The translations under genes were made by a program, and so were the position numbers. A DNA stretch of 64,000 nucleotides from an uncultured Candidatus Saccharibacteria bacterium. GTDB lineage: Bacteria > Patescibacteriota > Minisyncoccia > Phycocordibacterales > Phycocordibacteraceae. The notes below the pieces were generated by a model that was given only the letters and a program-made list of their open reading frames with translations, was not told the origin of the DNA and searched no databases. This document shows positions 1-64,000 of the stretch, in pieces. How positions within the stretch are numbered: position 1 is the stretch's first letter; each line of letters opens with the position of its first letter. The DNA is taken from contig CAYGGK010000001.1 of assembly GCA_964349555.1 (NCBI GenBank), positions 120,330 to 184,329 of the forward strand. The letters run 5' to 3'.

Positions 1-54
1 GCATTTGATCGGGCGCGCTTTGAAGGAAGGCTTGAGAAACCTCTTTCACACAGG

Positions 55-1656
55 ATGTTTTTTTATCTCGCAACGGTGCTCGCCCTGTTATTTTTTGTCC
101 TTACCGCTCGCGCCTGGAGCCTGCAGGTCACTGATGGCGAGAGCTTTGCCTCTTTAAGCGATAACAACAGTCTGAGCGTCACAACGCTCTTCTCCTCGCG
201 CGGGGTCATCACGGACTTCCAGGGAGTCATTCTTGCCGAAAATGTAGAACAACCGGACGACTCGCCTGACGACGGTCAGGGCGTCACACGACGCAATTAC
301 CCGGTGCCTTCTCTCGGTCAGGTCATCGGATACGTCTCGTACCCGAAGAAAGATGCGAAAGGGATTTACTACGACACGACCGAGAAGGGTGTTGCTGGCA
401 TTGAAGCGGCCTATGATTCGCTTCTTGCCGGGAAGAACGGCGTGATACTCACCGAAAAAGATGCGTTCGGCAAAGTTCGTTCGGGTGGCACCGTCGTTGC
501 CGCAGAAAGCGGGAAGGCCTTAAGACTTTCAATTGACGCACGGATACAAGAACTCTTTGCGCGCGCGATTGCGCAGACGGTGCAGAGCAAAGGATTTATC
601 GCCGGCTCCGGCATTATCATGTTGGTGGATACTGGCGCGGTGCGCGCAATGGTCTCCTATCCGAGTTACGACCCGAACGTTATTGCGAATGACAGTTCTC
701 CTGAAATTATCGCCGCGTATGCCGCGGATCCGGGACGTCCGTTTCTCAACCATGCCGTGAGTGGCGTCTATGCTCCCGGGTCTATCGTAAAACCATTCGT
801 TGCCGCCGGAGCCCTTACCGACGGCATTATCACACCGACTACAATCATCAATGACCCCGGGTTCATCTCATTGCCGGATCCGTATAATCCAGGCAAAAAA
901 TTCATCTTTAGAAGTTGGAAAGAGCTTGGCGCTATGGATGTGAGAGGAGCTCTCGCGTGGTCTTCAAGCGTGTTTTTTTATGAGATTAGCGGAGGATTCG
1001 GCTCTCAAAAAGGACTTGGCATTGACCGGCTTGAATACTGGTATCGTCAGTTCGGTCTCGGGAGCCCAACAGGGATAGATTTGCACGGAGAAGCGGACGG
1101 GCTCATCCCAACCCCCGCATGGAAGAAGGCAACGTATGACGAGCCCTGGTATCTTGGAGACACTTATTTTACGGCTATTGGACAATACTCCATGCAGGTG
1201 ACGCCGATACAAATGGTTCGGGCGGTCGCCGCCCTCGCCAGTGGGGGGAAACTCTTTACCCCGAGTCTGGTCGAGGGGTTCACTCCGACGTTGTCTGCGG
1301 ACACGACGCCGTCATACACAACCGTCTCCGCGAGCGCCGAAGCGCTCGCGGTCGCGCGCGAGGGTATGCGGCAAGCGGTGACGAGCGCGATTGCCGGCGC
1401 TCTGAATCTCCCGTATGTAAGCGTTGCGGCTAAGACTGGTACGGCCGAAACGGGTACGCACAACCAATATGTCAATTCATGGGTTGAGGGATTTTTCCCA
1501 TATGAAAACCCGCGGTACGCATTCGTTGTCGTGCTTGAAAGAGGGCCGGTTGGTACAGGGGGCCAAGCGACGCAAGCCATGCGCGAATTCTTCAGTTCTC
1601 TATACGCCGAAAACTCTCCTTATCTTGGTGACGCCGCAACAGCGCTTGCACAATAA
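55..1656 (+). CDS. Penicillin-binding protein 2-type peptidoglycan transpeptidase
   Basis: 533 aa with an N-terminal TM helix, the SxxK motif (SIVKP) and the KTG motif (AAKTGTAE). The overall layout is typical of class B PBPs. Confidence 0.8.
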   Translation: MFFYLATVLALLFFVLTARAWSLQVTDGESFASLSDNNSLSVTTLFSSRGVITDFQGVILAENVEQPDDSPDDGQGVTRRNYPVPSLGQVIGYVSYPKKDAKGIYYDTTEKGVAGIEAAYDSLLAGKNGVILTEKDAFGKVRSGGTVVAAESGKALRLSIDARIQELFARAIAQTVQSKGFIAGSGIIMLVDTGAVRAMVSYPSYDPNVIANDSSPEIIAAYAADPGRPFLNHAVSGVYAPGSIVKPFVAAGALTDGIITPTTIINDPGFISLPDPYNPGKKFIFRSWKELGAMDVRGALAWSSSVFFYEISGGFGSQKGLGIDRLEYWYRQFGLGSPTGIDLHGEADGLIPTPAWKKATYDEPWYLGDTYFTAIGQYSMQVTPIQMVRAVAALASGGKLFTPSLVEGFTPTLSADTTPSYTTVSASAEALAVAREGMRQAVTSAIAGALNLPYVSVAAKTGTAETGTHNQYVNSWVEGFFPYENPRYAFVVVLERGPVGTGGQATQAMREFFSSLYAENSPYLGDAATALAQ

Positions 1657-1685
1657 CAACACTCACGTACAATGCCAGCATCACT

Positions 1686-2159
1686 ATGAGCGATACGCAA
1701 GATATCGTCGTCTCGCAAGAAAAGTTTGATGAGATGATTAAAGAGCTGGAACACCTGAAGACGGTGCGTCGCACCGAAATAGCGAAAAACCTGGAGTATG
1801 CGCGGGCGCTCGGCGACCTCTCGGAGAACGCCGAGTATCAGGAGGCGCGCGATCTGCAAGCGGCGACCGAGGAGCGCATCAAGAAACTTGAGGAGTTGGT
1901 GAAGTACACGAAGATTTATACCAACGGCAAGAAAAAGAGCGAGGTCAGCTTCAATTCAAAAGTTTCAATAAAAAAAGAAGGGAACGATGATGTTCATGAA
2001 TATATCATTGTCGGAAGCGAGGAGGCAGACATGCGCGTGAAGAAACTCTCGCACGTCTCTCCCCTCGGGGCCGCGCTGATGGGAAAGAAGAAAGGTGACG
2101 TTTTCACCTTTGAGACTCCCGCGGGCAAACAGACCTACACGATAGAGAAGGTAGCCTAG
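1686..2159 (+). CDS. greA: Transcription elongation factor GreA
   Basis: 157 aa. An N-terminal coiled-coil (…KELEHLKTVRRTEIAKNLEYARALGDLSENAEYQEA…) is followed by a C-terminal FKBP-like domain, which is the GreA signature. Confidence 0.85.
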   Translation: MSDTQDIVVSQEKFDEMIKELEHLKTVRRTEIAKNLEYARALGDLSENAEYQEARDLQAATEERIKKLEELVKYTKIYTNGKKKSEVSFNSKVSIKKEGNDDVHEYIIVGSEEADMRVKKLSHVSPLGAALMGKKKGDVFTFETPAGKQTYTIEKVA

Positions 2160-2183
2160 GGAACATAATGGTACGATAAGCCC

Positions 2184-3755
2184 ATGCTTTGGGTCGATCG
2201 GGTAGCAAGCGAGATACGAGGTACGCGCACACCGCGCGACGGCAAGACGTTTGTTATTCGCGATGAAAAAACTATTTCGGGCCGCGCGCACGTTGGGAGC
2301 ATGCGCGGCGTCGCCGTGCACGGCCTCATTTCTGAGGTACTTGCAGAATATGGTATCGCGCAGGAGTTCCACTTCGAACTTAACGATTTTGATCCGTTTG
2401 ATTCCGTACCAGAGTATCTTGATGAGGAAAAGTTTAGGGAACATCTCGGGAAACCACTGTATACCGTACCGAGCCCCGAACCCGGCTTCGCGAATTACGC
2501 CGAATATTTTGGTGCAGAATTTATTGACGTGCATAAAAAGGCCGGTTTCTCCCCGCGTTATTATCGAGCGACTGAACTCTACCGCTCTGGGAAGATGGAT
2601 GAATTTATCAAAAAAGCGCTTGAACGCGCGGACGACATTCGTAGAATCCTGAAAGAAGTCTCCGGTTCCGCGAAGGATGAGTCATGGCTACCCGTTTCAA
2701 TCGTATGTGAGAAATGCGGAAAAATAATGACGACTCGTACGTATGATTTTGACGGTGAGACCGTTGCGTACACCTGCGACCGTTCTCCGGACGAGTGCGT
2801 ACCTTGTGGTTACGCGGGGCGCGTCGCGCCGTGGAGTGGTGCGGCGAAACTATTCTGGAAGGTTGACTGGGCGGCGAAATGGATAGCCCAGGGCGTTGAT
2901 ATTGAGGGCGGAGGAAAGGACCATTCAACAAAGGGAGGCTCCCGGGACGTCGCGAACCATATCGCGCGTGAAGTGTTCGGCTACGAACCGCCGTTTGATA
3001 TACCGTACGAATTCTTCCTCGTCGGCGGGAAGAAGATGTCTTCCTCTAAAGGTCGCGGGAGTAGTGCCAAAGATATATGCGACCTCTTTCCTACAGAAAT
3101 ATTCCGCCTCGCGCTCATCGGCAAAGATATTCGCGAGCAGATTGACGTGGACCCTTCGGGAGAGTCTGTGCCGAAAATCTACGACTGGTATGACGAACTC
3201 GCCCTTGGCGTGCGGGAAGGGAAGGCGGACGATTACTCGCGTTTGTACTCGCTCTGCGAGCTCCCGGAGAATCGCGCCGGACTCTCTGCTCCATGGCAGA
3301 TGAGATTTCGTGAAGTGGCGTTTATCGTGCAGATGCCGCATCTGGAACTCAAGGCAGAAGCAGAAATGGCAAAGGGAGCTGAGTTGACAGAAGATGAAGT
3401 TAAAAAGCTGGAGGAGCGCGCGAGGTCGGCGAAGTTTTGGCTCGCGGCGTATGCGCCAGAAGAATTTAAATATGAACTGCAAGAGAAGATGCCAAGCGTC
3501 GAACTTTCAGATGTGCAGAAAAGAGCTCTCGCCGGTCTCGCCGATTTTTTTGGGAGCGCGGAACGTTCGGGAGAAGAGCTCCATTTACGTCTCCATGAGC
3601 TCAAGACAGAAATTCCCATAGAACCGAAAGAATTGTTCCAAGCGATATATCGCGTATTTCTCAATCGCGATTCCGGCCCCAAGGCAGGATGGTTCCTCGC
3701 CGGTCTCTCGCGCGATTTTGTCATCGCTCGTCTCAAAGAAGTAGTGAATCAGTAA
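2184..3755 (+). CDS. lysK: Class I (archaeal-type) lysyl-tRNA synthetase
   Basis: 523 aa. It carries a HIGH-like region (RAHVGSMRG), a KMSKS-like motif (KMSSSKG) and a Cys-rich zinc knuckle (CEKCGK…C…C). The length matches LysRS-I. Confidence 0.55.
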   Translation: MLWVDRVASEIRGTRTPRDGKTFVIRDEKTISGRAHVGSMRGVAVHGLISEVLAEYGIAQEFHFELNDFDPFDSVPEYLDEEKFREHLGKPLYTVPSPEPGFANYAEYFGAEFIDVHKKAGFSPRYYRATELYRSGKMDEFIKKALERADDIRRILKEVSGSAKDESWLPVSIVCEKCGKIMTTRTYDFDGETVAYTCDRSPDECVPCGYAGRVAPWSGAAKLFWKVDWAAKWIAQGVDIEGGGKDHSTKGGSRDVANHIAREVFGYEPPFDIPYEFFLVGGKKMSSSKGRGSSAKDICDLFPTEIFRLALIGKDIREQIDVDPSGESVPKIYDWYDELALGVREGKADDYSRLYSLCELPENRAGLSAPWQMRFREVAFIVQMPHLELKAEAEMAKGAELTEDEVKKLEERARSAKFWLAAYAPEEFKYELQEKMPSVELSDVQKRALAGLADFFGSAERSGEELHLRLHELKTEIPIEPKELFQAIYRVFLNRDSGPKAGWFLAGLSRDFVIARLKEVVNQ

Positions 3756-3820
3756 AATTCGTTTGTATAAAAACAGAAACCGCCCGACAAAGCCGAACGG
3801 CTCTGAGGCGGCGCAATCGA

Positions 3821-4330
3821 TCAGGTGGGTTCAACCCGTTTCCTCACGAAAAATGTGTGCGCGAGTTCGATTTCATAAGTGCCATTCTTCTTCGTCACGT
3901 AAACGCCGCCAACAGCAATTCCTTCCGCTCCCATGGTCTTGAACGCGCGAGGCTTATCTGCGTGGTAGTCAGCGGACATCTTTCCAAAGCGTGCTTCGAG
4001 AGCTCCAGCAACGGCTCCTTCTAAGAAGCCAAGATTGAGCCAGCCTTCGCCGAGGCCAAAGCCGACATATGTGCCGCCAAATGGTTCCTTGTTGGGTCGG
4101 GGATGGGTAGACACTCTCGGAAGGCTGGTGATTGCCTTGTCATTCACCCTGACAGCCGCACAGAGGAGATCGAGATCAGCCAGTAGAGTGTCGCAGATTT
4201 GCTCGACGGCTGAGTTCGGCTTCTTCGAGAGTTCCTTGGCAATCCTGGTTAACTTATCGTAGATTTTTGGAAGCTTTCTTTTCGGCCCTTTTTTCCGAAC
4301 CACTTTCGCAGAGGCAGTATCTTTTGGCAT
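3821..4330 (-). CDS. Hypothetical protein with a Lys-rich N-terminus
   Basis: ORF 3821..4417. The likely start is the Met of MPKDTASAKVVRKKGPKRK. It is divergent from mraZ. No recognisable domain. Confidence 0.4.
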   Translation of the reverse strand: MPKDTASAKVVRKKGPKRKLPKIYDKLTRIAKELSKKPNSAVEQICDTLLADLDLLCAAVRVNDKAITSLPRVSTHPRPNKEPFGGTYVGFGLGEGWLNLGFLEGAVAGALEARFGKMSADYHADKPRAFKTMGAEGIAVGGVYVTKKNGTYEIELAHTFFVRKRVEPT

Positions 4331-4449
4331 GACTTTACTCCAGTTTGGTTGAGGGGATAGAAGCGAGAGAACCAGCGTTCCAGTGTAATCAGTAACATTA
4401 TACAAACACCGTGTCAATCCCTTGTACAGGTGTGGATAACTAAGATAGG

Positions 4450-4512
4450 GTGGTGGGGAGGAGTGGGATATACTTCACTGATGGCTAGTAGAGTGGGAAG
4501 CGGGAGTGGTGG
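4450..4512 (+). promoter_or_regulatory. Candidate MraZ operator
   Basis: GTGGG repeats sit about 10 bp apart, just upstream of mraZ: GTGGG at 4453 and 4463, GTGGG at 4493, GTGGT at 4506. Confidence 0.45.
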
Positions 4513-4544
4513 CCTATTCCCCAACCGATTAGCCGTCAGTCACT

Positions 4545-4985
4545 ATGTTTCTCGGAGAATATATTCACATTTTTGATCCAAAAAATAGGATTTCGATTCC
4601 ATCGAAATTCAGAAAGGACCTTGGCCGTGTCGTCGTTGTGACGCGCGGCCTTGATAATTGTTTGTACCTCTACTCTCGCAAGGCGTGGGAGAGGGAGGCA
4701 CGAACCTATGCGGCTGAAATAAATGGGAGCGCGGCACGGCGCGGTCTTGCGCGCCTTTTTCTTGCCGGTTCTTCCGAAGTTGAGGTTGATCGATCTGGCC
4801 GGGTGCTTGTTCCCGAGCACCTGAAGTCTTTTGCCTCAATCAAAGAAAAAGCAGTTATCGCTGGCGTCGCTGACCGAGTAGAGATATGGGAAGAACGCGC
4901 GTGGAAGAAGTACACCGCAGGCATCGAACGCGACGCTAACGCATTTGCCGAGACCCTTGATAGTAACGCCAGTAATAAACACTAG
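4545..4985 (+). CDS. mraZ: Transcriptional regulator MraZ
   Basis: 146 aa. Two MraZ/SpoVT-AbrB-like halves (MFLGEYIHIFDPKNRISIPSKFR… and …SGRVLVPEHLKSFA…). Confidence 0.85.
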   Translation: MFLGEYIHIFDPKNRISIPSKFRKDLGRVVVVTRGLDNCLYLYSRKAWEREARTYAAEINGSAARRGLARLFLAGSSEVEVDRSGRVLVPEHLKSFASIKEKAVIAGVADRVEIWEERAWKKYTAGIERDANAFAETLDSNASNKH

Positions 4986-4986
4986 T

Positions 4987-5934
4987 ATGGAAGCTCGCCA
5001 CGATAGCGTACTTATGACTGAAGTGCTTGAAGCGCTCAAGGTACAGCAGGGCGACACGGTAGTGGACGCGACCTTAGGAGGGGCCGGGCACTTCGGAGCA
5101 CTTTTTGCGGAGCTCGGAGAGGCCGGCGTCATTATCGGCATAGACGCCGACCCGGCGGCCGTAGAGCGCGGGCGCGAAGCGTACGCGCTCGATCGGCGCT
5201 CGGAGAGGCCGGTCGCACATATAGTGAATGACAATTTTCGCAACCTCTCTCGTATAGTGGAGAGGCTCGGGATTGGGTCGGTGGACGCGATACTCTTTGA
5301 CCTTGGTTGGAGCGGATATCAGATAGCTTCGCCGCGGGGCTTCTCGTTCCAAAATGAAGAGCCGCTTCTTATGACGTATGGAGAAACAGGAGAAACGGCC
5401 GCCGACATCGTCAACAGCTCTTCAGAAAAACAACTTGCGGATATGATTTTCACGTACGGCGAAGAGCGTTTCGCGCGCAGTATCGCGCGCGCGATTGTAG
5501 AAGCTCGCTCGAAAGAACGCATACTCACGACCGGCGCGCTCGTTTCCGCAATCAAGGCCGGTACGCCGAAGTGGTATCACGAGGGGAAGTCTCACTTCGC
5601 GACAAAAACATTCCAAGCGCTTCGTATCGCGGTTAATGACGAGATCGCGGCCCTTCGTGAAGGGCTCACTGCGGCGCTGAGTTCACTCGCTCCTGGCGGA
5701 CGACTGGCTGTCATCTCATTTCATAGCATTGAGGACCGCGTCGTGAAGAATCTATTGCGTGATGCGGAGCACGCCGGCGTTGGCACGGCGACTGCGAAAA
5801 AACCAATCGTACCGACACGCGCAGAAGTTCTCGCAAACCGCCGTGCGCGAAGCGCGAAGATGCGCGTATTCAAGCGGTCGACTGTTCATTCCGAGCTCAT
5901 GAGTCCCGTTGCGCCAATTTTTAGATATGTCTAA
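4987..5934 (+). CDS. rsmH: 16S rRNA m4C1402 methyltransferase RsmH (MraW)
   Basis: VDATLGGAGHFG SAM motif and FDLGWSGYQ. It follows mraZ directly. Start taken at MEARHD. Confidence 0.85.
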   Translation: MEARHDSVLMTEVLEALKVQQGDTVVDATLGGAGHFGALFAELGEAGVIIGIDADPAAVERGREAYALDRRSERPVAHIVNDNFRNLSRIVERLGIGSVDAILFDLGWSGYQIASPRGFSFQNEEPLLMTYGETGETAADIVNSSSEKQLADMIFTYGEERFARSIARAIVEARSKERILTTGALVSAIKAGTPKWYHEGKSHFATKTFQALRIAVNDEIAALREGLTAALSSLAPGGRLAVISFHSIEDRVVKNLLRDAEHAGVGTATAKKPIVPTRAEVLANRRARSAKMRVFKRSTVHSELMSPVAPIFRYV

Positions 5935-6223
5935 TTTTCGCTCATATGTCGTCGCGATTTCTCCAGTGACGCTCTGCTCTTTTGTAGTGGCGATTCTTGC
6001 CGTCGCGTATATTGGTCTTCTTGCCGTTGTTATGAACTACGCGGCGCTTACCGTTGAATTTTCGCAGTCGGTGCGGGACGAGGAGTCCGTCGTTGCGGCA
6101 CTTGAAGGGCAGTATCTTGCCGAGGTCGCGCGCATAACGACGACGGACTACACCAGTGACGGCTACGCGGTGCCGCTTAAGAAAGTGTTCGTTCGAATGA
6201 GCGGTGCGACTGCGTTGCGTTAA
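5927..6223 (+). CDS. FtsL-like small bitopic cell-division protein
   Basis: Small protein with a single TM helix, sitting between rsmH and ftsI. Its start overlaps the rsmH stop. Confidence 0.5.
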   Translation: MSNFRSYVVAISPVTLCSFVVAILAVAYIGLLAVVMNYAALTVEFSQSVRDEESVVAALEGQYLAEVARITTTDYTSDGYAVPLKKVFVRMSGATALR

Positions 6224-6232
6224 AACAGAATC

Positions 6233-8011
6233 ATGCGAGCGCAGTTCCGTTTCCGTATCCGCCTCATTCTTGCGGTCGTTATTTTTGTCGCGCTCTGTAT
6301 CCTTGTGAGACTGTATTTTGTTCAAATTGTGAATGGAGAAGAATACGCGCAGAAGGCCGATCGTCAATTCGCCTCCGGAAGCGGGCGACTCTTTGATCGT
6401 GGGACGATTTATTTCACTCGGAAGGATGGTTCGTTAATCTCCGCGGCGACGCTCTCCAGCGGCTTCCTCGTCGCCATCAATCCGCAAACGCTCACTGATC
6501 CAGAGTCCGCGTACGCCGCCATAACGGCCGTCGCTTCCTCAACGCTCTCACACAAGGCGTTTCTCGCCGCCGCCGCGAAGAAGTCGCAGGTATATATAGA
6601 AGTCGCCCATCGTCTCTCTGACGCTGAAGGACGCGCGCTTGCGACCAAGGAGATTCCGGGAGTACATGTGTTGCGTGAGCGCTGGAGGACGTACCCCGGC
6701 CTCTCTCTCGCCTCGCAGTCTATCGGTATCGTCTCCTACGGCTCCGGCGATATTCTTGCGGGACGAACAGGTCTTGAAGCGATGTATGACGACACGCTCG
6801 CTCGCTCCGGCGACTCGCTGTATAAGAATTTCTTCTCAGAGCTTTTTTCCAATGTCGGGAATATACTGGTTTCTACAAAAGAGGTTAGAGAGGGCGATAT
6901 CATAACGACTATAGAGCCGGAAGTGCAGACGCACCTTGCAAACAGTCTCGCAAAACTAAATAAGCGTTATACGAGCAAAGAGTCCGGCGGGATCATTATG
7001 GACCCAGCTACTGGGGCGATTATAGCGATCGTGAGTTACCCGAGCTACGACGGCAACGACCTTAAGAGTGTTGACCCAGCGAGGCTCGGCAATCCTCTCG
7101 TAGAGCACGTGTACGAATTCGGTTCTATCATGAAGCCTCTCACGATGACTGCGGCGTTTGACGCCGGAGTCATCACTCCGCGGACGACCTATAACGATAC
7201 GGGCTGTATTACGGTAAATACGAGAAAGGTCTGCAACTGGGACCTCAAAGCGCGCGGTGTTATACCAGTAGAGCAGATTCTTCTGAAGTCGCTGAACGTC
7301 GGGGCGTCGTGGATGGCGGCCGAGCTGGGGCAAGAAAGGTTTCGCGCATACTTCGTTAAACTTTTTGGACAAAAGACGGGCATTGATATGCCGAACGAGA
7401 CAGGGGCCCTTCTTGGGAATCTCTCCAAGCCACAGCAGATCGGGTATGCTACTGCCTCGTTCGGACAGGGAATCGCGCTCACACCCGTGCAAATGATTCG
7501 AGCTCTCGGAGCCATAGCCAACAAGGGGGAGATGGTCCAGCCGCACTTGGTAAGCGCGATACGCCTTGATTCCGGCATAGAGCGAAAACTGGACTGGAAT
7601 GAAAAAGTTCCTGTTTTTTCTACGACGTCCACGCGCGAGACCATCGAGATAATGGGGAAGTTAAATGACGAGATCCTCTCTGAGGGAAAAGCAAAGATTC
7701 CGACTATGTCGGTGGCGGTGAAGACGGGAACGGCGCAACTCACCACGCCTGGGGGTGGCTATTATACCGACCGTTTCTTCCACTCATTTGTCGGCTTTTT
7801 CCCTTCGTACAATGCGCGCTTCATTATCCTGCTCTACACGAATGACCCGCAGGGCGTGCAGTACGCGTCGGAGACGCTTACCGCGACGTTCCTTGATCTT
7901 GTACGCTTTCTAATTGATTATTATGCCGTGCCGCCCGATCGTGGATTCGATGAACTCACCACAGGTGGATTCGACGAACTCACCACAGGCGGTCTTCCTT
8001 CTGAAATATGA
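6233..8011 (+). CDS. ftsI: Penicillin-binding protein FtsI-type transpeptidase
   Basis: 592 aa with SxxK (SIMKP) and KTG (VKTGTAQ) motifs. It sits in the dcw cluster. The C-terminus ends with a GFDELTTG x2 tandem repeat. Confidence 0.8.
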   Translation: MRAQFRFRIRLILAVVIFVALCILVRLYFVQIVNGEEYAQKADRQFASGSGRLFDRGTIYFTRKDGSLISAATLSSGFLVAINPQTLTDPESAYAAITAVASSTLSHKAFLAAAAKKSQVYIEVAHRLSDAEGRALATKEIPGVHVLRERWRTYPGLSLASQSIGIVSYGSGDILAGRTGLEAMYDDTLARSGDSLYKNFFSELFSNVGNILVSTKEVREGDIITTIEPEVQTHLANSLAKLNKRYTSKESGGIIMDPATGAIIAIVSYPSYDGNDLKSVDPARLGNPLVEHVYEFGSIMKPLTMTAAFDAGVITPRTTYNDTGCITVNTRKVCNWDLKARGVIPVEQILLKSLNVGASWMAAELGQERFRAYFVKLFGQKTGIDMPNETGALLGNLSKPQQIGYATASFGQGIALTPVQMIRALGAIANKGEMVQPHLVSAIRLDSGIERKLDWNEKVPVFSTTSTRETIEIMGKLNDEILSEGKAKIPTMSVAVKTGTAQLTTPGGGYYTDRFFHSFVGFFPSYNARFIILLYTNDPQGVQYASETLTATFLDLVRFLIDYYAVPPDRGFDELTTGGFDELTTGGLPSEI

Positions 8012-9312
8012 AAAATATTCTAAAATTAATTGTTACCGGCATTCTTGGGCTCGTCGCGCGAGCGGTGATACGTCGATATGAGCCGCGCATCGTTATGGTG
8101 AGCGGCTCGGTCGGGAAGACCTCTACAAAGGATGCGGTCGCGGCGGTGCTCTCTACCCGTTTTTTCGTACGCAAGAGCGAAAAGAGTTTTAACAGTGAGT
8201 GGGGGGTCCCCTTTACCATTCTCGGAGTAAAAAATCCGTGGCACAATCCGCTCGCGTGGGGTTCAATTATAAAACGTTCCTTCACGCTCCTTTTTCTGCC
8301 GAACCACTATCCGAACATGCTGGTGCTCGAGGTGGGCGCGGATAAGCGTGGCGACCTCTCTCGCATACTGCGCATCGCGACGCCCCACGCGGTCGTGATA
8401 ACGCGCCTCCCTGAGATACCGGTGCATGTTGAAGCGTATACGTCGCCTGAGGAGGTGCGGGAAGAAGAATTTTCTCCCGCATACGCCTTGCCGCCTGCCG
8501 CGCCCCTTATTATTCCGGCAGATGACCCATACGCAAGAAACAATGCCGCGCGCATCCCCGCGCGCGTTATGTCATACGGTGTCGAGAGCGATGCAGACGT
8601 GCGAGTAAGCGGCGTTGATTTTTATGAGAGCGAAGGAAAAGTCGCCGGGATGCAAGCGAGAGTGCGTGTAGGTGAAGAAGAGGGGGACATCATCGCGAAC
8701 AATTCTGTCGGCATAACACAGCTCCTGCCGATCGCGGCCGCCCTTGCCGTCGCGCAGGCTCTCGCGATACCTCTCGACGAAGCACTTACTGCATTAAAGA
8801 GCTACGAACCGCCGCCCGGTCGCGGGCGTCTTCTCAGAGGGAAGAACGGCTCAATCATCATTGACGATTCTTATAACTCTTCACCTGCCGCGGCTGAAGA
8901 AGCGCTCGCGACCCTAAAGACGTTCCCGAGGGCGAAACGCCCCTCCGCCGCCGAGGCTACGAAGGGCAGGCGCATCGCGGTGCTTGGCGACATGCTGGAA
9001 TTGGGGCGTTATTCGGTAACCGAGCACGAGCGCATAGGAGTGCTCGCGGATGAGTCGGCTGATTTGGTTGTTGCAGTCGGCATCCGCGCGAAGACATTTG
9101 CCGGGGCGTTTAAAAAGTCTGAAGGTATGCTGTTTGATAGTTCACGCTCCGCCGCGCTTGCTCTCCCGTCTCTCATTCGTGAGGGCGACGTCATTCTTGT
9201 AAAAGGTTCCCAGTCCGTCCGCACCGAACGCATCGTTGAAGCCCTTCTCGCGAATCCCTCTGATGCCTCCCTCCTCGTTCGCCAAGAACCCGAATGGAAA
9301 CGGAGGTTATAA
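8008..9312 (+). CDS. murF: UDP-N-acetylmuramoyl-tripeptide--D-alanyl-D-alanine ligase
   Basis: Mur ligase P-loop VMVSGSVGKTSTKD. It follows ftsI. Its last ~27 codons are repeated twice downstream. Confidence 0.8.
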   Translation: MKNILKLIVTGILGLVARAVIRRYEPRIVMVSGSVGKTSTKDAVAAVLSTRFFVRKSEKSFNSEWGVPFTILGVKNPWHNPLAWGSIIKRSFTLLFLPNHYPNMLVLEVGADKRGDLSRILRIATPHAVVITRLPEIPVHVEAYTSPEEVREEEFSPAYALPPAAPLIIPADDPYARNNAARIPARVMSYGVESDADVRVSGVDFYESEGKVAGMQARVRVGEEEGDIIANNSVGITQLLPIAAALAVAQALAIPLDEALTALKSYEPPPGRGRLLRGKNGSIIIDDSYNSSPAAAEEALATLKTFPRAKRPSAAEATKGRRIAVLGDMLELGRYSVTEHERIGVLADESADLVVAVGIRAKTFAGAFKKSEGMLFDSSRSAALALPSLIREGDVILVKGSQSVRTERIVEALLANPSDASLLVRQEPEWKRRL

Positions 9313-9349
9313 GTCCGCGTCTCTGTGCTTGCCCGCCCGCCCAGTGCAC

Positions 9350-9392
9350 GCACAACTCAGCCCCGCCGTTTTAGGAGACATTGTAAAACGGC
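9350..9392. terminator. Hairpin between convergent murF and SET gene
   Basis: agccccgccgtttta…taaaacggcggggct forms a ~15-bp stem. Confidence 0.5.
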
Positions 9393-9411
9393 GGGGCTGG
9401 CTCCCTACGCT

Positions 9412-9813
9412 CTATGACTTACGCTTTATGCCCCGCTTTTTTAAATCTTTCTCGGCTTCAAACTCTAAATAATTTTGTGTTAGTTCCTCGCCCTTCTTTA
9501 TATCTCGTGCCGCAACTAGGTGCGCTTCGGTAAAGTTTTTGTCCTGCGTTACGATCGCCTCGTAGGAGTGGTTGATAAAGTGCGTAACATCAAAATCAAC
9601 GTGCCACTTTTGGCTTGGTTCGTCAAAAAATCCCCAATACTGTATTTCGCGCCTTTCCTTTTCGTCGAGTGAATCAAACTGTTCTGGAGTTAGGTTCACA
9701 TCAAGAAGCGGACTTTGGGTGTAGATGAGTGTCCCTGCCGGTATATTTTCGTCAGCGAACATGCCAACGCCGTGATGCTCTGATTTATCCAGTTTGTACT
9801 TGATGTGTATCAT
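9412..9813 (-). CDS. SET-domain protein (putative protein lysine methyltransferase)
   Basis: GVGMFA…IPAGTLI, an NHS(Y) pseudo-knot region (FINHSYEA) and an ELTQNY post-SET-like motif. Start taken at MIHIKYK. Confidence 0.55.
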   Translation of the reverse strand: MIHIKYKLDKSEHHGVGMFADENIPAGTLIYTQSPLLDVNLTPEQFDSLDEKERREIQYWGFFDEPSQKWHVDFDVTHFINHSYEAIVTQDKNFTEAHLVAARDIKKGEELTQNYLEFEAEKDLKKRGIKRKS

Positions 9814-9817
9814 ACTG

Positions 9818-10405
9818 CTATTTTCTAGTTTGTTTGCGCCACACGAGCATTCCGACAAAAGCGAGGTTTGCGAGAACGAGCGACGCTGGATAGAGCGCGG
9901 TTGTCCAAGTAAAACTCTCAAGCGCAAACAAACTGACGGCGAACTTCAAGCCGGAAAGCCCGTATGTCCAGCCATTCTCTGTTTCGGGGTTAAAAAATGC
10001 TTTGCGGAATGTCGGCACAAAAGCAACGGCATCAATAATCGTGATGATTATAACCGACCAGAGTGGATTGCCGGTGAAATACCAAATCGGGACAGTGAAC
10101 AGGGCGCTTGTAAAAAATATCCAGTCGTTTTTCGTTATAAATACCCGAGATGACGCTCCAAGGCCGACAGCCGCAAAACCGAAACTGCAAAGCGCGGTAA
10201 CGCCCGTAACCCACGCACCCGCGCCGCCGCCTTCGGTTATTTGCGCGACGAACGCTATTGCGGTCAAAAGTCCCCAGACGAACCAGCTGAATGCGTGCGG
10301 TTTGACCTTGCCTTGCAAAATCCCGCGCACATAAAACACATAACCGAACAGACCGAGCGCGACGGCTATGCCGCCTAATATTTCTTGCGTAGTGAATATA
10401 TCCAC
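9818..10405 (-). CDS. Hypothetical polytopic membrane protein
   Basis: Five to six hydrophobic helices, with a GTG start. It sits 4 nt upstream of the SET gene. Confidence 0.45.
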   Translation of the reverse strand: MDIFTTQEILGGIAVALGLFGYVFYVRGILQGKVKPHAFSWFVWGLLTAIAFVAQITEGGGAGAWVTGVTALCSFGFAAVGLGASSRVFITKNDWIFFTSALFTVPIWYFTGNPLWSVIIITIIDAVAFVPTFRKAFFNPETENGWTYGLSGLKFAVSLFALESFTWTTALYPASLVLANLAFVGMLVWRKQTRK

Positions 10406-10429
10406 AACTTCATTTTAGCAGTCTTCTTA

Positions 10430-10531
10430 ACCGATTTGTACTGGCGACACATCGTTGAGGCGCTCCTTGCCAACCCCTCCGACGCGTCCCTCCTCGTTCG
10501 CCAAGAACGCGAGTGGAAACGCAAGGGGTGA
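10430..10531 (+). repeat. Copy B of the murF 3' coding terminus
   Basis: In frame it encodes …DLYWRHIVEALLANPSDASLLVRQEREWKRKG*. It is about 80% identical to murF 9231-9312 and about 95% identical to copy C. Confidence 0.85.
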
Positions 10532-10616
10532 GGACTCCTAACCTACGCGGGAACGGCTCACATGGGAAGAAATGAGCCGTTCAGTGCAAATACTGAAAGG
10601 TACGGAGCGGGCTCCC

Positions 10617-11132
10617 TTATGAGAAACTTATAGCGGTTTTTATCTTTCCAACCAACTCCTCCACGCTCATATTGCTTGTATCAATAAGAACTGAACCGAG
10701 CCGCTCTTTTTTTAGTGCATCGGCCTTTTCCCACATCTCACCTACCCGCTCACGCGTAAGAAGACTTCCGGGCCGGTAGCCGCGTTCGTCCGCTCGCTTT
10801 TGCACGGTGTATTTATCGGCAAACAACAGAAATTCATATACATCGGCACCATGCGCTCGTCCGGCTTCAATCAGTGAATCAACCGTCTCTGATTGTGATA
10901 TTGCTTTGTCGATAATGACGTCCTGTCCCAATTTCAAGTGATGTCCGACGGTTTCGGCCGCTTTCTGGTATGAAATCTGAAGGCTCTCCGCTCGTCGTTC
11001 TTTGTAGTCCGGCACCGATCTTCGAATCTCATCAATATCGAGAAGCACAGAGTTCGGCATGTCCGCATGTAAAAGCTTTGAAATTGTCGATTTTCCTACT
11101 CCGGGCGGGCCATTAAGGATTATGAGTTTCAT
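10617..11132 (-). CDS. P-loop (AAA-type) small-molecule kinase-like protein
   Basis: Walker A ILNGPPGVGKST. At 171 aa it is in the size range of shikimate/gluconate-kinase-like or zeta-like NTPases. Confidence 0.5.
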   Translation of the reverse strand: MKLIILNGPPGVGKSTISKLLHADMPNSVLLDIDEIRRSVPDYKERRAESLQISYQKAAETVGHHLKLGQDVIIDKAISQSETVDSLIEAGRAHGADVYEFLLFADKYTVQKRADERGYRPGSLLTRERVGEMWEKADALKKERLGSVLIDTSNMSVEELVGKIKTAISFS

Positions 11133-11212
11133 AACGCATTATTCCGGCTTAAAGGCCTTTTTTCTTTCTGATACAAGGGATTTACGAGCGCGTAAATCTT
11201 TATTACTCATAT

Positions 11213-11620
11213 TCATTTCGGCGCCGTCTTGAACTGCGGCCAGTGGTCACAGATATCATAGTACGCACCCTTATCCTTCGTGAAAATGTGTTGCGCCGAT
11301 TTTATTCTAGCTTTCTCATCAAGTAGCCCGAGCAAAACGTAAACACGTGCATAGCCTTTTCTATCCCAAGTTATGGACGCCCCGCAGTTGCCGCAGAAGG
11401 TGCGAGTCGTGTTAGAGGATGATTTATACGACAGCAGTTTTTTCGTTCGGTTTATCTTGAACGAATCGCGAAGTGCGCCGACGAACGCGCCGTACATGCC
11501 GTAGTTCTTGCGGCACTGCGAACAGTGGCAAAACCACACGTCATCGAGCGAGCCGGTAAACGAAAATTTTATCGCGCCGCAGCCGCAGGAACCGCGATGC
11601 GTTTTTACCGTTGTCGTCAT
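11213..11620 (-). CDS. GFA/CENP-V family zinc-binding protein
   Basis: Cys clusters GSCGCG, CHCSQCRK and CGNCG. Start taken at MTTTVKTHRG. Confidence 0.6.
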   Translation of the reverse strand: MTTTVKTHRGSCGCGAIKFSFTGSLDDVWFCHCSQCRKNYGMYGAFVGALRDSFKINRTKKLLSYKSSSNTTRTFCGNCGASITWDRKGYARVYVLLGLLDEKARIKSAQHIFTKDKGAYYDICDHWPQFKTAPK

Positions 11621-11645
11621 GTCTTGAGTATAGCGGATTGCCATC

Positions 11646-11746
11646 CCGATTTGTACTGGCGACACATCGTTGAGGCGCTCCTTGCCAACCCATCCGACGC
11701 CTCGCTCCTCGTTCGCCAAGAACGCGAGTGGAAACGCAGATTATAA
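11646..11746 (+). repeat. Copy C of the murF 3' coding terminus
   Basis: Encodes …DLYWRHIVEALLANPSDASLLVRQEREWKRRL*. Confidence 0.85.
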
Positions 11747-12322
11747 ATCCATCTTTTTCTCGTTGAGCGTATCACGCCAGAGAGTAAGGGCCTCTTGCAT
11801 CTCAGTATCCTCAGGATAAACGGAAAGATATTCTTCCATTAGGGGGATTGCCTTATCTAGCTGGTTAAGCTGGCTATATGCAGATGCGGCAAGTAGAGCA
11901 ATCGCTTTGTCGCTAGGGAAGAATGCATACGCAGATTTAAACTCGTCAGCTGCTTCTTGATATTTTCCAACTTTGTACGCTGCTTGCGCGTTCTGCAGTT
12001 GTTTCTTTGCATGAATCAACGGCCGATTCTTTGGGTCGAGAGATGCGAAAAGACCTGAATCTGTTTTTGTCTGCACCGTGCGACTTGGTATAGCGGCGAA
12101 TGAGCCCGGCTTTTGAACAGCCACAAACTTCTTTTTACTGGAAGAGTTGTAAGACACTGCCGAAATACCAGTGCCCGGAATACCGACACTGGTATATGTT
12201 CCACGACTGTTTACACCAACTCGAGCGCCACGTACCCCGGCACTCAAGCCAAGACCCCCTTTACTCACATTGAGCTTCAATCCGGGAAGAATCTTAAATG
12301 ATTTGCGAAAACGGAAAGCCAT
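11741..12322 (-). CDS. DUF4236-like N-terminus with C-terminal TPR repeats
   Basis: MAFRFRKSFKILPGLKLNVSKGGLGLS motif, followed by TPR-like helices. Confidence 0.5.
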   Translation of the reverse strand: MAFRFRKSFKILPGLKLNVSKGGLGLSAGVRGARVGVNSRGTYTSVGIPGTGISAVSYNSSSKKKFVAVQKPGSFAAIPSRTVQTKTDSGLFASLDPKNRPLIHAKKQLQNAQAAYKVGKYQEAADEFKSAYAFFPSDKAIALLAASAYSQLNQLDKAIPLMEEYLSVYPEDTEMQEALTLWRDTLNEKKMDL

Positions 12323-12358
12323 CACTATATATTGTACCAAGAAGCAACGGAAACGCTG

Positions 12359-12430
12359 TGACCCTACGGAGAATCGAACTCCGGTTCCATCCTTGAGAAG
12401 GATGTGTCCTAACCGTTAGACGATAGGGCC
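12359..12430 (-). tRNA. tRNA-Glu (anticodon CUC)
   Basis: Folded by hand into a 72-nt cloverleaf. Acceptor GGCCCTA/TAGGGTC, anticodon loop TTCTCAA, T-loop TTCGATT. Confidence 0.7.
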
Positions 12431-12443
12431 TCACTGTTTTATA

Positions 12444-12472
12444 ACAAAAAAACACCGGTGTTGCCACCGGTG
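12444..12472 (-). terminator. Rho-independent terminator
   Basis: caccggtg-ttgc-caccggtg hairpin. On the - strand it is followed by a T-run, and an 11-G run adjoins it. Confidence 0.55.
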
Positions 12473-12485
12473 GGGGGGGGGGAGT

Positions 12486-12686
12486 TCAATCATCTTTTTC
12501 TCCCATTATTCTGTTTTGCAAACTGCGTGCCTGCACGTTGCGCCGCTCCTGTTCTTCTGCCTTCTCCAGAGCATCTCTTTTGCTCTTCGCTACTCTGAGC
12601 CTTTCTAGCGCTTCCTGAAGATCTGTCTGGCCGTGCTCCCCTTGGTTTGACTTGTCCATAGGACCTTTCTCCATATTGGTGGACAT
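12486..12686 (-). CDS. Small hypothetical coiled-coil protein
   Basis: 66-aa ORF with charged helices and a terminator downstream. No strong RBS. Confidence 0.25.
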   Translation of the reverse strand: MSTNMEKGPMDKSNQGEHGQTDLQEALERLRVAKSKRDALEKAEEQERRNVQARSLQNRIMGEKDD

Positions 12687-12728
12687 GAGTGAAGTATAAC
12701 AAATAATGGCGCTTGTCTATAGACGCTA

Positions 12729-13181
12729 TTAACCGAGAAGAGAGTCCACAACCGCTTTGACGTCGGCGCCGTCGGCCTTACCCTTAAGCTCCTTCATCAG
12801 CGCGCCGGTAAACTTGCCCGCATCCGCCTTCGACGAAATACCTAACTCAACCATTTTTGCCTTCGCGATAGGTACGATTTCTTCACGACTTATTTGGGAG
12901 GGGAGATACGCCTGCAATATGGCGAGCTCAAGCTTCTCCGGCTCTACGAGGTCGTGACGAGCCGCTTTCTCAAATTGCTCTATGGAGTCTTTTCTTTGGT
13001 TAACCGCTCTTTTAACAACAGCCAGTGCCTCGTCGTCGTTGAGGTATTCGTCGGGCTTGCGCCCTTTAGCAACGGCCTCGTTCGTCATGGCGGTTACAAG
13101 TGAGCGGAGAGTCCGGAGCCTTACTTCGTCGTGCGCCCGTAGGGCGTCGGGAATAGACTTCTTAATTTCTTCGTGGATAGC
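12729..13181 (-). CDS. GatB/YqeY domain protein
   Basis: All-helical, about 150 aa, with the typical YqeY layout (…AILQAYLP…ADGADVKAVVDSLLG). Confidence 0.6.
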   Translation of the reverse strand, partial: AIHEEIKKSIPDALRAHDEVRLRTLRSLVTAMTNEAVAKGRKPDEYLNDDEALAVVKRAVNQRKDSIEQFEKAARHDLVEPEKLELAILQAYLPSQISREEIVPIAKAKMVELGISSKADAGKFTGALMKELKGKADGADVKAVVDSLLG

Positions 13182-13206
13182 CATAAGGCAGAGTATACTA
13201 TACCGC

Positions 13207-14256
13207 ATGAGCCTGTTACAGATTTTCATACTTATTATAGTGTTAGTCTTCGTGCAGGGTATCGGCCTCTATTTCATGTTTCGCAAGCGCTCCGCACAGT
13301 CAGAGGAGGGGAGCGGCATGGTGCTCTTGCAACAGCAGATGCAGGAGCTTGCGCGCACGCTCGACACGCGCATGTCCGAGTCGTCGCGCGCGATGCAGGA
13401 GAGCTCCCACAAGCAATTTTCCGAGTCAAACCGACTTATCAAAGAGATCACGCAGGAGGTGACGTCGGTGAAAGAGATCGGCCGGCAGACGCAGGGCTTC
13501 GCCGAGCAATTGCAAAATCTGCAGGACATCCTCAAGAACCCGAAACAGCGCGGCATTCTCGGCGAATATTATCTGGAGACGGTCTTAAAGAACGTGCTCC
13601 CGCCCGGGATGTACAAGATGCAGTACCCATTTAAAAACGGCGAAATAGTCGATGCCGCAGTATTCGTGAGCGACAAGATAGTCCCGATAGACTCTAAGTT
13701 CTCGCTTGAGAACTACAACCGCCTCGTGCACGCAAGCGAGGCAGAGAAGCCCGCATTTGAGAAGGCGTTTGTGAACGACCTCAAGCTTCGTATTCAAGAA
13801 ACGGCAAAGTATATCCGGCCGGAGGAAAACACGATGGACTTCGCCTTTATGTTTATCCCCTCTGAGGGCATCTATTACGACCTCCTCACCAACCAGGTAG
13901 GTGGTGGGGAAGATGAGAACTTAATACAGAGGGCGGCAGGGAAGTGGAAAGTTATCATCGTCTCCCCAACCTCTTTTCTGGCCTATTTACAAACAGTCAT
14001 GCAGGGGTTGAAAGCGCTCAAAATAGAAGAGAAGGCCGTGGAGATACAGCAGAGGGTCGGGGAATTGGGGAAGCACGTCGCCGCGTATGAAGAGTTTTAT
14101 CGTAAACTCGGTGTCTCGCTTGGCACGAGCGTGAGCCACTACAATGCAGGCTACAAAGAGCTCGGCAAGATAGACAAAGATGTTTATCGCATCAGCGAAT
14201 CCAAAATCGACATAGAACCCGAACTCCTCGACAAGCCGGTACTGATTGAGGAGTAA
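13207..14256 (+). CDS. rmuC: DNA recombination protein RmuC
   Basis: N-terminal TM helix, a long coiled-coil, and the C-terminal RmuC nuclease-like region (…FMFIPSEGIYYDLL…). Start at MSLLQIF. Confidence 0.7.
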   Translation: MSLLQIFILIIVLVFVQGIGLYFMFRKRSAQSEEGSGMVLLQQQMQELARTLDTRMSESSRAMQESSHKQFSESNRLIKEITQEVTSVKEIGRQTQGFAEQLQNLQDILKNPKQRGILGEYYLETVLKNVLPPGMYKMQYPFKNGEIVDAAVFVSDKIVPIDSKFSLENYNRLVHASEAEKPAFEKAFVNDLKLRIQETAKYIRPEENTMDFAFMFIPSEGIYYDLLTNQVGGGEDENLIQRAAGKWKVIIVSPTSFLAYLQTVMQGLKALKIEEKAVEIQQRVGELGKHVAAYEEFYRKLGVSLGTSVSHYNAGYKELGKIDKDVYRISESKIDIEPELLDKPVLIEE

Positions 14257-14297
14257 AACTTGTTTTTTATAAGCATACGTGTTAGATTGCAGAGACT

Positions 14298-14615
14298 ATG
14301 GAAGTGGCCGTAATCAAGACCGGCGGGAAGCAATATGTCGTCTCCAAGGGCGACACTATTTCTATTGAGAAACTCCCCCAGGATTTGAAAAAGGGCGATT
14401 CGGTTGTCTTTAACGAGGTGCTCCTCGTTGACAACGGCTCGGACACGACCATCGGTGCGCCCTCTATCAAGGGTGCAGAGGTCAAGGGCACCGTTGTCCT
14501 CGCAGGTCTGGGGAAGAAGGTTGAGGTGGTGAAGTATAAGCCGAAGAGCCGCTACTACAAGCGCAAAGGGCACCGCCAGCCGCTCCTCAAGGTCAAAATA
14601 GACAGTATTAGCTAA
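14298..14615 (+). CDS. rplU: 50S ribosomal protein L21
   Basis: MEVAVIKTGGKQYVVSKGDTISIEKL…. Confidence 0.85.
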   Translation: MEVAVIKTGGKQYVVSKGDTISIEKLPQDLKKGDSVVFNEVLLVDNGSDTTIGAPSIKGAEVKGTVVLAGLGKKVEVVKYKPKSRYYKRKGHRQPLLKVKIDSIS

Positions 14616-14628
14616 ACACATCTACAAC

Positions 14629-15930
14629 ATGCAAATAGGGCGTTGGAATCATCAGTCTGCCGGCGCGTCCGGTAGTCATTCAAAATATTCAAAAACCCCA
14701 CGAAGAGAAGACTCTCGTGGTGCTCGTCCGTATGGACGGCCGCAAGGCGGCTTTGGCGGCAGGCCGAGCTTCGGAGGGCGAGGTGGCGGCAAGCGCGGCG
14801 GCTTCGGTTCCTTTGGCGAGACGGAGGCCGAGATTTCAAAGTTCATGAACAAGACAGTCGTAACGACCGAGGAGCCAGTCTTCATTCCCGAACACAAATT
14901 TTCAGACTTCAACATCAATGCGCACTTGAAGGCGAATATCGCCGCACGCAAGTACGAGAGCCCGACTCCGATTCAGGACAAGGCCATTCCGCACGCTCTT
15001 CTCGGCCAAGACGTCGTTGGCCTCGCTGAGACGGGGACAGGGAAGACAGCGGCATTTCTTATTCCGCTTATTGACAAGGTGATGAAACAAAAAGGCGAGC
15101 GCATTCTTATCATGGCGCCGACGCGCGAACTCGCGGTACAGATTGAAAAAGAACTTGCCGGTTTTGCGAAGGGCCTCGGCTTCCGCGGTATGGTCGCGGT
15201 CGGCGGTGCCAACATCAGCCCGCAAATTTCCCAACTGAAGCACAACCCGGCATTTGTTATAGGTACGCCGGGACGGCTCAAAGATTTAATGGAGCGGCGC
15301 GCGCTTGACCTCTCCGGTTTTGGCACCGTCGTTCTTGACGAAGCAGATCGAATGCTGGATATGGGCTTCATCGACGAGATGCGCACCATTCTTTCTAAGA
15401 TGCGCAAAGAACGGCACACGCTCTTCTTCTCCGCGACAATGTCCAAGGAGATCGAGCGGCTTATCGGCGACTTTCTTGACCAGCCCGTCATCATATCGGT
15501 GAAGCAACGCGACACGCCGAGCAGTGTTGACCAAGACGTTGTCCGCATCCCTCGCGGGAAGGATAAATTTGAGGTGCTTGCCGAACTTCTTAAAGACCGC
15601 GAATTTAGCCGCGTGCTCGTCTTTGGCCGAACCAAGTTCGGCGTAGAGAAGCTTGCGAAGGCGCTCTCGCGTCTCCATATCCACGCGGAGAGCATCCACG
15701 GCAATAAGACCCAGGGGGCGCGCCAGAGGGCTCTTGAGACCTTTAAGGCAGGGAAGGTGAGTGTGCTTGTCGCGACCGACGTCGCCGCGCGCGGCCTTGA
15801 TATCCCCGCGGTCTCACACGTTATCAACTACGACCTTCCCTCAACCTACGAGGACTATATCCACCGTATTGGTCGCACTGGCCGCGCCTCTCTCAAAGGT
15901 CGCGCTCTCACCTTCGTCCAGTCCCGCTAA
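14629..15930 (+). CDS. DEAD-box ATP-dependent RNA helicase
   Basis: Q-motif region, AETGTGKT, DEAD (VLDEADRM), SAT and HRIGRTGRA. The N-terminus is Gly/Arg-rich, so the start is uncertain. Confidence 0.85.
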   Translation: MQIGRWNHQSAGASGSHSKYSKTPRREDSRGARPYGRPQGGFGGRPSFGGRGGGKRGGFGSFGETEAEISKFMNKTVVTTEEPVFIPEHKFSDFNINAHLKANIAARKYESPTPIQDKAIPHALLGQDVVGLAETGTGKTAAFLIPLIDKVMKQKGERILIMAPTRELAVQIEKELAGFAKGLGFRGMVAVGGANISPQISQLKHNPAFVIGTPGRLKDLMERRALDLSGFGTVVLDEADRMLDMGFIDEMRTILSKMRKERHTLFFSATMSKEIERLIGDFLDQPVIISVKQRDTPSSVDQDVVRIPRGKDKFEVLAELLKDREFSRVLVFGRTKFGVEKLAKALSRLHIHAESIHGNKTQGARQRALETFKAGKVSVLVATDVAARGLDIPAVSHVINYDLPSTYEDYIHRIGRTGRASLKGRALTFVQSR

Positions 15931-15955
15931 ATGAAGGGTTTACGAAACCTTTCAT
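15931..15955. repeat. REP-like 25-bp hairpin
   Basis: atgaagggtttacgaaacctttcat: an 11-bp stem with one mismatch and a 3-nt loop. Confidence 0.7.
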
Positions 15956-16635
15956 TCCAAAACTAGTTTCGTCATCTTGCTATCATACTCGGCATCGCGA
16001 AGGTATTCGATAAGTGAGTCGCGGTAATCACTGAGCGATTTTTTGAAAAATGAAGTTGTGAGTACGGAAGGGAAGTTCTTCTTACCGACGTAGTCGAGGT
16101 AGCTGCTCCATCGGTATGAATCAAGATAATTCAACGCTTTACTTACACTCCCAATCCCACCCTTGCTACGCACACGCCATTCTCGTGCTTCTTTAAGATA
16201 ATCAAGAGGATTGAGATGAAGGTAGTGCAGGATGTAGAGGAAGTGCGGTTCCCGTTCGATCAAAATTTTCTTCGTACGACCCTGGAAAAGAGTTCCCTGA
16301 CGCTCATATCGTTCGTTGAAATAGTTTGCATAACCAACATTTAATTTACGAAGAAATAAACTAATACCACCCTCGATTCGCTCAGAAAGTAGAAGATGAT
16401 AGTGATTCTTCATGAGAACCCACCCATGAATATCCACCAACAACTTTCGTGCTTTCCTAAATGAAGGGTTTACGAAATCCCTCACGCCTGAAGAGTCAAA
16501 GAGACGCCAAAGATTATCGGCGGGAGCGGAATCGTTAAACTCATAGAGATCATGTACGAAACGTGCGTAGTCTTGGGTATCGAGGAACAAGTCACGGCCA
16601 TCAACCCCGCGGTTTAGTACATGCCACAGCTCCAT
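15952..16635 (-). mobile_element. IS200/RAYT-type Y1 (HUH) transposase
   Basis: WHVLNRG, the HYHLLLS HUH motif, GTLFQGR, YLHLNP and RWSSY. It is flanked by REP-like hairpins. Confidence 0.7.
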
Positions 16636-16650
16636 ACCTTTCCAGTATAC

Positions 16651-16675
16651 ATGAAAGGTTTACGAAACCTTTCAT
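16651..16675. repeat. REP-like perfect 25-bp hairpin
   Basis: atgaaaggtttacgaaacctttcat. A half-copy lies at 16461-16480 inside the transposase CDS. Confidence 0.7.
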
Positions 16676-16807
16676 GGGTGTGAATTATGTATGCGAGTGG
16701 TACCAGCCGCGCTTTCGCCTTTGTTCAGGGAAGATAGACCTTCGTCCATTCCAAACCTCCATAAATAAAGGAGGCCGTCACGAGACGGCCTCCCTACTCT
16801 CCGCACG

Positions 16808-17398
16808 TCACTGCTGATCGAGAAATGTTCTTACCTTCCTGAATGTTTCCCCGCGGTGAGAGACAGCGTTTTCTTCTTCAGTCGACATTTCTGCCCATGA
16901 GCGCGTATCGCCTATAGGAACGAAGAGCGCGCTGTATGGCATTTTTGACTGTGGAGGTACACGTGGGGCTTTGAGCATACTCCCCTGCACCTCTCCTTCA
17001 AATGCGTACTGCTCCCCTGAAGGTGATACGACTACAACGACGGCTTTGAAAGTTGCAGATCGGTCGAGGAGACCACCCATGCGCTTTAAGCAATAGTCTG
17101 TGATTTTTGACGTTTCTGCTCCTTCGCCAGCCCAACGCGCAGGATAGATCCCGGGTTCGCCACCGAGGCCCTTGATGAAGAGCCCGGTATCGTCGGCCAT
17201 CGTCCAAAGGTGCGGCTGTTGGTCGTGAACAAACCACGCCTTCTTCGCGGCGTTTTCCTCCAAGGACTTCCCATCTTCTATGGCTTCGCCTTTAACGCCA
17301 ATATCGTCGAGGGAAAGAATACTGTAGCGTGATCCAGCAAAGGACACTTGTACTTGTTCTCGCTTGCTCGGGTTTCTTGTCGCTAGTATAAGGTTCAT
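16808..17398 (-). CDS. rdgB: Non-canonical purine NTP pyrophosphatase (RdgB/Ham1)
   Basis: ATRNPSK, DTGL, GGEPG, ARWAG and SHRG motifs. Confidence 0.8.
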   Translation of the reverse strand: MNLILATRNPSKREQVQVSFAGSRYSILSLDDIGVKGEAIEDGKSLEENAAKKAWFVHDQQPHLWTMADDTGLFIKGLGGEPGIYPARWAGEGAETSKITDYCLKRMGGLLDRSATFKAVVVVVSPSGEQYAFEGEVQGSMLKAPRVPPQSKMPYSALFVPIGDTRSWAEMSTEEENAVSHRGETFRKVRTFLDQQ

Positions 17399-17437
17399 GA
17401 TGTTTCTCCCTTTGTCCACTCATGAAGATACCATACA

Positions 17438-18049
17438 CTAGGTTTCTTTGCGGTTGGTGAGCGCGGCGCGGAGGGTCTCGGCGTCGGAGTATTCGAGCTC
17501 AGAGCCGGTAGCGAGCCCGCGGCCGAGTATGGAAACCTTAAGGTGGTCGCGGTGCGCCGCGAGGAGCTCGCGCACGCGATCGCTCGTGTGTTCGCCCTCG
17601 CTGGTCGCCGAGAGGGCGAGGACGACTTCTTTCAAGCTTATCTGCGCAGAGAGGCGTTTCTTTACTGTTTCCAATAATTCTCTTTCACGAACAGAACCTT
17701 TCCCTGAGAGTGTCAACACGCCTCCGAGGACGAAGTATCGCCCGCGATATGTACCGGCGCGCTCCACCGCAGAGAGGTCCTGATCCTTCTCAACGAGCAT
17801 GAGGAGAGTATCGTCGCGTGTTTTATCGGAGCAATAATTGCAAACAGTCGTCGTGCTTCCGCCGTTATAGAAACGCATGCACAGAGAGCATTGGTGTACC
17901 GTTGTGCCTAAAGACGCGATAAGCTCAGCGAGCCTCGCGCGTTCAGCGGCCGAGACGGTCAATAGATAGTAGACAAAACGCTTTCCCTGTCTTGGTCCGA
18001 TGCCGGGGAGGTGTGCGAGCGCGCGTGCGAGTTCTTCTATATGGTCCAT
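17438..18049 (-). CDS. recR: Recombination protein RecR
   Basis: HhH region (LPGIGPRQGKR), a C4 zinc finger and a Toprim domain. Confidence 0.85.
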   Translation of the reverse strand: MDHIEELARALAHLPGIGPRQGKRFVYYLLTVSAAERARLAELIASLGTTVHQCSLCMRFYNGGSTTTVCNYCSDKTRDDTLLMLVEKDQDLSAVERAGTYRGRYFVLGGVLTLSGKGSVRERELLETVKKRLSAQISLKEVVLALSATSEGEHTSDRVRELLAAHRDHLKVSILGRGLATGSELEYSDAETLRAALTNRKET

Positions 18050-19426
18050 TTAGAATTCTCCAGCAAGTTCGCCGTAGCCCGACTTATCTACCGGCTGGAA
18101 GGTGGCGCGCTTTTCGTCAAAGTAGAGTTCGATTTTACCCGTGGGACCGTTGCGGTGCTTTTCTATAAGGATTTCAGCGACGTTCGGACGGTCGCTCTCC
18201 GGGTTACGCTTATCCTCGCGATGTATGAACATCACCACGTCCGCGTCCTGTTCAATGCTCCCCGAGTCGCGCAAGTCGCTCAAGCGCGGTTTTCCGCCTC
18301 GCTGCTCTACTGCGCGCGAGAGTTGTGAGAGCGCGATGACCGGAACCTTGAGCTCGCGCGCGAGCGATTTAAGCGAGCGTGATATTTCAGTAACCTGCTG
18401 CACCATCGAGTCGGAGGATCTTGTGGATGTGGGCGCCATAAGCTGTAGGTAGTCTACGATGAGGAGGCCGATGTTGCGCTCTCTTTTCAATCTCCGCGCG
18501 ACGGCACGCATAGCGAGAATGTTGTTACCCGGCTTGTCGTCTATAAATATAGGAGCCTTGGAGAGTATCTCTAGCGCGTCGCGTATACGATTGAAGTCTT
18601 CCTCTTCTTTCACTTGGCCGGTGCGCAGTTTCCACGAGTTAACGAATGATTCCGCCGCGAGCATGCGGTCAACGAGCTGTTCGGAGCTCATTTCAAGGGA
18701 GAATATGCCGACCGGAACGTTGTGGCGTACGGCGGCATTGCGCGCGATGTCAAGTGCAAGCGACGTTTTACCCATCGAGGGGCGCGCGGCGATGATGACG
18801 AGATCGGAGGGATGAAACCCCGAAAGAAGAGTGTCCAAATCGGGGAATCCGGATGGCACGCCGCGGATGCCACTTTCTTTTTTAGAGAGCGCTTCGATAC
18901 GATCCCATGCCTCGTGAATTTTATCGCCGATGGCGGTAATGATATGCGCAGAAGAGGCGTCCCCAATGGCGTAGATGCTCTTCTCCGCCTCATCCAACAC
19001 CTCCATCGTGTCGCGCGCCTCGTCGTATGCCAATTCGCCTATGCGATAGGCGGCATCGATGAGAGAGCGCATTAAAGATTTACGCGAGACGAGGTCGGCG
19101 TAATGAGAAAAGTTTCCCGGGGCCGGTGCCGACCCGACGAGCTCGGCGAGATAACTCCTGCCACCTCCGCGCTCCAACAGCCCTTGGTCCTGCATCCTCT
19201 GTGAGAGGGTCAGGAGGTCGATAGGTTCTCCGCGTTCGGCGAGCTCGCGCATCTCGCCGAATATGAGTCGATGCTTCTCTGCGTAAAAAGAGCCCGGACG
19301 AATCAAGTCCAGTACGTCGTGAATAGCGTCTGGTTTGAGTAAGAGAGCTCCGAGAAGGGCGCGTTCCGACTCAAGAGATTGGGGAGGGGTGCGGTCGGTA
19401 GCGGTCATTGCCATTGATTGTATCAA
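18050..19426 (-). CDS. dnaB: Replicative DNA helicase DnaB
   Basis: Walker A ARPSMGKTSLAL and the DnaB N-domain. Confidence 0.9.
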   Translation of the reverse strand: MIQSMAMTATDRTPPQSLESERALLGALLLKPDAIHDVLDLIRPGSFYAEKHRLIFGEMRELAERGEPIDLLTLSQRMQDQGLLERGGGRSYLAELVGSAPAPGNFSHYADLVSRKSLMRSLIDAAYRIGELAYDEARDTMEVLDEAEKSIYAIGDASSAHIITAIGDKIHEAWDRIEALSKKESGIRGVPSGFPDLDTLLSGFHPSDLVIIAARPSMGKTSLALDIARNAAVRHNVPVGIFSLEMSSEQLVDRMLAAESFVNSWKLRTGQVKEEEDFNRIRDALEILSKAPIFIDDKPGNNILAMRAVARRLKRERNIGLLIVDYLQLMAPTSTRSSDSMVQQVTEISRSLKSLARELKVPVIALSQLSRAVEQRGGKPRLSDLRDSGSIEQDADVVMFIHREDKRNPESDRPNVAEILIEKHRNGPTGKIELYFDEKRATFQPVDKSGYGELAGEF

Positions 19427-20883
19427 AGAGTCGTCCGAGTTAACACTGCTCCAGAAGGCCCGTCGTCCACACGATATCCACTTTTTTCAATGTTTTCTCG
19501 AATACGGTCGGCCTCCTCAAAGTCCTGAGAGGCGCGCGCCGCGGAGCGGCGCGCGAGCATCTCCCGTATCGGCGCGGGTATCGCGTCCTCTTGTAAGGCG
19601 CCCACGAGCGGAGGATTCAGGAGCGAGAGGCCAAGATGAGCGTCGGCATCAAGAATGAGCCCCCACTTTTCTTCAGGTGTGTACTCGTCACTCTTCAGGG
19701 CGTCCCAGATGATGCCGAGAGCTTGCGGGGTCGCGAGGTCGTCGCGAAGAGCGGCGAGAAACCGTTCTCGTACCTCAGAGGGCTCGCTTTTGCCTCCGGA
19801 CTCGTCAGCAAGATCTCGAGAAACCCTCCAGAGTCGTTCAAGCGCGCTTGCGGCACCGGCAAGCGCATCCCACGAGAAGGAGAGGGGAGTGCGATAGTGC
19901 GCCTGTAAGAAAAAATAACGCAGAGCGAGCGGGTGGAACTCTTTTGCAACGACGTCAGAAAGTACGACATCGTTCTTAAGCGACTTCGCAACTTTTTCTC
20001 CAAAGACGGTAAGGAACGCGTTATGTAACCAGTAGTGCACGAAGACCCGGCCGTTCGCGGCTTCTGATTGGGCAATCTCGTTGTTGTGATGAATGGCGAT
20101 GTGATCTTCGCCGCCGGTATGGATGTCAATCTCTTGACCGAGCAATGCGCGGCTCATCGCCGAACACTCAATATGCCAACCCGGGTTACCGCGACCCCAG
20201 GGGCTGTCCCATTGTTGGAGGTCATGAGGTTTTGCCGTACGCCAGAGGGCGAAATCGCTCGGGTGGCGCTTGTCTTTAGAGAGTGGGATACGCGCCCCTC
20301 CTTTTGTCTCGACGTCTTGTCTGTTGCCAAGTCTGCCATAGTTGGGAAATTTCCCAGTATCAAAATAGAGTCCTTCGCGCGTGCGGTAGGCGAACCCTTT
20401 CTCTTCAAGCGTTTTTGCGAGCGCCACCTGTTCTTTTATATACTCAGTCGCACGCGGGAAGCGGATATCGTCGGTGTCAATGTTAAGGTCCTCAAGGTCT
20501 TCAATGAATCGCTTTGTGTAGCGCTCTGCAATTGCTCCGGGCGTTGTCTGTTCGCGTTTTGCACCGACGGCCATTTTATCTTCGCCGCCGTCGCCGTCGC
20601 CGACCATATGACCGACGTCGGTGATATTGATGACGCGGTGTACGCGGTACCCCGCTCCGCCAAGGACTCGGGCGAGCGTGTCGGAAAAGACGTAGGCGCG
20701 AAGATTGCCGATGTGCGCAGGGCCATAGACCGTTGGGCCGCATGAGTACAGGGTCGCAAGGCCTGGTTTCTGCGGTATAAAAAGCTCCTTCTCTCCGGAG
20801 AGCGTATTAGTGAGAAAGACTCTTGACAAACGGCGTGGCTCGACGTCCTTCTGTTTTCCGAATCTGCGTGCAAGCCATTTCAT
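19423..20883 (-). CDS. cysS: Cysteinyl-tRNA synthetase
   Basis: CGPTVYGPAHIGNLR (HIGH) and GWHIECSAM. The start is uncertain. Confidence 0.8.
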   Translation of the reverse strand: MKWLARRFGKQKDVEPRRLSRVFLTNTLSGEKELFIPQKPGLATLYSCGPTVYGPAHIGNLRAYVFSDTLARVLGGAGYRVHRVINITDVGHMVGDGDGGEDKMAVGAKREQTTPGAIAERYTKRFIEDLEDLNIDTDDIRFPRATEYIKEQVALAKTLEEKGFAYRTREGLYFDTGKFPNYGRLGNRQDVETKGGARIPLSKDKRHPSDFALWRTAKPHDLQQWDSPWGRGNPGWHIECSAMSRALLGQEIDIHTGGEDHIAIHHNNEIAQSEAANGRVFVHYWLHNAFLTVFGEKVAKSLKNDVVLSDVVAKEFHPLALRYFFLQAHYRTPLSFSWDALAGAASALERLWRVSRDLADESGGKSEPSEVRERFLAALRDDLATPQALGIIWDALKSDEYTPEEKWGLILDADAHLGLSLLNPPLVGALQEDAIPAPIREMLARRSAARASQDFEEADRIRENIEKSGYRVDDGPSGAVLTRTTL

Positions 20884-20897
20884 TCGCCTAGGATACC

Positions 20898-22175
20898 ATG
20901 CATGTGCTAGAATATTGTGACATGGATTCAAGAGAAACCTACAGACGCGGAAGGTTCGTTGCGATATGCGGCGTTTCGTTTGCTCTCGTCGCTGTGCTCG
21001 CCTTTAGTGCCGGACTTGCCGTTGCCGGGAGCGGGCCTGCCGCCTCGATCGTCGCGCGCATCCCGCTTATCGGCGATGGGCTTGACGCAACTCCTAACCC
21101 GACCGTTGACTTTACTGATTTTTGGAAGGCGTGGAATGCCCTTGAGAAGCATTACGTCATTACTGACGCCTCCTCAACGCCCCCCTCGGTCGAGGAGAGA
21201 CTTTTTGGCGCTATAAAGGGCCTTGCGGCCTCGTATGGCGACCCGTATACCATCTACTTCCCGCCTGAAGAGGCAAAGGAATTCGCCGATAATATTTCAG
21301 GCAGTTTCGCCGGTGTCGGTATGGAAATAGGCATCAAGAACGGCGTATTGACGGTTGTCGCCCCCCTGAAGGGTACGCCGGCAGAAAGGGCCGGCATCAA
21401 GGCCGACGATCAGATCGTTACAATTGACGGGAAGTTTACCGACGGCCTCTCGATTGACAAAGCCGTGAGTCAGATTCGCGGCCCGGTTGGCACGACGGTA
21501 GAATTCACGATTGTTCGCGACGGCAAATCGTTGGACATCACAATAACCCGTGACATTATCCAGGTGCCGAAAACCGAAGACGGCCTTGATGAAACGAGCG
21601 GCGTGTATCGTATCGCGCTCTACGAGTTCACCGCGACTTCCGCAGACCTTTTCAATCAAGCCTTCGCACGATTTAAGAAGTCCGGCTCAAAAAAGCTTGT
21701 TATAGACCTGCGAAGTAATCCCGGCGGATATTTGAATTCGGCAGTAAATATAGCGAGCCATTTTCTCCCTCGAGGGACGACCGTGGTGACTGAAGACTTT
21801 GATAATAAAGAAAGAAACCAGGTCCACACCAGTCTCGGCTATAACGACGTGCCGGAGGGGACGAAGATAGTCGTGCTCATTGACGGCGGTTCGGCCTCCG
21901 CCTCGGAGATTTTTGCGGGCGCTCTGCAAGACACCCGCAGGGCTACTATCATCGGCACCAAGTCTTTTGGCAAAGGTTCAGTACAAACGCTATTAGACCT
22001 CGGAGACGGCTCGCTTAAGATTACCGTCGCCCGCTGGATAACGCCGGGAGGACACTGGATTATGGATAACGGCGTTACGCCGGACATCATCGTGCCGTAT
22101 ACCCAAGAAGATGCCACCGCAAAACGCGACCCTCAAATGGCGCGCGCTATTCAATTTTTGACTACGGGCTCATGA
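20898..22175 (+). CDS. S41 C-terminal processing (tail-specific) peptidase
   Basis: PDZ domain, GGSASASEIFAGALQD and KSFGKGSVQ. Confidence 0.8.
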   Translation: MHVLEYCDMDSRETYRRGRFVAICGVSFALVAVLAFSAGLAVAGSGPAASIVARIPLIGDGLDATPNPTVDFTDFWKAWNALEKHYVITDASSTPPSVEERLFGAIKGLAASYGDPYTIYFPPEEAKEFADNISGSFAGVGMEIGIKNGVLTVVAPLKGTPAERAGIKADDQIVTIDGKFTDGLSIDKAVSQIRGPVGTTVEFTIVRDGKSLDITITRDIIQVPKTEDGLDETSGVYRIALYEFTATSADLFNQAFARFKKSGSKKLVIDLRSNPGGYLNSAVNIASHFLPRGTTVVTEDFDNKERNQVHTSLGYNDVPEGTKIVVLIDGGSASASEIFAGALQDTRRATIIGTKSFGKGSVQTLLDLGDGSLKITVARWITPGGHWIMDNGVTPDIIVPYTQEDATAKRDPQMARAIQFLTTGS

Positions 22176-22194
22176 TAGGGTAGGGTAGCGCTAT

Positions 22195-22638
22195 ATGAAA
22201 ATTATTTTACTGAAGGATGTAAAAGGGGTGGGGCGCACTCACGAGTCGGTAGAGGCAAGTGACGGACACGCGCTCAACTACCTCATCCCAAAGAAACTTG
22301 CCGTCCTCGCGACGCCGGTGACGGTGAGAGAAGCTGAGCTGCGTCGCAAGCAAGCGACGGATCGTGCAGAGCTTGACACCGTTCTTCTTGCCCAGAACCT
22401 CGCGGCTCTTGCTGAAGCGCGCGTCGTGATAAAAATGAAAGCGAACGAAAAGGGCCACCTCTATGATGCGGTAGGGAAGTCCGACATACAAAGAGAGGTT
22501 AAAGAACAGTCGCGCATTGACCTGCCGGAGGACGTGATAAAGCTGGAGAAGCCGATTAAAGAACTTGGTGTTTTTGATATTCCAGTCGCCACGGGCGATA
22601 CGTTCGGAAAATTCTCCCTCACGATTGAAGCAGAGTAG
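22195..22638 (+). CDS. rplI: 50S ribosomal protein L9
   Basis: MKIILLKDVKGVGR…. Confidence 0.85.
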   Translation: MKIILLKDVKGVGRTHESVEASDGHALNYLIPKKLAVLATPVTVREAELRRKQATDRAELDTVLLAQNLAALAEARVVIKMKANEKGHLYDAVGKSDIQREVKEQSRIDLPEDVIKLEKPIKELGVFDIPVATGDTFGKFSLTIEAE

Positions 22639-22644
22639 TTTTGT

Positions 22645-24342
22645 TCAAAGATTCTCTTTATTTTCTTTTCTTCCAAGTTCTTTAATAATTATTTCCACTA
22701 AGTCCGGGTGGTAGTGTTCGGCCTCATGTCCTCTTGACTTCTGTTTTTCAAACCACCCCGGGTTAGACACCCTATATTTCTCCGCAAAAGATATTATTGT
22801 AGAACCGTCTGCCTTAACAGCACGCCTAAGACTCTTCGCACTTTCCCACCCATCTTTCTTTCCCGGCGTTTCGTTAAAATGTTCTACCATTTTTTCCACT
22901 AAGTCCGGGTGGTAGTGCTCGGCTTTTTGGCTTCCTGACTTCTGTATTTCAAACCACTCCGGGTTAGATACCCTGTATCTCTCCGCAAAAAATTTTATGT
23001 TACGATGAGCTGCCTTAACAACACGCATAAGACCACTTGCGCTTTCCCACCCCTCTTTCTTTCCCGGCGTTTCGTTAAAATGTTCTACTATTTCTTTCAC
23101 TAAATCCGGGTGGTAGTGTTCGGCCTCATGTCCTCTTGACTTCTGTTTTTCAAACCACTCCGGGTTAGATACCCTGTATCTCTCCGCAAAAGATTTTATT
23201 TTACGAAGGTCTGCCTTAACAATAGGTATAAGACTCTTCGCACTTTCCCACCCATCTTTCTTTCCCGGCGTTTCGTTAAAATGTTCTACCATTTTTTCCA
23301 CTAAGTCCGGGTGGTAGTGTTCGGCTTCTACACTTCCCGACTTCTGTCTTTCAAACCACCCCGGGTTAGACACCCTATATTTCTCCGCAAAAGATATTAT
23401 TGTATGACCACTTGCCTTAAAAATATGCCTAAGACTTCTCGAACTTTCCCACCCCTCTTTCTTTTTTGGTACCTCTTTTATGTGTTCAAAATCTGATTTT
23501 GGGACGTTTGGTTTTTTATCGTCATTAACATCGAAATTTTCGGTTAAATACGTAAGCATACGTTCACGCCATTTGCTGTTTTGTCGTAGCACGCTACCAA
23601 TGGCAGGGTCTTCTTCTATATATTTCTTGTATTCGTCTTTGTCTGTCGTATCCAATCTCTCTATACTGATTACTTTTTGTAAAATTTTGTCTCTATCAAA
23701 TATAAAACTCGCGTTACCTTCTTCTTCGCAGATATACACCACTCGGTTTAACTCGGGTATTTCTACCCTGAAGTACGGATAACGCCGCATCATATTATCT
23801 GTAGTTTCTCCCTTTATAATTTTAATATCATCCTCTGTGGTGTCCTCGGCAGGGTCGTTTATGTATATATGAAGGTCATTTTGAAGGATATACATAAGAG
23901 TAGTCAATCTTGGTATGAGGTTCTTCTCTTCTAATCCCTTACTGCTTCCGGGGACGATGGGGTTATTTTCTTTGGAGGGGGGAACAAATACTTCTTTTGA
24001 TACGCCAGTCATTCTCGCTATGTTCCTTTCTAAGTCGTATATAGATTCTTTTCTTTTTGAAATAGCGTCTAGAGTATCGGTTACTGACTGCAATCCTAGA
24101 TACCCCAGAGCGGCATCTTCCAGTTCTTTTCCTATATAAGTCGTTCCGGGATTTTTTTCTTTATATTCAGAAGTTGCTTTAGACACAATGAGAATCAACG
24201 TGTCCACTGCCTCATCGTAGAAAGTATGTACGTTATCTGGGTTTATACTTGTGTGTAGGAGGTTGTCATACTCAACCTTAAGCGAGTTTTTTAAAGATTC
24301 AGGACGGGCTCTGTATTCTTTACCTGATAAACGACCCTCCAT
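22645..24342 (-). CDS. Hypothetical protein with four C-terminal 67-aa tandem repeats
   Basis: 201-bp DNA repeats across about 22690-23493 encode K(K/E)GWES…SFAEKYRVSNP(G/E)WFEKQKS…AEHYHPDLVEKMVEHFNETPGK four times. The ~300-aa N-terminal domain is unique. The gene is AT-rich compared with its neighbours. Confidence 0.6.
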   Translation of the reverse strand: MEGRLSGKEYRARPESLKNSLKVEYDNLLHTSINPDNVHTFYDEAVDTLILIVSKATSEYKEKNPGTTYIGKELEDAALGYLGLQSVTDTLDAISKRKESIYDLERNIARMTGVSKEVFVPPSKENNPIVPGSSKGLEEKNLIPRLTTLMYILQNDLHIYINDPAEDTTEDDIKIIKGETTDNMMRRYPYFRVEIPELNRVVYICEEEGNASFIFDRDKILQKVISIERLDTTDKDEYKKYIEEDPAIGSVLRQNSKWRERMLTYLTENFDVNDDKKPNVPKSDFEHIKEVPKKKEGWESSRSLRHIFKASGHTIISFAEKYRVSNPGWFERQKSGSVEAEHYHPDLVEKMVEHFNETPGKKDGWESAKSLIPIVKADLRKIKSFAERYRVSNPEWFEKQKSRGHEAEHYHPDLVKEIVEHFNETPGKKEGWESASGLMRVVKAAHRNIKFFAERYRVSNPEWFEIQKSGSQKAEHYHPDLVEKMVEHFNETPGKKDGWESAKSLRRAVKADGSTIISFAEKYRVSNPGWFEKQKSRGHEAEHYHPDLVEIIIKELGRKENKENL

Positions 24343-24361
24343 CGAAGCAGAATAGTTTTAT

Positions 24362-24634
24362 TTAAATAACGTCGGCGACGGTTTTGGTCATGATGCGGCC
24401 CGTAAAGCTCGTTTTACGTCGCGTGCGGTAGGCGACCTTGCCCTCAGAAAGCGCGAAGAGCGTATGGTCCCGGCCGACGGCGACATTCTTTCCCGCTTCA
24501 ATCTTCGTCCCGCGCTGGCGGAGGATGACCATTCCCGGGCGCGCTGAGGCGCCGTCAGAGAGCTTTATGCCGAGATATTTCGGGTTTGATGTATTAAGGT
24601 TTTTTGCCGAACCTCCGGCTTTTGTTGATGCCAT
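24362..24634 (-). CDS. rpmA: 50S ribosomal protein L27
   Basis: MASTKAGGSAKN…RQRGTK…GRDHTLFA. Confidence 0.85.
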   Translation of the reverse strand: MASTKAGGSAKNLNTSNPKYLGIKLSDGASARPGMVILRQRGTKIEAGKNVAVGRDHTLFALSEGKVAYRTRRKTSFTGRIMTKTVADVI

Positions 24635-24770
24635 AGTGGTATGTGTTTTACTGCGCAATTATAGCAAAAGCACGCGATTCATGCAAATTCGTGTACCCGA
24701 TATAAAAGACCGCCTGGGGGAGTTTGTGCTCCCACGCAGGCGGCCTGTAAGAGGAAGATTTAGGCGGTTT

Positions 24771-25172
24771 TTACAGGGACGAGCCGATTTCCACCCTCGC
24801 TACCTCGTTGAGATATTTATGTCCCGCCTTAACCGCTAAGATTTTGGTCTCGAGGAGTTTTTCAATGGCGTTTTTCAGCCTCCCAGCTTTCCCAGCGCCA
24901 AATGGAATCGTGATGATGACGTCCTTGGTGCCAGTGAAGATGTCCAGTTCGCCACCAAACTGCTCTTGTAAGTCTTCAGGAGCACCGATAGGTAATACCG
25001 CCACTCCATTGCGGATAACCACAATGATTAACGGCTCAACCCCGTTTTTTTTAAATTCCCAGAGATCTTGGGGGATGTATATCACCACCCCTGGATCGGC
25101 ACTTTCCCCCTTACCCATTAAGAAGTCACGTTTAGGTGCCGGAAAACGAACCAAGCGACGAGTACGTCCCAT
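24771..25172 (-). CDS. Hypothetical protein
   Basis: ORF 24771..25268 immediately upstream of rpmA on the same strand. A terminator-like hairpin follows at about 24690-24735. Confidence 0.35.
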   Translation of the reverse strand: MGRTRRLVRFPAPKRDFLMGKGESADPGVVIYIPQDLWEFKKNGVEPLIIVVIRNGVAVLPIGAPEDLQEQFGGELDIFTGTKDVIITIPFGAGKAGRLKNAIEKLLETKILAVKAGHKYLNEVARVEIGSSL

Positions 25173-25277
25173 AAGAATTCTCCCCTTCCTGTGAAGACCA
25201 AATGCTATCGGATTGATAGCTAGCTTGAATGATACAGCAGAATCTATTTTCAGCAAATTATTGCGCAAGCCACGTGC

Positions 25278-26045
25278 TTGGCATGTTATGCTTTAAGAAG
25301 CATGAATGATGACTTAACACGCGACCCATCCATACACGAGACGGCCGAAAAGCTTGCCAACGTCGTTCACGAAGGGCATCGCACGATGCCCGAGGACCGC
25401 CCGCTCCTTGTTTGCAAACCAAAGAAAGTAGAGTCGTGGCGCATATTTAAGATAATGTCTGAATTTATAGAAGGGTTTGATATTATCCGCCGCTACGGCC
25501 TCGCGGCGACTTTTTTCGGCAGTGCGCGAACCTCTCCTGAAGATAAGGTGTATGAGCAGGCGACGGAACTCGCCGGACGCCTCGCGAAAAAGGGGTTTGC
25601 TATTGTTACAGGAGGCAGTTTGGGCATTATGCAGGCTGCAAATAAGGGAGCATTTGAAGAGGGAGGAGCCTCGGTCGGGCTGAATATTAACTTGCCGGAG
25701 GTGCAGGTCTATAACCCCTACCTTACCGAGAAATTCGGCTTTGAGCATTTCTTCGTGCGGAAGGTTATGCTCGCGTATGCGTCGGAAGTGTATGTCTATT
25801 TCCCCGGCGGCTTCGGTACGTTGGACGAATTCTTTGAGATAGTAACGCTCATACAGTCAAAGAAGATACGCAAGGTGCCGATCGTTCTGTTTGGAAAGGA
25901 ATTTTGGGAACCACTGCTCGCATTTATTGAAACGACCCTGTACCAGAGGCGCGCGGCTATTAACGAAGAGGACATGCAGATCTATACACTCGTCGACTCG
26001 GTTGACGAAGCGTACGACTACATAACCGCGAACGTCACTTGTTGA
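25278..26045 (+). CDS. LOG family protein (cytokinin riboside 5'-monophosphate phosphoribohydrolase-like)
   Basis: TGGSLGIMQAANKGA and PGGFGTLDEFFE. Confidence 0.75.
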   Translation: MACYALRSMNDDLTRDPSIHETAEKLANVVHEGHRTMPEDRPLLVCKPKKVESWRIFKIMSEFIEGFDIIRRYGLAATFFGSARTSPEDKVYEQATELAGRLAKKGFAIVTGGSLGIMQAANKGAFEEGGASVGLNINLPEVQVYNPYLTEKFGFEHFFVRKVMLAYASEVYVYFPGGFGTLDEFFEIVTLIQSKKIRKVPIVLFGKEFWEPLLAFIETTLYQRRAAINEEDMQIYTLVDSVDEAYDYITANVTC

Positions 26046-26200
26046 GGGAGGGAAGGGGACACCTGTTGTCGTGATACTATATCTTCATGAGACGCATTAA
26101 ATATTCGAGCAAACGGCTTCAGCTTTACGCGTTTTGGACCGGCTTTTTAAGCACCTTAATTAGCTTAACTCACGTCATCGTCATCGCGTTAAAAAAATAA

Positions 26201-27166
26201 TCAGTTATTAAGCTCGCTTCCCCCGTGGAATTTTTCGTGTATATCGCGGAGTCGTTTATTCGTCACGTGCGTGTAGATCTGGGTTGTCGCGACGTTTTTA
26301 TGTCCGAGCAATTCTTGCACACTGCGCAGGTCTGCGCCGTGGGAGAGAAGGTCGGTCGCGTAGCTGTGCCGGAGCGTGTGGGGAGTGACCTTTTTTGAGA
26401 GGCCCGCGAGTACCGCGCATCGGGATATCATTTTCTGAATAGAGCGCGGGGACAAGCGTTTTGCGTCCGCGTCATCCTTGTGTCGGAAGTTTATAAAAAG
26501 GGGAGTATGCACGTCGCGCCTCGCCACGAGATACGTTCGGAGCCATTCGGCCGCCCGAGGTGAGATAAAAATGGTTCTGACATGATTCCCTTTACCAACG
26601 ATAGATAATTCGTAGGTCCGTGTATGACTTTTGTCGTTAAGAAACGAAACTTGGTCCGTATCAAGCGCGACAAGCTCGCTGATGCGCATGCCAGACGAGA
26701 AAAAAAGTTCCATAATGGCCCGATCGCGCAAGCCGTTTAAAGTTGCTACGTCAGGAACTTTCATCATCTTCTCCACATCGTGTACGTCAAGGAAGGAAAG
26801 AGTCTCTTCTGTCTTTTGTTTTGCCAATTTAATTTTTGAAGAAGGAAGAGACTCTATGTCGCGATCGGCGAGATAGTTGAGAAACGCGCGCAGAGCTATA
26901 AGGTAATAGTTCTGGGACTTTTTGCCGAGGTATCCGCCGGAAGGTGTCGTATATTTGCGTGCGAGGTAGAGACGATAATCCCATATATGCTTTGGCGTGA
27001 GTTCGTGAGGCAAGAGTCCCTCGTCTCCATTTTTCTTCAGCCAGCCCATAAAAAGTTGTAAGTACTGCTTGTAATTTTTTTGCGTATTACTCGACAGTCC
27101 TTTTTCAACCTCGCAGTAATCGAGGAAGGGAAGGAGGTGGTTAGAGAGCGATTGCTTGTCGCGCAT
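26201..27166 (-). CDS. Tyrosine site-specific recombinase (XerC/XerD-like)
   Basis: R…HTLRHSYATDLL…LGH…TQIYTHV catalytic box. Confidence 0.8.
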   Translation of the reverse strand: MRDKQSLSNHLLPFLDYCEVEKGLSSNTQKNYKQYLQLFMGWLKKNGDEGLLPHELTPKHIWDYRLYLARKYTTPSGGYLGKKSQNYYLIALRAFLNYLADRDIESLPSSKIKLAKQKTEETLSFLDVHDVEKMMKVPDVATLNGLRDRAIMELFFSSGMRISELVALDTDQVSFLNDKSHTRTYELSIVGKGNHVRTIFISPRAAEWLRTYLVARRDVHTPLFINFRHKDDADAKRLSPRSIQKMISRCAVLAGLSKKVTPHTLRHSYATDLLSHGADLRSVQELLGHKNVATTQIYTHVTNKRLRDIHEKFHGGSELNN

Positions 27167-27265
27167 TCCTCAAGAATAGCAGATAAGGTAGGTTCGCACA
27201 ATATATGTAAAACGAATACATGTGGATAGAAGAACCGGGCCGCTCTCTTCTTATCGCGATGGCTT

Positions 27266-27430
27266 CTATCGCACGAGATTGACAATCCACTGCCACGCCA
27301 GGGATGCGAGTTGTTGGAGGTAGAGAAGGTTCTGTTGACCGGCTGGAGAGTCGATTATTGCCCGCAGTGAAATATTAAAAAACGAGAGGGCAAGAAAGAG
27401 TACGAGGATCCAGAAAATAAGCCTAAGCAT
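27266..27430 (-). CDS. Small hypothetical membrane protein
   Basis: Single TM helix, 54-67 aa. Confidence 0.25.
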   Translation of the reverse strand: MLRLIFWILVLFLALSFFNISLRAIIDSPAGQQNLLYLQQLASLAWQWIVNLVR

Positions 27431-27477
27431 GCCTCTAATTATACACCCTCTCCCCTCCCATCGCGTCAAGCCGAGAT

Positions 27478-28740
27478 TTAAAGATACAGCAGAGGATCAA
27501 GGTACGCATTTGGAGGTGCGATCGGTATAGTCACAACCGATCTATTCCAACAAGTGAATTGTTTAAACTGGACCGCCTCGGCGATATATACGCCAAAGTG
27601 AAGGTGGGGACCGGTCGCGTAGCCTGTGTTGCCGGAAAATCCGATAATCTGACCGGTAGAAACACTAGCTCCCTTCTGCACATTGACAACGGAAAGGTGC
27701 GCATACAGTGTCGCGAGACCGTTCGGGTGGACAACGAGCACCCACTTTCCGTACTGACAGTTCGGCACCGCGCCTTGGTTAATCGAGAGTACGGTTCCTG
27801 AAAGCGCGGAGCGAATGGGTGTGCCGGTGAGCGCACGAAAGTCTACGCCGTTGTGCGTCCCGGAAACATAGAGTCGTTGAGAGGAGGAAGTTTTACCGAA
27901 CTGTTGCGTGACGAGTACGTTGTCAAGCGGCCATCTCAAAACTCCCTTGCCCACGGGAGGAAGACGTCCTGGGTCGAGCACATATTGGAGTTGTGATTCA
28001 AGCCTAAACAACGCCGCCTCAAAGGCAGTTTGTTCGGCTTTCTTATTTGCCACTATTTTTTGATAGGCGCTTTCTTGATTCTTTGTGTCGGCCAGAAGTT
28101 TCTGTTGCGCCGCCTTTTGGATATCGACAGACCTTTTCTGCACGGCAAGCTCGTTTTGAAGTGCTACAAGAATTGCCCTTTCTTTTGTTACCGCGTCACG
28201 ATCTTCGGCGAGCTCTGTGCGCACGGCGCGCAAATTCTGGATGTCACTTGCGAGCGCTTGATTAAATTGCGCCGCCTGGTCGGTTGCTTGCCATGCATCG
28301 CGTAAGGAACGCGAGGAGATAACTTGAATGACGAGCGGGGACTGTTCCGTCTCGACAATGCCGCGAAGCGCCTTCGCAATCGCACTTTGGTTTTCGGCAA
28401 TAGATTCTTCTTTATCACCGATAAAAAGCGTGAGCTCTTTTATTTTAAGATTAACCGAAGCGATTTTGTTCTGAGTTACTTTTATTTCGCTCGCAAGCTT
28501 CTTTTGGGAGAGAGCGAGTGCGTTAATAGTTGACTGGAGGGTGTCTTTCTTCGAACCAAGAACATCGAGTTGTCTTTGAAACGAGGCAATTTCGACTTTG
28601 AGCGCTTCGAGCTGGCGGTTATTCTCATCAATCTGGGACTGGATGCTGGCCGCTGATTGTGCGTGAGTGACAGCCGGAACGTATGAGACACACGAAAGAA
28701 AAAGAAAGAAAAGACAGCAGGTAGTGCGCGAGCAACTCAT
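27478..28740 (-). CDS. M23 family metallopeptidase with N-terminal coiled-coil (EnvC-like)
   Basis: Signal peptide, a long coiled-coil, then HNGVDF…HLHFGVY zinc ligands. Its ATG sits right after the gltX stop. Confidence 0.75.
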   Translation of the reverse strand: MSCSRTTCCLFFLFLSCVSYVPAVTHAQSAASIQSQIDENNRQLEALKVEIASFQRQLDVLGSKKDTLQSTINALALSQKKLASEIKVTQNKIASVNLKIKELTLFIGDKEESIAENQSAIAKALRGIVETEQSPLVIQVISSRSLRDAWQATDQAAQFNQALASDIQNLRAVRTELAEDRDAVTKERAILVALQNELAVQKRSVDIQKAAQQKLLADTKNQESAYQKIVANKKAEQTAFEAALFRLESQLQYVLDPGRLPPVGKGVLRWPLDNVLVTQQFGKTSSSQRLYVSGTHNGVDFRALTGTPIRSALSGTVLSINQGAVPNCQYGKWVLVVHPNGLATLYAHLSVVNVQKGASVSTGQIIGFSGNTGYATGPHLHFGVYIAEAVQFKQFTCWNRSVVTIPIAPPNAYLDPLLYL

Positions 28741-30056
28741 CCATCGAGTATACCAATAGCTTTCTCTATACGCGAAGCCGCTTCTTCTTTGCCGAGAATT
28801 GAGATAAGAGTGAAAGGATCTGGAGAACGTTCTTGTCCGGACAGCGCGTAACGCGCCGGCCAAAGCACAGATCCCCTTCCCCCCTTCCCTTTTGTTTCTT
28901 CCGCATCAGCAAGTGGCATAATAACCTCCTTAACCGCTTCGGCGGAGGCATCCTCGGGGAGAGTTTGTATGAGCTCCAGAAGGTCTTTCAGAGCTCTTAT
29001 CGCTGTGCCGGGGCGGTCGTGGGGTTCTTTTACAAGGAGCTGATTTTTATCAAGCGTTGGCTCGTTAAAAAAACAAGAGAGTTCTCCCGCAAGCATCTCG
29101 CGCGCCTCGCTGAAAGTTTTTGCGCGATCTTTCAAGAGCGGCACGAGTTTGGCACTTGGAAGATGAGCTTCCAAGTGGGTGAGGAAATCGGAGTCAGAAA
29201 GTTCACGCATCCAGTGCTGATTAACGGAGAGGAGTTTTACTTCATCAAAGATGGCGCTTCCCTTCTGCACGCGTGAAAGATCGAAAGCTTCAACGAGCTC
29301 CTCTCGAGAGAGGTATTCTCGCTCATCGCCGGGGTTCCAACCCAGGAACGCAAGATAATTAAGCATCGCTTCTGGCAGAATTCCCTCGTCGCGATATTCA
29401 GTCAAAGCTTTTGCGCTGGTACGTTTACCGAGCTTCTTACGCGCACTATCTAAAATGAGCGGCAAGTGCGCATAGAGAGGTATTGGGAGACCGAGGGCCC
29501 TTTGTATAAGCATCTGCCGTGCCGTGTTTGATATATGATCTCCGCCGCGGATAACGTGGGTAATCTTTTCATCCGCATCGTCTACCACAACGGCAAAGTG
29601 GAAAACGGGTTCGTCAAGAGAGCGCGCAATGACAAAATCGCCGAGGTCGTCCACGCCAGTCGCTATCTCGCCGCGTATGATATCGGTGAATATCACCATC
29701 CCGCCTGGATTTTTAAAACGGATAACCTCTTCCCTATCGCCGGGAGCCTTTGGCGTTTCTTTTGAAATGTAGGCGGCACCGTCGGCAATGAGCTTTTCTA
29801 AAAGTTCGCGATGCCGTGCTCGGTGTTCGCTCTGGCGGTACTGCTCATCTATCGGGAGTTGGAGCCACGCAAGAGTGTCGATGATGTTTTTTTCGTATTC
29901 TGGCTTTGATCGCACGGCGTCAGTATCTTCTATACGCACAATAAACTTTCCGCCTTCGTGTTTCGCGAAGAGATACGCGAACACCGCGGTCCGATAATTT
30001 CCGGCGTGCATGAAGCCGGTTGGTGATGGAGCGAAACGAGTAACGACCTTGCTCAT
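28737..30056 (-). CDS. gltX: Glutamyl-tRNA synthetase
   Basis: TRFAPSPTGFMHAGN (HIGH) and VRIEDTD. Confidence 0.85.
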   Translation of the reverse strand: MSKVVTRFAPSPTGFMHAGNYRTAVFAYLFAKHEGGKFIVRIEDTDAVRSKPEYEKNIIDTLAWLQLPIDEQYRQSEHRARHRELLEKLIADGAAYISKETPKAPGDREEVIRFKNPGGMVIFTDIIRGEIATGVDDLGDFVIARSLDEPVFHFAVVVDDADEKITHVIRGGDHISNTARQMLIQRALGLPIPLYAHLPLILDSARKKLGKRTSAKALTEYRDEGILPEAMLNYLAFLGWNPGDEREYLSREELVEAFDLSRVQKGSAIFDEVKLLSVNQHWMRELSDSDFLTHLEAHLPSAKLVPLLKDRAKTFSEAREMLAGELSCFFNEPTLDKNQLLVKEPHDRPGTAIRALKDLLELIQTLPEDASAEAVKEVIMPLADAEETKGKGGRGSVLWPARYALSGQERSPDPFTLISILGKEEAASRIEKAIGILDG

Positions 30057-31192
30057 GACTTGTGCGAGAGACTGATAGCGAGTAACTCGTTGGCAAGAAT
30101 ACGCGCGGCGTCCAGGTCGGTGAAGCCCTCTGCCCCCGCAATCATACGTTTCGCGAGTTCGGGGTCGTTCACGATACGCTGTATTTCAGACACGAGAAGG
30201 TGCGGGGCAAGATTCTCTTCTTCGAGTACGACGGCCGCTCCTGTCTGAGCATATGCGTATGCGTTGGTACGCTGGTCGTGACTCACTGACTCCGGGATAG
30301 GGATAAGAATTGACGGTTTCTTCCAAAGGCCGATCTCGGCGATAGAGTTGGATCCGGCGCGCGAAACGATGAGCGTTGCCGCTCCGGCGGCCCTCTGGAG
30401 CGAAACCTCGTCTAAGTAGTTGATAGGGTGGTAGCGCTCGGCATGCGGGTGCTTTGTGAGAATGACTTGAGAAACCGCTTGAACGTTTTTAAAATTCGCT
30501 TGACCGGTCTGGTGGATGACGTTCGCGAAGGAGACGAGGTCCGGCAAGGCCGAGAGGACGACCTCGTTTATCTTCACGGCGCCTTGAGAGCCGCCCAAGA
30601 TAAGGATCGTCGGTATATTTGATTCAAGTCCGAGATACTGTCGCGCGCCCTCAAGCTCTACGCGCGCAAGGGCCTTACGAATCGGGATGCCAGTACGGGC
30701 GATCTTACTTCGCGTTTTTTCTGGAAACAGTACTGCGGCGCTATCGTAAGAAATAGCGATTTTTACCGCGAACGGCGCGGCAAGCAAGCTCGCTCGGCCC
30801 GGCTTCGCATCCGATTCGTGAATGACAACGGGAATACCCAAGAGCCGCGCCGCGAGTATCGTTGGAACACTGCCATACCCGCCCTTGCCCATCACGACGT
30901 CAGGGTATAAGCGAAAAAGTGTCACAATCGCTCTTGCCGTCCCGGCGAGCGTAACGAACAAGTCGGTCACATTCAAAAATGAAAAGTAACGTCGCCACTT
31001 CCCTGCCGGTATGGAGACGTAGGTGATGCTGTTTTCAAAAAGCGCCTTTTCATCAAACGGGGTCGGGGAGAGATAGTAAAGCTTTGGTTCAATAAGGCGC
31101 TTCTCGCGCGCCACGTCCCGGACAGCCTCGGCAATGGCGATGATCGGGTAAAAATGCCCTCCCGTCCCTCCTCCGGTGAACACGATGGTCAT
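30053..31192 (-). CDS. murG: Undecaprenyl-PP-MurNAc-pentapeptide UDP-GlcNAc transferase
   Basis: FTGGGTGGHFYP. Confidence 0.85.
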   Translation of the reverse strand: MTIVFTGGGTGGHFYPIIAIAEAVRDVAREKRLIEPKLYYLSPTPFDEKALFENSITYVSIPAGKWRRYFSFLNVTDLFVTLAGTARAIVTLFRLYPDVVMGKGGYGSVPTILAARLLGIPVVIHESDAKPGRASLLAAPFAVKIAISYDSAAVLFPEKTRSKIARTGIPIRKALARVELEGARQYLGLESNIPTILILGGSQGAVKINEVVLSALPDLVSFANVIHQTGQANFKNVQAVSQVILTKHPHAERYHPINYLDEVSLQRAAGAATLIVSRAGSNSIAEIGLWKKPSILIPIPESVSHDQRTNAYAYAQTGAAVVLEEENLAPHLLVSEIQRIVNDPELAKRMIAGAEGFTDLDAARILANELLAISLSHKS

Positions 31193-31211
31193 ATTAAGAC
31201 TATATCAGTTT

Positions 31212-32309
31212 TCAGTTCTTGCGGTGGGCGGCGATGTTGAGGATAAGGCCGCACATGATGAGGACAGCCATGAGTGCGGTTCCACCGTGCGAGATGAACG
31301 GCAGTGGCATACCGGTGAGCGGAATAATGCCGAGCATAGCCGACATGTTTATAAAGGCCTGCACGATGATAAGGCAAGAAAACCCGAGCGCGACAAGTCC
31401 ACCAAAAAGGTCGTGCGAGTTCCCCGCTATTACGACGCCTCTCGCCGCGAGCGCGACAAAAAGTATGACGAGGATTACCGCGCCGACAAATCCGGTTTCT
31501 TCGGCAAAAACGGCGAAAATGGAGTCCCCATCTGGCTCCGGTAAATAATTGAATTTCCCAGCGCTCTGACCGAACCCCCTGCCGAGGAGTCCTCCCGAGC
31601 CGATAGCGATGAGCGACTGCTGGATTTGATACCCACTGCTAAGCGAATTCGCCGACGGGTCAATAAATGTTTTGACGCGCTCCAACACATACGGTCGCGC
31701 AAGGACAATCATAAGAAGAGCGAGGATGGCGCAGACCGCCAGAATCGCCGAGTCCCGCCACGGAGCCCCGGCGGCAAAATACATTATCCATCCGGTAATG
31801 AGAATGAGAATAGTTGCAGAGGTATTCGGTTGAGCCAGTAGAAGAACGCTTGGGAGAGCAAGCAGAGCGATAAATGGCAGTATTCCTTTTTTCGGATCTG
31901 CGAGCCCACGCGCGCGCGGCGCAAGCCACCACGCGAGAGCAAGGACGAAGCCGATTTTCAAGAATTCAGCTGGTTGAACGGTCGTAAAGCCAAGGTCAAT
32001 CCATCGTGTGGCTCCTCCGGAATGGAACCCTACGCCGGGAACGAAGACGAGCGCGGTAAAAAAAACAGTACTCAGATATAGGTATGGCGCGAGACTTTTT
32101 ATACGCGCGAGCGGAACCGCTCTCGCGATAAGAAGTGCCACGCACCCGAGCCCAAATCCAAGTCCTGCCTGGATTAGGATGTCCCGTGACACGGAACTGC
32201 TTTCGCGCGCGAGGAGTCCGAGGGAGGCGGAAGAGAAGATCGCGAGACCAACAAGCACAATACCAAGTACGAGCATAAAAAACACTCGGTCACCGGAGAC
32301 AAATTTCAT
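31212..32309 (-). CDS. ftsW: SEDS family peptidoglycan polymerase (FtsW/RodA)
   Basis: Ten TM helices with SEDS motifs. Confidence 0.8.
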   Translation of the reverse strand: MKFVSGDRVFFMLVLGIVLVGLAIFSSASLGLLARESSSVSRDILIQAGLGFGLGCVALLIARAVPLARIKSLAPYLYLSTVFFTALVFVPGVGFHSGGATRWIDLGFTTVQPAEFLKIGFVLALAWWLAPRARGLADPKKGILPFIALLALPSVLLLAQPNTSATILILITGWIMYFAAGAPWRDSAILAVCAILALLMIVLARPYVLERVKTFIDPSANSLSSGYQIQQSLIAIGSGGLLGRGFGQSAGKFNYLPEPDGDSIFAVFAEETGFVGAVILVILFVALAARGVVIAGNSHDLFGGLVALGFSCLIIVQAFINMSAMLGIIPLTGMPLPFISHGGTALMAVLIMCGLILNIAAHRKN

Positions 32310-32312
32310 ACG

Positions 32313-33389
32313 CTACTTAATAAGAGCAACTGTCATACCGAGGATGGCGCACATGATTGAGATGATCCAGTAACGCATGGTGACCTTATACGAGGGCCAC
32401 CCGATCGCTTCGAAATGATGATGGAGTGGCGCGATGCGGAACATCTTCTTCCCCCACATTTTTTTTGAAACGACTTGAACAATGTTTGAAAGGACCGTAA
32501 CAATGAGAGGAAGCGCAATGATAAAAAGCGCCGCGACACCGTACCCGTTCCCCGGCGTATCGGTCATAAAGGCGATAACGGCGAGCGTCAGCGTGAGACC
32601 CATGGTCCCCGTTTCTGTCATCCAAAATCGGGCGGGTGGAATGTTGAACCAGAGAAAGGCGAGTATCGCGCCCGTTAAGGTCGCCGAAAATGCCGCTAAG
32701 TTGATCTGGTCTTGGAAATATGCGATGCCTGCATACGCCATGAAGATAGTGCTAAAGACGCCGCCTGACAACCCGTCGATACCGTCTATGACTCCTCCCG
32801 CGTAGAGCCCCAGCGATACCAGGATAAAGAGAGGGACGATAAGCGCGCCAAGGTAGAGAACCCCATCGGCGGGGATACCGATTGATACCATACCGAGCTT
32901 CACATAGAACCACCAGCCAATAAAACTGGAAATAAGCGTGACGAAGAGAAGCCGCGTGCTTAGTGGCATACCTTGCTTGCCTGACGGCTGGATATCAAGC
33001 AGGTCGTTGACAAAGCCGACCAGCGCGCCCGCCAAAAGAGTGAAGAGGGGGACCCACGTCTGACTGCGACTGAGAAAGTCGAGTTTTTGTATAAACGGTG
33101 ACGATATTAGTTGGGACAGCACCCACGTCCCTCCGGTAACAAGAATGACCGTCACCCAAATAAGAATACCGCCCATGCGTGGCGTGGAGGTCTCGGTTCC
33201 CGCGTGAACTGTCGCACGAAGCCTCTCGAATTCGGTTGCCGGAGTGCCGTCAAGTGCGATCTTTGTTGCCACCTTCTTCCACAAACGATACTTATATAGA
33301 TAATGCGTAAGGAGAGGAGCCAACAAAATTCCAATAACGAAAGCGGCTATGGCTGGGATGAAAACTTTAATGACACCGCTCTCAATCAT
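32313..33389 (-). CDS. mraY: Phospho-N-acetylmuramoyl-pentapeptide transferase
   Basis: NDLLD and VIDGIDGLSGG. Confidence 0.8.
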   Translation of the reverse strand: MIESGVIKVFIPAIAAFVIGILLAPLLTHYLYKYRLWKKVATKIALDGTPATEFERLRATVHAGTETSTPRMGGILIWVTVILVTGGTWVLSQLISSPFIQKLDFLSRSQTWVPLFTLLAGALVGFVNDLLDIQPSGKQGMPLSTRLLFVTLISSFIGWWFYVKLGMVSIGIPADGVLYLGALIVPLFILVSLGLYAGGVIDGIDGLSGGVFSTIFMAYAGIAYFQDQINLAAFSATLTGAILAFLWFNIPPARFWMTETGTMGLTLTLAVIAFMTDTPGNGYGVAALFIIALPLIVTVLSNIVQVVSKKMWGKKMFRIAPLHHHFEAIGWPSYKVTMRYWIISIMCAILGMTVALIK

Positions 33390-34336
33390 AATGAGACGCT
33401 ATTTGCGAAGTGCGTGAGCGTTGCGGCAAGGAGCGTAGCGCCATCGGTAAAGCGCGCTTTCTGCGAAGAACCAAGTACGACGATGGCGATTGGGTGCCCC
33501 ATACCCGCATCAAAAACAATCGCAAGATTACCACCAGCAAGATCGGTATAGCCCGTTTTTGAGAGTAGAAGGCCAGGAATCGTCTCGACCAGCTGGTTGG
33601 TATTTTTTACTGAAAAAGAGGTACCTCCCACCGAGACCGCCTCGGCAGAGAGCTTTGTTGTCGCGGCGGCAATTGCGGGCGCTATCTCTACGAGAGCTCC
33701 AGCGACGCGAGCGAAATCTCGTGCGGAGCCATAGGCACCCGAGACAGCCGTGTTCATATCAAGACCGCTACTGTTAACTGCGTACGTTTGAGATAATCCG
33801 AGTGAGGAGACGGCGCTCGCGAGAAGGTCAATCTGCGTACTGTTTCCTCTCTCGACGGCCGCGTCCCCGATCGCAACGGCTCCGTCGTTGAGAGAAGCCG
33901 TAAGGGTAAGGCGTGCAAGATCGAAGAGCGAAAATGTTTGACCTACAGAAAACGTGCGCGGCCCCTCTGAGGAAGCGGCGCTCTTGTGGATGGTGATTAG
34001 CGTGTCTGGCGATAGCACCGTGAGAGCGCCGTAGACCGTAAGGAGTTTAGTAAGCGAAGCCAGCGGGAGTTGCGCGTCAGCGTTTTTTTCATATAGCGTT
34101 TCTCCGGTCGCTAGATCATAGACGATGGCCGCCTGCGCTTCAAGCGGAACGTGAGCGAATGCGTCTGGTGCGACAGAGTTTTCAATCGTAATAGAGTCGG
34201 ATACAGACTGCTCTATGGGAACGCTCGGTATGAGTAAAAAGAGAGCAAGAATGCCGGAGGCGACAAGCAGGGCAATGCCGGCTTCGCGCATAGAGCGGGT
34301 ATCATGAGCGAGCTGCCTGAGGTCGGGGATGTTCAT
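33386..34336 (-). CDS. D-alanyl-D-alanine carboxypeptidase (S11)
   Basis: SLTK (SxxK) and KTGYT. Confidence 0.7.
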   Translation of the reverse strand: MNIPDLRQLAHDTRSMREAGIALLVASGILALFLLIPSVPIEQSVSDSITIENSVAPDAFAHVPLEAQAAIVYDLATGETLYEKNADAQLPLASLTKLLTVYGALTVLSPDTLITIHKSAASSEGPRTFSVGQTFSLFDLARLTLTASLNDGAVAIGDAAVERGNSTQIDLLASAVSSLGLSQTYAVNSSGLDMNTAVSGAYGSARDFARVAGALVEIAPAIAAATTKLSAEAVSVGGTSFSVKNTNQLVETIPGLLLSKTGYTDLAGGNLAIVFDAGMGHPIAIVVLGSSQKARFTDGATLLAATLTHFANSVSL

Positions 34337-34881
34337 GCGGGTTCGGTTTCAATAACCGCCTGAGCGGCCGCGCTGAGCTCTGCGGAGCGCGGGAGGTCCT
34401 CAGCGCGTGTGATGCCCAAATAAGCAAGCGCCTCGGTCGTGAGACCGTATCGCATACGTCGTTTATCCCGCTCGTCTTCCCTCCCCTCTATCAACCCGCG
34501 CATAAGAAGGGTGTGGAGCGATGCAGATGAGTTAACGCCACGCACCCAGTCTATCTCGCCGCGCGTGGCTCCTCTTTGGTACGCGATGACCGCGAGCGTC
34601 TCCATACTCGCTTTCCCTAAGTCGCGCGCGAGTTCGTTCTCGCGGAGTTTTTTCACGATAGGAGCGGCTTCACTCGCGGTTCGCATTTCAACCTCACTCT
34701 CTGTTTCTATGACCGACACGCCGCGCCCATCAAGCTGTTCGACTAGAGCCGTAAGGGCAACCTCCAGTTCGGCGTCTGTAAGACCAAGTAGTGCACAAAG
34801 GCGTTTTTTCTCGAGCGGTCCGCCGGAGGCGAACAGTAGAGCTTCAAGTGCGGCGGGAGGTGTAAGCATCTCTCTTAGCAT
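34333..34881 (-). CDS. scpB: Segregation and condensation protein B
   Basis: Tandem winged helices (…AYQRGATRGEIDWVRGV…). Confidence 0.75.
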   Translation of the reverse strand: MLREMLTPPAALEALLFASGGPLEKKRLCALLGLTDAELEVALTALVEQLDGRGVSVIETESEVEMRTASEAAPIVKKLRENELARDLGKASMETLAVIAYQRGATRGEIDWVRGVNSSASLHTLLMRGLIEGREDERDKRRMRYGLTTEALAYLGITRAEDLPRSAELSAAAQAVIETEPA

Positions 34882-34892
34882 ACTATGAAATG

Positions 34893-35636
34893 CTAGCCAT
34901 AATGAGGGATATTGGTGGGGGCAGTGTGGCTGATGCGGATGTCGCCGTGGAGAGTATGCTGCTCGGCCGCGACGGCGCCCTGCTTGACGAGTTCCAGTAG
35001 GGCGAGGAAGGAGACGATGACTTCTACACGCTCTTTTCTGCTCTTGGAAAACTCATTGAAAGAGAGTGCGAGCGCGCTCTGTACGCGCTTCGCGAGCAAG
35101 TCCATCATTTCTTCAATAGTAACGAGCGGTATGGCGCGCGCCTCAGGCAATTCTTCTACCACTTCGCGGGCGGCGAGCACGCGTGCGAGCGCCTCGGCAA
35201 GTGCATTCGTCGAGAGATCTTCGGAGGGGGCAAATGAAACTTCTCTCACTCGCTCCCCAGCCGGTAGCATGACTGCTCTTCCGAACATTCGCGAGAGTTC
35301 TCGGGCCGCTTCGCGCACCCTCTCATACGCCTCCAGTCGGCGTTTAAGGTCTTCAACGTCGGCACTCTCCTCGTCGGTAAGGGCGAGATCTGGAATGAGG
35401 GATTTGGATTTGATGAGGAGAAGAGTCGCGGCAATCTGGATGAAATTCGCCGTTTCTTCAATGGGAAATGTGTCTTGTGCGCGTACATGCTGAATAAAAT
35501 CTTCGGTGATATCTGCGAGCGCGAGGTCGTTCACGAGCAATTTGCGCGTCTCGATGAGGTCAAGCAAGAGCTCAAACGGGCCCTGGTATGCGTCCGTCTT
35601 GATTGAGAATCTTTCTTTAGTAGTTACCGGTTCCAT
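34893..35636 (-). CDS. scpA: Segregation and condensation protein A
   Basis: FELLLDLIETRKL kleisin N-terminal motif. Confidence 0.75.
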   Translation of the reverse strand: MEPVTTKERFSIKTDAYQGPFELLLDLIETRKLLVNDLALADITEDFIQHVRAQDTFPIEETANFIQIAATLLLIKSKSLIPDLALTDEESADVEDLKRRLEAYERVREAARELSRMFGRAVMLPAGERVREVSFAPSEDLSTNALAEALARVLAAREVVEELPEARAIPLVTIEEMMDLLAKRVQSALALSFNEFSKSRKERVEVIVSFLALLELVKQGAVAAEQHTLHGDIRISHTAPTNIPHYG

Positions 35637-37024
35637 TGTTCAATAAAGCGAATTAGGAGTCGTACTGGTGTTCCGGCGGCGCCTTTGCATAGCTCGTCGC
35701 CGGGCGCGGCGGTCATTCTTGGAGCTATGTCGAGGTGCGCCCACGGGCACTCCAGCTCTTTTGCAAATTGCCAAAGAAACATCCCGCCGTCGATGGCGCC
35801 TCCATAACGACTCTCAGCGCCACCCGGCACATTTTTAAGATCCGCAAACGTCCCCTTCACGCGGTCTTCGTATTCGTCCCACAAAGGAAGCCGCCACACA
35901 TAATCGCCCGACGTCTCGGCATCTTGAGAAATTTTTTCTGCAAGCGCATCGTCGCGTGTGAGAAGCGCGCTCGCGTGGAGGCCGAGCGCGGAGACCGCGG
36001 CACCAGTCAATGTCGCAATATCAATGACGACCGATGGCTTGAAGCGCTTCGCATACGAGAGCGCATCGGCGAGGATGATTCTGCCTTCCGCATCGGTGTC
36101 CAGCACCTCTATAGTTTTACCTGAGAGAGATTTTAGTACGTCCCCCGGACGATACGCATTATTGCCCGGCATATTTTCAACCGAGGGGATAAGACCGACT
36201 ACCGATTGTTTTAGTTTCAGTCGGGCGGCGAGCGTTACGGCGTGAATAACCGAAGCGGCACCCGACATATCCATGTGCATTTCATAGATGCCGGTTGACG
36301 GCTTAAGGTTGAGTCCGCCGCTATCGAAGGTAACGCCCTTACCGGCAAAAACAATCGGTCTTCGATTGTTTTTGCCACGAGCGACATTCGATGGGCGATA
36401 TTCCATTATGGTGAAAGTCGGCTTCTCGCTTGAGCCCTTTGCGACGCCAAGCAAGGCCCCCATACCAAGCTTCTTCATCTCTTTTTTTCCTAGAACCGTT
36501 ACTTTAATTGGCAGACCCTTCGCGGCGCTACGCGCCGCGTTTGCCAAAGCCGTCGGTGTCATGTCGCCCCCGGGAGTGTTCGCGAGCGCGCGGCAGGCAT
36601 TCACGGATCTTCCGATTTCTTGACCCTTCCAAATTGCCTTGGCGTCAGGAGATTTTCCATACAAAAGCATTTCTTCTACGACATCCCAGCCATCTTCTGG
36701 CTTCGCCTTGAAGATATTGAAATCAAAGTTCGCCATCTCAAAGTTCTCTGCGGCGGTCTGCGAATCATAAAATTTTTTAAATGTATCAAGTTGGAGGGCG
36801 ATTTTTTTAATTTTATTTGCCTTCGCTACCCGCACGATAGTACGACATAAGATTCTAAATTTTCTCGCATTCATCTCCTCCGGCTTCCCTACCCCCAACT
36901 CCAACCTCTCTATCCCCTTCTCATGCACAAAGCGCCGAGACTCTTTCGGTTTATCAATAAACTGCACGCGTACATACCCTTTCGGTGCTTTTTCAATATC
37001 TCCTTTCTTGGGCGTGATTTTCAT
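35624..37024 (-). CDS. pepA: Leucyl aminopeptidase (M17)
   Basis: NTDAEGRIILADAL and the M17 catalytic domain. Confidence 0.8.
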   Translation of the reverse strand: MKITPKKGDIEKAPKGYVRVQFIDKPKESRRFVHEKGIERLELGVGKPEEMNARKFRILCRTIVRVAKANKIKKIALQLDTFKKFYDSQTAAENFEMANFDFNIFKAKPEDGWDVVEEMLLYGKSPDAKAIWKGQEIGRSVNACRALANTPGGDMTPTALANAARSAAKGLPIKVTVLGKKEMKKLGMGALLGVAKGSSEKPTFTIMEYRPSNVARGKNNRRPIVFAGKGVTFDSGGLNLKPSTGIYEMHMDMSGAASVIHAVTLAARLKLKQSVVGLIPSVENMPGNNAYRPGDVLKSLSGKTIEVLDTDAEGRIILADALSYAKRFKPSVVIDIATLTGAAVSALGLHASALLTRDDALAEKISQDAETSGDYVWRLPLWDEYEDRVKGTFADLKNVPGGAESRYGGAIDGGMFLWQFAKELECPWAHLDIAPRMTAAPGDELCKGAAGTPVRLLIRFIEQWNR

Positions 37025-37028
37025 TGCG

Positions 37029-38351
37029 CTATTCTTTCTCGGTCGATTGTGAAGAAAGGAGAGTATCAATGCGATTCATGTCGCGCGGAAAGAGAGACGC
37101 TTCGCGGACGTTCGGGAGGTTAAGCATCTTCATTGTGAAGCGGTCAAGACCGGTCGAGCATCCGCCGTGTGGGGGAATACCGTATTTAAATGCCTGGAGG
37201 TAAAAACTGAACTTCTTTGGGTCCATCCCTCTCTTTTCAAAACAAGCAACCATTTGTTCGTAGTTATGGATGCGTTGCGCGCCACTGTTTATTTCAAGTC
37301 CACGGAACAAGAGATCGAATCCGCGACTAAGGCCCTCAGTGTCGTCCGGCATAGTGTAAAATGCACGAACTGTTGCTGGGAATTTAGTGATGAATACAAA
37401 GTCACTCTCGTGCTCTTTCAGTGCCCATTCAGAAATCTTACGCTCACCTTCTGGATCGAGGTCGTCTTCATTCGAGCCAACGATCTTTTGTGCTTCGCGA
37501 AGTGTGAGTACGGGAAATTTCTCACCGAGTTTCGGAATATCAGCATTAAGTAGCAGGAAGGTGTCTCTGTGCTTTTCTGTAACTTCATCCACCACGTCTC
37601 GAATAACTCGCTCAAGTACCACCAACACGTCCATTTCATCTTTAATGAATCCCATCTCGAAGTCCATTTGAGTGCTCTCCGAAAGATGTCGAGTAGTTGA
37701 ACTTTTCTCTGCACGGAAAACCTTAGTAACTGTCGACACTCGTTCGAATACACCAACCAGAATTTGCTTGTAGAGCTGCGGACTTGTCGCAAGATATGCG
37801 GCTGGGTGATCGTAGTAAGCAACCTTAAAAACCGCAGAACCCCCCTCAGCATCGCCACCGACAAGGCCGGGCGCTTGAAATTCAGTGAACCCCTGCTTCG
37901 CAAGCGAGCGTCGATACGCATCAACGATTGTCGCCTGAACGGAGAAAATATGTCGTGCACGTTCGGAGCGGAGAGTGAGCGGCAAGTGGTCAAGGTAGGT
38001 GTCCAGGTTGACTTCAGTATCTTTCTCAAACGGAAGTTCCTGCGCCTCGGCGAGGATGGTGATGGTGACCGCTTCAAGCTCCACGTTCCCATTCAGTCCT
38101 TCAACACGCATTTTTTCCGGACGCTCATTCACGACCCCCTCTATTTGAACAACCCATTCAGGGCGAAGCGTCTGTGCCGCAATAACCGCCTCGTGGTGAT
38201 TGGGGAGGCAGACGCACTGTACCTTCCCCGAGCGATCGCGAATGTCCAAGAAGACAAGCTTCCCGTGGTCACGGCGGACGTCCACCCAGCCTGAAATGGA
38301 GACAGTCTCGCCGACATGCTTCCCAATCTCCCCAATAAGCGTTCGCTCCAT
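37029..38351 (-). CDS. aspS: Aspartyl/asparaginyl-tRNA synthetase (class IIb, archaeal-size)
   Basis: N-terminal OB fold, motif 3 GGCSTGLDR. 440 aa. Confidence 0.8.
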   Translation of the reverse strand: MERTLIGEIGKHVGETVSISGWVDVRRDHGKLVFLDIRDRSGKVQCVCLPNHHEAVIAAQTLRPEWVVQIEGVVNERPEKMRVEGLNGNVELEAVTITILAEAQELPFEKDTEVNLDTYLDHLPLTLRSERARHIFSVQATIVDAYRRSLAKQGFTEFQAPGLVGGDAEGGSAVFKVAYYDHPAAYLATSPQLYKQILVGVFERVSTVTKVFRAEKSSTTRHLSESTQMDFEMGFIKDEMDVLVVLERVIRDVVDEVTEKHRDTFLLLNADIPKLGEKFPVLTLREAQKIVGSNEDDLDPEGERKISEWALKEHESDFVFITKFPATVRAFYTMPDDTEGLSRGFDLLFRGLEINSGAQRIHNYEQMVACFEKRGMDPKKFSFYLQAFKYGIPPHGGCSTGLDRFTMKMLNLPNVREASLFPRDMNRIDTLLSSQSTEKE

Positions 38352-38356
38352 AAGGT

Positions 38357-39319
38357 CTATAATGCCACGCCAATAGCGCGGCGCACTTCTTCCATCTTCG
38401 CTTCGCTCACGGCGCGCGCCTCCTTCTTCCCTCTCGCGAGGACGTCGTCAACAACGCTGTGGTCATCGGTAAGTTCTTCATACTTCGCGCGCATGGGCGC
38501 GAGATAGCGATCGAGATCTTCTATGAGTTTCTCTTTAAGCGCCTTGTAATTGCCCGCGTTACTACCATATATCGTAGCGAGTTCCTCTTCGCTCCGGACG
38601 AGTTTGTGAATCGCGTACACGTTTTCAGGACGACTACCAGACGAATCCGTCACGATACTCATCACACACCTCGCGAGATCAATGTGCGAAGCGAAGAGTG
38701 GAATACCATTTCCATAACTCTTGCTCATTTTACGGCCATCGATGCCGGGAACGATAGCGACCTCGGGCATGATGTGCGGCTCGGGGAGTTTGAAAATATC
38801 GGTCTTAAAAATACGGTTAAATTTTTCCGCAGTGTCGCGCGCGTATTCCACATGTTGTTTTTGATCCTGACCCACGGGCACAATGGCCGCATCATAAAGG
38901 AGAATGTCAGCCGCCATGAGCATCGGGTAATTGAACGTGCCGACGGACACCTCCTCTCCTTTCGCGGTGGCGTCTTTATAGGCATGTGCGCGCTGGAGGT
39001 ACGGCATGGTGGTAATCGTGTCAAAAATCCAAGCAAGTTCGGTATGTGCCGGCACGTCCGACTGTTTGAAAAGAACCACGTCGTTCGGATCAAGACCGAT
39101 AGCGAGATATGCCATAACACAGTCTCGTATGAGCTTCTGCATCGTTTGTGCGTCTTGAATGAAGTTAAGGGTATGATAATCTGCCACGAAAATGTAGGCC
39201 TTATAGGTACCGGTGTTTAAAAGGTCGATCGCCGGTTTCATCGCGCCAAAGTAGTTACCAATATGAATGTCACCGGTTGGTTTTATGCCAGTGAGAAGGA
39301 CAGATTTTCGGCCGTTCAT
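38357..39319 (-). CDS. trpS: Tryptophanyl-tRNA synthetase
   Basis: GIKPTGDIHIGNY and KMSKSYGN. Confidence 0.85.
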   Translation of the reverse strand: MNGRKSVLLTGIKPTGDIHIGNYFGAMKPAIDLLNTGTYKAYIFVADYHTLNFIQDAQTMQKLIRDCVMAYLAIGLDPNDVVLFKQSDVPAHTELAWIFDTITTMPYLQRAHAYKDATAKGEEVSVGTFNYPMLMAADILLYDAAIVPVGQDQKQHVEYARDTAEKFNRIFKTDIFKLPEPHIMPEVAIVPGIDGRKMSKSYGNGIPLFASHIDLARCVMSIVTDSSGSRPENVYAIHKLVRSEEELATIYGSNAGNYKALKEKLIEDLDRYLAPMRAKYEELTDDHSVVDDVLARGKKEARAVSEAKMEEVRRAIGVAL

Positions 39320-39469
39320 GATAGATACCATATCATAAAATTATTCTTTCAAACACACTTGTTGACGTTTGGCGCCGGTCAAAGTATATTCAGCACCAGA
39401 GAGAGTTTCCAGTAAACTGTGCCGCAGATTCCGCGGTATGAACAACGCTCAACATTGGGAGGATAGAAA

Positions 39470-39886
39470 ATGGAGTCGGAACACAAGATACGCCTTCGGA
39501 CAGAAACCCATGTTAGATTTTGGCATGATGATGAAATGGTCAGCACGGAACGGTCTAGTGGTGACCTTAAGAATCTTGTCATTCCGGACGACGTCTTCGC
39601 CATCCAGTTCTTTGATATCGGCTCCTGCACCGTGAGCCTCTGCGGGCAGTTCATGAGGCTCACTAGTGAAGAATTCGACGTGTCCCCGCGGCTCTACGTT
39701 AATGGGAGGATCCTTACACTTGAGGAGTTCAAGACTCAACTACCAGACGAGTATGACGAGTTCCTCAGAAAAGCATACCCTGGCAATTATTATAGGGTGG
39801 TCCTCTGCAGTAGTGGTCAGTGGCTACCGTTTTGCGAGGATGACAGGATTTGTTCAGTAGACTCAAGGCTCGCTAAGACGGACTAG
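39470..39886 (+). CDS. Hypothetical protein
   Basis: 138-aa ORF with no recognisable motif. A terminator hairpin follows at about 39915-39942. Confidence 0.35.
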   Translation: MESEHKIRLRTETHVRFWHDDEMVSTERSSGDLKNLVIPDDVFAIQFFDIGSCTVSLCGQFMRLTSEEFDVSPRLYVNGRILTLEEFKTQLPDEYDEFLRKAYPGNYYRVVLCSSGQWLPFCEDDRICSVDSRLAKTD

Positions 39887-39948
39887 ACAGAAAACGTGGC
39901 AACGTACATTTATGGGCTCCGCGCAAAACCCGCGGAGCTCTAACTTTT

Positions 39949-40551
39949 TCAATCACTGGAATTATGCTTCATCGCCTTTTTGTGTTGTTTCTCCTTCCAT
40001 CTCTTGAATGGAATACCCAAGCCAATCTTAAACAGCTTATTAAGAACTGGCATGATTCTTTTCATGGCCGGAGAAAGGATTGGATAATGGGGACTTGTGG
40101 GTTGATTCTCCAAAAATTGAAGCCATTCTTTAGGCAAGCTATGCTCCACAGCTCCTTCAAGAAGAATGTTCATATATCTTTTAGAGGGCCTTAAATGCTT
40201 GATGCCGGTATTCTCTGACCAAAAAACGTGCGCGGTTTTTAGTCCACTTCGTGTTCCCAATACCTCAAGATTAAGATTTTGGTATTCTCCTCCGCCCTCC
40301 ATTTTGTTAAGTATACTTATCTCATTCTGCGTCATGTGATAAAGCACCCCGTAGATTTTACTACTATCGTGTTTTTCGACATTGGCAAAAGAAGGCTCGA
40401 TAAGCGGTATTCCTGGATGGTCAAACACGAGCCTGTAGCCGTTAAGCTCCGCGGGCTCGGAAGAACGAGGGCGCATTCCTCGACTCTCGAGAAATATCTT
40501 TGAATTCATGTTCGCTCCAAACGCGAAATACCAGAAAGGATCAGACGTCAT
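39949..40551 (-). CDS. Gamma-glutamyl cyclotransferase (AIG2/GGCT-like)
   Basis: YFAFGANM motif. Start taken at MTSDPF so that it does not overlap the tRNA. Confidence 0.55.
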   Translation of the reverse strand: MTSDPFWYFAFGANMNSKIFLESRGMRPRSSEPAELNGYRLVFDHPGIPLIEPSFANVEKHDSSKIYGVLYHMTQNEISILNKMEGGGEYQNLNLEVLGTRSGLKTAHVFWSENTGIKHLRPSKRYMNILLEGAVEHSLPKEWLQFLENQPTSPHYPILSPAMKRIMPVLNKLFKIGLGIPFKRWKEKQHKKAMKHNSSD

Positions 40552-40559
40552 ACTTTTTG

Positions 40560-40642
40560 TGCGCCGGGTTGGATTCGAACCAACGAAGACCGAAATCAAG
40601 GCGTTTACAGCGCCTCCCCGTTGACCACTTGGGTACCGACGC
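40560..40642 (-). tRNA. tRNA-Tyr (anticodon GUA), long variable arm
   Basis: Folded by hand into an 83-nt structure. Acceptor GCGTCGG/CCGGCGC with one G·U pair, anticodon loop CTGTAAA, T-loop TTCGAAT. Confidence 0.65.
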
Positions 40643-40650
40643 GCACCCCA

Positions 40651-41280
40651 TCATCCTATCATTTTTAGTCGATATTCGTCTATCCAACGAATGATTTGCT
40701 CGAAGAATTTCTTATCCGAATAGCGAATGTGCACAAGCCCGTGGACCATACGCGGCCCGCGCCAACTATGCGTCATGGAGGCTTTCTTGATGTAAGGTTT
40801 TGTAAAGTGATTGATTGACAACTTGAGAAGTTTGCACCAAAAGCGCTTCAGATTTTGGATACTTTGTCCCTCGTATGCGTACAGATGCAGTCGAATTCTC
40901 TTTTGATCTATCCCACATACTTCAGAAAGGAATTTCCAAAAAATAAGTACCATGTCTGGATCTGAATTTGCGAAGTCAACCGTCCCTCCTCTTGCTTTAT
41001 AGCCTTCAGCCCAGTACAACATAATCGCCGCTATCTTGAGTTGTTCCTGCTCACTCGTTAACTTCTGTTTCAATTCATATGAAAGAGGCTTCGACTCAAA
41101 TCGAATGCGGTTGGTCTCCTGCGCGGAACGACGAGACACTTTGAGTTTGCGAAGAGTGTAATAGGCCGCGTGAATACTAATACCAAAATGATTGGCCATT
41201 TGTTGTGCACTTAGTCCGTTTCGATATAAGCGAGCCGCTTCTTTTTGCTGTTCCAGTGGAAGCGCCATTTTGACAGACAT
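40651..41280 (-). CDS. HTH-domain protein with LAGLIDADG-like region (possible free-standing homing endonuclease)
   Basis: N-terminal HTH (LSAQQMANHFGISIHAAYYTLRK). A LAGLIDADG-like IMLYWAEGYK…VDFANSD sits mid-protein. AT-rich. Confidence 0.35.
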   Translation of the reverse strand: MSVKMALPLEQQKEAARLYRNGLSAQQMANHFGISIHAAYYTLRKLKVSRRSAQETNRIRFESKPLSYELKQKLTSEQEQLKIAAIMLYWAEGYKARGGTVDFANSDPDMVLIFWKFLSEVCGIDQKRIRLHLYAYEGQSIQNLKRFWCKLLKLSINHFTKPYIKKASMTHSWRGPRMVHGLVHIRYSDKKFFEQIIRWIDEYRLKMIG

Positions 41281-41341
41281 ACTAGAATTATCTCAAATAG
41301 GAGTTGAGAGTCAAACGGACTTATACACAGAAATGTTTACT

Positions 41342-41397
41342 TTAGTACAAGAATGAGGACGCCTTGTTTGCCCTTGCGCACGAGCGCGTAGCCGCCG
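41342..41397 (-). repeat. Diverged duplicate of the tyrS 3' coding terminus
   Basis: Read on the - strand it encodes VGGYALVRKGKQGVLILVLK*. This is identical to the TyrRS C-terminus at the protein level and different at the nucleotide level. Confidence 0.8.
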
Positions 41398-41497
41398 ACG
41401 CAATGCGCCCACTATAGCGGATGCGGCACTTTTTTCAAAATCAAGAACCATGTAAGTTCATAAATGTCTTTCCTCAGTTCCCAAAACCTTCCCATGG

Positions 41498-41541
41498 AAC
41501 TATCCCCAATTTTACGCTATAGCGTTATTTATGTGCTGGTG
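41498..41541. repeat. Palindromic element (core TACGCTATAGCGT)
   Basis: tccccaattttacgctatagcgttatttatgtgctggtg. The first 22 nt are the exact reverse complement of 62964-62985. Confidence 0.7.
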
Positions 41542-41563
41542 CCGACTGGTAGGATTCATAAAT

Positions 41564-42145
41564 ATGAAGAAGGTCGAGGCTGAGGCGAAGGTGAAGCGAC
41601 GGAGACGTGATTTGCACAATATCATTTTAGCAACGATTGCTGTCGCCGGGATTCTTACTGTCGCAGCCGTAGCGCCAAACGCAATGCGCCTCCTTAAAAC
41701 GACCGGCATAGACGCCCGTCTTCGGTATAAAACAAAACGGGTGCTTGGGAGATTAAAGCAGAAAGGTGAAATCGAGTTCGTTGAGAAGGATGGCAAGACC
41801 CTTGTACGGCTTACCGAGCGTGGCGAACAAGCGCTCGCGCTACATGCCGAGCGGCTAAGGCTTGCGGGCGAAAGGCCCAAGAAATGGGATCAACGCTACC
41901 GGCTGGTGATGTTTGATGTCCCAGAAAAGCGTAAGCGGACTCGAGATCTCTTGCGTCGAGAAATGAGAGAGGTCGGTTTCCTTCGTATACAGGACAGCGC
42001 GTGGCTCTACCCTTACGACTGTGAAGAGTTTGTTGCGCTTTTGAAAGCGGACTTGCATATCGGGAAGGATGTACTCTACGCCGTCATTGAATCAATTGAA
42101 AACGATGCGTGGATCCGAAAACATTTTAATCTTCGTACAGATTAA
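41564..42145 (+). CDS. Winged-helix + PaaX_C/Cas2-fold domain protein
   Basis: N-terminal TM helix, a wHTH (…LKQKGEIEFVEKDGKTLVRLTERGEQAL…) and a C-terminal YRLVMFDVPEK…GFLRIQDSAWLY β-α-β core. Confidence 0.5.
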   Translation: MKKVEAEAKVKRRRRDLHNIILATIAVAGILTVAAVAPNAMRLLKTTGIDARLRYKTKRVLGRLKQKGEIEFVEKDGKTLVRLTERGEQALALHAERLRLAGERPKKWDQRYRLVMFDVPEKRKRTRDLLRREMREVGFLRIQDSAWLYPYDCEEFVALLKADLHIGKDVLYAVIESIENDAWIRKHFNLRTD

Positions 42146-42165
42146 GACTAACCGCTTCCCGACAT

Positions 42166-42203
42166 CAGCACAATAATTACGCTATAGCGTAATTATTGTG
42201 CTG
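42166..42203. repeat. 38-bp perfect palindrome
   Basis: cagcacaataattacgctatagcgtaattattgtgctg. It shares a TACGCTATAGCGTA core with 41498-41541 and 62958-62985. Confidence 0.8.
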
Positions 42204-42264
42204 GTAGGGGAGGTAAATTTTGGGCGGTTGATTGGGCGGTCGGTATGTGGGTACTTATTATTTT

Positions 42265-43518
42265 TTATTTCAAAACGAGGATGAGGACGCCTTGTTTGCC
42301 CTTGCGCACGAGCGCATAGCCGCCGGAAAGATCGCCGGGGTAAATTTTTTGGTCGGGATTCTCAATCGTCTGGTCTGAAAGAGTAATGCCCTTTCCTTCT
42401 ATCAGCCGGCGAGCGGCGCTTTTAGAAGTTGCAAGGCCACCAACGACAAGCGCGTCAGCGAGCGGGGAGCCGTCAGCGACGTCTTTCTTTGTGAGAACTA
42501 CGGAAGGCGCTTCGGCGAGTGCCACCGCGAGCGCTTCGCGGGAGAGCCCGCTAAACGGCGTGTCGCCGAAGAGGGCGTCAGTCGCGGCCGCGACCTGCGC
42601 GGTCGCGGCGGGCCCGTGAACTATCTCGGTCACAAGTCGAGCGAGCGTCTCCTGGGCTTGCCTCTCGCCTGGGTTCCGTTGATGGAGCTCCATAAGGGCG
42701 CCAATTTCAATAAGCGACAGGAAGGTATACACCTTCAGATAATTTTCAATACCCTCGTCCGGAAGGTTTATCCAAAATTGGTAGAAACGGAAAGGGGACG
42801 TCTTCTTCGCGTCAAGCCAAACGGCGTTCCCTTCGCTCTTGCCGAACTTTTTCCCGCTCGCATCGGTGACGAGTGGAAATGTGAACGCAAATACTTCTTT
42901 CCCGGCACGTTTTCGGATTAAATCGACACCAGAGAGGATGTTTGTCCACTGGTCGGAACCGCCGATCTGAAGGTCCACGCCGTACTTTTCGTTAAGCGTC
43001 AGGTAATCATAACCTTGCAAAAGCGCGTAGGAGAACTCGGTAAAGGAGATGCTCTCGTCTGGTGTGTCGAGACGTTTCTTTATAGTCTCGCGTTTGATGA
43101 GGTCGTTGACTGTGAAATGTTTACCGATATCGCGTAGGAACGGCAATAGCTTAACCTTGGAGAGCCACTCCGCATTGTCTACCATCTTGAAAGGAATCTT
43201 GCCGAGGATCTTTTTCAGCTGTATTTGAAGCGCGCGGGTATTGGCGACGACCGTTTTTTCATCCAGCATCACCCGCTCCCCCACCTCTTTAGGGTCGCCG
43301 ATCATGCCGGTACCACCGCCCACAAGAAAGACAAGTTTATTACCAGTGTCGCCGAGTCGCCTCATGAGGAGCATGAAAACGAGGTGTCCTATGTGGGCTG
43401 AATCGGCCGTTGGATCAATACCAATATATATAGTCCTTGGCGCGGCTAGTATCTTTTCTAAATCAGTAGACGAGTGTACTGCCAGCCCGCGCGCCTTCAG
43501 CTCTTCAGCTAGAGTCAT
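42265..43518 (-). CDS. tyrS: Tyrosyl-tRNA synthetase
   Basis: GIDPTADSAHIGH (HIGH), KFGKS and a C-terminal S4 domain. Confidence 0.85.
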   Translation of the reverse strand: MTLAEELKARGLAVHSSTDLEKILAAPRTIYIGIDPTADSAHIGHLVFMLLMRRLGDTGNKLVFLVGGGTGMIGDPKEVGERVMLDEKTVVANTRALQIQLKKILGKIPFKMVDNAEWLSKVKLLPFLRDIGKHFTVNDLIKRETIKKRLDTPDESISFTEFSYALLQGYDYLTLNEKYGVDLQIGGSDQWTNILSGVDLIRKRAGKEVFAFTFPLVTDASGKKFGKSEGNAVWLDAKKTSPFRFYQFWINLPDEGIENYLKVYTFLSLIEIGALMELHQRNPGERQAQETLARLVTEIVHGPAATAQVAAATDALFGDTPFSGLSREALAVALAEAPSVVLTKKDVADGSPLADALVVGGLATSKSAARRLIEGKGITLSDQTIENPDQKIYPGDLSGGYALVRKGKQGVLILVLK

Positions 43519-43530
43519 AGACAGATTATA

Positions 43531-45330
43531 TCACTCCTCGTCATCGTCAGCCCCACCGAGGAATCCGCCAGCCTGTATCTCCCACAGCTTTTTATACAGA
43601 TTACTTTCTTGCGCAATCAGTTCCTGATGAGAGCCTGTGAGTACGTTCCTCCCTTCTTCCATCACGATGATTCTGTCCATTTTCATAATGGTGGAGAGAC
43701 GGTGCGCGATGGCAATAACCGTTTTCCCCCCCATAAGCTTCAAAAACGCGTCTTGAATAAGAGCTTCCGACTCTGAGTCAAGACTTGAAGTCGCTTCGTC
43801 GAGGATAAGAATAGGTGCGTCCTTGAGTATCGCGCGAGCGATTGCTACCCTCTGACGTTCGCCTCCCGAGAGTTTTACTCCGCGCTCTCCTACGTAGGTA
43901 TCGTACCCTTGCGGGAGGGCCGAGATGAATTCGTGGCAGTGGGCACGCTTAGCCGCCTCAATCACCTCTGCTTCGCTCGCGTCACGCCTCCCATAGCGGA
44001 TGTTGTCCCGAAGCGTTCGGTGGAAGAGGAGCGGCTCCTGCGGGACGAAGGATATGAGGCTCCTCAAGCTTTCTTGGGTTACTTCACGTATGTTGTGACC
44101 GTCGATAGTGATGGTTCCCTCGGTTGGGTCATAGAGACGTAAGAGGAGTTTTGTAACGGTAGACTTGCCAGCGCCCGAGGGACCGACGAGGGCAACTTTT
44201 TCTCCTCCGGTAACATGAAGCGAAAAATTATTAAGTACGGAACGGTCACCGGTGAAAGAGAAAGAGACTTCGTTAAAGTGTATTTCGCCAGAAGTAAGAG
44301 TGAGCGCTCTTGCTCCGGCGACGTCCTGAATGCTCCGTGGCGTTTCTATAATATCCACCATTTCTGACGCATCGGCAAAAGCATCGTACAGTCGGCGGAA
44401 AGTGTTGCCGATATTCCATACCTGGTCGATGAGCCCCACTATATACACTTGGATGAGTACAAAATCTCCGATGGTAAGAAGCCCGCGTTGCCAGAGGAGC
44501 ACTGCTCCGGCGAGCAGTCCCACCTCGACGATAACCGCAAGCGCATACTGAATACCTTGAATCCAGGAGTCTGCTAACCACGAACGCAGGGTTGCCTCCT
44601 TCCACGCCCTTACAATCGAACTGAAGTAACCTGTCTCGTACTTCTCCGCGGCGAAGAGTGTGACCGTTGAGTGATTGCTGATAGCGTCCGAGAGAGCCCC
44701 TGTCATTCGACTGTCTTCTTTAACACGTGCGACGCGGAGCGGGTGGCGCCAACGAGTCAGAAATATTTGAATTATCACAAAGAGAATAAACCACGCGAGA
44801 AGAGAGAGCCCTAGCCACGCGTTTCGTATGTATAAGACCGTGATACTTCCCGCCGCAAAGAGGAGAGTGGGAAGGAAGTTCATCATCACGCTATCAAACA
44901 CTTGCTCGTAGGCGCGAGAATATCGGGTAACACGACGCGTGAGCGTTCCGGCGAAGTTAGAAATGAAAAAATCGTGGCCTTGGCGAATCAGATAGCTAAA
45001 CGCCGAGTCAGCCAAATCCATCATGACTCGCGCCTCAATGTGCATGATTGAGATTCTTTGGATGTGCCGCGCGATCCAGCCACCTGCGCCGACAACTGCA
45101 TACATCGCCAGGATTCCGAGAGCCGTTACGGTAATTGCTTCTGGTACTACCCCGCTCGTGAGCGTGTTGATAAATTCTCGTAGATACAGAGGGCCAATAA
45201 GGGAAGCCGCCTGCATACCGAAGGTCCCCAGCACGGCAAAAAGAAGAATTCCGGAATATTGCAGAGACGCACTCGTATACGCCCGTAACACAGGGAGAAT
45301 GCGCACGTCCTTTTTTCGCTCGTCTGACAT
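43531..45330 (-). CDS. ABC exporter, fused permease/ATPase
   Basis: Six TM helices plus an NBD with Walker A GPSGAGKST, the signature LSGGERQR and Walker B ILDEATS. Confidence 0.85.
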   Translation of the reverse strand: MSDERKKDVRILPVLRAYTSASLQYSGILLFAVLGTFGMQAASLIGPLYLREFINTLTSGVVPEAITVTALGILAMYAVVGAGGWIARHIQRISIMHIEARVMMDLADSAFSYLIRQGHDFFISNFAGTLTRRVTRYSRAYEQVFDSVMMNFLPTLLFAAGSITVLYIRNAWLGLSLLAWFILFVIIQIFLTRWRHPLRVARVKEDSRMTGALSDAISNHSTVTLFAAEKYETGYFSSIVRAWKEATLRSWLADSWIQGIQYALAVIVEVGLLAGAVLLWQRGLLTIGDFVLIQVYIVGLIDQVWNIGNTFRRLYDAFADASEMVDIIETPRSIQDVAGARALTLTSGEIHFNEVSFSFTGDRSVLNNFSLHVTGGEKVALVGPSGAGKSTVTKLLLRLYDPTEGTITIDGHNIREVTQESLRSLISFVPQEPLLFHRTLRDNIRYGRRDASEAEVIEAAKRAHCHEFISALPQGYDTYVGERGVKLSGGERQRVAIARAILKDAPILILDEATSSLDSESEALIQDAFLKLMGGKTVIAIAHRLSTIMKMDRIIVMEEGRNVLTGSHQELIAQESNLYKKLWEIQAGGFLGGADDDEE

Positions 45331-45339
45331 TACCGTATC

Positions 45340-45861
45340 CTAACGTGCGAGGAAGAAGATACCAACCGCGGGAGCGATGAACCACCAGAAGAAATATGTT
45401 TTCGACGCAAAGAAAGCGTCAATCGCGGGCGTGAATTGGTACACGTCCGCTACCGGGAACACATGGTACGCAAGCGCGATGAGGAATGCGGCGGCAAGGA
45501 ATGAAAGCGCGATAAGCCCGAATAGGCCGACGTAAAGAAAGTCAGAGGCGACAACACGCCGCAGGATCATGTAGAAGAGAAGCGAGAGACCGAGATACAG
45601 GCCCGCCTGCGCGAGAAGCGCAGTGGTCGCCGGCTCTACCGGCAGATACGACGAGTATGGAAATACGGCGTACACCGCATATGCGCCGTAGAAGGCGAGG
45701 AGTATCGAGACGAGCGTGGCGCGCCCGGCGCGCCACGCGAAAAGGAAGAAAACTGCAAGCAAAATAAGGACAATCAAAAAATCACTCGCGAAGTTCCACG
45801 CGCTAAGCGCCGTATTCGTCGCCAACTCGTTCACCTGTGCCAGCCCTTCGGTAGCGGTCAT
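45340..45861 (-). CDS. Hypothetical membrane protein
   Basis: Four to five TM helices, co-directional with the ABC exporter. Confidence 0.4.
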   Translation of the reverse strand: MTATEGLAQVNELATNTALSAWNFASDFLIVLILLAVFFLFAWRAGRATLVSILLAFYGAYAVYAVFPYSSYLPVEPATTALLAQAGLYLGLSLLFYMILRRVVASDFLYVGLFGLIALSFLAAAFLIALAYHVFPVADVYQFTPAIDAFFASKTYFFWWFIAPAVGIFFLAR

Positions 45862-45877
45862 GCTTTATGTATACACC

Positions 45878-46972
45878 CTAAAGCCCCTCGGTTTTAAGGT
45901 TTTCAACAACTGTACGAGCCTTGCCGGATAGTTTATGAGGGAGGGCGACTTCAAGGCGAATAATGAGGTCGCCGCGAGCCCCATCAAGCGGGATGCCCTT
46001 GCCGGCTACGCGCAGTAATTCTTCTGCGCGTTTCATCGGCGGGATTTTTACTTCCAGCATCTTCCCTTCCAGCGTTTCAACGGAAACCGTAGTGCCAAGC
46101 AGTGCGTCAGTGAGCTTCATTGGCAAACTCATAATGAGATTTGAGCCGTCGCGGCGGAATGTCGCATGCGGCTTCACGTGCACCTTCACATACAGGTCTC
46201 CCGCGACTCCAGTCTTAATCGCCTCGCCCTGCCCCGTCATGCGTATCATCTCGCCATTATCAATGCCGGCGGGAATTTGTATCTTTATCTCCTCCTGTTT
46301 GCGCTTCACTCCTTGCCCCTTACACTCTAGACATTTTTCTTTGGGAACCTTCCCGCTCCCGTTACAGACGGTGCAGGTACGCACAGAGGTAAATTGTCCG
46401 AGGATTGAGTTACGCGCCTCGTGGACACGCCCGCTCCCGTTACAGGTCGTGCATTTTTCTAGTTCGGTTCCAGCTTTTGCGCCGGAGCCGTGACATATCG
46501 TACAGGCAGAAACCTTCGCGAGGAGGACCGTGCGTGTCGTGCCGAACACCGCATCTTTGAAAGGAATTTCTAGATCAATGGAGATATCGCGCCCTCTCGG
46601 CGTCTGGGCTCTGCCACCTCTTCCGGAGAATATGTCGCCAAAGATATCGCTAAAGTCGAACTCCGCGCCGTCTTGTCCGAATCCGCCTCCACTGAAATCA
46701 AATCCGCCAAACGGGGAACCTGTTTGCCCAGAGCCTGTCGAGGGGCCGCGACCCCCAGCAAAAGATTGTCCGTACGTATCATACTCGCGGCGTTTCTTCT
46801 CGTCGCTTAAAACCGAATACGCCTCGGTGATTTCTTTAAACTTGGCTTCATCGGTGCCTCCCTTGTCGGGGTGATATTTATGCGCGAGTTTGCGGAACGC
46901 CTTCTTGATGTCGTCCGCACTCGCCTTCTTGTCCACTCCGAGCACGCTGTAATAATCTTTTGTTGTTGCCAT
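45878..46972 (-). CDS. dnaJ: Chaperone DnaJ
   Basis: J-domain (HPD), a G/F region and four CxxCxGxG zinc repeats. Confidence 0.9.
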
Positions 46973-47022
46973 GTCTTTCTATTATACTCTTACTTGTTTT
47001 TGTATGCAAAAAAACCGCCCCC

Positions 47023-47856
47023 TCATCTTGCGATAAGAAGGGCGGTTTCGAGTGAGGTCACTTCAACGATCTTGGATGCTAGTGGGGTCTTAAGGTCCCT
47101 CGCGACGGCCTCATAAGCATCCCAGAACTCGTACACGTTGAATAAGTCGCCGTGCTTCTCCGCCCGATCTTTTACTAGGGTGATGAGGCGAACTTTTCTT
47201 TTAGCAACCAAAACAGCACTGGCGATAAAGATCTTATAGGAAGTAACGCGGTAGTCGCGGTCGGTTCGGAACGCGAGCTCAGAGAACTGGTGCCTCCACT
47301 TCTCACTTTCTTTAAGCAACATGCAATACTGACCGCGTTGGCCCTCGAGCAAGGAACGGATTTTTGCGTCCCTTGGCGGGTTGAGGGAGAGATCCCTGAA
47401 GATGGACAACTCCTCCTTGCGGCGCCTCTCCGCGTCCTGCCTTTCGCGTTTTCCCCGCTCCTGTTTCTTGGTAAGAATTGCTCTTTTCGCCTCACCTGAA
47501 GAAGTGAACCTCAGGTCCTTTTCAAAAAACTTGAGGAGCTTATCGAAGAGCGATTGCAGATTGCTCGTTGCAACAGTTGAATCAGTGGAACTGCCGACCA
47601 AGTACTGTTTGTTGCTTACTTCATTTTCAACGTAGTATTTGACCACCGCATCATAGAGGGACCTCGCCCTCTCAGTACTTAGGTGATACGTGTTGTCTAT
47701 ACCAGTAGCGGTGAACTTCCCCCTCCAGGCAATGTTCCCGGGAAAAAGTTTCTTGAGCTGAGCGATATCACTGACCGATAGACCCGCGGATACCTTAACG
47801 CGAGTCCCTGCCCGAATTCCTTCCGGCCGAACTTTAAAGCAGAACTGTACTTCCAT
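47023..47856 (-). CDS. Hypothetical protein
   Basis: 277 aa, Lys/Arg-rich in the middle, no recognisable domain. Its promoter, leader and first 11 codons are duplicated at 48476-48590. Confidence 0.45.
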   Translation of the reverse strand: MEVQFCFKVRPEGIRAGTRVKVSAGLSVSDIAQLKKLFPGNIAWRGKFTATGIDNTYHLSTERARSLYDAVVKYYVENEVSNKQYLVGSSTDSTVATSNLQSLFDKLLKFFEKDLRFTSSGEAKRAILTKKQERGKRERQDAERRRKEELSIFRDLSLNPPRDAKIRSLLEGQRGQYCMLLKESEKWRHQFSELAFRTDRDYRVTSYKIFIASAVLVAKRKVRLITLVKDRAEKHGDLFNVYEFWDAYEAVARDLKTPLASKIVEVTSLETALLIAR

Positions 47857-47937
47857 GTTCGTTACCCCCTATGTGTTTGTTGAGAACTAGACTTTCTTCC
47901 AAAGTTAATATTACTTAAAAATCAAGAGACGTCAAAT
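47824..47937 (-). promoter_or_regulatory. Promoter/leader/5'-coding repeat, copy 1
   Basis: On the - strand: TTGACG, a 16-nt spacer, TAATAT, then about 45 nt, the RBS agggggt and ATG GAA GTA CAG TTC TGC TTT AAA GTT CGG CCG GA. Confidence 0.6.
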
Positions 47938-48033
47938 TAAAAACTTGACTTGTCTGTAGTAAAGACAGGCGCACATACCCGAGGGTTGCGCGCCTGTGTT
48001 GGTTGCTGGATTTCAGACTAGGCCAGACCTTGA

Positions 48034-48267
48034 CTAGATCTCGACCAACTTGTAAATGAAATGTTTCTTGCCCGTTTGCTTTTTAGCGTATTTGCGAAAT
48101 CCTTCCGCCTCCGCCATAGTGCCGTGATGAACCTCAGTATGATACGAGTAGACGCAGACACCGTCCTCGAGGTCTGGCCATGGTCGACCGATACAATAGC
48201 TAAAACGTAGCGACGCGGAAGCCTTCGTGGGACGTTTCTGTTTACTTGGCTTACTCGACATTTGCAC
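48034..48267 (-). CDS. Small hypothetical protein (77 aa)
   Basis: Strong RBS gaaggag 7 nt upstream. A terminator-like hairpin sits downstream at about 47965-47995. Confidence 0.4.
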   Translation of the reverse strand: MQMSSKPSKQKRPTKASASLRFSYCIGRPWPDLEDGVCVYSYHTEVHHGTMAEAEGFRKYAKKQTGKKHFIYKLVEI

Positions 48268-48475
48268 TTCTCCTTCTCATGGGTTACTTCCCAACATCGG
48301 TTGGAAAGGCACGGTTTAATTCTCTAAAAGCATAGCACAGGAGTTGAAAAATTGTGCAAGCAAAATTAGTAGGTCTTTTGGCAAATTTTCATCAACATAG
48401 ACTAGAACTTCTCTTTGAATTCCGCATCCTTCGGCCCTTCTGCAGGGCCGTCAGGACCTCCATTTTCACCTCCGG

Positions 48476-48590
48476 TCGAACTTTAAAGCAGAACTGTACC
48501 GTCATGTTCGTTGCTCCCTCTGTGTTTGTGTTTGTTGGGAACTAGTCTCTTCCGAAGTTGATATTACTTAAAAGTTAAGAAACGTCAAAC
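48476..48590 (-). promoter_or_regulatory. Promoter/leader/5'-coding repeat, copy 2
   Basis: Same TTGACG-16-TAATAT promoter and leader. It encodes MTVQFCFKVRPE, then diverges and stops after 37 codons. Confidence 0.6.
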
Positions 48591-48614
48591 CCCGCGAGGC
48601 GAAGCCTCGCGGGG
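48586..48614 (-). terminator. dnaK terminator hairpin
   Basis: ccccgcgaggc-gaa-gcctcgcgggg. Confidence 0.5.
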
Positions 48615-48640
48615 TTTGTGTTGAAATCAAACTTCCCTTC

Positions 48641-50533
48641 TTATGGTTTCTCTTTAAATTCCGCGTCGGTGGTGGGAGCCTCTCCACCAGAGTCGGGACC
48701 TCCGGCTTCGCCTGCGGGGGGTGGTGTCTCAGTCTGTTTTGACATAGCCTCGCCGATTTTCATGAGCGCGGAGGAGAGCGCGTCGGCCGCCGCGGAAATC
48801 GTTGAGGGGTCTTCGCTGTTGCGCGCTGTCTTGAGCGCGTCAATCTTATCCTGCACTTCTTTCACCACTTCTGCCCCAGCTTTTTCTCCATGCTCTTTTA
48901 TTGCTTTCTCGCCAGCGTACACGGCTTGGTCGGCGATGTTGCGCGCCTCCACGAGCTCTTTACGCTTTGCGTCATCCGCCGCGTGCTCCTCGGCGTCTGC
49001 CGCCATTTTATCAATATCAGCCTTTGAGAGGCCGGTGGAGCCTTCGATGCGAATACTCTGCTCTTTCCCCGTAGTCTTCTCTTTTGCTTTCACCGTCAAA
49101 ATACCCGAGGCATCAACGTCAAAGGTTACTTCCACCTGCGGCATGCCACGCGGAGCCGGCGGGATGCCGTCAAGCATAAATTTGCCGAGCGATTTGTTGT
49201 CGGCGCTCATCGCGCGCTCACCCTGGGTGATATGGATTTCCACCGACGGCTGATTATCAGCGGCGGTAGAAAACGTCTGTGAGCGACTGGTTGGTATCGC
49301 CGTGTTGCGCTCCACGAGCTTGGTCGCCACTCCCCCCATCGTCTCTATGGAGAGCGAGAGCGGGATCACGTCCACAAGAAGGATGTCTTTCACGTCGCCC
49401 TGGAGAATGCCCGCCTGGATAGCGGCGCCGATAGCGACAACCTCGTCGGGGTTCACCATCATGTTCGGCTTTTTGTTGAAAAACTTCTCCACGGCCGCCT
49501 GGAGGGCGGGCATACGAGTCTGTCCGCCGACAAGAATTACTTCGTTGATATCGCCAACCTTAAAGGGCGACGCCTCCATCGCGCGCTTAGTGATGCTCAT
49601 CGCGCGTTCAATGAATTCGCTTGAGAGGTCCTCAAGCTTCGCTCTCGTCATCTTTATAAGGAGGTGGCGCGGGCCGGAGGCGTCAGAGGTAAGAAACGGA
49701 ATATTTATCTCCGTCTCCATCGCGCTTGAAAGCTCTATCTTTGCCTTCTCAGCCGCTTCGTCAAGGCGCTGGCGCGCGAGCGCGTCGCTTCGCACATCTA
49801 TCCCGCTTTCTTTTTTGAATTCGTCGGCGAGCCAGTTGATAATCTTCTGGTCGATGTCCTTGCCGCCGAGATGCGCGTCGCCGTCTGTGCTTTTCACCTC
49901 CAAGACGTCTCCGCCCACTTCCAAAATGGAAATGTCGAACGTACCGCCGCCGAAGTCAAAGACCGCAATCTTCTCGTCCTTCTTCTTATTGAATCCATAG
50001 GCGAGCGCTGCAGCCGTCGGCTCGTTGATGATACGGAGCACTTCAAGGCCGGCGATCTGGCCGGCCGCTTTGGTTGCGCTACGCTGGTCATCGTTAAAAT
50101 ATGCGGGGACGGTGATAACCGCCTGGGTAATCTTTTCTCCAAGTTTCGCCTCGGCGTCTGCCTTCAGCTTGCCAAGTATCATCGCCGAAAGTTCTTCGGG
50201 ACGGTACCACTTATCGCTCATCTTGACCTCGATGCCGCCCTTCTCCGCCTTGCGCATCTCAAAGGGCACCGAGTCCTTGTCCTTCTGCACCTCGGGCTCG
50301 TCAAAAGAGTGGCCGATGAAGCGCTTTATCTGAAAGATGGTGTTCAGCGGGTTCGTCACCGACTGGCGTTTCGCGAGCGTACCGACGATGCGCTCACCAG
50401 TCTTCCCTATCGCGACAATGGAGGGGGTTGTGCGGGCGCCTTCGGCATTCTCCAGCACACGCGGCTCGCCACCCTCGACGACCGCCATCGCTGAGTTAGT
50501 AGTGCCCAAATCTATACCGAGTATTTTTGCCAT
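48641..50533 (-). CDS. dnaK: Chaperone DnaK (Hsp70)
   Basis: [14 protein letters not shown]…. Confidence 0.95.
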
Positions 50534-50568
50534 AGGTTTTTAAAGTTAGCGAGTATATAATACGTTTC

Positions 50569-51099
50569 TTATTTCTTATTTGCAAAGTGCCCGACGCGGA
50601 CCTTGGCCGGACGGATGACATTTTCTCCAATTCGCCACCCTTTTTCAAGCAATGTTGTAACGGTGCCGTCCATTTCAAGAGAGTCGGCCGCGTCCTGCCC
50701 AAGCGCGTCATAGAGCGCGGGGTCAAATTGCTCGCCCACGTTCCCGACCTCTTCAAGTCCAAGCGAAGCGAAGGCGCTCTCGAGTTGTTTTGCGATAGCC
50801 AAAAATCCTTCCGGTATCTCCCCATGTTCCTTGGCGCGCTCAAGGGCGTCAAAGGCGGGCAGAAGGGTCTCTACTGCCTTAACCTTTCCCTTAAACTCCG
50901 CCGTCTTGCTGTCGGTTTCAAATCGCTTGAGCGCATTAACATAGTCGGCCTTCGCCCTCTGCCAGCCGTCCATATATTCCTGCTTCTCCTTCCGGCACGC
51001 CTGTAGCTCCCCGCGCATCTTCGCGACTTTATTTTCTTCAAGGGGCTCGATATCCTCAGACCCTTCTGCATCAATCTCAACTCCTTCTTCGTCCATCAT
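50569..51099 (-). CDS. grpE: Nucleotide exchange factor GrpE
   Basis: Coiled-coil followed by a C-terminal β-domain (…KGWRIGENVIRPAKV…). Confidence 0.8.
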   Translation of the reverse strand: MMDEEGVEIDAEGSEDIEPLEENKVAKMRGELQACRKEKQEYMDGWQRAKADYVNALKRFETDSKTAEFKGKVKAVETLLPAFDALERAKEHGEIPEGFLAIAKQLESAFASLGLEEVGNVGEQFDPALYDALGQDAADSLEMDGTVTTLLEKGWRIGENVIRPAKVRVGHFANKK

Positions 51100-51146
51100 T
51101 ACAGTATGCTCCAAACCAGGTTTCAAATCAAATAACACTGATCACC

Positions 51147-51503
51147 TTATCTTGACAGCACGATAATACTCGCCTCAATTTCAGTATGGCAATTTTTACA
51201 AACCAAAACACATTTTTTAGCTTCTCGTAAAATGCTGTCCCATGAATATGAAAGTCCTTTTACACTCAAAGCAAAAGTCTTTGTTTTCGGATTCGTATGA
51301 TGAAAGTCTAATGCTCCTGCATATTTTTTATATCCGCAAATGACACATTTCCCTCCAAAAATTTCTACAAGTTTCTCTTTTTTCTCGCGCCTATGGTTTA
51401 TGACCCATTCAGAAGCGCATTTACCACAGCGGAAAGCACCATCTGGTCTCGGAAAATGTTTTGTCTGACCATGTTTCTTACATGTTTTTATCATTAAAGA
51501 CAT
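51147..51503 (-). CDS. HNH endonuclease family protein
   Basis: CxxC…CxxC zinc knuckles, then DFHH…N…CH. Confidence 0.55.
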   Translation of the reverse strand: MSLMIKTCKKHGQTKHFPRPDGAFRCGKCASEWVINHRREKKEKLVEIFGGKCVICGYKKYAGALDFHHTNPKTKTFALSVKGLSYSWDSILREAKKCVLVCKNCHTEIEASIIVLSR

Positions 51504-51583
51504 TATAACACCCTGTGTTAGGTTTGGTGAGTGGCTGGGGTTGGTATATAATGGCGATGGTCAATGTTATTGGCCATTTATAT

Positions 51584-51656
51584 TCCGCGGTAGCTCAGCT
51601 GGTAGAGCGCCTCGCTGTTAACGAGGATGTCCTTGGTTCGAGTCCAAGCCGCGGAG
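51584..51656 (+). tRNA. tRNA-Asn (anticodon GUU)
   Basis: Folded by hand. Acceptor TCCGCGG/CCGCGGA, anticodon loop CTGTTAA. Confidence 0.75.
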
Positions 51657-51723
51657 CTAGAGTTGATAGATAGAGTGAGTCGTGATATATAAAAAATAAG
51701 ACGAACGGTTGAAAGGGGGAGTC

Positions 51724-52029
51724 ATGAACCTGAGAAGCATTCGTCAGACGGCTGACACGGCCGCGATTGCGCTGGACAAGCTGGGTGATAGGGTTCATCC
51801 AGCAGTTACGAGAGCTATCGCGGCACACTTTGAGCTCGAGAAGAAGCAGACTGGCGAGCTCGGTGTTGAGTTTCTCCAAGGCTTTTATTCGGGCGCATTT
51901 TTTGTACACAGCTGGCTTCTTAAAACCGCCGGCCCGACTGCGGCACCCACTCAGATGGTGGCGCAATTGACCATCGAGGCCGCCCGACAATACATCGGCC
52001 ACATCGAAAAACTGGTCGAGAAGGGCTGA
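51724..52029 (+). CDS. Hypothetical protein
   Basis: About 100 aa, sitting right after tRNA-Asn. Confidence 0.3.
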   Translation: MNLRSIRQTADTAAIALDKLGDRVHPAVTRAIAAHFELEKKQTGELGVEFLQGFYSGAFFVHSWLLKTAGPTAAPTQMVAQLTIEAARQYIGHIEKLVEKG

Positions 52030-52286
52030 GCCGTCACACCGGCGGAAGAAAGGACAACCGTCCCGACTTCCTCACTCGGTGCGGCGGTTCTTTCTTTTTA
52101 TACACAGGTTTGAACTTCTTCTACCACCACAAGAGTACTTCCATTTTTATAGTCGCTGCACTCCTTAAAAATTAGGTCGCCAGCGGGAGCTTGACAGTTT
52201 TGTGTCTTTATGTTAGCATCCCCTCAGAGGTTCCTTTGGCCACTGGGCTGACCTCACCCGATCACAACCAACTATGGAGGTGTTAA

Positions 52287-52853
52287 GTGAATCCAATCAG
52301 AAAGTTTCCTGGTCATTTCGCGGGGGCATTTATCCCGCGCGTGGGCGTAGACGGCATGGTTGAAGTGTTAGTCATCGGCGTCTTGCCCATCCAGTACCGC
52401 GAAGCCAATAATAAACTGCGGTTGCAGAGACTCCAGGTGAAGATGCCGGGAGGATGCGCCCAGAACCATGAGGAGAACGCGAACCTGTCACTGGCGCTCG
52501 TCCGCGAACTGCACGGGGAGATCGCCAAGGATGACGACTTCCAAGTCAGCCTTGGCAAGCAGGTCTTCCAGCGCGTCAAACCGGGCCGCAGTCCTAGTGA
52601 ACCGAAACACCGACAGTCTTTCTACTACACACAGTTCCAGGGCGAGCTTCGCAATGAGGATGTGGTGGAGGACGAGGGTGATGAGATCCTTGCGCCGCCG
52701 TGTTGGGTTGAGGCGCGGCAGTTATGGAGCACGATATTCCCCAGTCATCGTGAGCCGCTGGTTGCCGGCCTGGAACATCTCGCTCTCGCTTCTCCAGAAG
52801 TTGCGTACCAGTATTCGGACATTCTCGCCACACGTCGATCTGGGCAGTCTTAG
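52287..52853 (+). CDS. Nudix hydrolase-like protein
   Basis: Nudix-box-like GGCAQNHEENANLSLALVRELHGE. Noticeably more GC-rich than its surroundings. Confidence 0.45.
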   Translation: MNPIRKFPGHFAGAFIPRVGVDGMVEVLVIGVLPIQYREANNKLRLQRLQVKMPGGCAQNHEENANLSLALVRELHGEIAKDDDFQVSLGKQVFQRVKPGRSPSEPKHRQSFYYTQFQGELRNEDVVEDEGDEILAPPCWVEARQLWSTIFPSHREPLVAGLEHLALASPEVAYQYSDILATRRSGQS

Positions 52854-52961
52854 CTCCGATTATTGCCTTTCGGCATTAATCACGGCGTCGTTGGAATAGT
52901 TATTCCAGCGACGCCGGTTGTTTTTGTACGAAGATCCTCTATCAAACAAGAGCCCCATAGC

Positions 52962-53405
52962 TCAATCATCCAAATCAAGTGGCTTCACTGGTTTCATCAC
53001 GGCTTTGGGATTCTGTTTCCACTCGTCGGATACATCGGCGTAGAGTTCGAGTTCGTTGCCGTCCGGATCAAGTATGTAGATGCTATGCGTAACGCCATGA
53101 TCCCCAGTGCCCACAATAGTGACGCCGTTTTGTTTGAGTTCGCGATACGCTTGCCTCGCATCGTCGTTTGAATCGCCGATTTTGAATCCGATATGATAAA
53201 GGCCCGGAGTCGGGTACTCACTTTTGACCGGACTCCCACCAATTTCGATAAGCAATAATTCATGGTGAGTTCTTCCTGACGAAAATAACGCCGTTCCTTC
53301 ATCGCGATGGATTTCATGAAAACCTAGTGTATGACGGTAGAAGTCAGCCGAACGCTTTAGGTTGGATACATAGAGAACAATATGGCCGAGTTCTTTAATG
53401 TGCAT
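52962..53405 (-). CDS. VOC (glyoxalase/bleomycin-resistance/dioxygenase) family protein
   Basis: Paired βαβββ modules (HIVLYVSNL…, HIGFKI…). Confidence 0.6.
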   Translation of the reverse strand: MHIKELGHIVLYVSNLKRSADFYRHTLGFHEIHRDEGTALFSSGRTHHELLLIEIGGSPVKSEYPTPGLYHIGFKIGDSNDDARQAYRELKQNGVTIVGTGDHGVTHSIYILDPDGNELELYADVSDEWKQNPKAVMKPVKPLDLDD

Positions 53406-53460
53406 AAGGTCATTGTACCTCGCAGCAACCTCTGTTCTTCCATACTGGTTAGCTTAGACA

Positions 53461-53649
53461 ATGACTGAACGTATACTGTTGAAATTATTCTGGGTGATGA
53501 TGCTGTTGTGCGCGGGGTCGGCGTTGGCCCTTATCTGGATGGGCGACATTTTTCCAGAGAAGCTTGTCCCCACCTTCTTTATCTTAGGTTTCGCGAGCTT
53601 CTTAATTTGGGCACCTCTCGTTACATATAAATTCTTAGCGAGACTCTGA
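53461..53649 (+). CDS. Small membrane protein
   Basis: Two TM helices, 62 aa. Confidence 0.25.
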   Translation: MTERILLKLFWVMMLLCAGSALALIWMGDIFPEKLVPTFFILGFASFLIWAPLVTYKFLARL

Positions 53650-53738
53650 AATTTCGTAGGTTCTCATTTCAATACAAAAGTTCGAACGTCGTCAAAGACG
53701 CAGAGCAGAAACAAAAAAGGGGCAGTGGATGCCCCCAG

Positions 53739-54341
53739 TTATAAAACAATTCGATACCCCTTCCCTTTAACATTCTCTATCGAAAGGTTTGGGTTAATTT
53801 CCTCCAGCTTGGACCTTAGTTTAAAGATGGTGACACCAATGTCTTCACTCTTTCGAACGGCAACCTCGCCCTTGAGAAGGACCATCGACTCGAACAGAGC
53901 GTATTCAGTCCTATTCAGTTCGTAACGATACTTACCAAGCTCGCCTATAAGCTGATTAAACGAACTGATAATCCTGCGGCGGTCAATCGCCTCCAGGTGA
54001 GCGACTAACACACAAACCGGAGTCGAATCATCGTAGACAAAAGCTGCCCCCGAATCAAGAAGTTTTACTCTCTCTTCAGGACATCCGCTACCACGAGCAA
54101 TCATGAGCGTCCTCTCGTGGCAACGTCTCGGTATCTCCCTTCTCAAAACAAAACAGGGAGATTTCCCGGTATTCGCCGTAAAGAGGTCTCTTTGCGGAGC
54201 GAAAACAAAGTGCGGAATTTCAGAGTGCCTGAGGGCGGAAAAAAGATCATCCCTGTTTTCCGCCTCCCACCATTTCCAGTTCTTTCTAAGAAGGCAGTCT
54301 GGCGGAGTTTGTACACCAAGACTGTATATGTTAAGTCTCAT
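53739..54341 (-). CDS. OmpR/PhoB-type winged-helix DNA-binding protein without a receiver domain
   Basis: C-terminal LNRTEYALFESMVLLKGEVAVRKSEDIGVTIFKLRSKLEEI…VKGKGYRI. Confidence 0.5.
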   Translation of the reverse strand: MRLNIYSLGVQTPPDCLLRKNWKWWEAENRDDLFSALRHSEIPHFVFAPQRDLFTANTGKSPCFVLRREIPRRCHERTLMIARGSGCPEERVKLLDSGAAFVYDDSTPVCVLVAHLEAIDRRRIISSFNQLIGELGKYRYELNRTEYALFESMVLLKGEVAVRKSEDIGVTIFKLRSKLEEINPNLSIENVKGKGYRIVL

Positions 54342-54704
54342 CCAAATCTCCTCTTCCAAAACGGCCAGTTTCTTTTAGGGAGAGAAACCAAGGAACTCCT
54401 ATCTAGAAGAATACGCCTGCTCAACAAAAGACTTTTTGTCTCTGTGGATAACCAACATGCCACGCCAAATTTTTCTTGACAAATGTGCCCTACTCAGTCA
54501 TTATACGAAGCATAGGAGGTCTGTTTGCCCCCGCACAAGTAACCTCCTTGGCAGGCCGCGTCCTTTGTACGCAGCCAAAGGTGGCCTGCCGGGAGCGAGT
54601 AGTATCATGGCAGTGATCCTCGCTCCCACGCCCCCCTTCCCCGCTCTTTCGCCCTACTCCCGTCTTTAACGGGAGTTTCATTTTTCGTACAATTAGCTGT
54701 TAGA

Positions 54705-56117
54705 ATGGGGGCACACAAAAGTAACGACATGATCCCCAATCACTCGCCGTGGATACAACAGCTGAAACGAACGAGGCCCGTCGTTCCTCTCGACAGAGAC
54801 GTACGAGCCGACGTGGCTATCGTCGGAGGCGGCATTGCCGGTGTGGTAACCGCCTTTTTCACCTTGCGCGACACGGACAAGACCGTCGTGTTACTTGAGG
54901 CGGACAAGATTGCCCACGGGGCGACCGGGCACAACGCCGGACAGATTACCAGTTATTTTGAACGGCCTCTTTTTGAGCTGGTGGAAGAGTTCGGCTTGGA
55001 GCTTGCCGCAGACGGCCAAAAATCCATAGAGTCCGCTTGGGCGTTGCTCGACCAAATCATCGCCGAAGCGGGGCTAGAGACGCCGCTGTACCGCTTCACC
55101 GGCTACGCCGGACTCTCAAATCTTGAACAGCTCCTCGTGTATTTAAAAAATAACCGGTGCCGAGCACAGGGAGGGCTTCAAGCCGAAGCGATCACGGTTG
55201 CTCTCGAGTGGGACGGACGGGGCGATATACCGGAAGAATACAAAGACATTTACTCTACAGCCGCACACAAAGACGTGCTCGGGTTACTCGAGACAAATAA
55301 TTCTGATTACATCGCCTCGGTTTCGTATCAGAAAGGTTGCATAAACAGTGCTCTCTTTTCAGAAGAGTTGATCGGATACCTCGCTACGGCGTACAAAGGC
55401 CGTTTTTCTTTTTTTGAGGGCAGTCCGGTGCAAACAGTACGACTTTCTAACGACAGTGGAATATTGGAAGTGGTGACTCGTCGCGTTGAGGCGAAAAAAA
55501 TCGTGCTCTGCACCAACGGGTTTGAGTCCTTTACGATCCAAAACGACGCCGGAGAAGAAATTGACACGACCTTCCACCATTCGGTCGTCGGTCGTGTCGG
55601 GTACATGTCGGGCTATATTGAGCCGCTTAATCACCCCCCGACAGCCATTAGCTACTTCCCAAAAACAAACGGGCACAGCGGCGACCCGACCGGCGAAAGC
55701 TACTTTTACCTCACCCGACGGCCGCACGAGCACGAGGGTAAGGATTCATACAATCTCGTTTGCACCGGAGGACCCGAAAAAGTTCTCCCTAACGGTGCCG
55801 AATATTCTCGTGGAGACTCGTGCTCTGAAGACATGCGTACGGTTATTGACGATTTTTTGCATGACAACTACGACAAGTACCCAAAGCAAGAAGTTGAATA
55901 TTCTTTTTGCTGGCACGGGCTCATGGGATATACGCCAAGCGGCATCCGGCGTATCGGCCCAGAACCGCGCAATCCCACGCTCCTCTATAACCTCGGCTGT
56001 AACGGGGTGGGTATTTTGCCGTCAATATTTGGCGGCAAACGTATCTCTCAGTTTCTACGCGAGGAACATCTAGAAAAATCCATCTTTGACCCTTATACTG
56101 AAACCTATGTTGAATAG
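54705..56117 (+). CDS. FAD-dependent oxidoreductase (DAO family)
   Basis: VAIVGGGIAGV dinucleotide-binding motif. Confidence 0.7.
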   Translation: MGAHKSNDMIPNHSPWIQQLKRTRPVVPLDRDVRADVAIVGGGIAGVVTAFFTLRDTDKTVVLLEADKIAHGATGHNAGQITSYFERPLFELVEEFGLELAADGQKSIESAWALLDQIIAEAGLETPLYRFTGYAGLSNLEQLLVYLKNNRCRAQGGLQAEAITVALEWDGRGDIPEEYKDIYSTAAHKDVLGLLETNNSDYIASVSYQKGCINSALFSEELIGYLATAYKGRFSFFEGSPVQTVRLSNDSGILEVVTRRVEAKKIVLCTNGFESFTIQNDAGEEIDTTFHHSVVGRVGYMSGYIEPLNHPPTAISYFPKTNGHSGDPTGESYFYLTRRPHEHEGKDSYNLVCTGGPEKVLPNGAEYSRGDSCSEDMRTVIDDFLHDNYDKYPKQEVEYSFCWHGLMGYTPSGIRRIGPEPRNPTLLYNLGCNGVGILPSIFGGKRISQFLREEHLEKSIFDPYTETYVE

Positions 56118-57039
56118 CATATTTATTCTCATAGTCGCTATGGGCATGGTCATCAAGGGAGCAACGATGGCTACCACCTACGCCGAGCGGCTGGCGAAGA
56201 GTTACCGGTTATCGGAATACGCTGTCGGCTTCATTATCGTTTCCGTCATTTCGGTCTTGCCAGAGGCGTTTATCGCGATTAATTCCGCAATTGAGGGCGT
56301 TCCGTCGTTCGGACTCGCCATGCTGTTCGGGTCGAATATTACGGACCTGACGCTGATTTTCGCCATCATCGTTTTTTATGCTGGAAGAGGGTTAAAAATT
56401 GAGAGTAAGGTCTTGAAAAATCACGCGACCTATTCGTTCGTGCTTTTATTGCCGCTGGTATTGGGTCTTGATGGGCACTTTTCCCGACTAGAAGGGCTGG
56501 CTCTTATCATCGCCGGACTGGTGTTTTATTACAGCGCCTTGAGGGAGGGAATGGAAAATAGGCCGGCGTTGAACGAGAATGGGTACGACTGGCATAAAAG
56601 TTTTCTACTGTTGATGTTCAGTATGGTAGTGATGGTCATTGGTGCGTATTTTACCGTTACGTCGGCTACGTCTATTGCGTCTCACCTGAACGTTAGTCCG
56701 ATTCTCATCGGCATGCTTATTGTAGGACTCGGAACTGCCGTACCCGAATTATTCTTCTCCCTGAAATCAGTGAAGAGGCGCGAGGACTCCTTGGCGGTCG
56801 GGGACATTCTCGGCATCGTGCTTGCCGATGCCACCATCGTTGTCGGTATTCTCGCGCTCATAGATCCGTTCTTTTTCCCTCAAAAGATTATTTATGTCAC
56901 CGGTGCGTTCATGATCGTGGCTTCGTTTATTCTGTTCCACTTCATGCGCTCCAGACGAACGCTCTCAAAGAGAGAAGCTTCTTTACTCCTCGTCTTCTGG
57001 CTGGTCTTTGTGTCTGTGGAGTTTATTATTACCCGGTAA
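56086..57039 (+). CDS. Ca2+/cation antiporter (CaCA, YrbG-like)
   Basis: Two α-repeat regions (GSNITD and GTAVPELF). Confidence 0.65.
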   Translation: MTLILKPMLNSIFILIVAMGMVIKGATMATTYAERLAKSYRLSEYAVGFIIVSVISVLPEAFIAINSAIEGVPSFGLAMLFGSNITDLTLIFAIIVFYAGRGLKIESKVLKNHATYSFVLLLPLVLGLDGHFSRLEGLALIIAGLVFYYSALREGMENRPALNENGYDWHKSFLLLMFSMVVMVIGAYFTVTSATSIASHLNVSPILIGMLIVGLGTAVPELFFSLKSVKRREDSLAVGDILGIVLADATIVVGILALIDPFFFPQKIIYVTGAFMIVASFILFHFMRSRRTLSKREASLLLVFWLVFVSVEFIITR

Positions 57040-57200
57040 CGACTCCCTTTTCAATGATGATGGGGGTGCGCGTGGAATCCTGTGCCGCCATATAGCCAAG
57101 TCCGAAGCTTGCCAGCGCGACGACTATCATAACAAGAAGGGTACCGAGTTTCGATGGACTCACCACAGGTAACATGTTAAGTACGATACCATAGAATGCA

Positions 57201-58661
57201 ATGATCGCGCGTCCCGATATTCTGTTCTTCTCCGCCGCGTGCGGCTTCGTCGCGGGGACCGTCGCTGGCGGACTGGGAGTCCCGCCGCTTGTCGCTCTTT
57301 TCCTATCCGTTTTTTCAATTTTCGTTGTTTTATTTTTCCGGAAAATACTCGTGGTAGTGGCTCTCGTGGTTGCGGGACTCTTTCTTTTAGGAAATGTGTA
57401 CTACGCCATCGACGACTACGCCTACCGCTCCGCCGAGCGCGCGGCGGAACAAGTTGTTTATTTTGAAGGCATCATCGTAGACGAGCCGCGCCGCTCTCTC
57501 AAAGATCAAACGGTAAAAGTGGAGTTGATACGCGCCGATGTTGAAAACGCGCTTGGAAGCCGTCTCTACCTCCGGACAGAACTTTATCCGGAACTCTCGT
57601 ACGGCGGAATAGTGCGCGTCTCGGGAGTAGTCGTCGCTCCGCCGAAGGATTCATACGGTAACTATATAAAGAAAGAGCGCATGCACGGCACGATGTTCTA
57701 TCCAGAAATAGAGGTCATTGGCGACGAAGGCAACGCTGTTCTCGGCGCGCTCTTTAGCGTGCGACAGTCCATCAAGGACCATATAGGACGCCTTTTTGTC
57801 CAACAGCATGCCGCCTTTCTCTCTGGGATCCTTTTGGGCGATAAAGATGAATTCTCTCCGGAATTTTTGAATAAGCTCTCAACAAGCGGCACGATGCATT
57901 TGATGGCGCTTTCGGGCCTGAATATGACGATTATTGTATTTATCGCTCTCGCGGTTTTTTCGGTCGTGTTTCGCGGGAGGAAACGCCCGCAATTTATCGC
58001 GACATTCGGTGTCGTAGCGCTCTTCGTGGCGATGACTAGCTTCCAGGTATCCGCCATTCGCGCCGCACTCATGGCCTTCGTTGTTGGTCTCGCTGACGTC
58101 ACTCACCGGCTCTACAGGCCTCATAACGCCATCGCGCTTGCGGCGCTTATCCTCACCCTATGGAATCCGAAGGCTCCGGTATTCGATCTCGGGTTCCAAC
58201 TCTCTTTCCTTGCGACACTCTCGATCATTTACTTCGCACCGGCTCTGAAGCGTCTACCGTTTCTGCAAGCTGACGGCGCGTTCGGATGGCGCGACGCGCT
58301 TGCCATAACGCTCGCCGCCCAGCTCGGCGTCGCGCCGATAACGATCATCAGCTTCGGCAACTTTTCTTTCACCGCGCTTTTTGCAAACATCGGAATTCTC
58401 GCGGTTATCCCCCTCCTGACAGTTATGGGCTTTCTCGTCGTACTCTTCTCAATGGTCTTCCCTCCGCTAGCCTTCCTCGTCAGCCAGCCGATCGCATTTC
58501 TTATAGACTACGTCGTTGCGGTTGTTGAAACATTCGCAACAGTGTACATACCGTTTAATCCCAACATAGGGGTAACACTCGCGGTGATATATTATTGCGT
58601 GATGATATGGATATGCTGGCGCTGGTCTCCCGCATTTAAAACAGATGAAAAATCCTCTTGA
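57201..58661 (+). CDS. comEC: ComEC/Rec2 N-terminal membrane (competence) domain
   Basis: DUF4131-like region and the polytopic competence domain. Confidence 0.7.
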   Translation: MIARPDILFFSAACGFVAGTVAGGLGVPPLVALFLSVFSIFVVLFFRKILVVVALVVAGLFLLGNVYYAIDDYAYRSAERAAEQVVYFEGIIVDEPRRSLKDQTVKVELIRADVENALGSRLYLRTELYPELSYGGIVRVSGVVVAPPKDSYGNYIKKERMHGTMFYPEIEVIGDEGNAVLGALFSVRQSIKDHIGRLFVQQHAAFLSGILLGDKDEFSPEFLNKLSTSGTMHLMALSGLNMTIIVFIALAVFSVVFRGRKRPQFIATFGVVALFVAMTSFQVSAIRAALMAFVVGLADVTHRLYRPHNAIALAALILTLWNPKAPVFDLGFQLSFLATLSIIYFAPALKRLPFLQADGAFGWRDALAITLAAQLGVAPITIISFGNFSFTALFANIGILAVIPLLTVMGFLVVLFSMVFPPLAFLVSQPIAFLIDYVVAVVETFATVYIPFNPNIGVTLAVIYYCVMIWICWRWSPAFKTDEKSS

Positions 58662-60114
58662 TAAAAAAGTCCTATTCCAGCTCGCCGTCGTCGGCGCGGT
58701 CGGTTTAACAGTATGGATCTGGTTTGGCATACTTTTTACGCGAACGCCGTCCGACACGCTATACGTTCTTGACGTGGGGCAAGGAGATAGTCAATTAGTC
58801 GTCCTCGCCTCAGAAGACGGCAAGTCGGTAATAAAAATTCTTATAGACGGTGGCAGAGATAAAACAGTGCTGTATGCCCTCGACGAGGCGCTCGGAAACT
58901 TGAATGATAAATATATAGATCTCGTTATTCTCACGCAGACTGACCTTGACCACATGGGCGGGATTATTGAAGTTACACAACGGTACGACGTCGGTATGTT
59001 CGTATCGAACGGACGCGAGAGAGACTCTGACGCATACGCGGCATTGCGAAAAACGCTCACCGACCGCGGCATCAATACAATCGCCCTCCTTGAAGGAGAC
59101 TCCATACGTTACGGCGATAACATCCTGACCGTTCTCTCACCGCATCAGGAACGCTTGAAAAGCAAGAGCACAAATGAGGCGAGTCTCGTTGTCATGCTCC
59201 AGTCGGGAGGTACAAAAACACTCTTTACCGGAGACATCGGCTTCCCTACCGAAAATGAGCTTCTTGAGAAAAAAGTTGACCTTACGGCCGACATCCTGAA
59301 GGTCGGGCATCATGGCTCAAAATATTCTTCCGGCGAGAACTTCCTCGCCGCTGTGCGACCAACGATTTCAGTTATTGGCGTCGGTATGAAAAATGGGTAC
59401 GGACATCCTGCGGCGCGCGTGTTAGAGACTCTTGAGCTTGCCGGTTCGCGTGTGTATCGTACCGACCTTAATGGGACCATCAAAATTCCACTAGGCGCGA
59501 GCGAACTCGCGCGCACAGAAACGCCTCGCGAGAGCTCTCTGGCGGCGCTTATAAGCATCGCGACAGGTGACTACGCGCAAACGGGCTTCACAACGATCTC
59601 CTTGCAACAGGCGCGGGAGGAGGCAGGCGAATCCGATCTCGTTCCATACAAAAAATGTTCGTTCCATACCGAGGGCAGCCCTCGGTATTCGCCGGTCGTC
59701 ATCAATGAAGTTGCGTGGATGGGTTCGCTCTCCGGCGCCACGCATGAATGGATAGAATTACACAATGTCTCATCGGCACAGGTGGATATGTCCGGCTGGC
59801 AGCTTCTAAATGAGAATGAGCGGCTCCGCGTCACCTTCCCGCAGAAGTCAGTATTTAATCAATCTTACCTTCTGCTCGCGCGCAGTGCCGCCAGCGAGGC
59901 GCTCGGGTTTGACGCCACGCTCGTCTTTACCGGCTCTCTGCGCAACAGTAATGAAGGCCTGCGGTTATATGACAATGAGTGTAATCTAATAGACGAAGTG
60001 CCCGTCTCTTTAAAATGGGTCGCTGGAAATAACACATCAAAACAGACGATGGAGCGCATGCCCGATCTGTCGTGGCGCACCTCCATGAGCCCTGGAGGCA
60101 CCCCGAACAACTAG
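58645..60114 (+). CDS. comEC: ComEC C-terminal metallo-β-lactamase domain + lamin-tail domain
   Basis: YVLDVGQGDS…, HHGSKYSS, and an LTD (VVINEVAWMG…EWIELHN). It overlaps the upstream ORF by 17 nt in a different frame. Confidence 0.7.
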   Translation: MKNPLDKKVLFQLAVVGAVGLTVWIWFGILFTRTPSDTLYVLDVGQGDSQLVVLASEDGKSVIKILIDGGRDKTVLYALDEALGNLNDKYIDLVILTQTDLDHMGGIIEVTQRYDVGMFVSNGRERDSDAYAALRKTLTDRGINTIALLEGDSIRYGDNILTVLSPHQERLKSKSTNEASLVVMLQSGGTKTLFTGDIGFPTENELLEKKVDLTADILKVGHHGSKYSSGENFLAAVRPTISVIGVGMKNGYGHPAARVLETLELAGSRVYRTDLNGTIKIPLGASELARTETPRESSLAALISIATGDYAQTGFTTISLQQAREEAGESDLVPYKKCSFHTEGSPRYSPVVINEVAWMGSLSGATHEWIELHNVSSAQVDMSGWQLLNENERLRVTFPQKSVFNQSYLLLARSAASEALGFDATLVFTGSLRNSNEGLRLYDNECNLIDEVPVSLKWVAGNNTSKQTMERMPDLSWRTSMSPGGTPNN

Positions 60115-60152
60115 TTGAGCTCCCTCTGTCAAGTAACTAGAAAACTGCTACA

Positions 60153-61178
60153 ATGTGGACAATGAATCGCGGTTTTATGATACGGCTCGGCCTCGGAGCG
60201 CTGTCTGTAATCATCATGGGAGGAGTGCTTTCGTCGTTCCCTACCCTGCTTGCGCTCAATATCGAGCGAGAACAGGAACAGGCTCCCCCAAGCATGCACG
60301 AACAGTTCCCTGTCACGGTTAACCCGAAAGAAAAGACGATAGTTGAAAATGACCTGGTAAATGCGTTTCTTGAGAGCGACGGCTCTCCGCTCCAAGCGAC
60401 GGCATGGAACGTCCAAAACGTATTTCAAGACCTGTTTGCGTGGATCGCTGTGACGGTAGCAAATGTACCTTTGTACCAAACCCTCGCGGCCTCTGACGGC
60501 CGCTTCGTCAATATCACCCCGGGGATGCGCAAGGAACAGGTGGCGAGCGCGTTCGCAAATGTTCTCGGGTGGAACGCGAAGCAGAAAAAAGAATTCCTCA
60601 CCGCCTCGCCGTATGCATCTCTCCCGCTCCCGGAGGGTTCGTTTACTCCGGGAATCTACGTGGTCACAGTCGGCACCTCACCCATTGAGGCGCAGGCGCT
60701 TGTGAATGACCGATTTTCCAAAAATATTTTGGCCCGCTACGGCTCGGAGACGGCCAAAGCGGTCCCTCTTGAGCAGGCGCTCATTATCGCCTCGCTTATT
60801 GAGCGCGAAGCGGCCGGGCCCGACGATATGCGCTTCGTTTCAGGTGTTATTTGGAACAGGATTTTTATTGACATGAAGCTCCAGATAGACGCGACGCTTC
60901 AATACGCGAGAGCAAATACAACCGGAGCGAAGAGTTGGTGGCCGCAAGCGCTCCCTGCCGACCGATTCATCAAGTCGCCGTACAACACCTACCTGCATAA
61001 AGGGCTACCTCCCTCGCCGATAGCGAACCCGTCGGTCGCCTCCGTGCTCGCCGCCCTTAATCCTAAAAAAACTTCCTGTATATTCTATTTCCACGATGCG
61101 GCTGGAGGATTCCACTGCGCCGACACCTACGCAGGGCACGTCGCACTCTTAAAGAAATACTACGGCCGCGGAAAGTAA
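60153..61178 (+). CDS. mltG: Endolytic murein transglycosylase MltG (YceG family)
   Basis: YceG domain, …YFHDAAGGFHCADTYAGH…. Confidence 0.75.
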   Translation: MWTMNRGFMIRLGLGALSVIIMGGVLSSFPTLLALNIEREQEQAPPSMHEQFPVTVNPKEKTIVENDLVNAFLESDGSPLQATAWNVQNVFQDLFAWIAVTVANVPLYQTLAASDGRFVNITPGMRKEQVASAFANVLGWNAKQKKEFLTASPYASLPLPEGSFTPGIYVVTVGTSPIEAQALVNDRFSKNILARYGSETAKAVPLEQALIIASLIEREAAGPDDMRFVSGVIWNRIFIDMKLQIDATLQYARANTTGAKSWWPQALPADRFIKSPYNTYLHKGLPPSPIANPSVASVLAALNPKKTSCIFYFHDAAGGFHCADTYAGHVALLKKYYGRGK

Positions 61179-61834
61179 CCTGATTCAATGAGTTTGTAGT
61201 CGCGCGGGAAGAAGTGTTGGGCAATTTTGAATATGCCATACGCCATAAACGGCGCGGCGAGTACGTCTATTGAGTAGTGTGCATGCGCCAAGAGCACGGC
61301 AACTCCAAAAATGAACGATAGAGACATAAATATGTAACGCGCATATGGAATATCCCAGAAAATGAGCGCGGCGAGAAACGGGAGCCCCGTGTGACCCGAA
61401 AAGAATAGCCCCGTCTGCAAGTTGAGGTACAAATAAACCGCATCAAAAAAACCTGACCCGAGGGCTATGTTATCGGGATGGATACCGATATGAGTGAGCG
61501 AAATAAATATCGCCCTAATAATGACAAAGAGCGCAAGCGCTTTCAGCGTAAAAAGGACGTGCCTTGGCTTTGAGAACACAAAAAGCGTGGAAAGAATAGC
61601 GGCCATGAAAGAAACTTCAACAATGACGAAATTCGTGTCGAGAGCAGGAATGTTGTTCAAAATGAGATCGCCTACATGGTTAGAGGTTGAGCGCAAAGAA
61701 TAGACGAACACATAGAACGTGGCGAAGTATTCGGCGAGATAGGCGGCCCCGAGCAAGGCGAGCGCGCTAAGAAACGAAGGGAGTCGTTCGCTAGAGAATA
61801 GGTCCCGTAAGCTGAAGGTGTCAGGGGGTTGCAT
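61160..61834 (-). CDS. PAP2 family membrane phosphatase
   Basis: SGHTG and AHAHYSIDV motifs. Confidence 0.55.
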   Translation of the reverse strand: MQPPDTFSLRDLFSSERLPSFLSALALLGAAYLAEYFATFYVFVYSLRSTSNHVGDLILNNIPALDTNFVIVEVSFMAAILSTLFVFSKPRHVLFTLKALALFVIIRAIFISLTHIGIHPDNIALGSGFFDAVYLYLNLQTGLFFSGHTGLPFLAALIFWDIPYARYIFMSLSFIFGVAVLLAHAHYSIDVLAAPFMAYGIFKIAQHFFPRDYKLIESGYFPRP

Positions 61835-61959
61835 TTCTATAGAGTATATGCTATGCTCAACGTATCAACCAGCGGCTTAATCCAGAGAAGTGGGATCGAG
61901 CTTCTATCTTCGGCTACTGATTTGATACATTAGTCACACAATCATCTCTATTGTTATCT

Positions 61960-62169
61960 ATGCAAAACGGCACAGTAATCAAGAAGAACGAGAAGGGCTT
62001 CGGCTTTATTAAGGTCGACGGCGCGCCGGAAGGCGCGAAGGACCTCTTCTTCCATTCAAACGAGCTCAAGAACGTTTCGTTCGACGAGCTCCAGGAAGGG
62101 GACAAGGTTTCTTTTGAGGTTGGCGACAGCCCAAAAGGCCCGAACGCTCTCAACGTCAGCAAAGCCTAA
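61960..62169 (+). CDS. cspA: Cold-shock protein (CSD)
   Basis: KGFGFI (RNP1) and FFH (RNP2). A terminator hairpin follows at 62188-62215. Confidence 0.85.
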   Translation: MQNGTVIKKNEKGFGFIKVDGAPEGAKDLFFHSNELKNVSFDELQEGDKVSFEVGDSPKGPNALNVSKA

Positions 62170-62235
62170 GTCATTCGACCGAGGCTCGAGAAAGCGCCCC
62201 GCTTTGCGGGGCGCTTTCTTGTTATACTTCTAATA

Positions 62236-62952
62236 ATGTCTGACGCATTTATGCCGAACAAAGGAAAACGCCTGGACGCTGTTGCGCTCGGCGTGAGCTA
62301 TTTGCGCCTCCCCATTAAAACGCGCCTTATTAACGTCGGTGACGACTTGACGCAACTTCTTGAAGAATATGTGCGACCGCACCTTAAAAACGGAGACATT
62401 CTTTTTATCAGCGAGAAGATTGTCTGCATCACGCAGGGACGCATCGTACGCCGCGATGATGTACGGACTTCGTGGCTCGCGCGGTTTCTCTCGACAAAGG
62501 TGCGCAACTACGCGGGAACGCCTCAATTCCGCGGGCTCGGCCACGGCACCGCGCCGGCGATGCAACTGCTTATTGAAGAAGCGGGATACCCACGCACCCT
62601 CTTCGCCGCCTTTGTTTCGGCGCTGACCCGCCCGCTCGGCATCAAGGGCGCGTTCTATTATCTGGTCGGTAAGCAAGCGAAGTCTATTGACTGCCCGATG
62701 TCGTGGACTATTGAACCATTTCAAGAATATGCAAAGCGAGCGCCCGCAGACCCTGACGGTGTCGCGAGAAAAATTAAAGAAGCATTCGGTGTAGAAACGG
62801 TTATCGTTGACGCGAATTACCGCGGAGCATTCTCGCTCGGCAAGTCAACGCGCAGCATATCGGAAAAACTCATACGCGAACTCCTCGCAGACAACCCCGC
62901 CGGCCAAGACAGCGAAATGACGCCTTTCTTCATCGTTCGCCGCCGACATTAG
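62236..62952 (+). CDS. CofE/F420-0:γ-glutamyl ligase-like protein
   Basis: …GDDLTQLLEE…GDILFISEKIVCITQGR… and …VETVIVDANYRG… resemble the F420 ligase fold. Confidence 0.45.
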   Translation: MSDAFMPNKGKRLDAVALGVSYLRLPIKTRLINVGDDLTQLLEEYVRPHLKNGDILFISEKIVCITQGRIVRRDDVRTSWLARFLSTKVRNYAGTPQFRGLGHGTAPAMQLLIEEAGYPRTLFAAFVSALTRPLGIKGAFYYLVGKQAKSIDCPMSWTIEPFQEYAKRAPADPDGVARKIKEAFGVETVIVDANYRGAFSLGKSTRSISEKLIRELLADNPAGQDSEMTPFFIVRRRH

Positions 62953-62957
62953 CACAT

Positions 62958-62985
62958 AAATGACGCTATAGCGTAAAATTGGGGA
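62958..62985. repeat. Third copy of the palindromic element
   Basis: tgacgctatagcgtaaaattgggga. Confidence 0.7.
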
Positions 62986-63032
62986 TAGTGCCTTGAAATG
63001 TTTTGGAGACTGAGAAATCGCATTCGCCGCAG

Positions 63033-63668
63033 TTAGGTTCGCGTGTCGGACTCTTTCCACTCGATGAGTCTCCCCGCCTTGAGCTCCATGGTGTCGGCCT
63101 TACGAACATGGCGCCAATTCCCCTTTGGAACAAGGTTGTAATGAGGGAGCACGCCCAAGGCCTCAACGATAGTTCTCACTCTTTCTTCAGAGGTTATCCA
63201 ATCGGTGCCGAAACGTTTTAAATTAAGCGGCCGCGAGTAACACTCAAGCGTCTTCTCCCCCGTTTTATTCAAGAACCATTCATGAAAATAAGAGAGCGCG
63301 AGCTCGCGGGGCGTACGATAGATTGGGTCGCGGAACCGTATCGTTGCGTGATTCGTCTTACTGATGGCACCCCAGAAACCGTCACGCTTGTAGAGCGCAA
63401 CAACATGGTCAACATCTCCCCTGCCGAGGCGCGCCGAGAGATTCATTATGAGCGGCGGCTCCCCATGGAGCAAAAGCGCGGCGGCGGCGAGTAAGGCGCC
63501 CTCTGTGCAATGTGCCTTCTTCTCCTTAAGAACTTGACGCACCGACATCTGTGTCTCGTCCTTTTTCTCCCAGTTCATCGGAATGCGGTCCAAAAAATCT
63601 TGTATCTTGATCGGCGTGGAGAGCTCTCGTAAAACACTCTCCTCGCTATGCGTCAGGCCAAACTTCAT
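63033..63668 (-). CDS. Transglutaminase-like cysteine peptidase superfamily protein
   Basis: Putative Cys (AHCTEGALLAAAALLLHG), His (DVDHVVALY) and Asp spaced as in papain-fold or lasso-B2-type enzymes. Confidence 0.35.
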   Translation of the reverse strand: MKFGLTHSEESVLRELSTPIKIQDFLDRIPMNWEKKDETQMSVRQVLKEKKAHCTEGALLAAAALLLHGEPPLIMNLSARLGRGDVDHVVALYKRDGFWGAISKTNHATIRFRDPIYRTPRELALSYFHEWFLNKTGEKTLECYSRPLNLKRFGTDWITSEERVRTIVEALGVLPHYNLVPKGNWRHVRKADTMELKAGRLIEWKESDTRT

Positions 63669-64000
63669 CTAAAATTCATCAAAGTCAGACGTGATGTTCA
63701 CCGTCACAGAGTCGGAAAGAGAGTCGCAGGTGATGGTGTAGGTGGATTGGGCGGAGACGGTCACGGCCTGAGACCCTGAGGAGGTTGTGGTCGAGACCCC
63801 GGGGCCGGTAACGGTGCAGGAGTTCACGCCAGTGGCGCTCCAGGAGATGGTCGTTGAGTTCCCGGAGGATACTACTCTCGCAGGGTCGGCGTTGATGGTT
63901 ACGTTTGGGGGGAGGACTTCAACAGTCGCAAACGAGGGGGCGGAGGTCCCGCCCGGGCCACTGCAGACGACTTGGTAGTTGTGGGGGCCCACCGTAGTGA
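63669..64000 (-). CDS. Secreted Ig-like/β-sandwich repeat protein, C-terminal fragment
   Basis: Thr/Ser-rich β-strand repeat (…TITCDSLSDSVTVNITSDF). The ORF runs off the end of the window. Confidence 0.4.
   Translation of the reverse strand, partial: TTVGPHNYQVVCSGPGGTSAPSFATVEVLPPNVTINADPARVVSSGNSTTISWSATGVNSCTVTGPGVSTTTSSGSQAVTVSAQSTYTITCDSLSDSVTVNITSDFDEF

Follow-up and report, generated by a model that had tools for sequence, protein, structure and literature searches.

The dnaK-dnaJ spacer of this uncultivated, ultra-small bacterium of the Candidate Phyla Radiation (CPR; Patescibacteria) carries an ordinary recombination scar, in which a second copy of the 5' region of a gene for a 277-residue protein, here called p277, abuts a relic of the 3' end of dnaK. 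It is not a new regulatory device, and neither a mobile element, a leader peptide nor a structured RNA is supported. We consider it probable that the scar is of the type left by homology-facilitated illegitimate recombination (HFIR) in a hypervariable spacer and that it probably followed DNA uptake. In the window, the whole 64,000-nt stretch of DNA that we analysed, the block lies on the minus strand and reads, in the direction of transcription, dnaK with its present tail (tail a), a terminator, the p277 promoter, leader and first 12 codons joined to a relic of another dnaK tail (tail b), a small ORFan gene, the p277 promoter, leader and start once more, the rest of p277, and dnaJ.

The two copies of the repeat occupy minus-strand positions 47822-47937 (copy 1, 116 nt) and 48471-48590 (copy 2, 120 nt), limits that are a few bases wider than those in a first-pass annotation of this DNA, whose claim of a duplication was confirmed by alignment. 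The segments align across the -35 and -10 elements and the start codon, with equal bases at 99 of 114 aligned positions (87%) and indels of 2 nt and 6 nt that both fall in the leader, while no similarity between the two units was found on alignment upstream of the -35 element. A 28-mer from the promoter core and a 29-mer from the coding core each occurred twice in the window, and 0 of 100 shuffles contained two matches. No further copies were found within the window, in 170 related loci, or in JGI metagenomes, where a 23-mer of the repeat gave no match. Both copies have TTGACG and TAATAT 16 nt apart (47935-47930 and 47913-47908 in copy 1; 48588-48583 and 48566-48561 in copy 2), a predicted sigma-70-type promoter that agrees with the consensus at 9 of 12 positions in a group of bacteria for which promoter rules are not established; the elements are thus where they had been reported, but their description as near-consensus and strong was overstated. 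A leader, a purine-rich ribosome-binding site (RBS) and opening codons for M(E/T)VQFCFKVRPE follow in both copies, again as reported. Copy 1, with its ATG at 47856, opens the 277-aa ORF (47023-47856), and copy 2, with its ATG at 48505, opens an ORF of 37 codons (48392-48505, minus strand). The repeat is the native 5' region of the p277 gene, and copy 1 is its true, working 5' end; copy 2, judged from its sequence, is a truncated dead fragment joined out of frame to the dnaK relic.

p277 itself belongs to a rare, uncharacterised family. At E <= 0.001 it had 40 remote homologues besides itself, which were 23-39% identical in an alignment of 23 sequences, and there were no close relatives among 5.8 billion proteins, no relatives in viral contigs, and no family match in Pfam, PHROG, PADLOC or NCBIfam. 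An AlphaFold2 model made with the family alignment was confident (pLDDT 90, pTM 0.78) and had no neighbour among PDB structures. In this model, residues 4-10 form beta-strand 1, which is encoded within copy 1 of the repeat. The homologues lie in unrelated genomic contexts, and conservation of the promoter or leader across the family was not found: the upstream DNA was unrelated in five members from other genomes (six contigs). Examination of the ORFs in the block and searches of Pfam, PHROG, PADLOC and NCBIfam revealed no recombinase, transposase or other mobility gene. Because the block lacks a mobility gene, the repeat is p277's native 5' region and the homologues have unrelated upstream DNA, the earlier suggestion that an incoming element had supplied a new promoter and start is not supported.

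The repeat in copy 2 stops at CCGGA, and the next bases are a dnaK tail that runs in its own frame to its own stop codon. This relic of the dnaK 3' end (tail allele b; 48402-48478, minus strand) encodes (ST)GGENGGPDGPAEGPKDAEFKEKF followed by a stop, its last residues reading ...GGPDGPAEGPKDAEFKEKF, and its frame differs from that of the copy-2 ATG. The first-pass annotation had correctly placed the divergence of copy 2 after codon 12 and had overlooked that the sequence beyond is a frame-shifted dnaK end. The 37-codon ORF is consequently a chimera of 12 p277 codons and the frame-shifted relic, is most likely a by-product without function, and should not be annotated as a gene. In a six-frame search, the motif DAEF[KT]E was located only in the relic and in dnaK. 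The junction itself consists of a 10-nt microhomology, CGACCGGAGG (48469-48478, minus strand), which is common to the end of the repeat in copy 2 and to the dnaK tail of the type found in relative L096; it is placed at codons 10-12 of p277 and also ~26 codons ahead of the dnaK stop. Copy 1 reads CGGCCGGAAGG and the L096 dnaK tail reads CCACCGACCGGAGGCAGC.

The tail that dnaK now uses is of a different type from the relic. dnaK (48641-50533, minus strand) is an ORF of 630 aa with an HSP70 Pfam match on identical contigs, and tail a comprises its last ~28 codons (48724-48641). Over 84 nt, tail a is 89% identical to the tail of L093 and 87% identical to that of L008, with an equal indel pattern, and in the final ~150 columns of the alignment it has 83% identity to L093 and L008 compared with 43-61% to all other relatives. 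The dnaK body is ~80% identical to all relatives compared, and the DnaK of L093 is the most similar overall (92%). The relic instead matched the live dnaK tail of L096, with 83% identity over 71 nt by blastn, CGACCGGAGG included, and its peptide agrees with that of L096 down to the unusual ...GPDGPAxGPKDAEFKEK. Since the relic resembles L096 and the present tail resembles L093 and L008, in a comparison over ~80 nt of low-complexity sequence that evolves fast, it appears that two diverged dnaK-dnaJ spacers were joined. Counted by eye, the 19 codons that end the relic and their counterparts in the L096 tail show four synonymous and two non-synonymous changes, and the stop codons are not the same. 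These mostly synonymous differences indicate that the relic diverged mostly while still under selection, and the 13% difference between the repeat copies is therefore more readily attributed to divergence that preceded the event than to decay of a duplicated copy. The event looks recent.

Between the relic and copy 1 lies the small ORFan gene (48034-48267, minus strand), which is preceded by an AAGGAG RBS and followed by a strong hairpin, as expected of the self-contained gene described previously. Counted from a GTG, its product has 77 aa; gene callers on identical contigs chose the ATG at 48261, which gives 75 aa, and an exact-protein look-up found the 75-aa form on record and the 77-aa form absent. 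The gene had no homologues among 5.8 billion proteins and no match in Pfam, PHROG, PADLOC or NCBIfam. The GC contents of p277 (50.6%) and of the small gene (49.1%) are close to that of the genome (51.8%), a resemblance that is compatible with exchange among relatives without being diagnostic of it.

We also weighed whether the structure could be an assembly artefact that stitches together two co-existing strains, given that some of the population's contigs end no more than a few hundred bases from the locus. All 1788 nt, beginning in the dnaK tail and reaching the start of dnaJ, were base-for-base equal in four assemblies, three made with MEGAHIT from ENA samples and one from a Logan run with a different assembler, and a fifth sample yielded a contig with the p277-dnaJ part. 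Furthermore, a 10-nt overlap is unable to produce such a join at k=141, and the repeat copies, differing by 13%, would not collapse in assembly. An artefact is thus scarcely credible. Every contig of the population that was found has the same structure, and exact-protein look-ups with p277, DnaK and DnaJ for parental alleles or strain variants returned only the present arrangement.

The location of the block is itself informative. In the close relatives L007, L008, L095, L098 and L102, dnaJ follows dnaK with effectively no gap (0-6 nt in L007 and L008, for which it was measured), in agreement with the first-pass view that the block interrupts a grpE-dnaK-dnaJ operon. Elsewhere the spacer carries a ParE toxin pair (L096), a DUF5674 protein (L093), a histidine phosphatase (L104) or a protein of 309-313 aa (L094 and L129). 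Because dnaK and dnaJ are either adjacent or parted by unrelated cargo, the spacer is an insertion hot spot. We searched the spacers of 38 relatives for dnaK-tail relics and found none above shuffles. Within the same 64 kb, tyrS and murF have scars of the same shape, namely a new tail, an insert and the old tail. In relatives, tyrS is directly next to its downstream neighbour; here, its relic adjoins that conserved downstream gene. The distal relic of murF overlaps a convergent neighbour's stop, three tails at this locus separate two unrelated cassettes, and both relics have one common left flank that is not murF. The positions of the murF and tyrS relics indicate that at both loci the relic is the resident end and that incoming DNA brought the new tail. 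Both loci appear to bear scars like the one at dnaK, a kinship that is closer than had been proposed, since a dnaK 3'-end relic directly abuts copy 2.

Several predicted signals bear on how the block may be transcribed. An intrinsic-terminator hairpin follows dnaK (48586-48618, minus strand) with a perfect 15-bp stem, the 3' arm of which overlaps the -35 element of copy 2 (-31.1 kcal/mol, z = -7.1); a second terminator hairpin follows the small gene (47965-47997, minus strand; -25.1 kcal/mol, z = -5.2), and a terminator-like hairpin with a T-run is predicted after p277 (47018-47041, minus strand). No terminator was predicted between copy 2 and the small gene. dnaJ (45878-46972, minus strand; 364 aa, an ORF also called on identical contigs) has its own promoter region at 46977-47021 on the minus strand, with TTTGCA and TATAAT 18 nt apart (47010-46981) and 10 of 12 consensus positions. 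By blastn, this stretch is 82-91% identical over 32-48 nt in L093, L094, L096, L100 and L129, all of which carry inserts. In this lineage, the grpE-dnaK-dnaJ genes appear to form no longer one operon but separate transcription units. As for the RNA, neither leader folded more stably than its shuffles (z = +0.37 and -0.73), and Rfam searches at permissive E-values returned only a tRNA-Asn and a sub-threshold His_leader on the other strand (E = 0.21). The Rfam result and the unremarkable fold energies speak against a structured RNA or riboswitch in the repeat.

Taken together, these observations lead us to propose that the spacer once came in two diverged versions in related lineages. Version A would have been dnaK with tail a, a terminator, and the promoter, leader and coding sequence of p277; version B would have been dnaK with tail b, the small ORFan gene, and the same p277 unit. 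A piece of one version would then have reached a cell with the other version, the ComEC DNA-uptake route being the most plausible, and would have recombined homologously at one end, in a conserved flanking gene, while at the other end it was joined illegitimately at the 10-nt microhomology. The window encodes ComEC, with Competence and DUF4131 domains followed by an ORF with a beta-lactamase domain (domains at 57201-58661 and 58645-60114), as well as RecR and RmuC. Transformation as the entry route is our inference from this gene content and from work on another class of Patescibacteria, natural transformation having been shown in this phylum only in Saccharibacteria (PMC10633639). As side-effects of the joining, dnaK would end at a strong terminator, the small gene would be preceded by an additional copy of the p277 promoter, and dnaJ would run from its own promoter. 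Neither version A nor version B was found alone, p277 and the small gene being without close relatives in the 5.8 billion proteins. When dnaK and dnaJ-p173 were compared with 16 relatives in sliding windows, identity stayed flat at ~70-85%, and no breakpoint was seen that would place the homologous crossover or give the direction of the event.

The direction of the exchange could also have been the opposite, with a resident version A receiving tail b, the small gene and the p277 start through homology on the p277/dnaJ side. The junction and products would equal those of the reading that we prefer, and the tail in use matches L093, the relative with the closest DnaK; by analogy with the murF and tyrS relics, however, tail b would be the resident end, and we regard the opposite direction as possible but doubtful. 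It would mean, with the same doubt attached, that the resident p277 5' end was displaced, which is effectively the 5'-end replacement proposed in the first-pass annotation. Microhomology-mediated duplications are common, and a tandem duplication within the genome, by slippage or unequal exchange at CGxCCGGA(A)GG and extending from the dnaK tail to p277 codon 12, would account for the head-to-tail topology, in which p277 codon 12 is joined to an upstream dnaK position, and for the failure to find a parental allele. The first copy would later have lost the small gene, and its tail would have been overwritten or diverged. The units are not colinear, however: the distance from tail to repeat is ~55 nt with a terminator in unit 1 and ~465 nt with a gene in unit 2, and the tails, set apart by indels, have their matches in different relatives. 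Moreover, long neutral decay fits poorly with the mostly synonymous differences between the relic and L096, even though the two repeat copies have diverged by 13%, and at least two further events would be required. We therefore judge such a duplication unlikely.

More improbable still is that the duplicate was kept for a function, either as a captured second promoter for the small gene or as a 37-aa leader peptide or structured leader. Copy 2 does retain an intact -35, -10, RBS and ATG, and transcription from it would meet no predicted terminator before the small gene, but its leader folds like shuffled sequence without a credible Rfam match, and its ORF reads the dnaK tail out of frame. The same evidence speaks against the leader peptide suggested earlier. 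The stop of the 37-codon ORF lies ~125 nt before the start of the small gene, which makes translational coupling unlikely; promoter capture for the small gene is a possible consequence of the event, not its design. Insertion of a mobile element by site-specific recombination, with the repeats as att sites and the element bringing either a fresh promoter and start or another dnaK end, appears very improbable. Such an element would fit the direct repeats that flank a 533-bp segment with one small gene, the restored end of the target gene with its old end left behind, the presence of several such relics in one window, and a tyrosine recombinase encoded ~20 kb away. Nevertheless, no recombinase lies in or beside the block, and the distant tyrosine recombinase is Xer-like in domain layout and unlinked to any cassette. 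The repeat is an ordinary p277 5' region that is absent from the other family members examined and was not found in relatives' spacers or JGI metagenomes, the spacers of the 38 relatives held no further dnaK-tail relic, and the junction is a short microhomology within coding sequence rather than a conserved core site.

Recombination with an illegitimate joint, the explanation that we favour, has counterparts in known systems. In HFIR as described for Acinetobacter baylyi, Streptococcus pneumoniae and Pseudomonas stutzeri, foreign or diverged DNA is likewise added beside an anchor; a conserved gene on one side can serve as the homologous anchor here, where a ComEC channel is encoded in the genome. 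The joint is also similar, 10 nt here compared with the 3-10-bp microhomologies given in the passage of PMC6382021 that cites de Vries & Wackernagel 2002. HFIR was, however, defined by laboratory transformation, whereas here it would be deduced from a naturally formed scar of an uncultivated CPR bacterium, and the donor was apparently a diverged allele of the same locus, which would give a partial duplication instead of an insertion of unrelated DNA. Flexible islets resemble the spacer in that an interval between syntenic core genes is empty or holds unrelated small cargo in each relative, with conserved flanks, here including the dnaJ promoter; they differ in that the interval here splits a heat-shock chaperone operon and preserves the junction of one exchange. 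Islands that integrate at gene ends and restore them include those that target tRNA and tmRNA genes, SXT/R391 elements in the 5' end of prfC, and dusA-specific islands. As with these islands, the old end is left as a relic, a new functional end is supplied and direct repeats flank the insert; in contrast with them, an integrase, a conserved att core and a recurring element are all absent, and the repeat is the promoter and start of a neighbouring gene. Microhomology-mediated tandem duplication shares the head-to-tail topology and the short microhomology at the novel joint, whereas the units here are unequal in content and length and carry dnaK tails that match different relatives.

A literature search on illegitimate recombination in Patescibacteria or the Candidate Phyla Radiation found no paper. 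The dnaK-dnaJ spacer would offer a natural footprint of the HFIR type with its junction kept to the base, for a process that is mostly documented in laboratory transformations. Considered alongside the relics at tyrS and murF, the scar suggests a way in which streamlined CPR genomes may acquire and replace single-gene cargo between essential genes with no need of dedicated mobile-element machinery. More speculatively, and we would not call it likely, the relics at dnaK, tyrS and murF may be signs of one regular way in which competent CPR bacteria gain genes: diverged DNA would find its homology anchor in a highly conserved essential gene, a microhomology joint would form a few dozen bases before the stop of that gene, and the resulting direct repeats would act as landing pads for swapping or stacking cassettes. 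If true, this would amount to an integrase-free, integron-like cassette platform in CPR bacteria.

All features listed from grpE to dnaJ lie on the minus strand. grpE (51138-50569) and dnaK (50533-48641) are followed by a perfect 15-bp terminator hairpin (48618-48586), repeat copy 2 (48590-48471), ~70 nt that the first-pass annotation took as divergent sequence, a small ORFan gene (48267 or 48261 to 48034), a second strong hairpin (47997-47965), repeat copy 1 (47937-47822), the gene for a 277-aa protein (p277, 47856-47023), a terminator-like and then a promoter-like site, and dnaJ (46972-45878). An assembly artefact was ruled out as the source of the repeat structure because the 1788-nt region is identical across four independent assemblies; a contig from a fifth sample spans the p277-dnaJ part. 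The duplication of a promoter, leader and start segment was confirmed, with the copies being identical at 99 of 114 aligned positions (indels of 2 nt and 6 nt) and the core 28-mer and 29-mer each occurring exactly twice in 64 kb, compared to none expected. The promoter had been called near-consensus, but TTGACG-16 nt-TAATAT matches only 9 of 12 consensus positions and is a plausible promoter-like element.

Past the repeat end (...GTTCG(A/G)CCGGA), copy 2 runs on as GGTGAAAATGGAGGTCCTGACGGCCCTGCAGAAGGGCCGAAGGATGCGGAATTCAAAGAGAAGTTCTAG, which encodes STGGENGGPDGPAEGPKDAEFKEKF and then a stop in a frame other than that of the copy-2 ATG. Judged by its sequence, STGGENGGPDGPAEGPKDAEFKEKF corresponds to the C-terminal tail of dnaK, and the motif DAEF[KT]E was found only in dnaK and in this relic (tail b, 48478-48402) when the whole window was searched in six frames. 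Thus, copy 2 does depart from copy 1 after codon 12, as originally described, but the sequence beyond is a dnaK tail that had been missed. Since this tail lies in another frame, the 37-codon ORF opened by copy 2 (48505-48392) is a chimera of 12 codons of the 277-aa gene and an out-of-frame dnaK tail. The final 10 nt of the overlap between copy 2 and the relic, CGACCGGAGG, are both native dnaK-tail sequence and p277 codons 10-12, where copy 1 has CGGCCGGAAGG, and are thus the microhomology of the joint.

In one relative (locus L096), the live dnaK tail, which includes CCACCGACCGGAGGCAGC, aligns with the relic over 71 nt at 83% identity. Across the last 19 codons, codon changes, four of them synonymous and two non-synonymous, and a different stop codon separate the two, as counted by hand from the sequences. 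These few, mostly synonymous changes indicate that the relic has been junk for only a short time, so the 13% gap between the repeat copies more likely reflects divergence of two alleles before the event than later decay. The dnaK tail now in use (tail a) is of a different type, sharing 87-89% identity and the same indels with L093 and L008, and 43-61% identity with all other relatives over the last ~150 alignment columns; the dnaK body is ~80% identical to all these relatives. Close relatives (L005-L016 and L093-L156) are hypervariable in the final ~25 codons ahead of the invariant DAEFKEK ending, and their tail type does not follow dnaK-body similarity, which fits frequent recombination breakpoints at the gene end.

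No close relatives of p277 were found. An exhaustive HMMER search at E <= 0.001 recovered 40 remote homologues, most of them 230-277 aa long, and those in a 23-sequence alignment are 23-39% identical to p277. The AlphaFold2 model built with this alignment (pLDDT 90, pTM 0.78) has no neighbour among solved structures, and the protein has no assignment in Pfam, PHROG, PADLOC or NCBIfam. The family (P0003-P0042) is rare, its ~40 detectable members being scattered over CPR-like contigs as single genes in unrelated contexts. Because the promoter-like upstream region of each homologue examined is unrelated in sequence to that of p277, and because the first beta-strand of the model (residues 4-10) lies within the repeat, the repeat is simply what the p277 gene natively has as its promoter, 5' UTR and start, with copy 1 as the working copy.

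DnaJ-anchored scans yielded 160 related loci, all from Patescibacteria of the Paceibacteria / Nomurabacteria type, with top DnaJ identities of 81-87%. The dnaK-dnaJ gap is 0-6 nt in L007 and L008 and effectively absent in L095, L098 and L102, while equally close relatives hold unrelated cargo: a 72-aa ORF and a ParE-toxin ORF (L096), three small ORFs including a DUF5674 protein (L093), a 309-313-aa protein (L094, L129), a histidine phosphatase (L104), two other ORFs (L100), or a small membrane-like ORF (L156). The dnaJ promoter stretch (~45 nt) is 82-91% identical among insert-bearing relatives, and dnaK-tail relics were absent from the spacers of the 38 relatives tested. These comparisons mark the interval as an insertion hot spot whose flanks are conserved; although the grpE-dnaK-dnaJ operon is indeed split here, as previously highlighted, such interruption is thus ordinary in this clade.

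The simplest reading is an exchange between two spacer versions, with the signature of homology-facilitated illegitimate recombination (HFIR). Version A would have been dnaK (tail a)-terminator-p277 and version B dnaK (tail b)-small gene-p277, the two being joined by one homologous exchange in a conserved flank and, at the 10-nt microhomology, by one illegitimate joint. Sliding-window identity of dnaK and dnaJ to 16 relatives is flat at about 70-85% and shows no breakpoint that would mark the homologous crossover. A passage in PMC6382021, citing de Vries & Wackernagel 2002, describes HFIR joints at 3-10-bp microhomologies after natural transformation, which has been shown experimentally in Patescibacteria, a group throughout which com genes are conserved (PMC10633639, PMC12455944). 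ComEC, RecR and RmuC are encoded in the window; ComEC is apparently split into two overlapping ORFs (57201-60114, plus strand), with Competence and DUF4131 domains in the first and metallo-beta-lactamase and lamin-tail domains in the second. The distal murF relic and the stop codon of a convergent neighbour overlap, and the tyrS relic lies against the gene found immediately after tyrS in relatives; by analogy, the resident version would have had tail b and the small gene, with tail a, the terminator and copy 2 arriving from outside.

An intragenomic tandem duplication would give the right topology, but it requires extra events because the units lack colinearity and carry dnaK tails of different allele types. 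The block holds no recombinase, no recurrence was seen and the joint falls inside coding sequence, all of which contradicts an integrase-driven element. Similarly, unremarkable folding, the absence of an Rfam match and the chimeric ORF contradict a structured RNA or the leader-peptide arrangement that the first-pass annotation had entertained. Promoter capture, in which copy 2 reads through into the small gene, may be a side-effect; no terminator is predicted between them.

Two further genes have duplicated 3' ends. That of murF (8008-9312, plus strand) is present three times within 9189-11746, as the functional tail and as plus-strand relics at ~10431-10533 and 11646-11746 that have a non-murF left flank, CCGATTTGTACTGG, in common. 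Between the tails, on the opposite strand, lie two cassettes unrelated to each other: the first encodes a SET-domain protein (9412-9927) and the second an AAA_33/zeta-toxin-like kinase (10617-11132) and a GFA-family protein (11213-11719); the convergent neighbour, whose stop overlaps that of the distal relic, is a DUF4236/TPR gene. The minus-strand tyrS tails (in use, 42264-42325; relic, 41336-41397) are 89% identical and enclose a plus-strand 204-aa PaaX_M/Cas2-like gene (41531-42145). The HTH gene next to the tyrS relic in the window stands directly after tyrS in L094, L104, L156 and L025. A long perfect palindrome, CAGCACAATAATTACGCTATAGCGTAATTATTGTGCTG (42159-42208), flanks the PaaX-like cassette, with partial copies at its other end (41514-41543) and at 62943-62992, 20.8 kb distant, where one follows an F420-ligase-like gene; possible identities are a shared terminator acting in both directions and a small repeated element.

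Elsewhere, a 599-aa ABC transporter gene (43531-45330, minus strand) lies between tyrS and a 173-aa membrane protein gene, which are neighbours in most close relatives, where the transporter gene is absent; it is another variable insertion, without a relic. Between tRNA-Asn and grpE, a minus-strand 118-aa zinc-ribbon/HNH-like ORF (51147-51503; Pfam matches weak and below threshold) has a GC content of 36% (GC3 28%) compared to 52% for the window and, among 170 related loci, is present in this lineage only; it may be a recently acquired free-standing homing-type nuclease. A 565-aa ORF (22645-24342, minus strand) with no Pfam match contains four tandem copies (64-90% identical) of a 201-nt unit (22688-23590), and a Xer-like tyrosine recombinase is encoded at 26201-27166.

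Taken together, the dnaK-dnaJ structure is not a new system but a further case of an event already known, a scar of HFIR type at an insertion hot spot. Tail relics mark three loci in the 64 kb: dnaK, tyrS and murF, the last having three tails and two cassettes unrelated to each other. They hint that cassettes may have been gained repeatedly by anchoring on conserved genes, a reading that we consider rather unlikely. The dnaK-dnaJ scar is an unusually legible natural example of such an event, and one found in a CPR bacterium.
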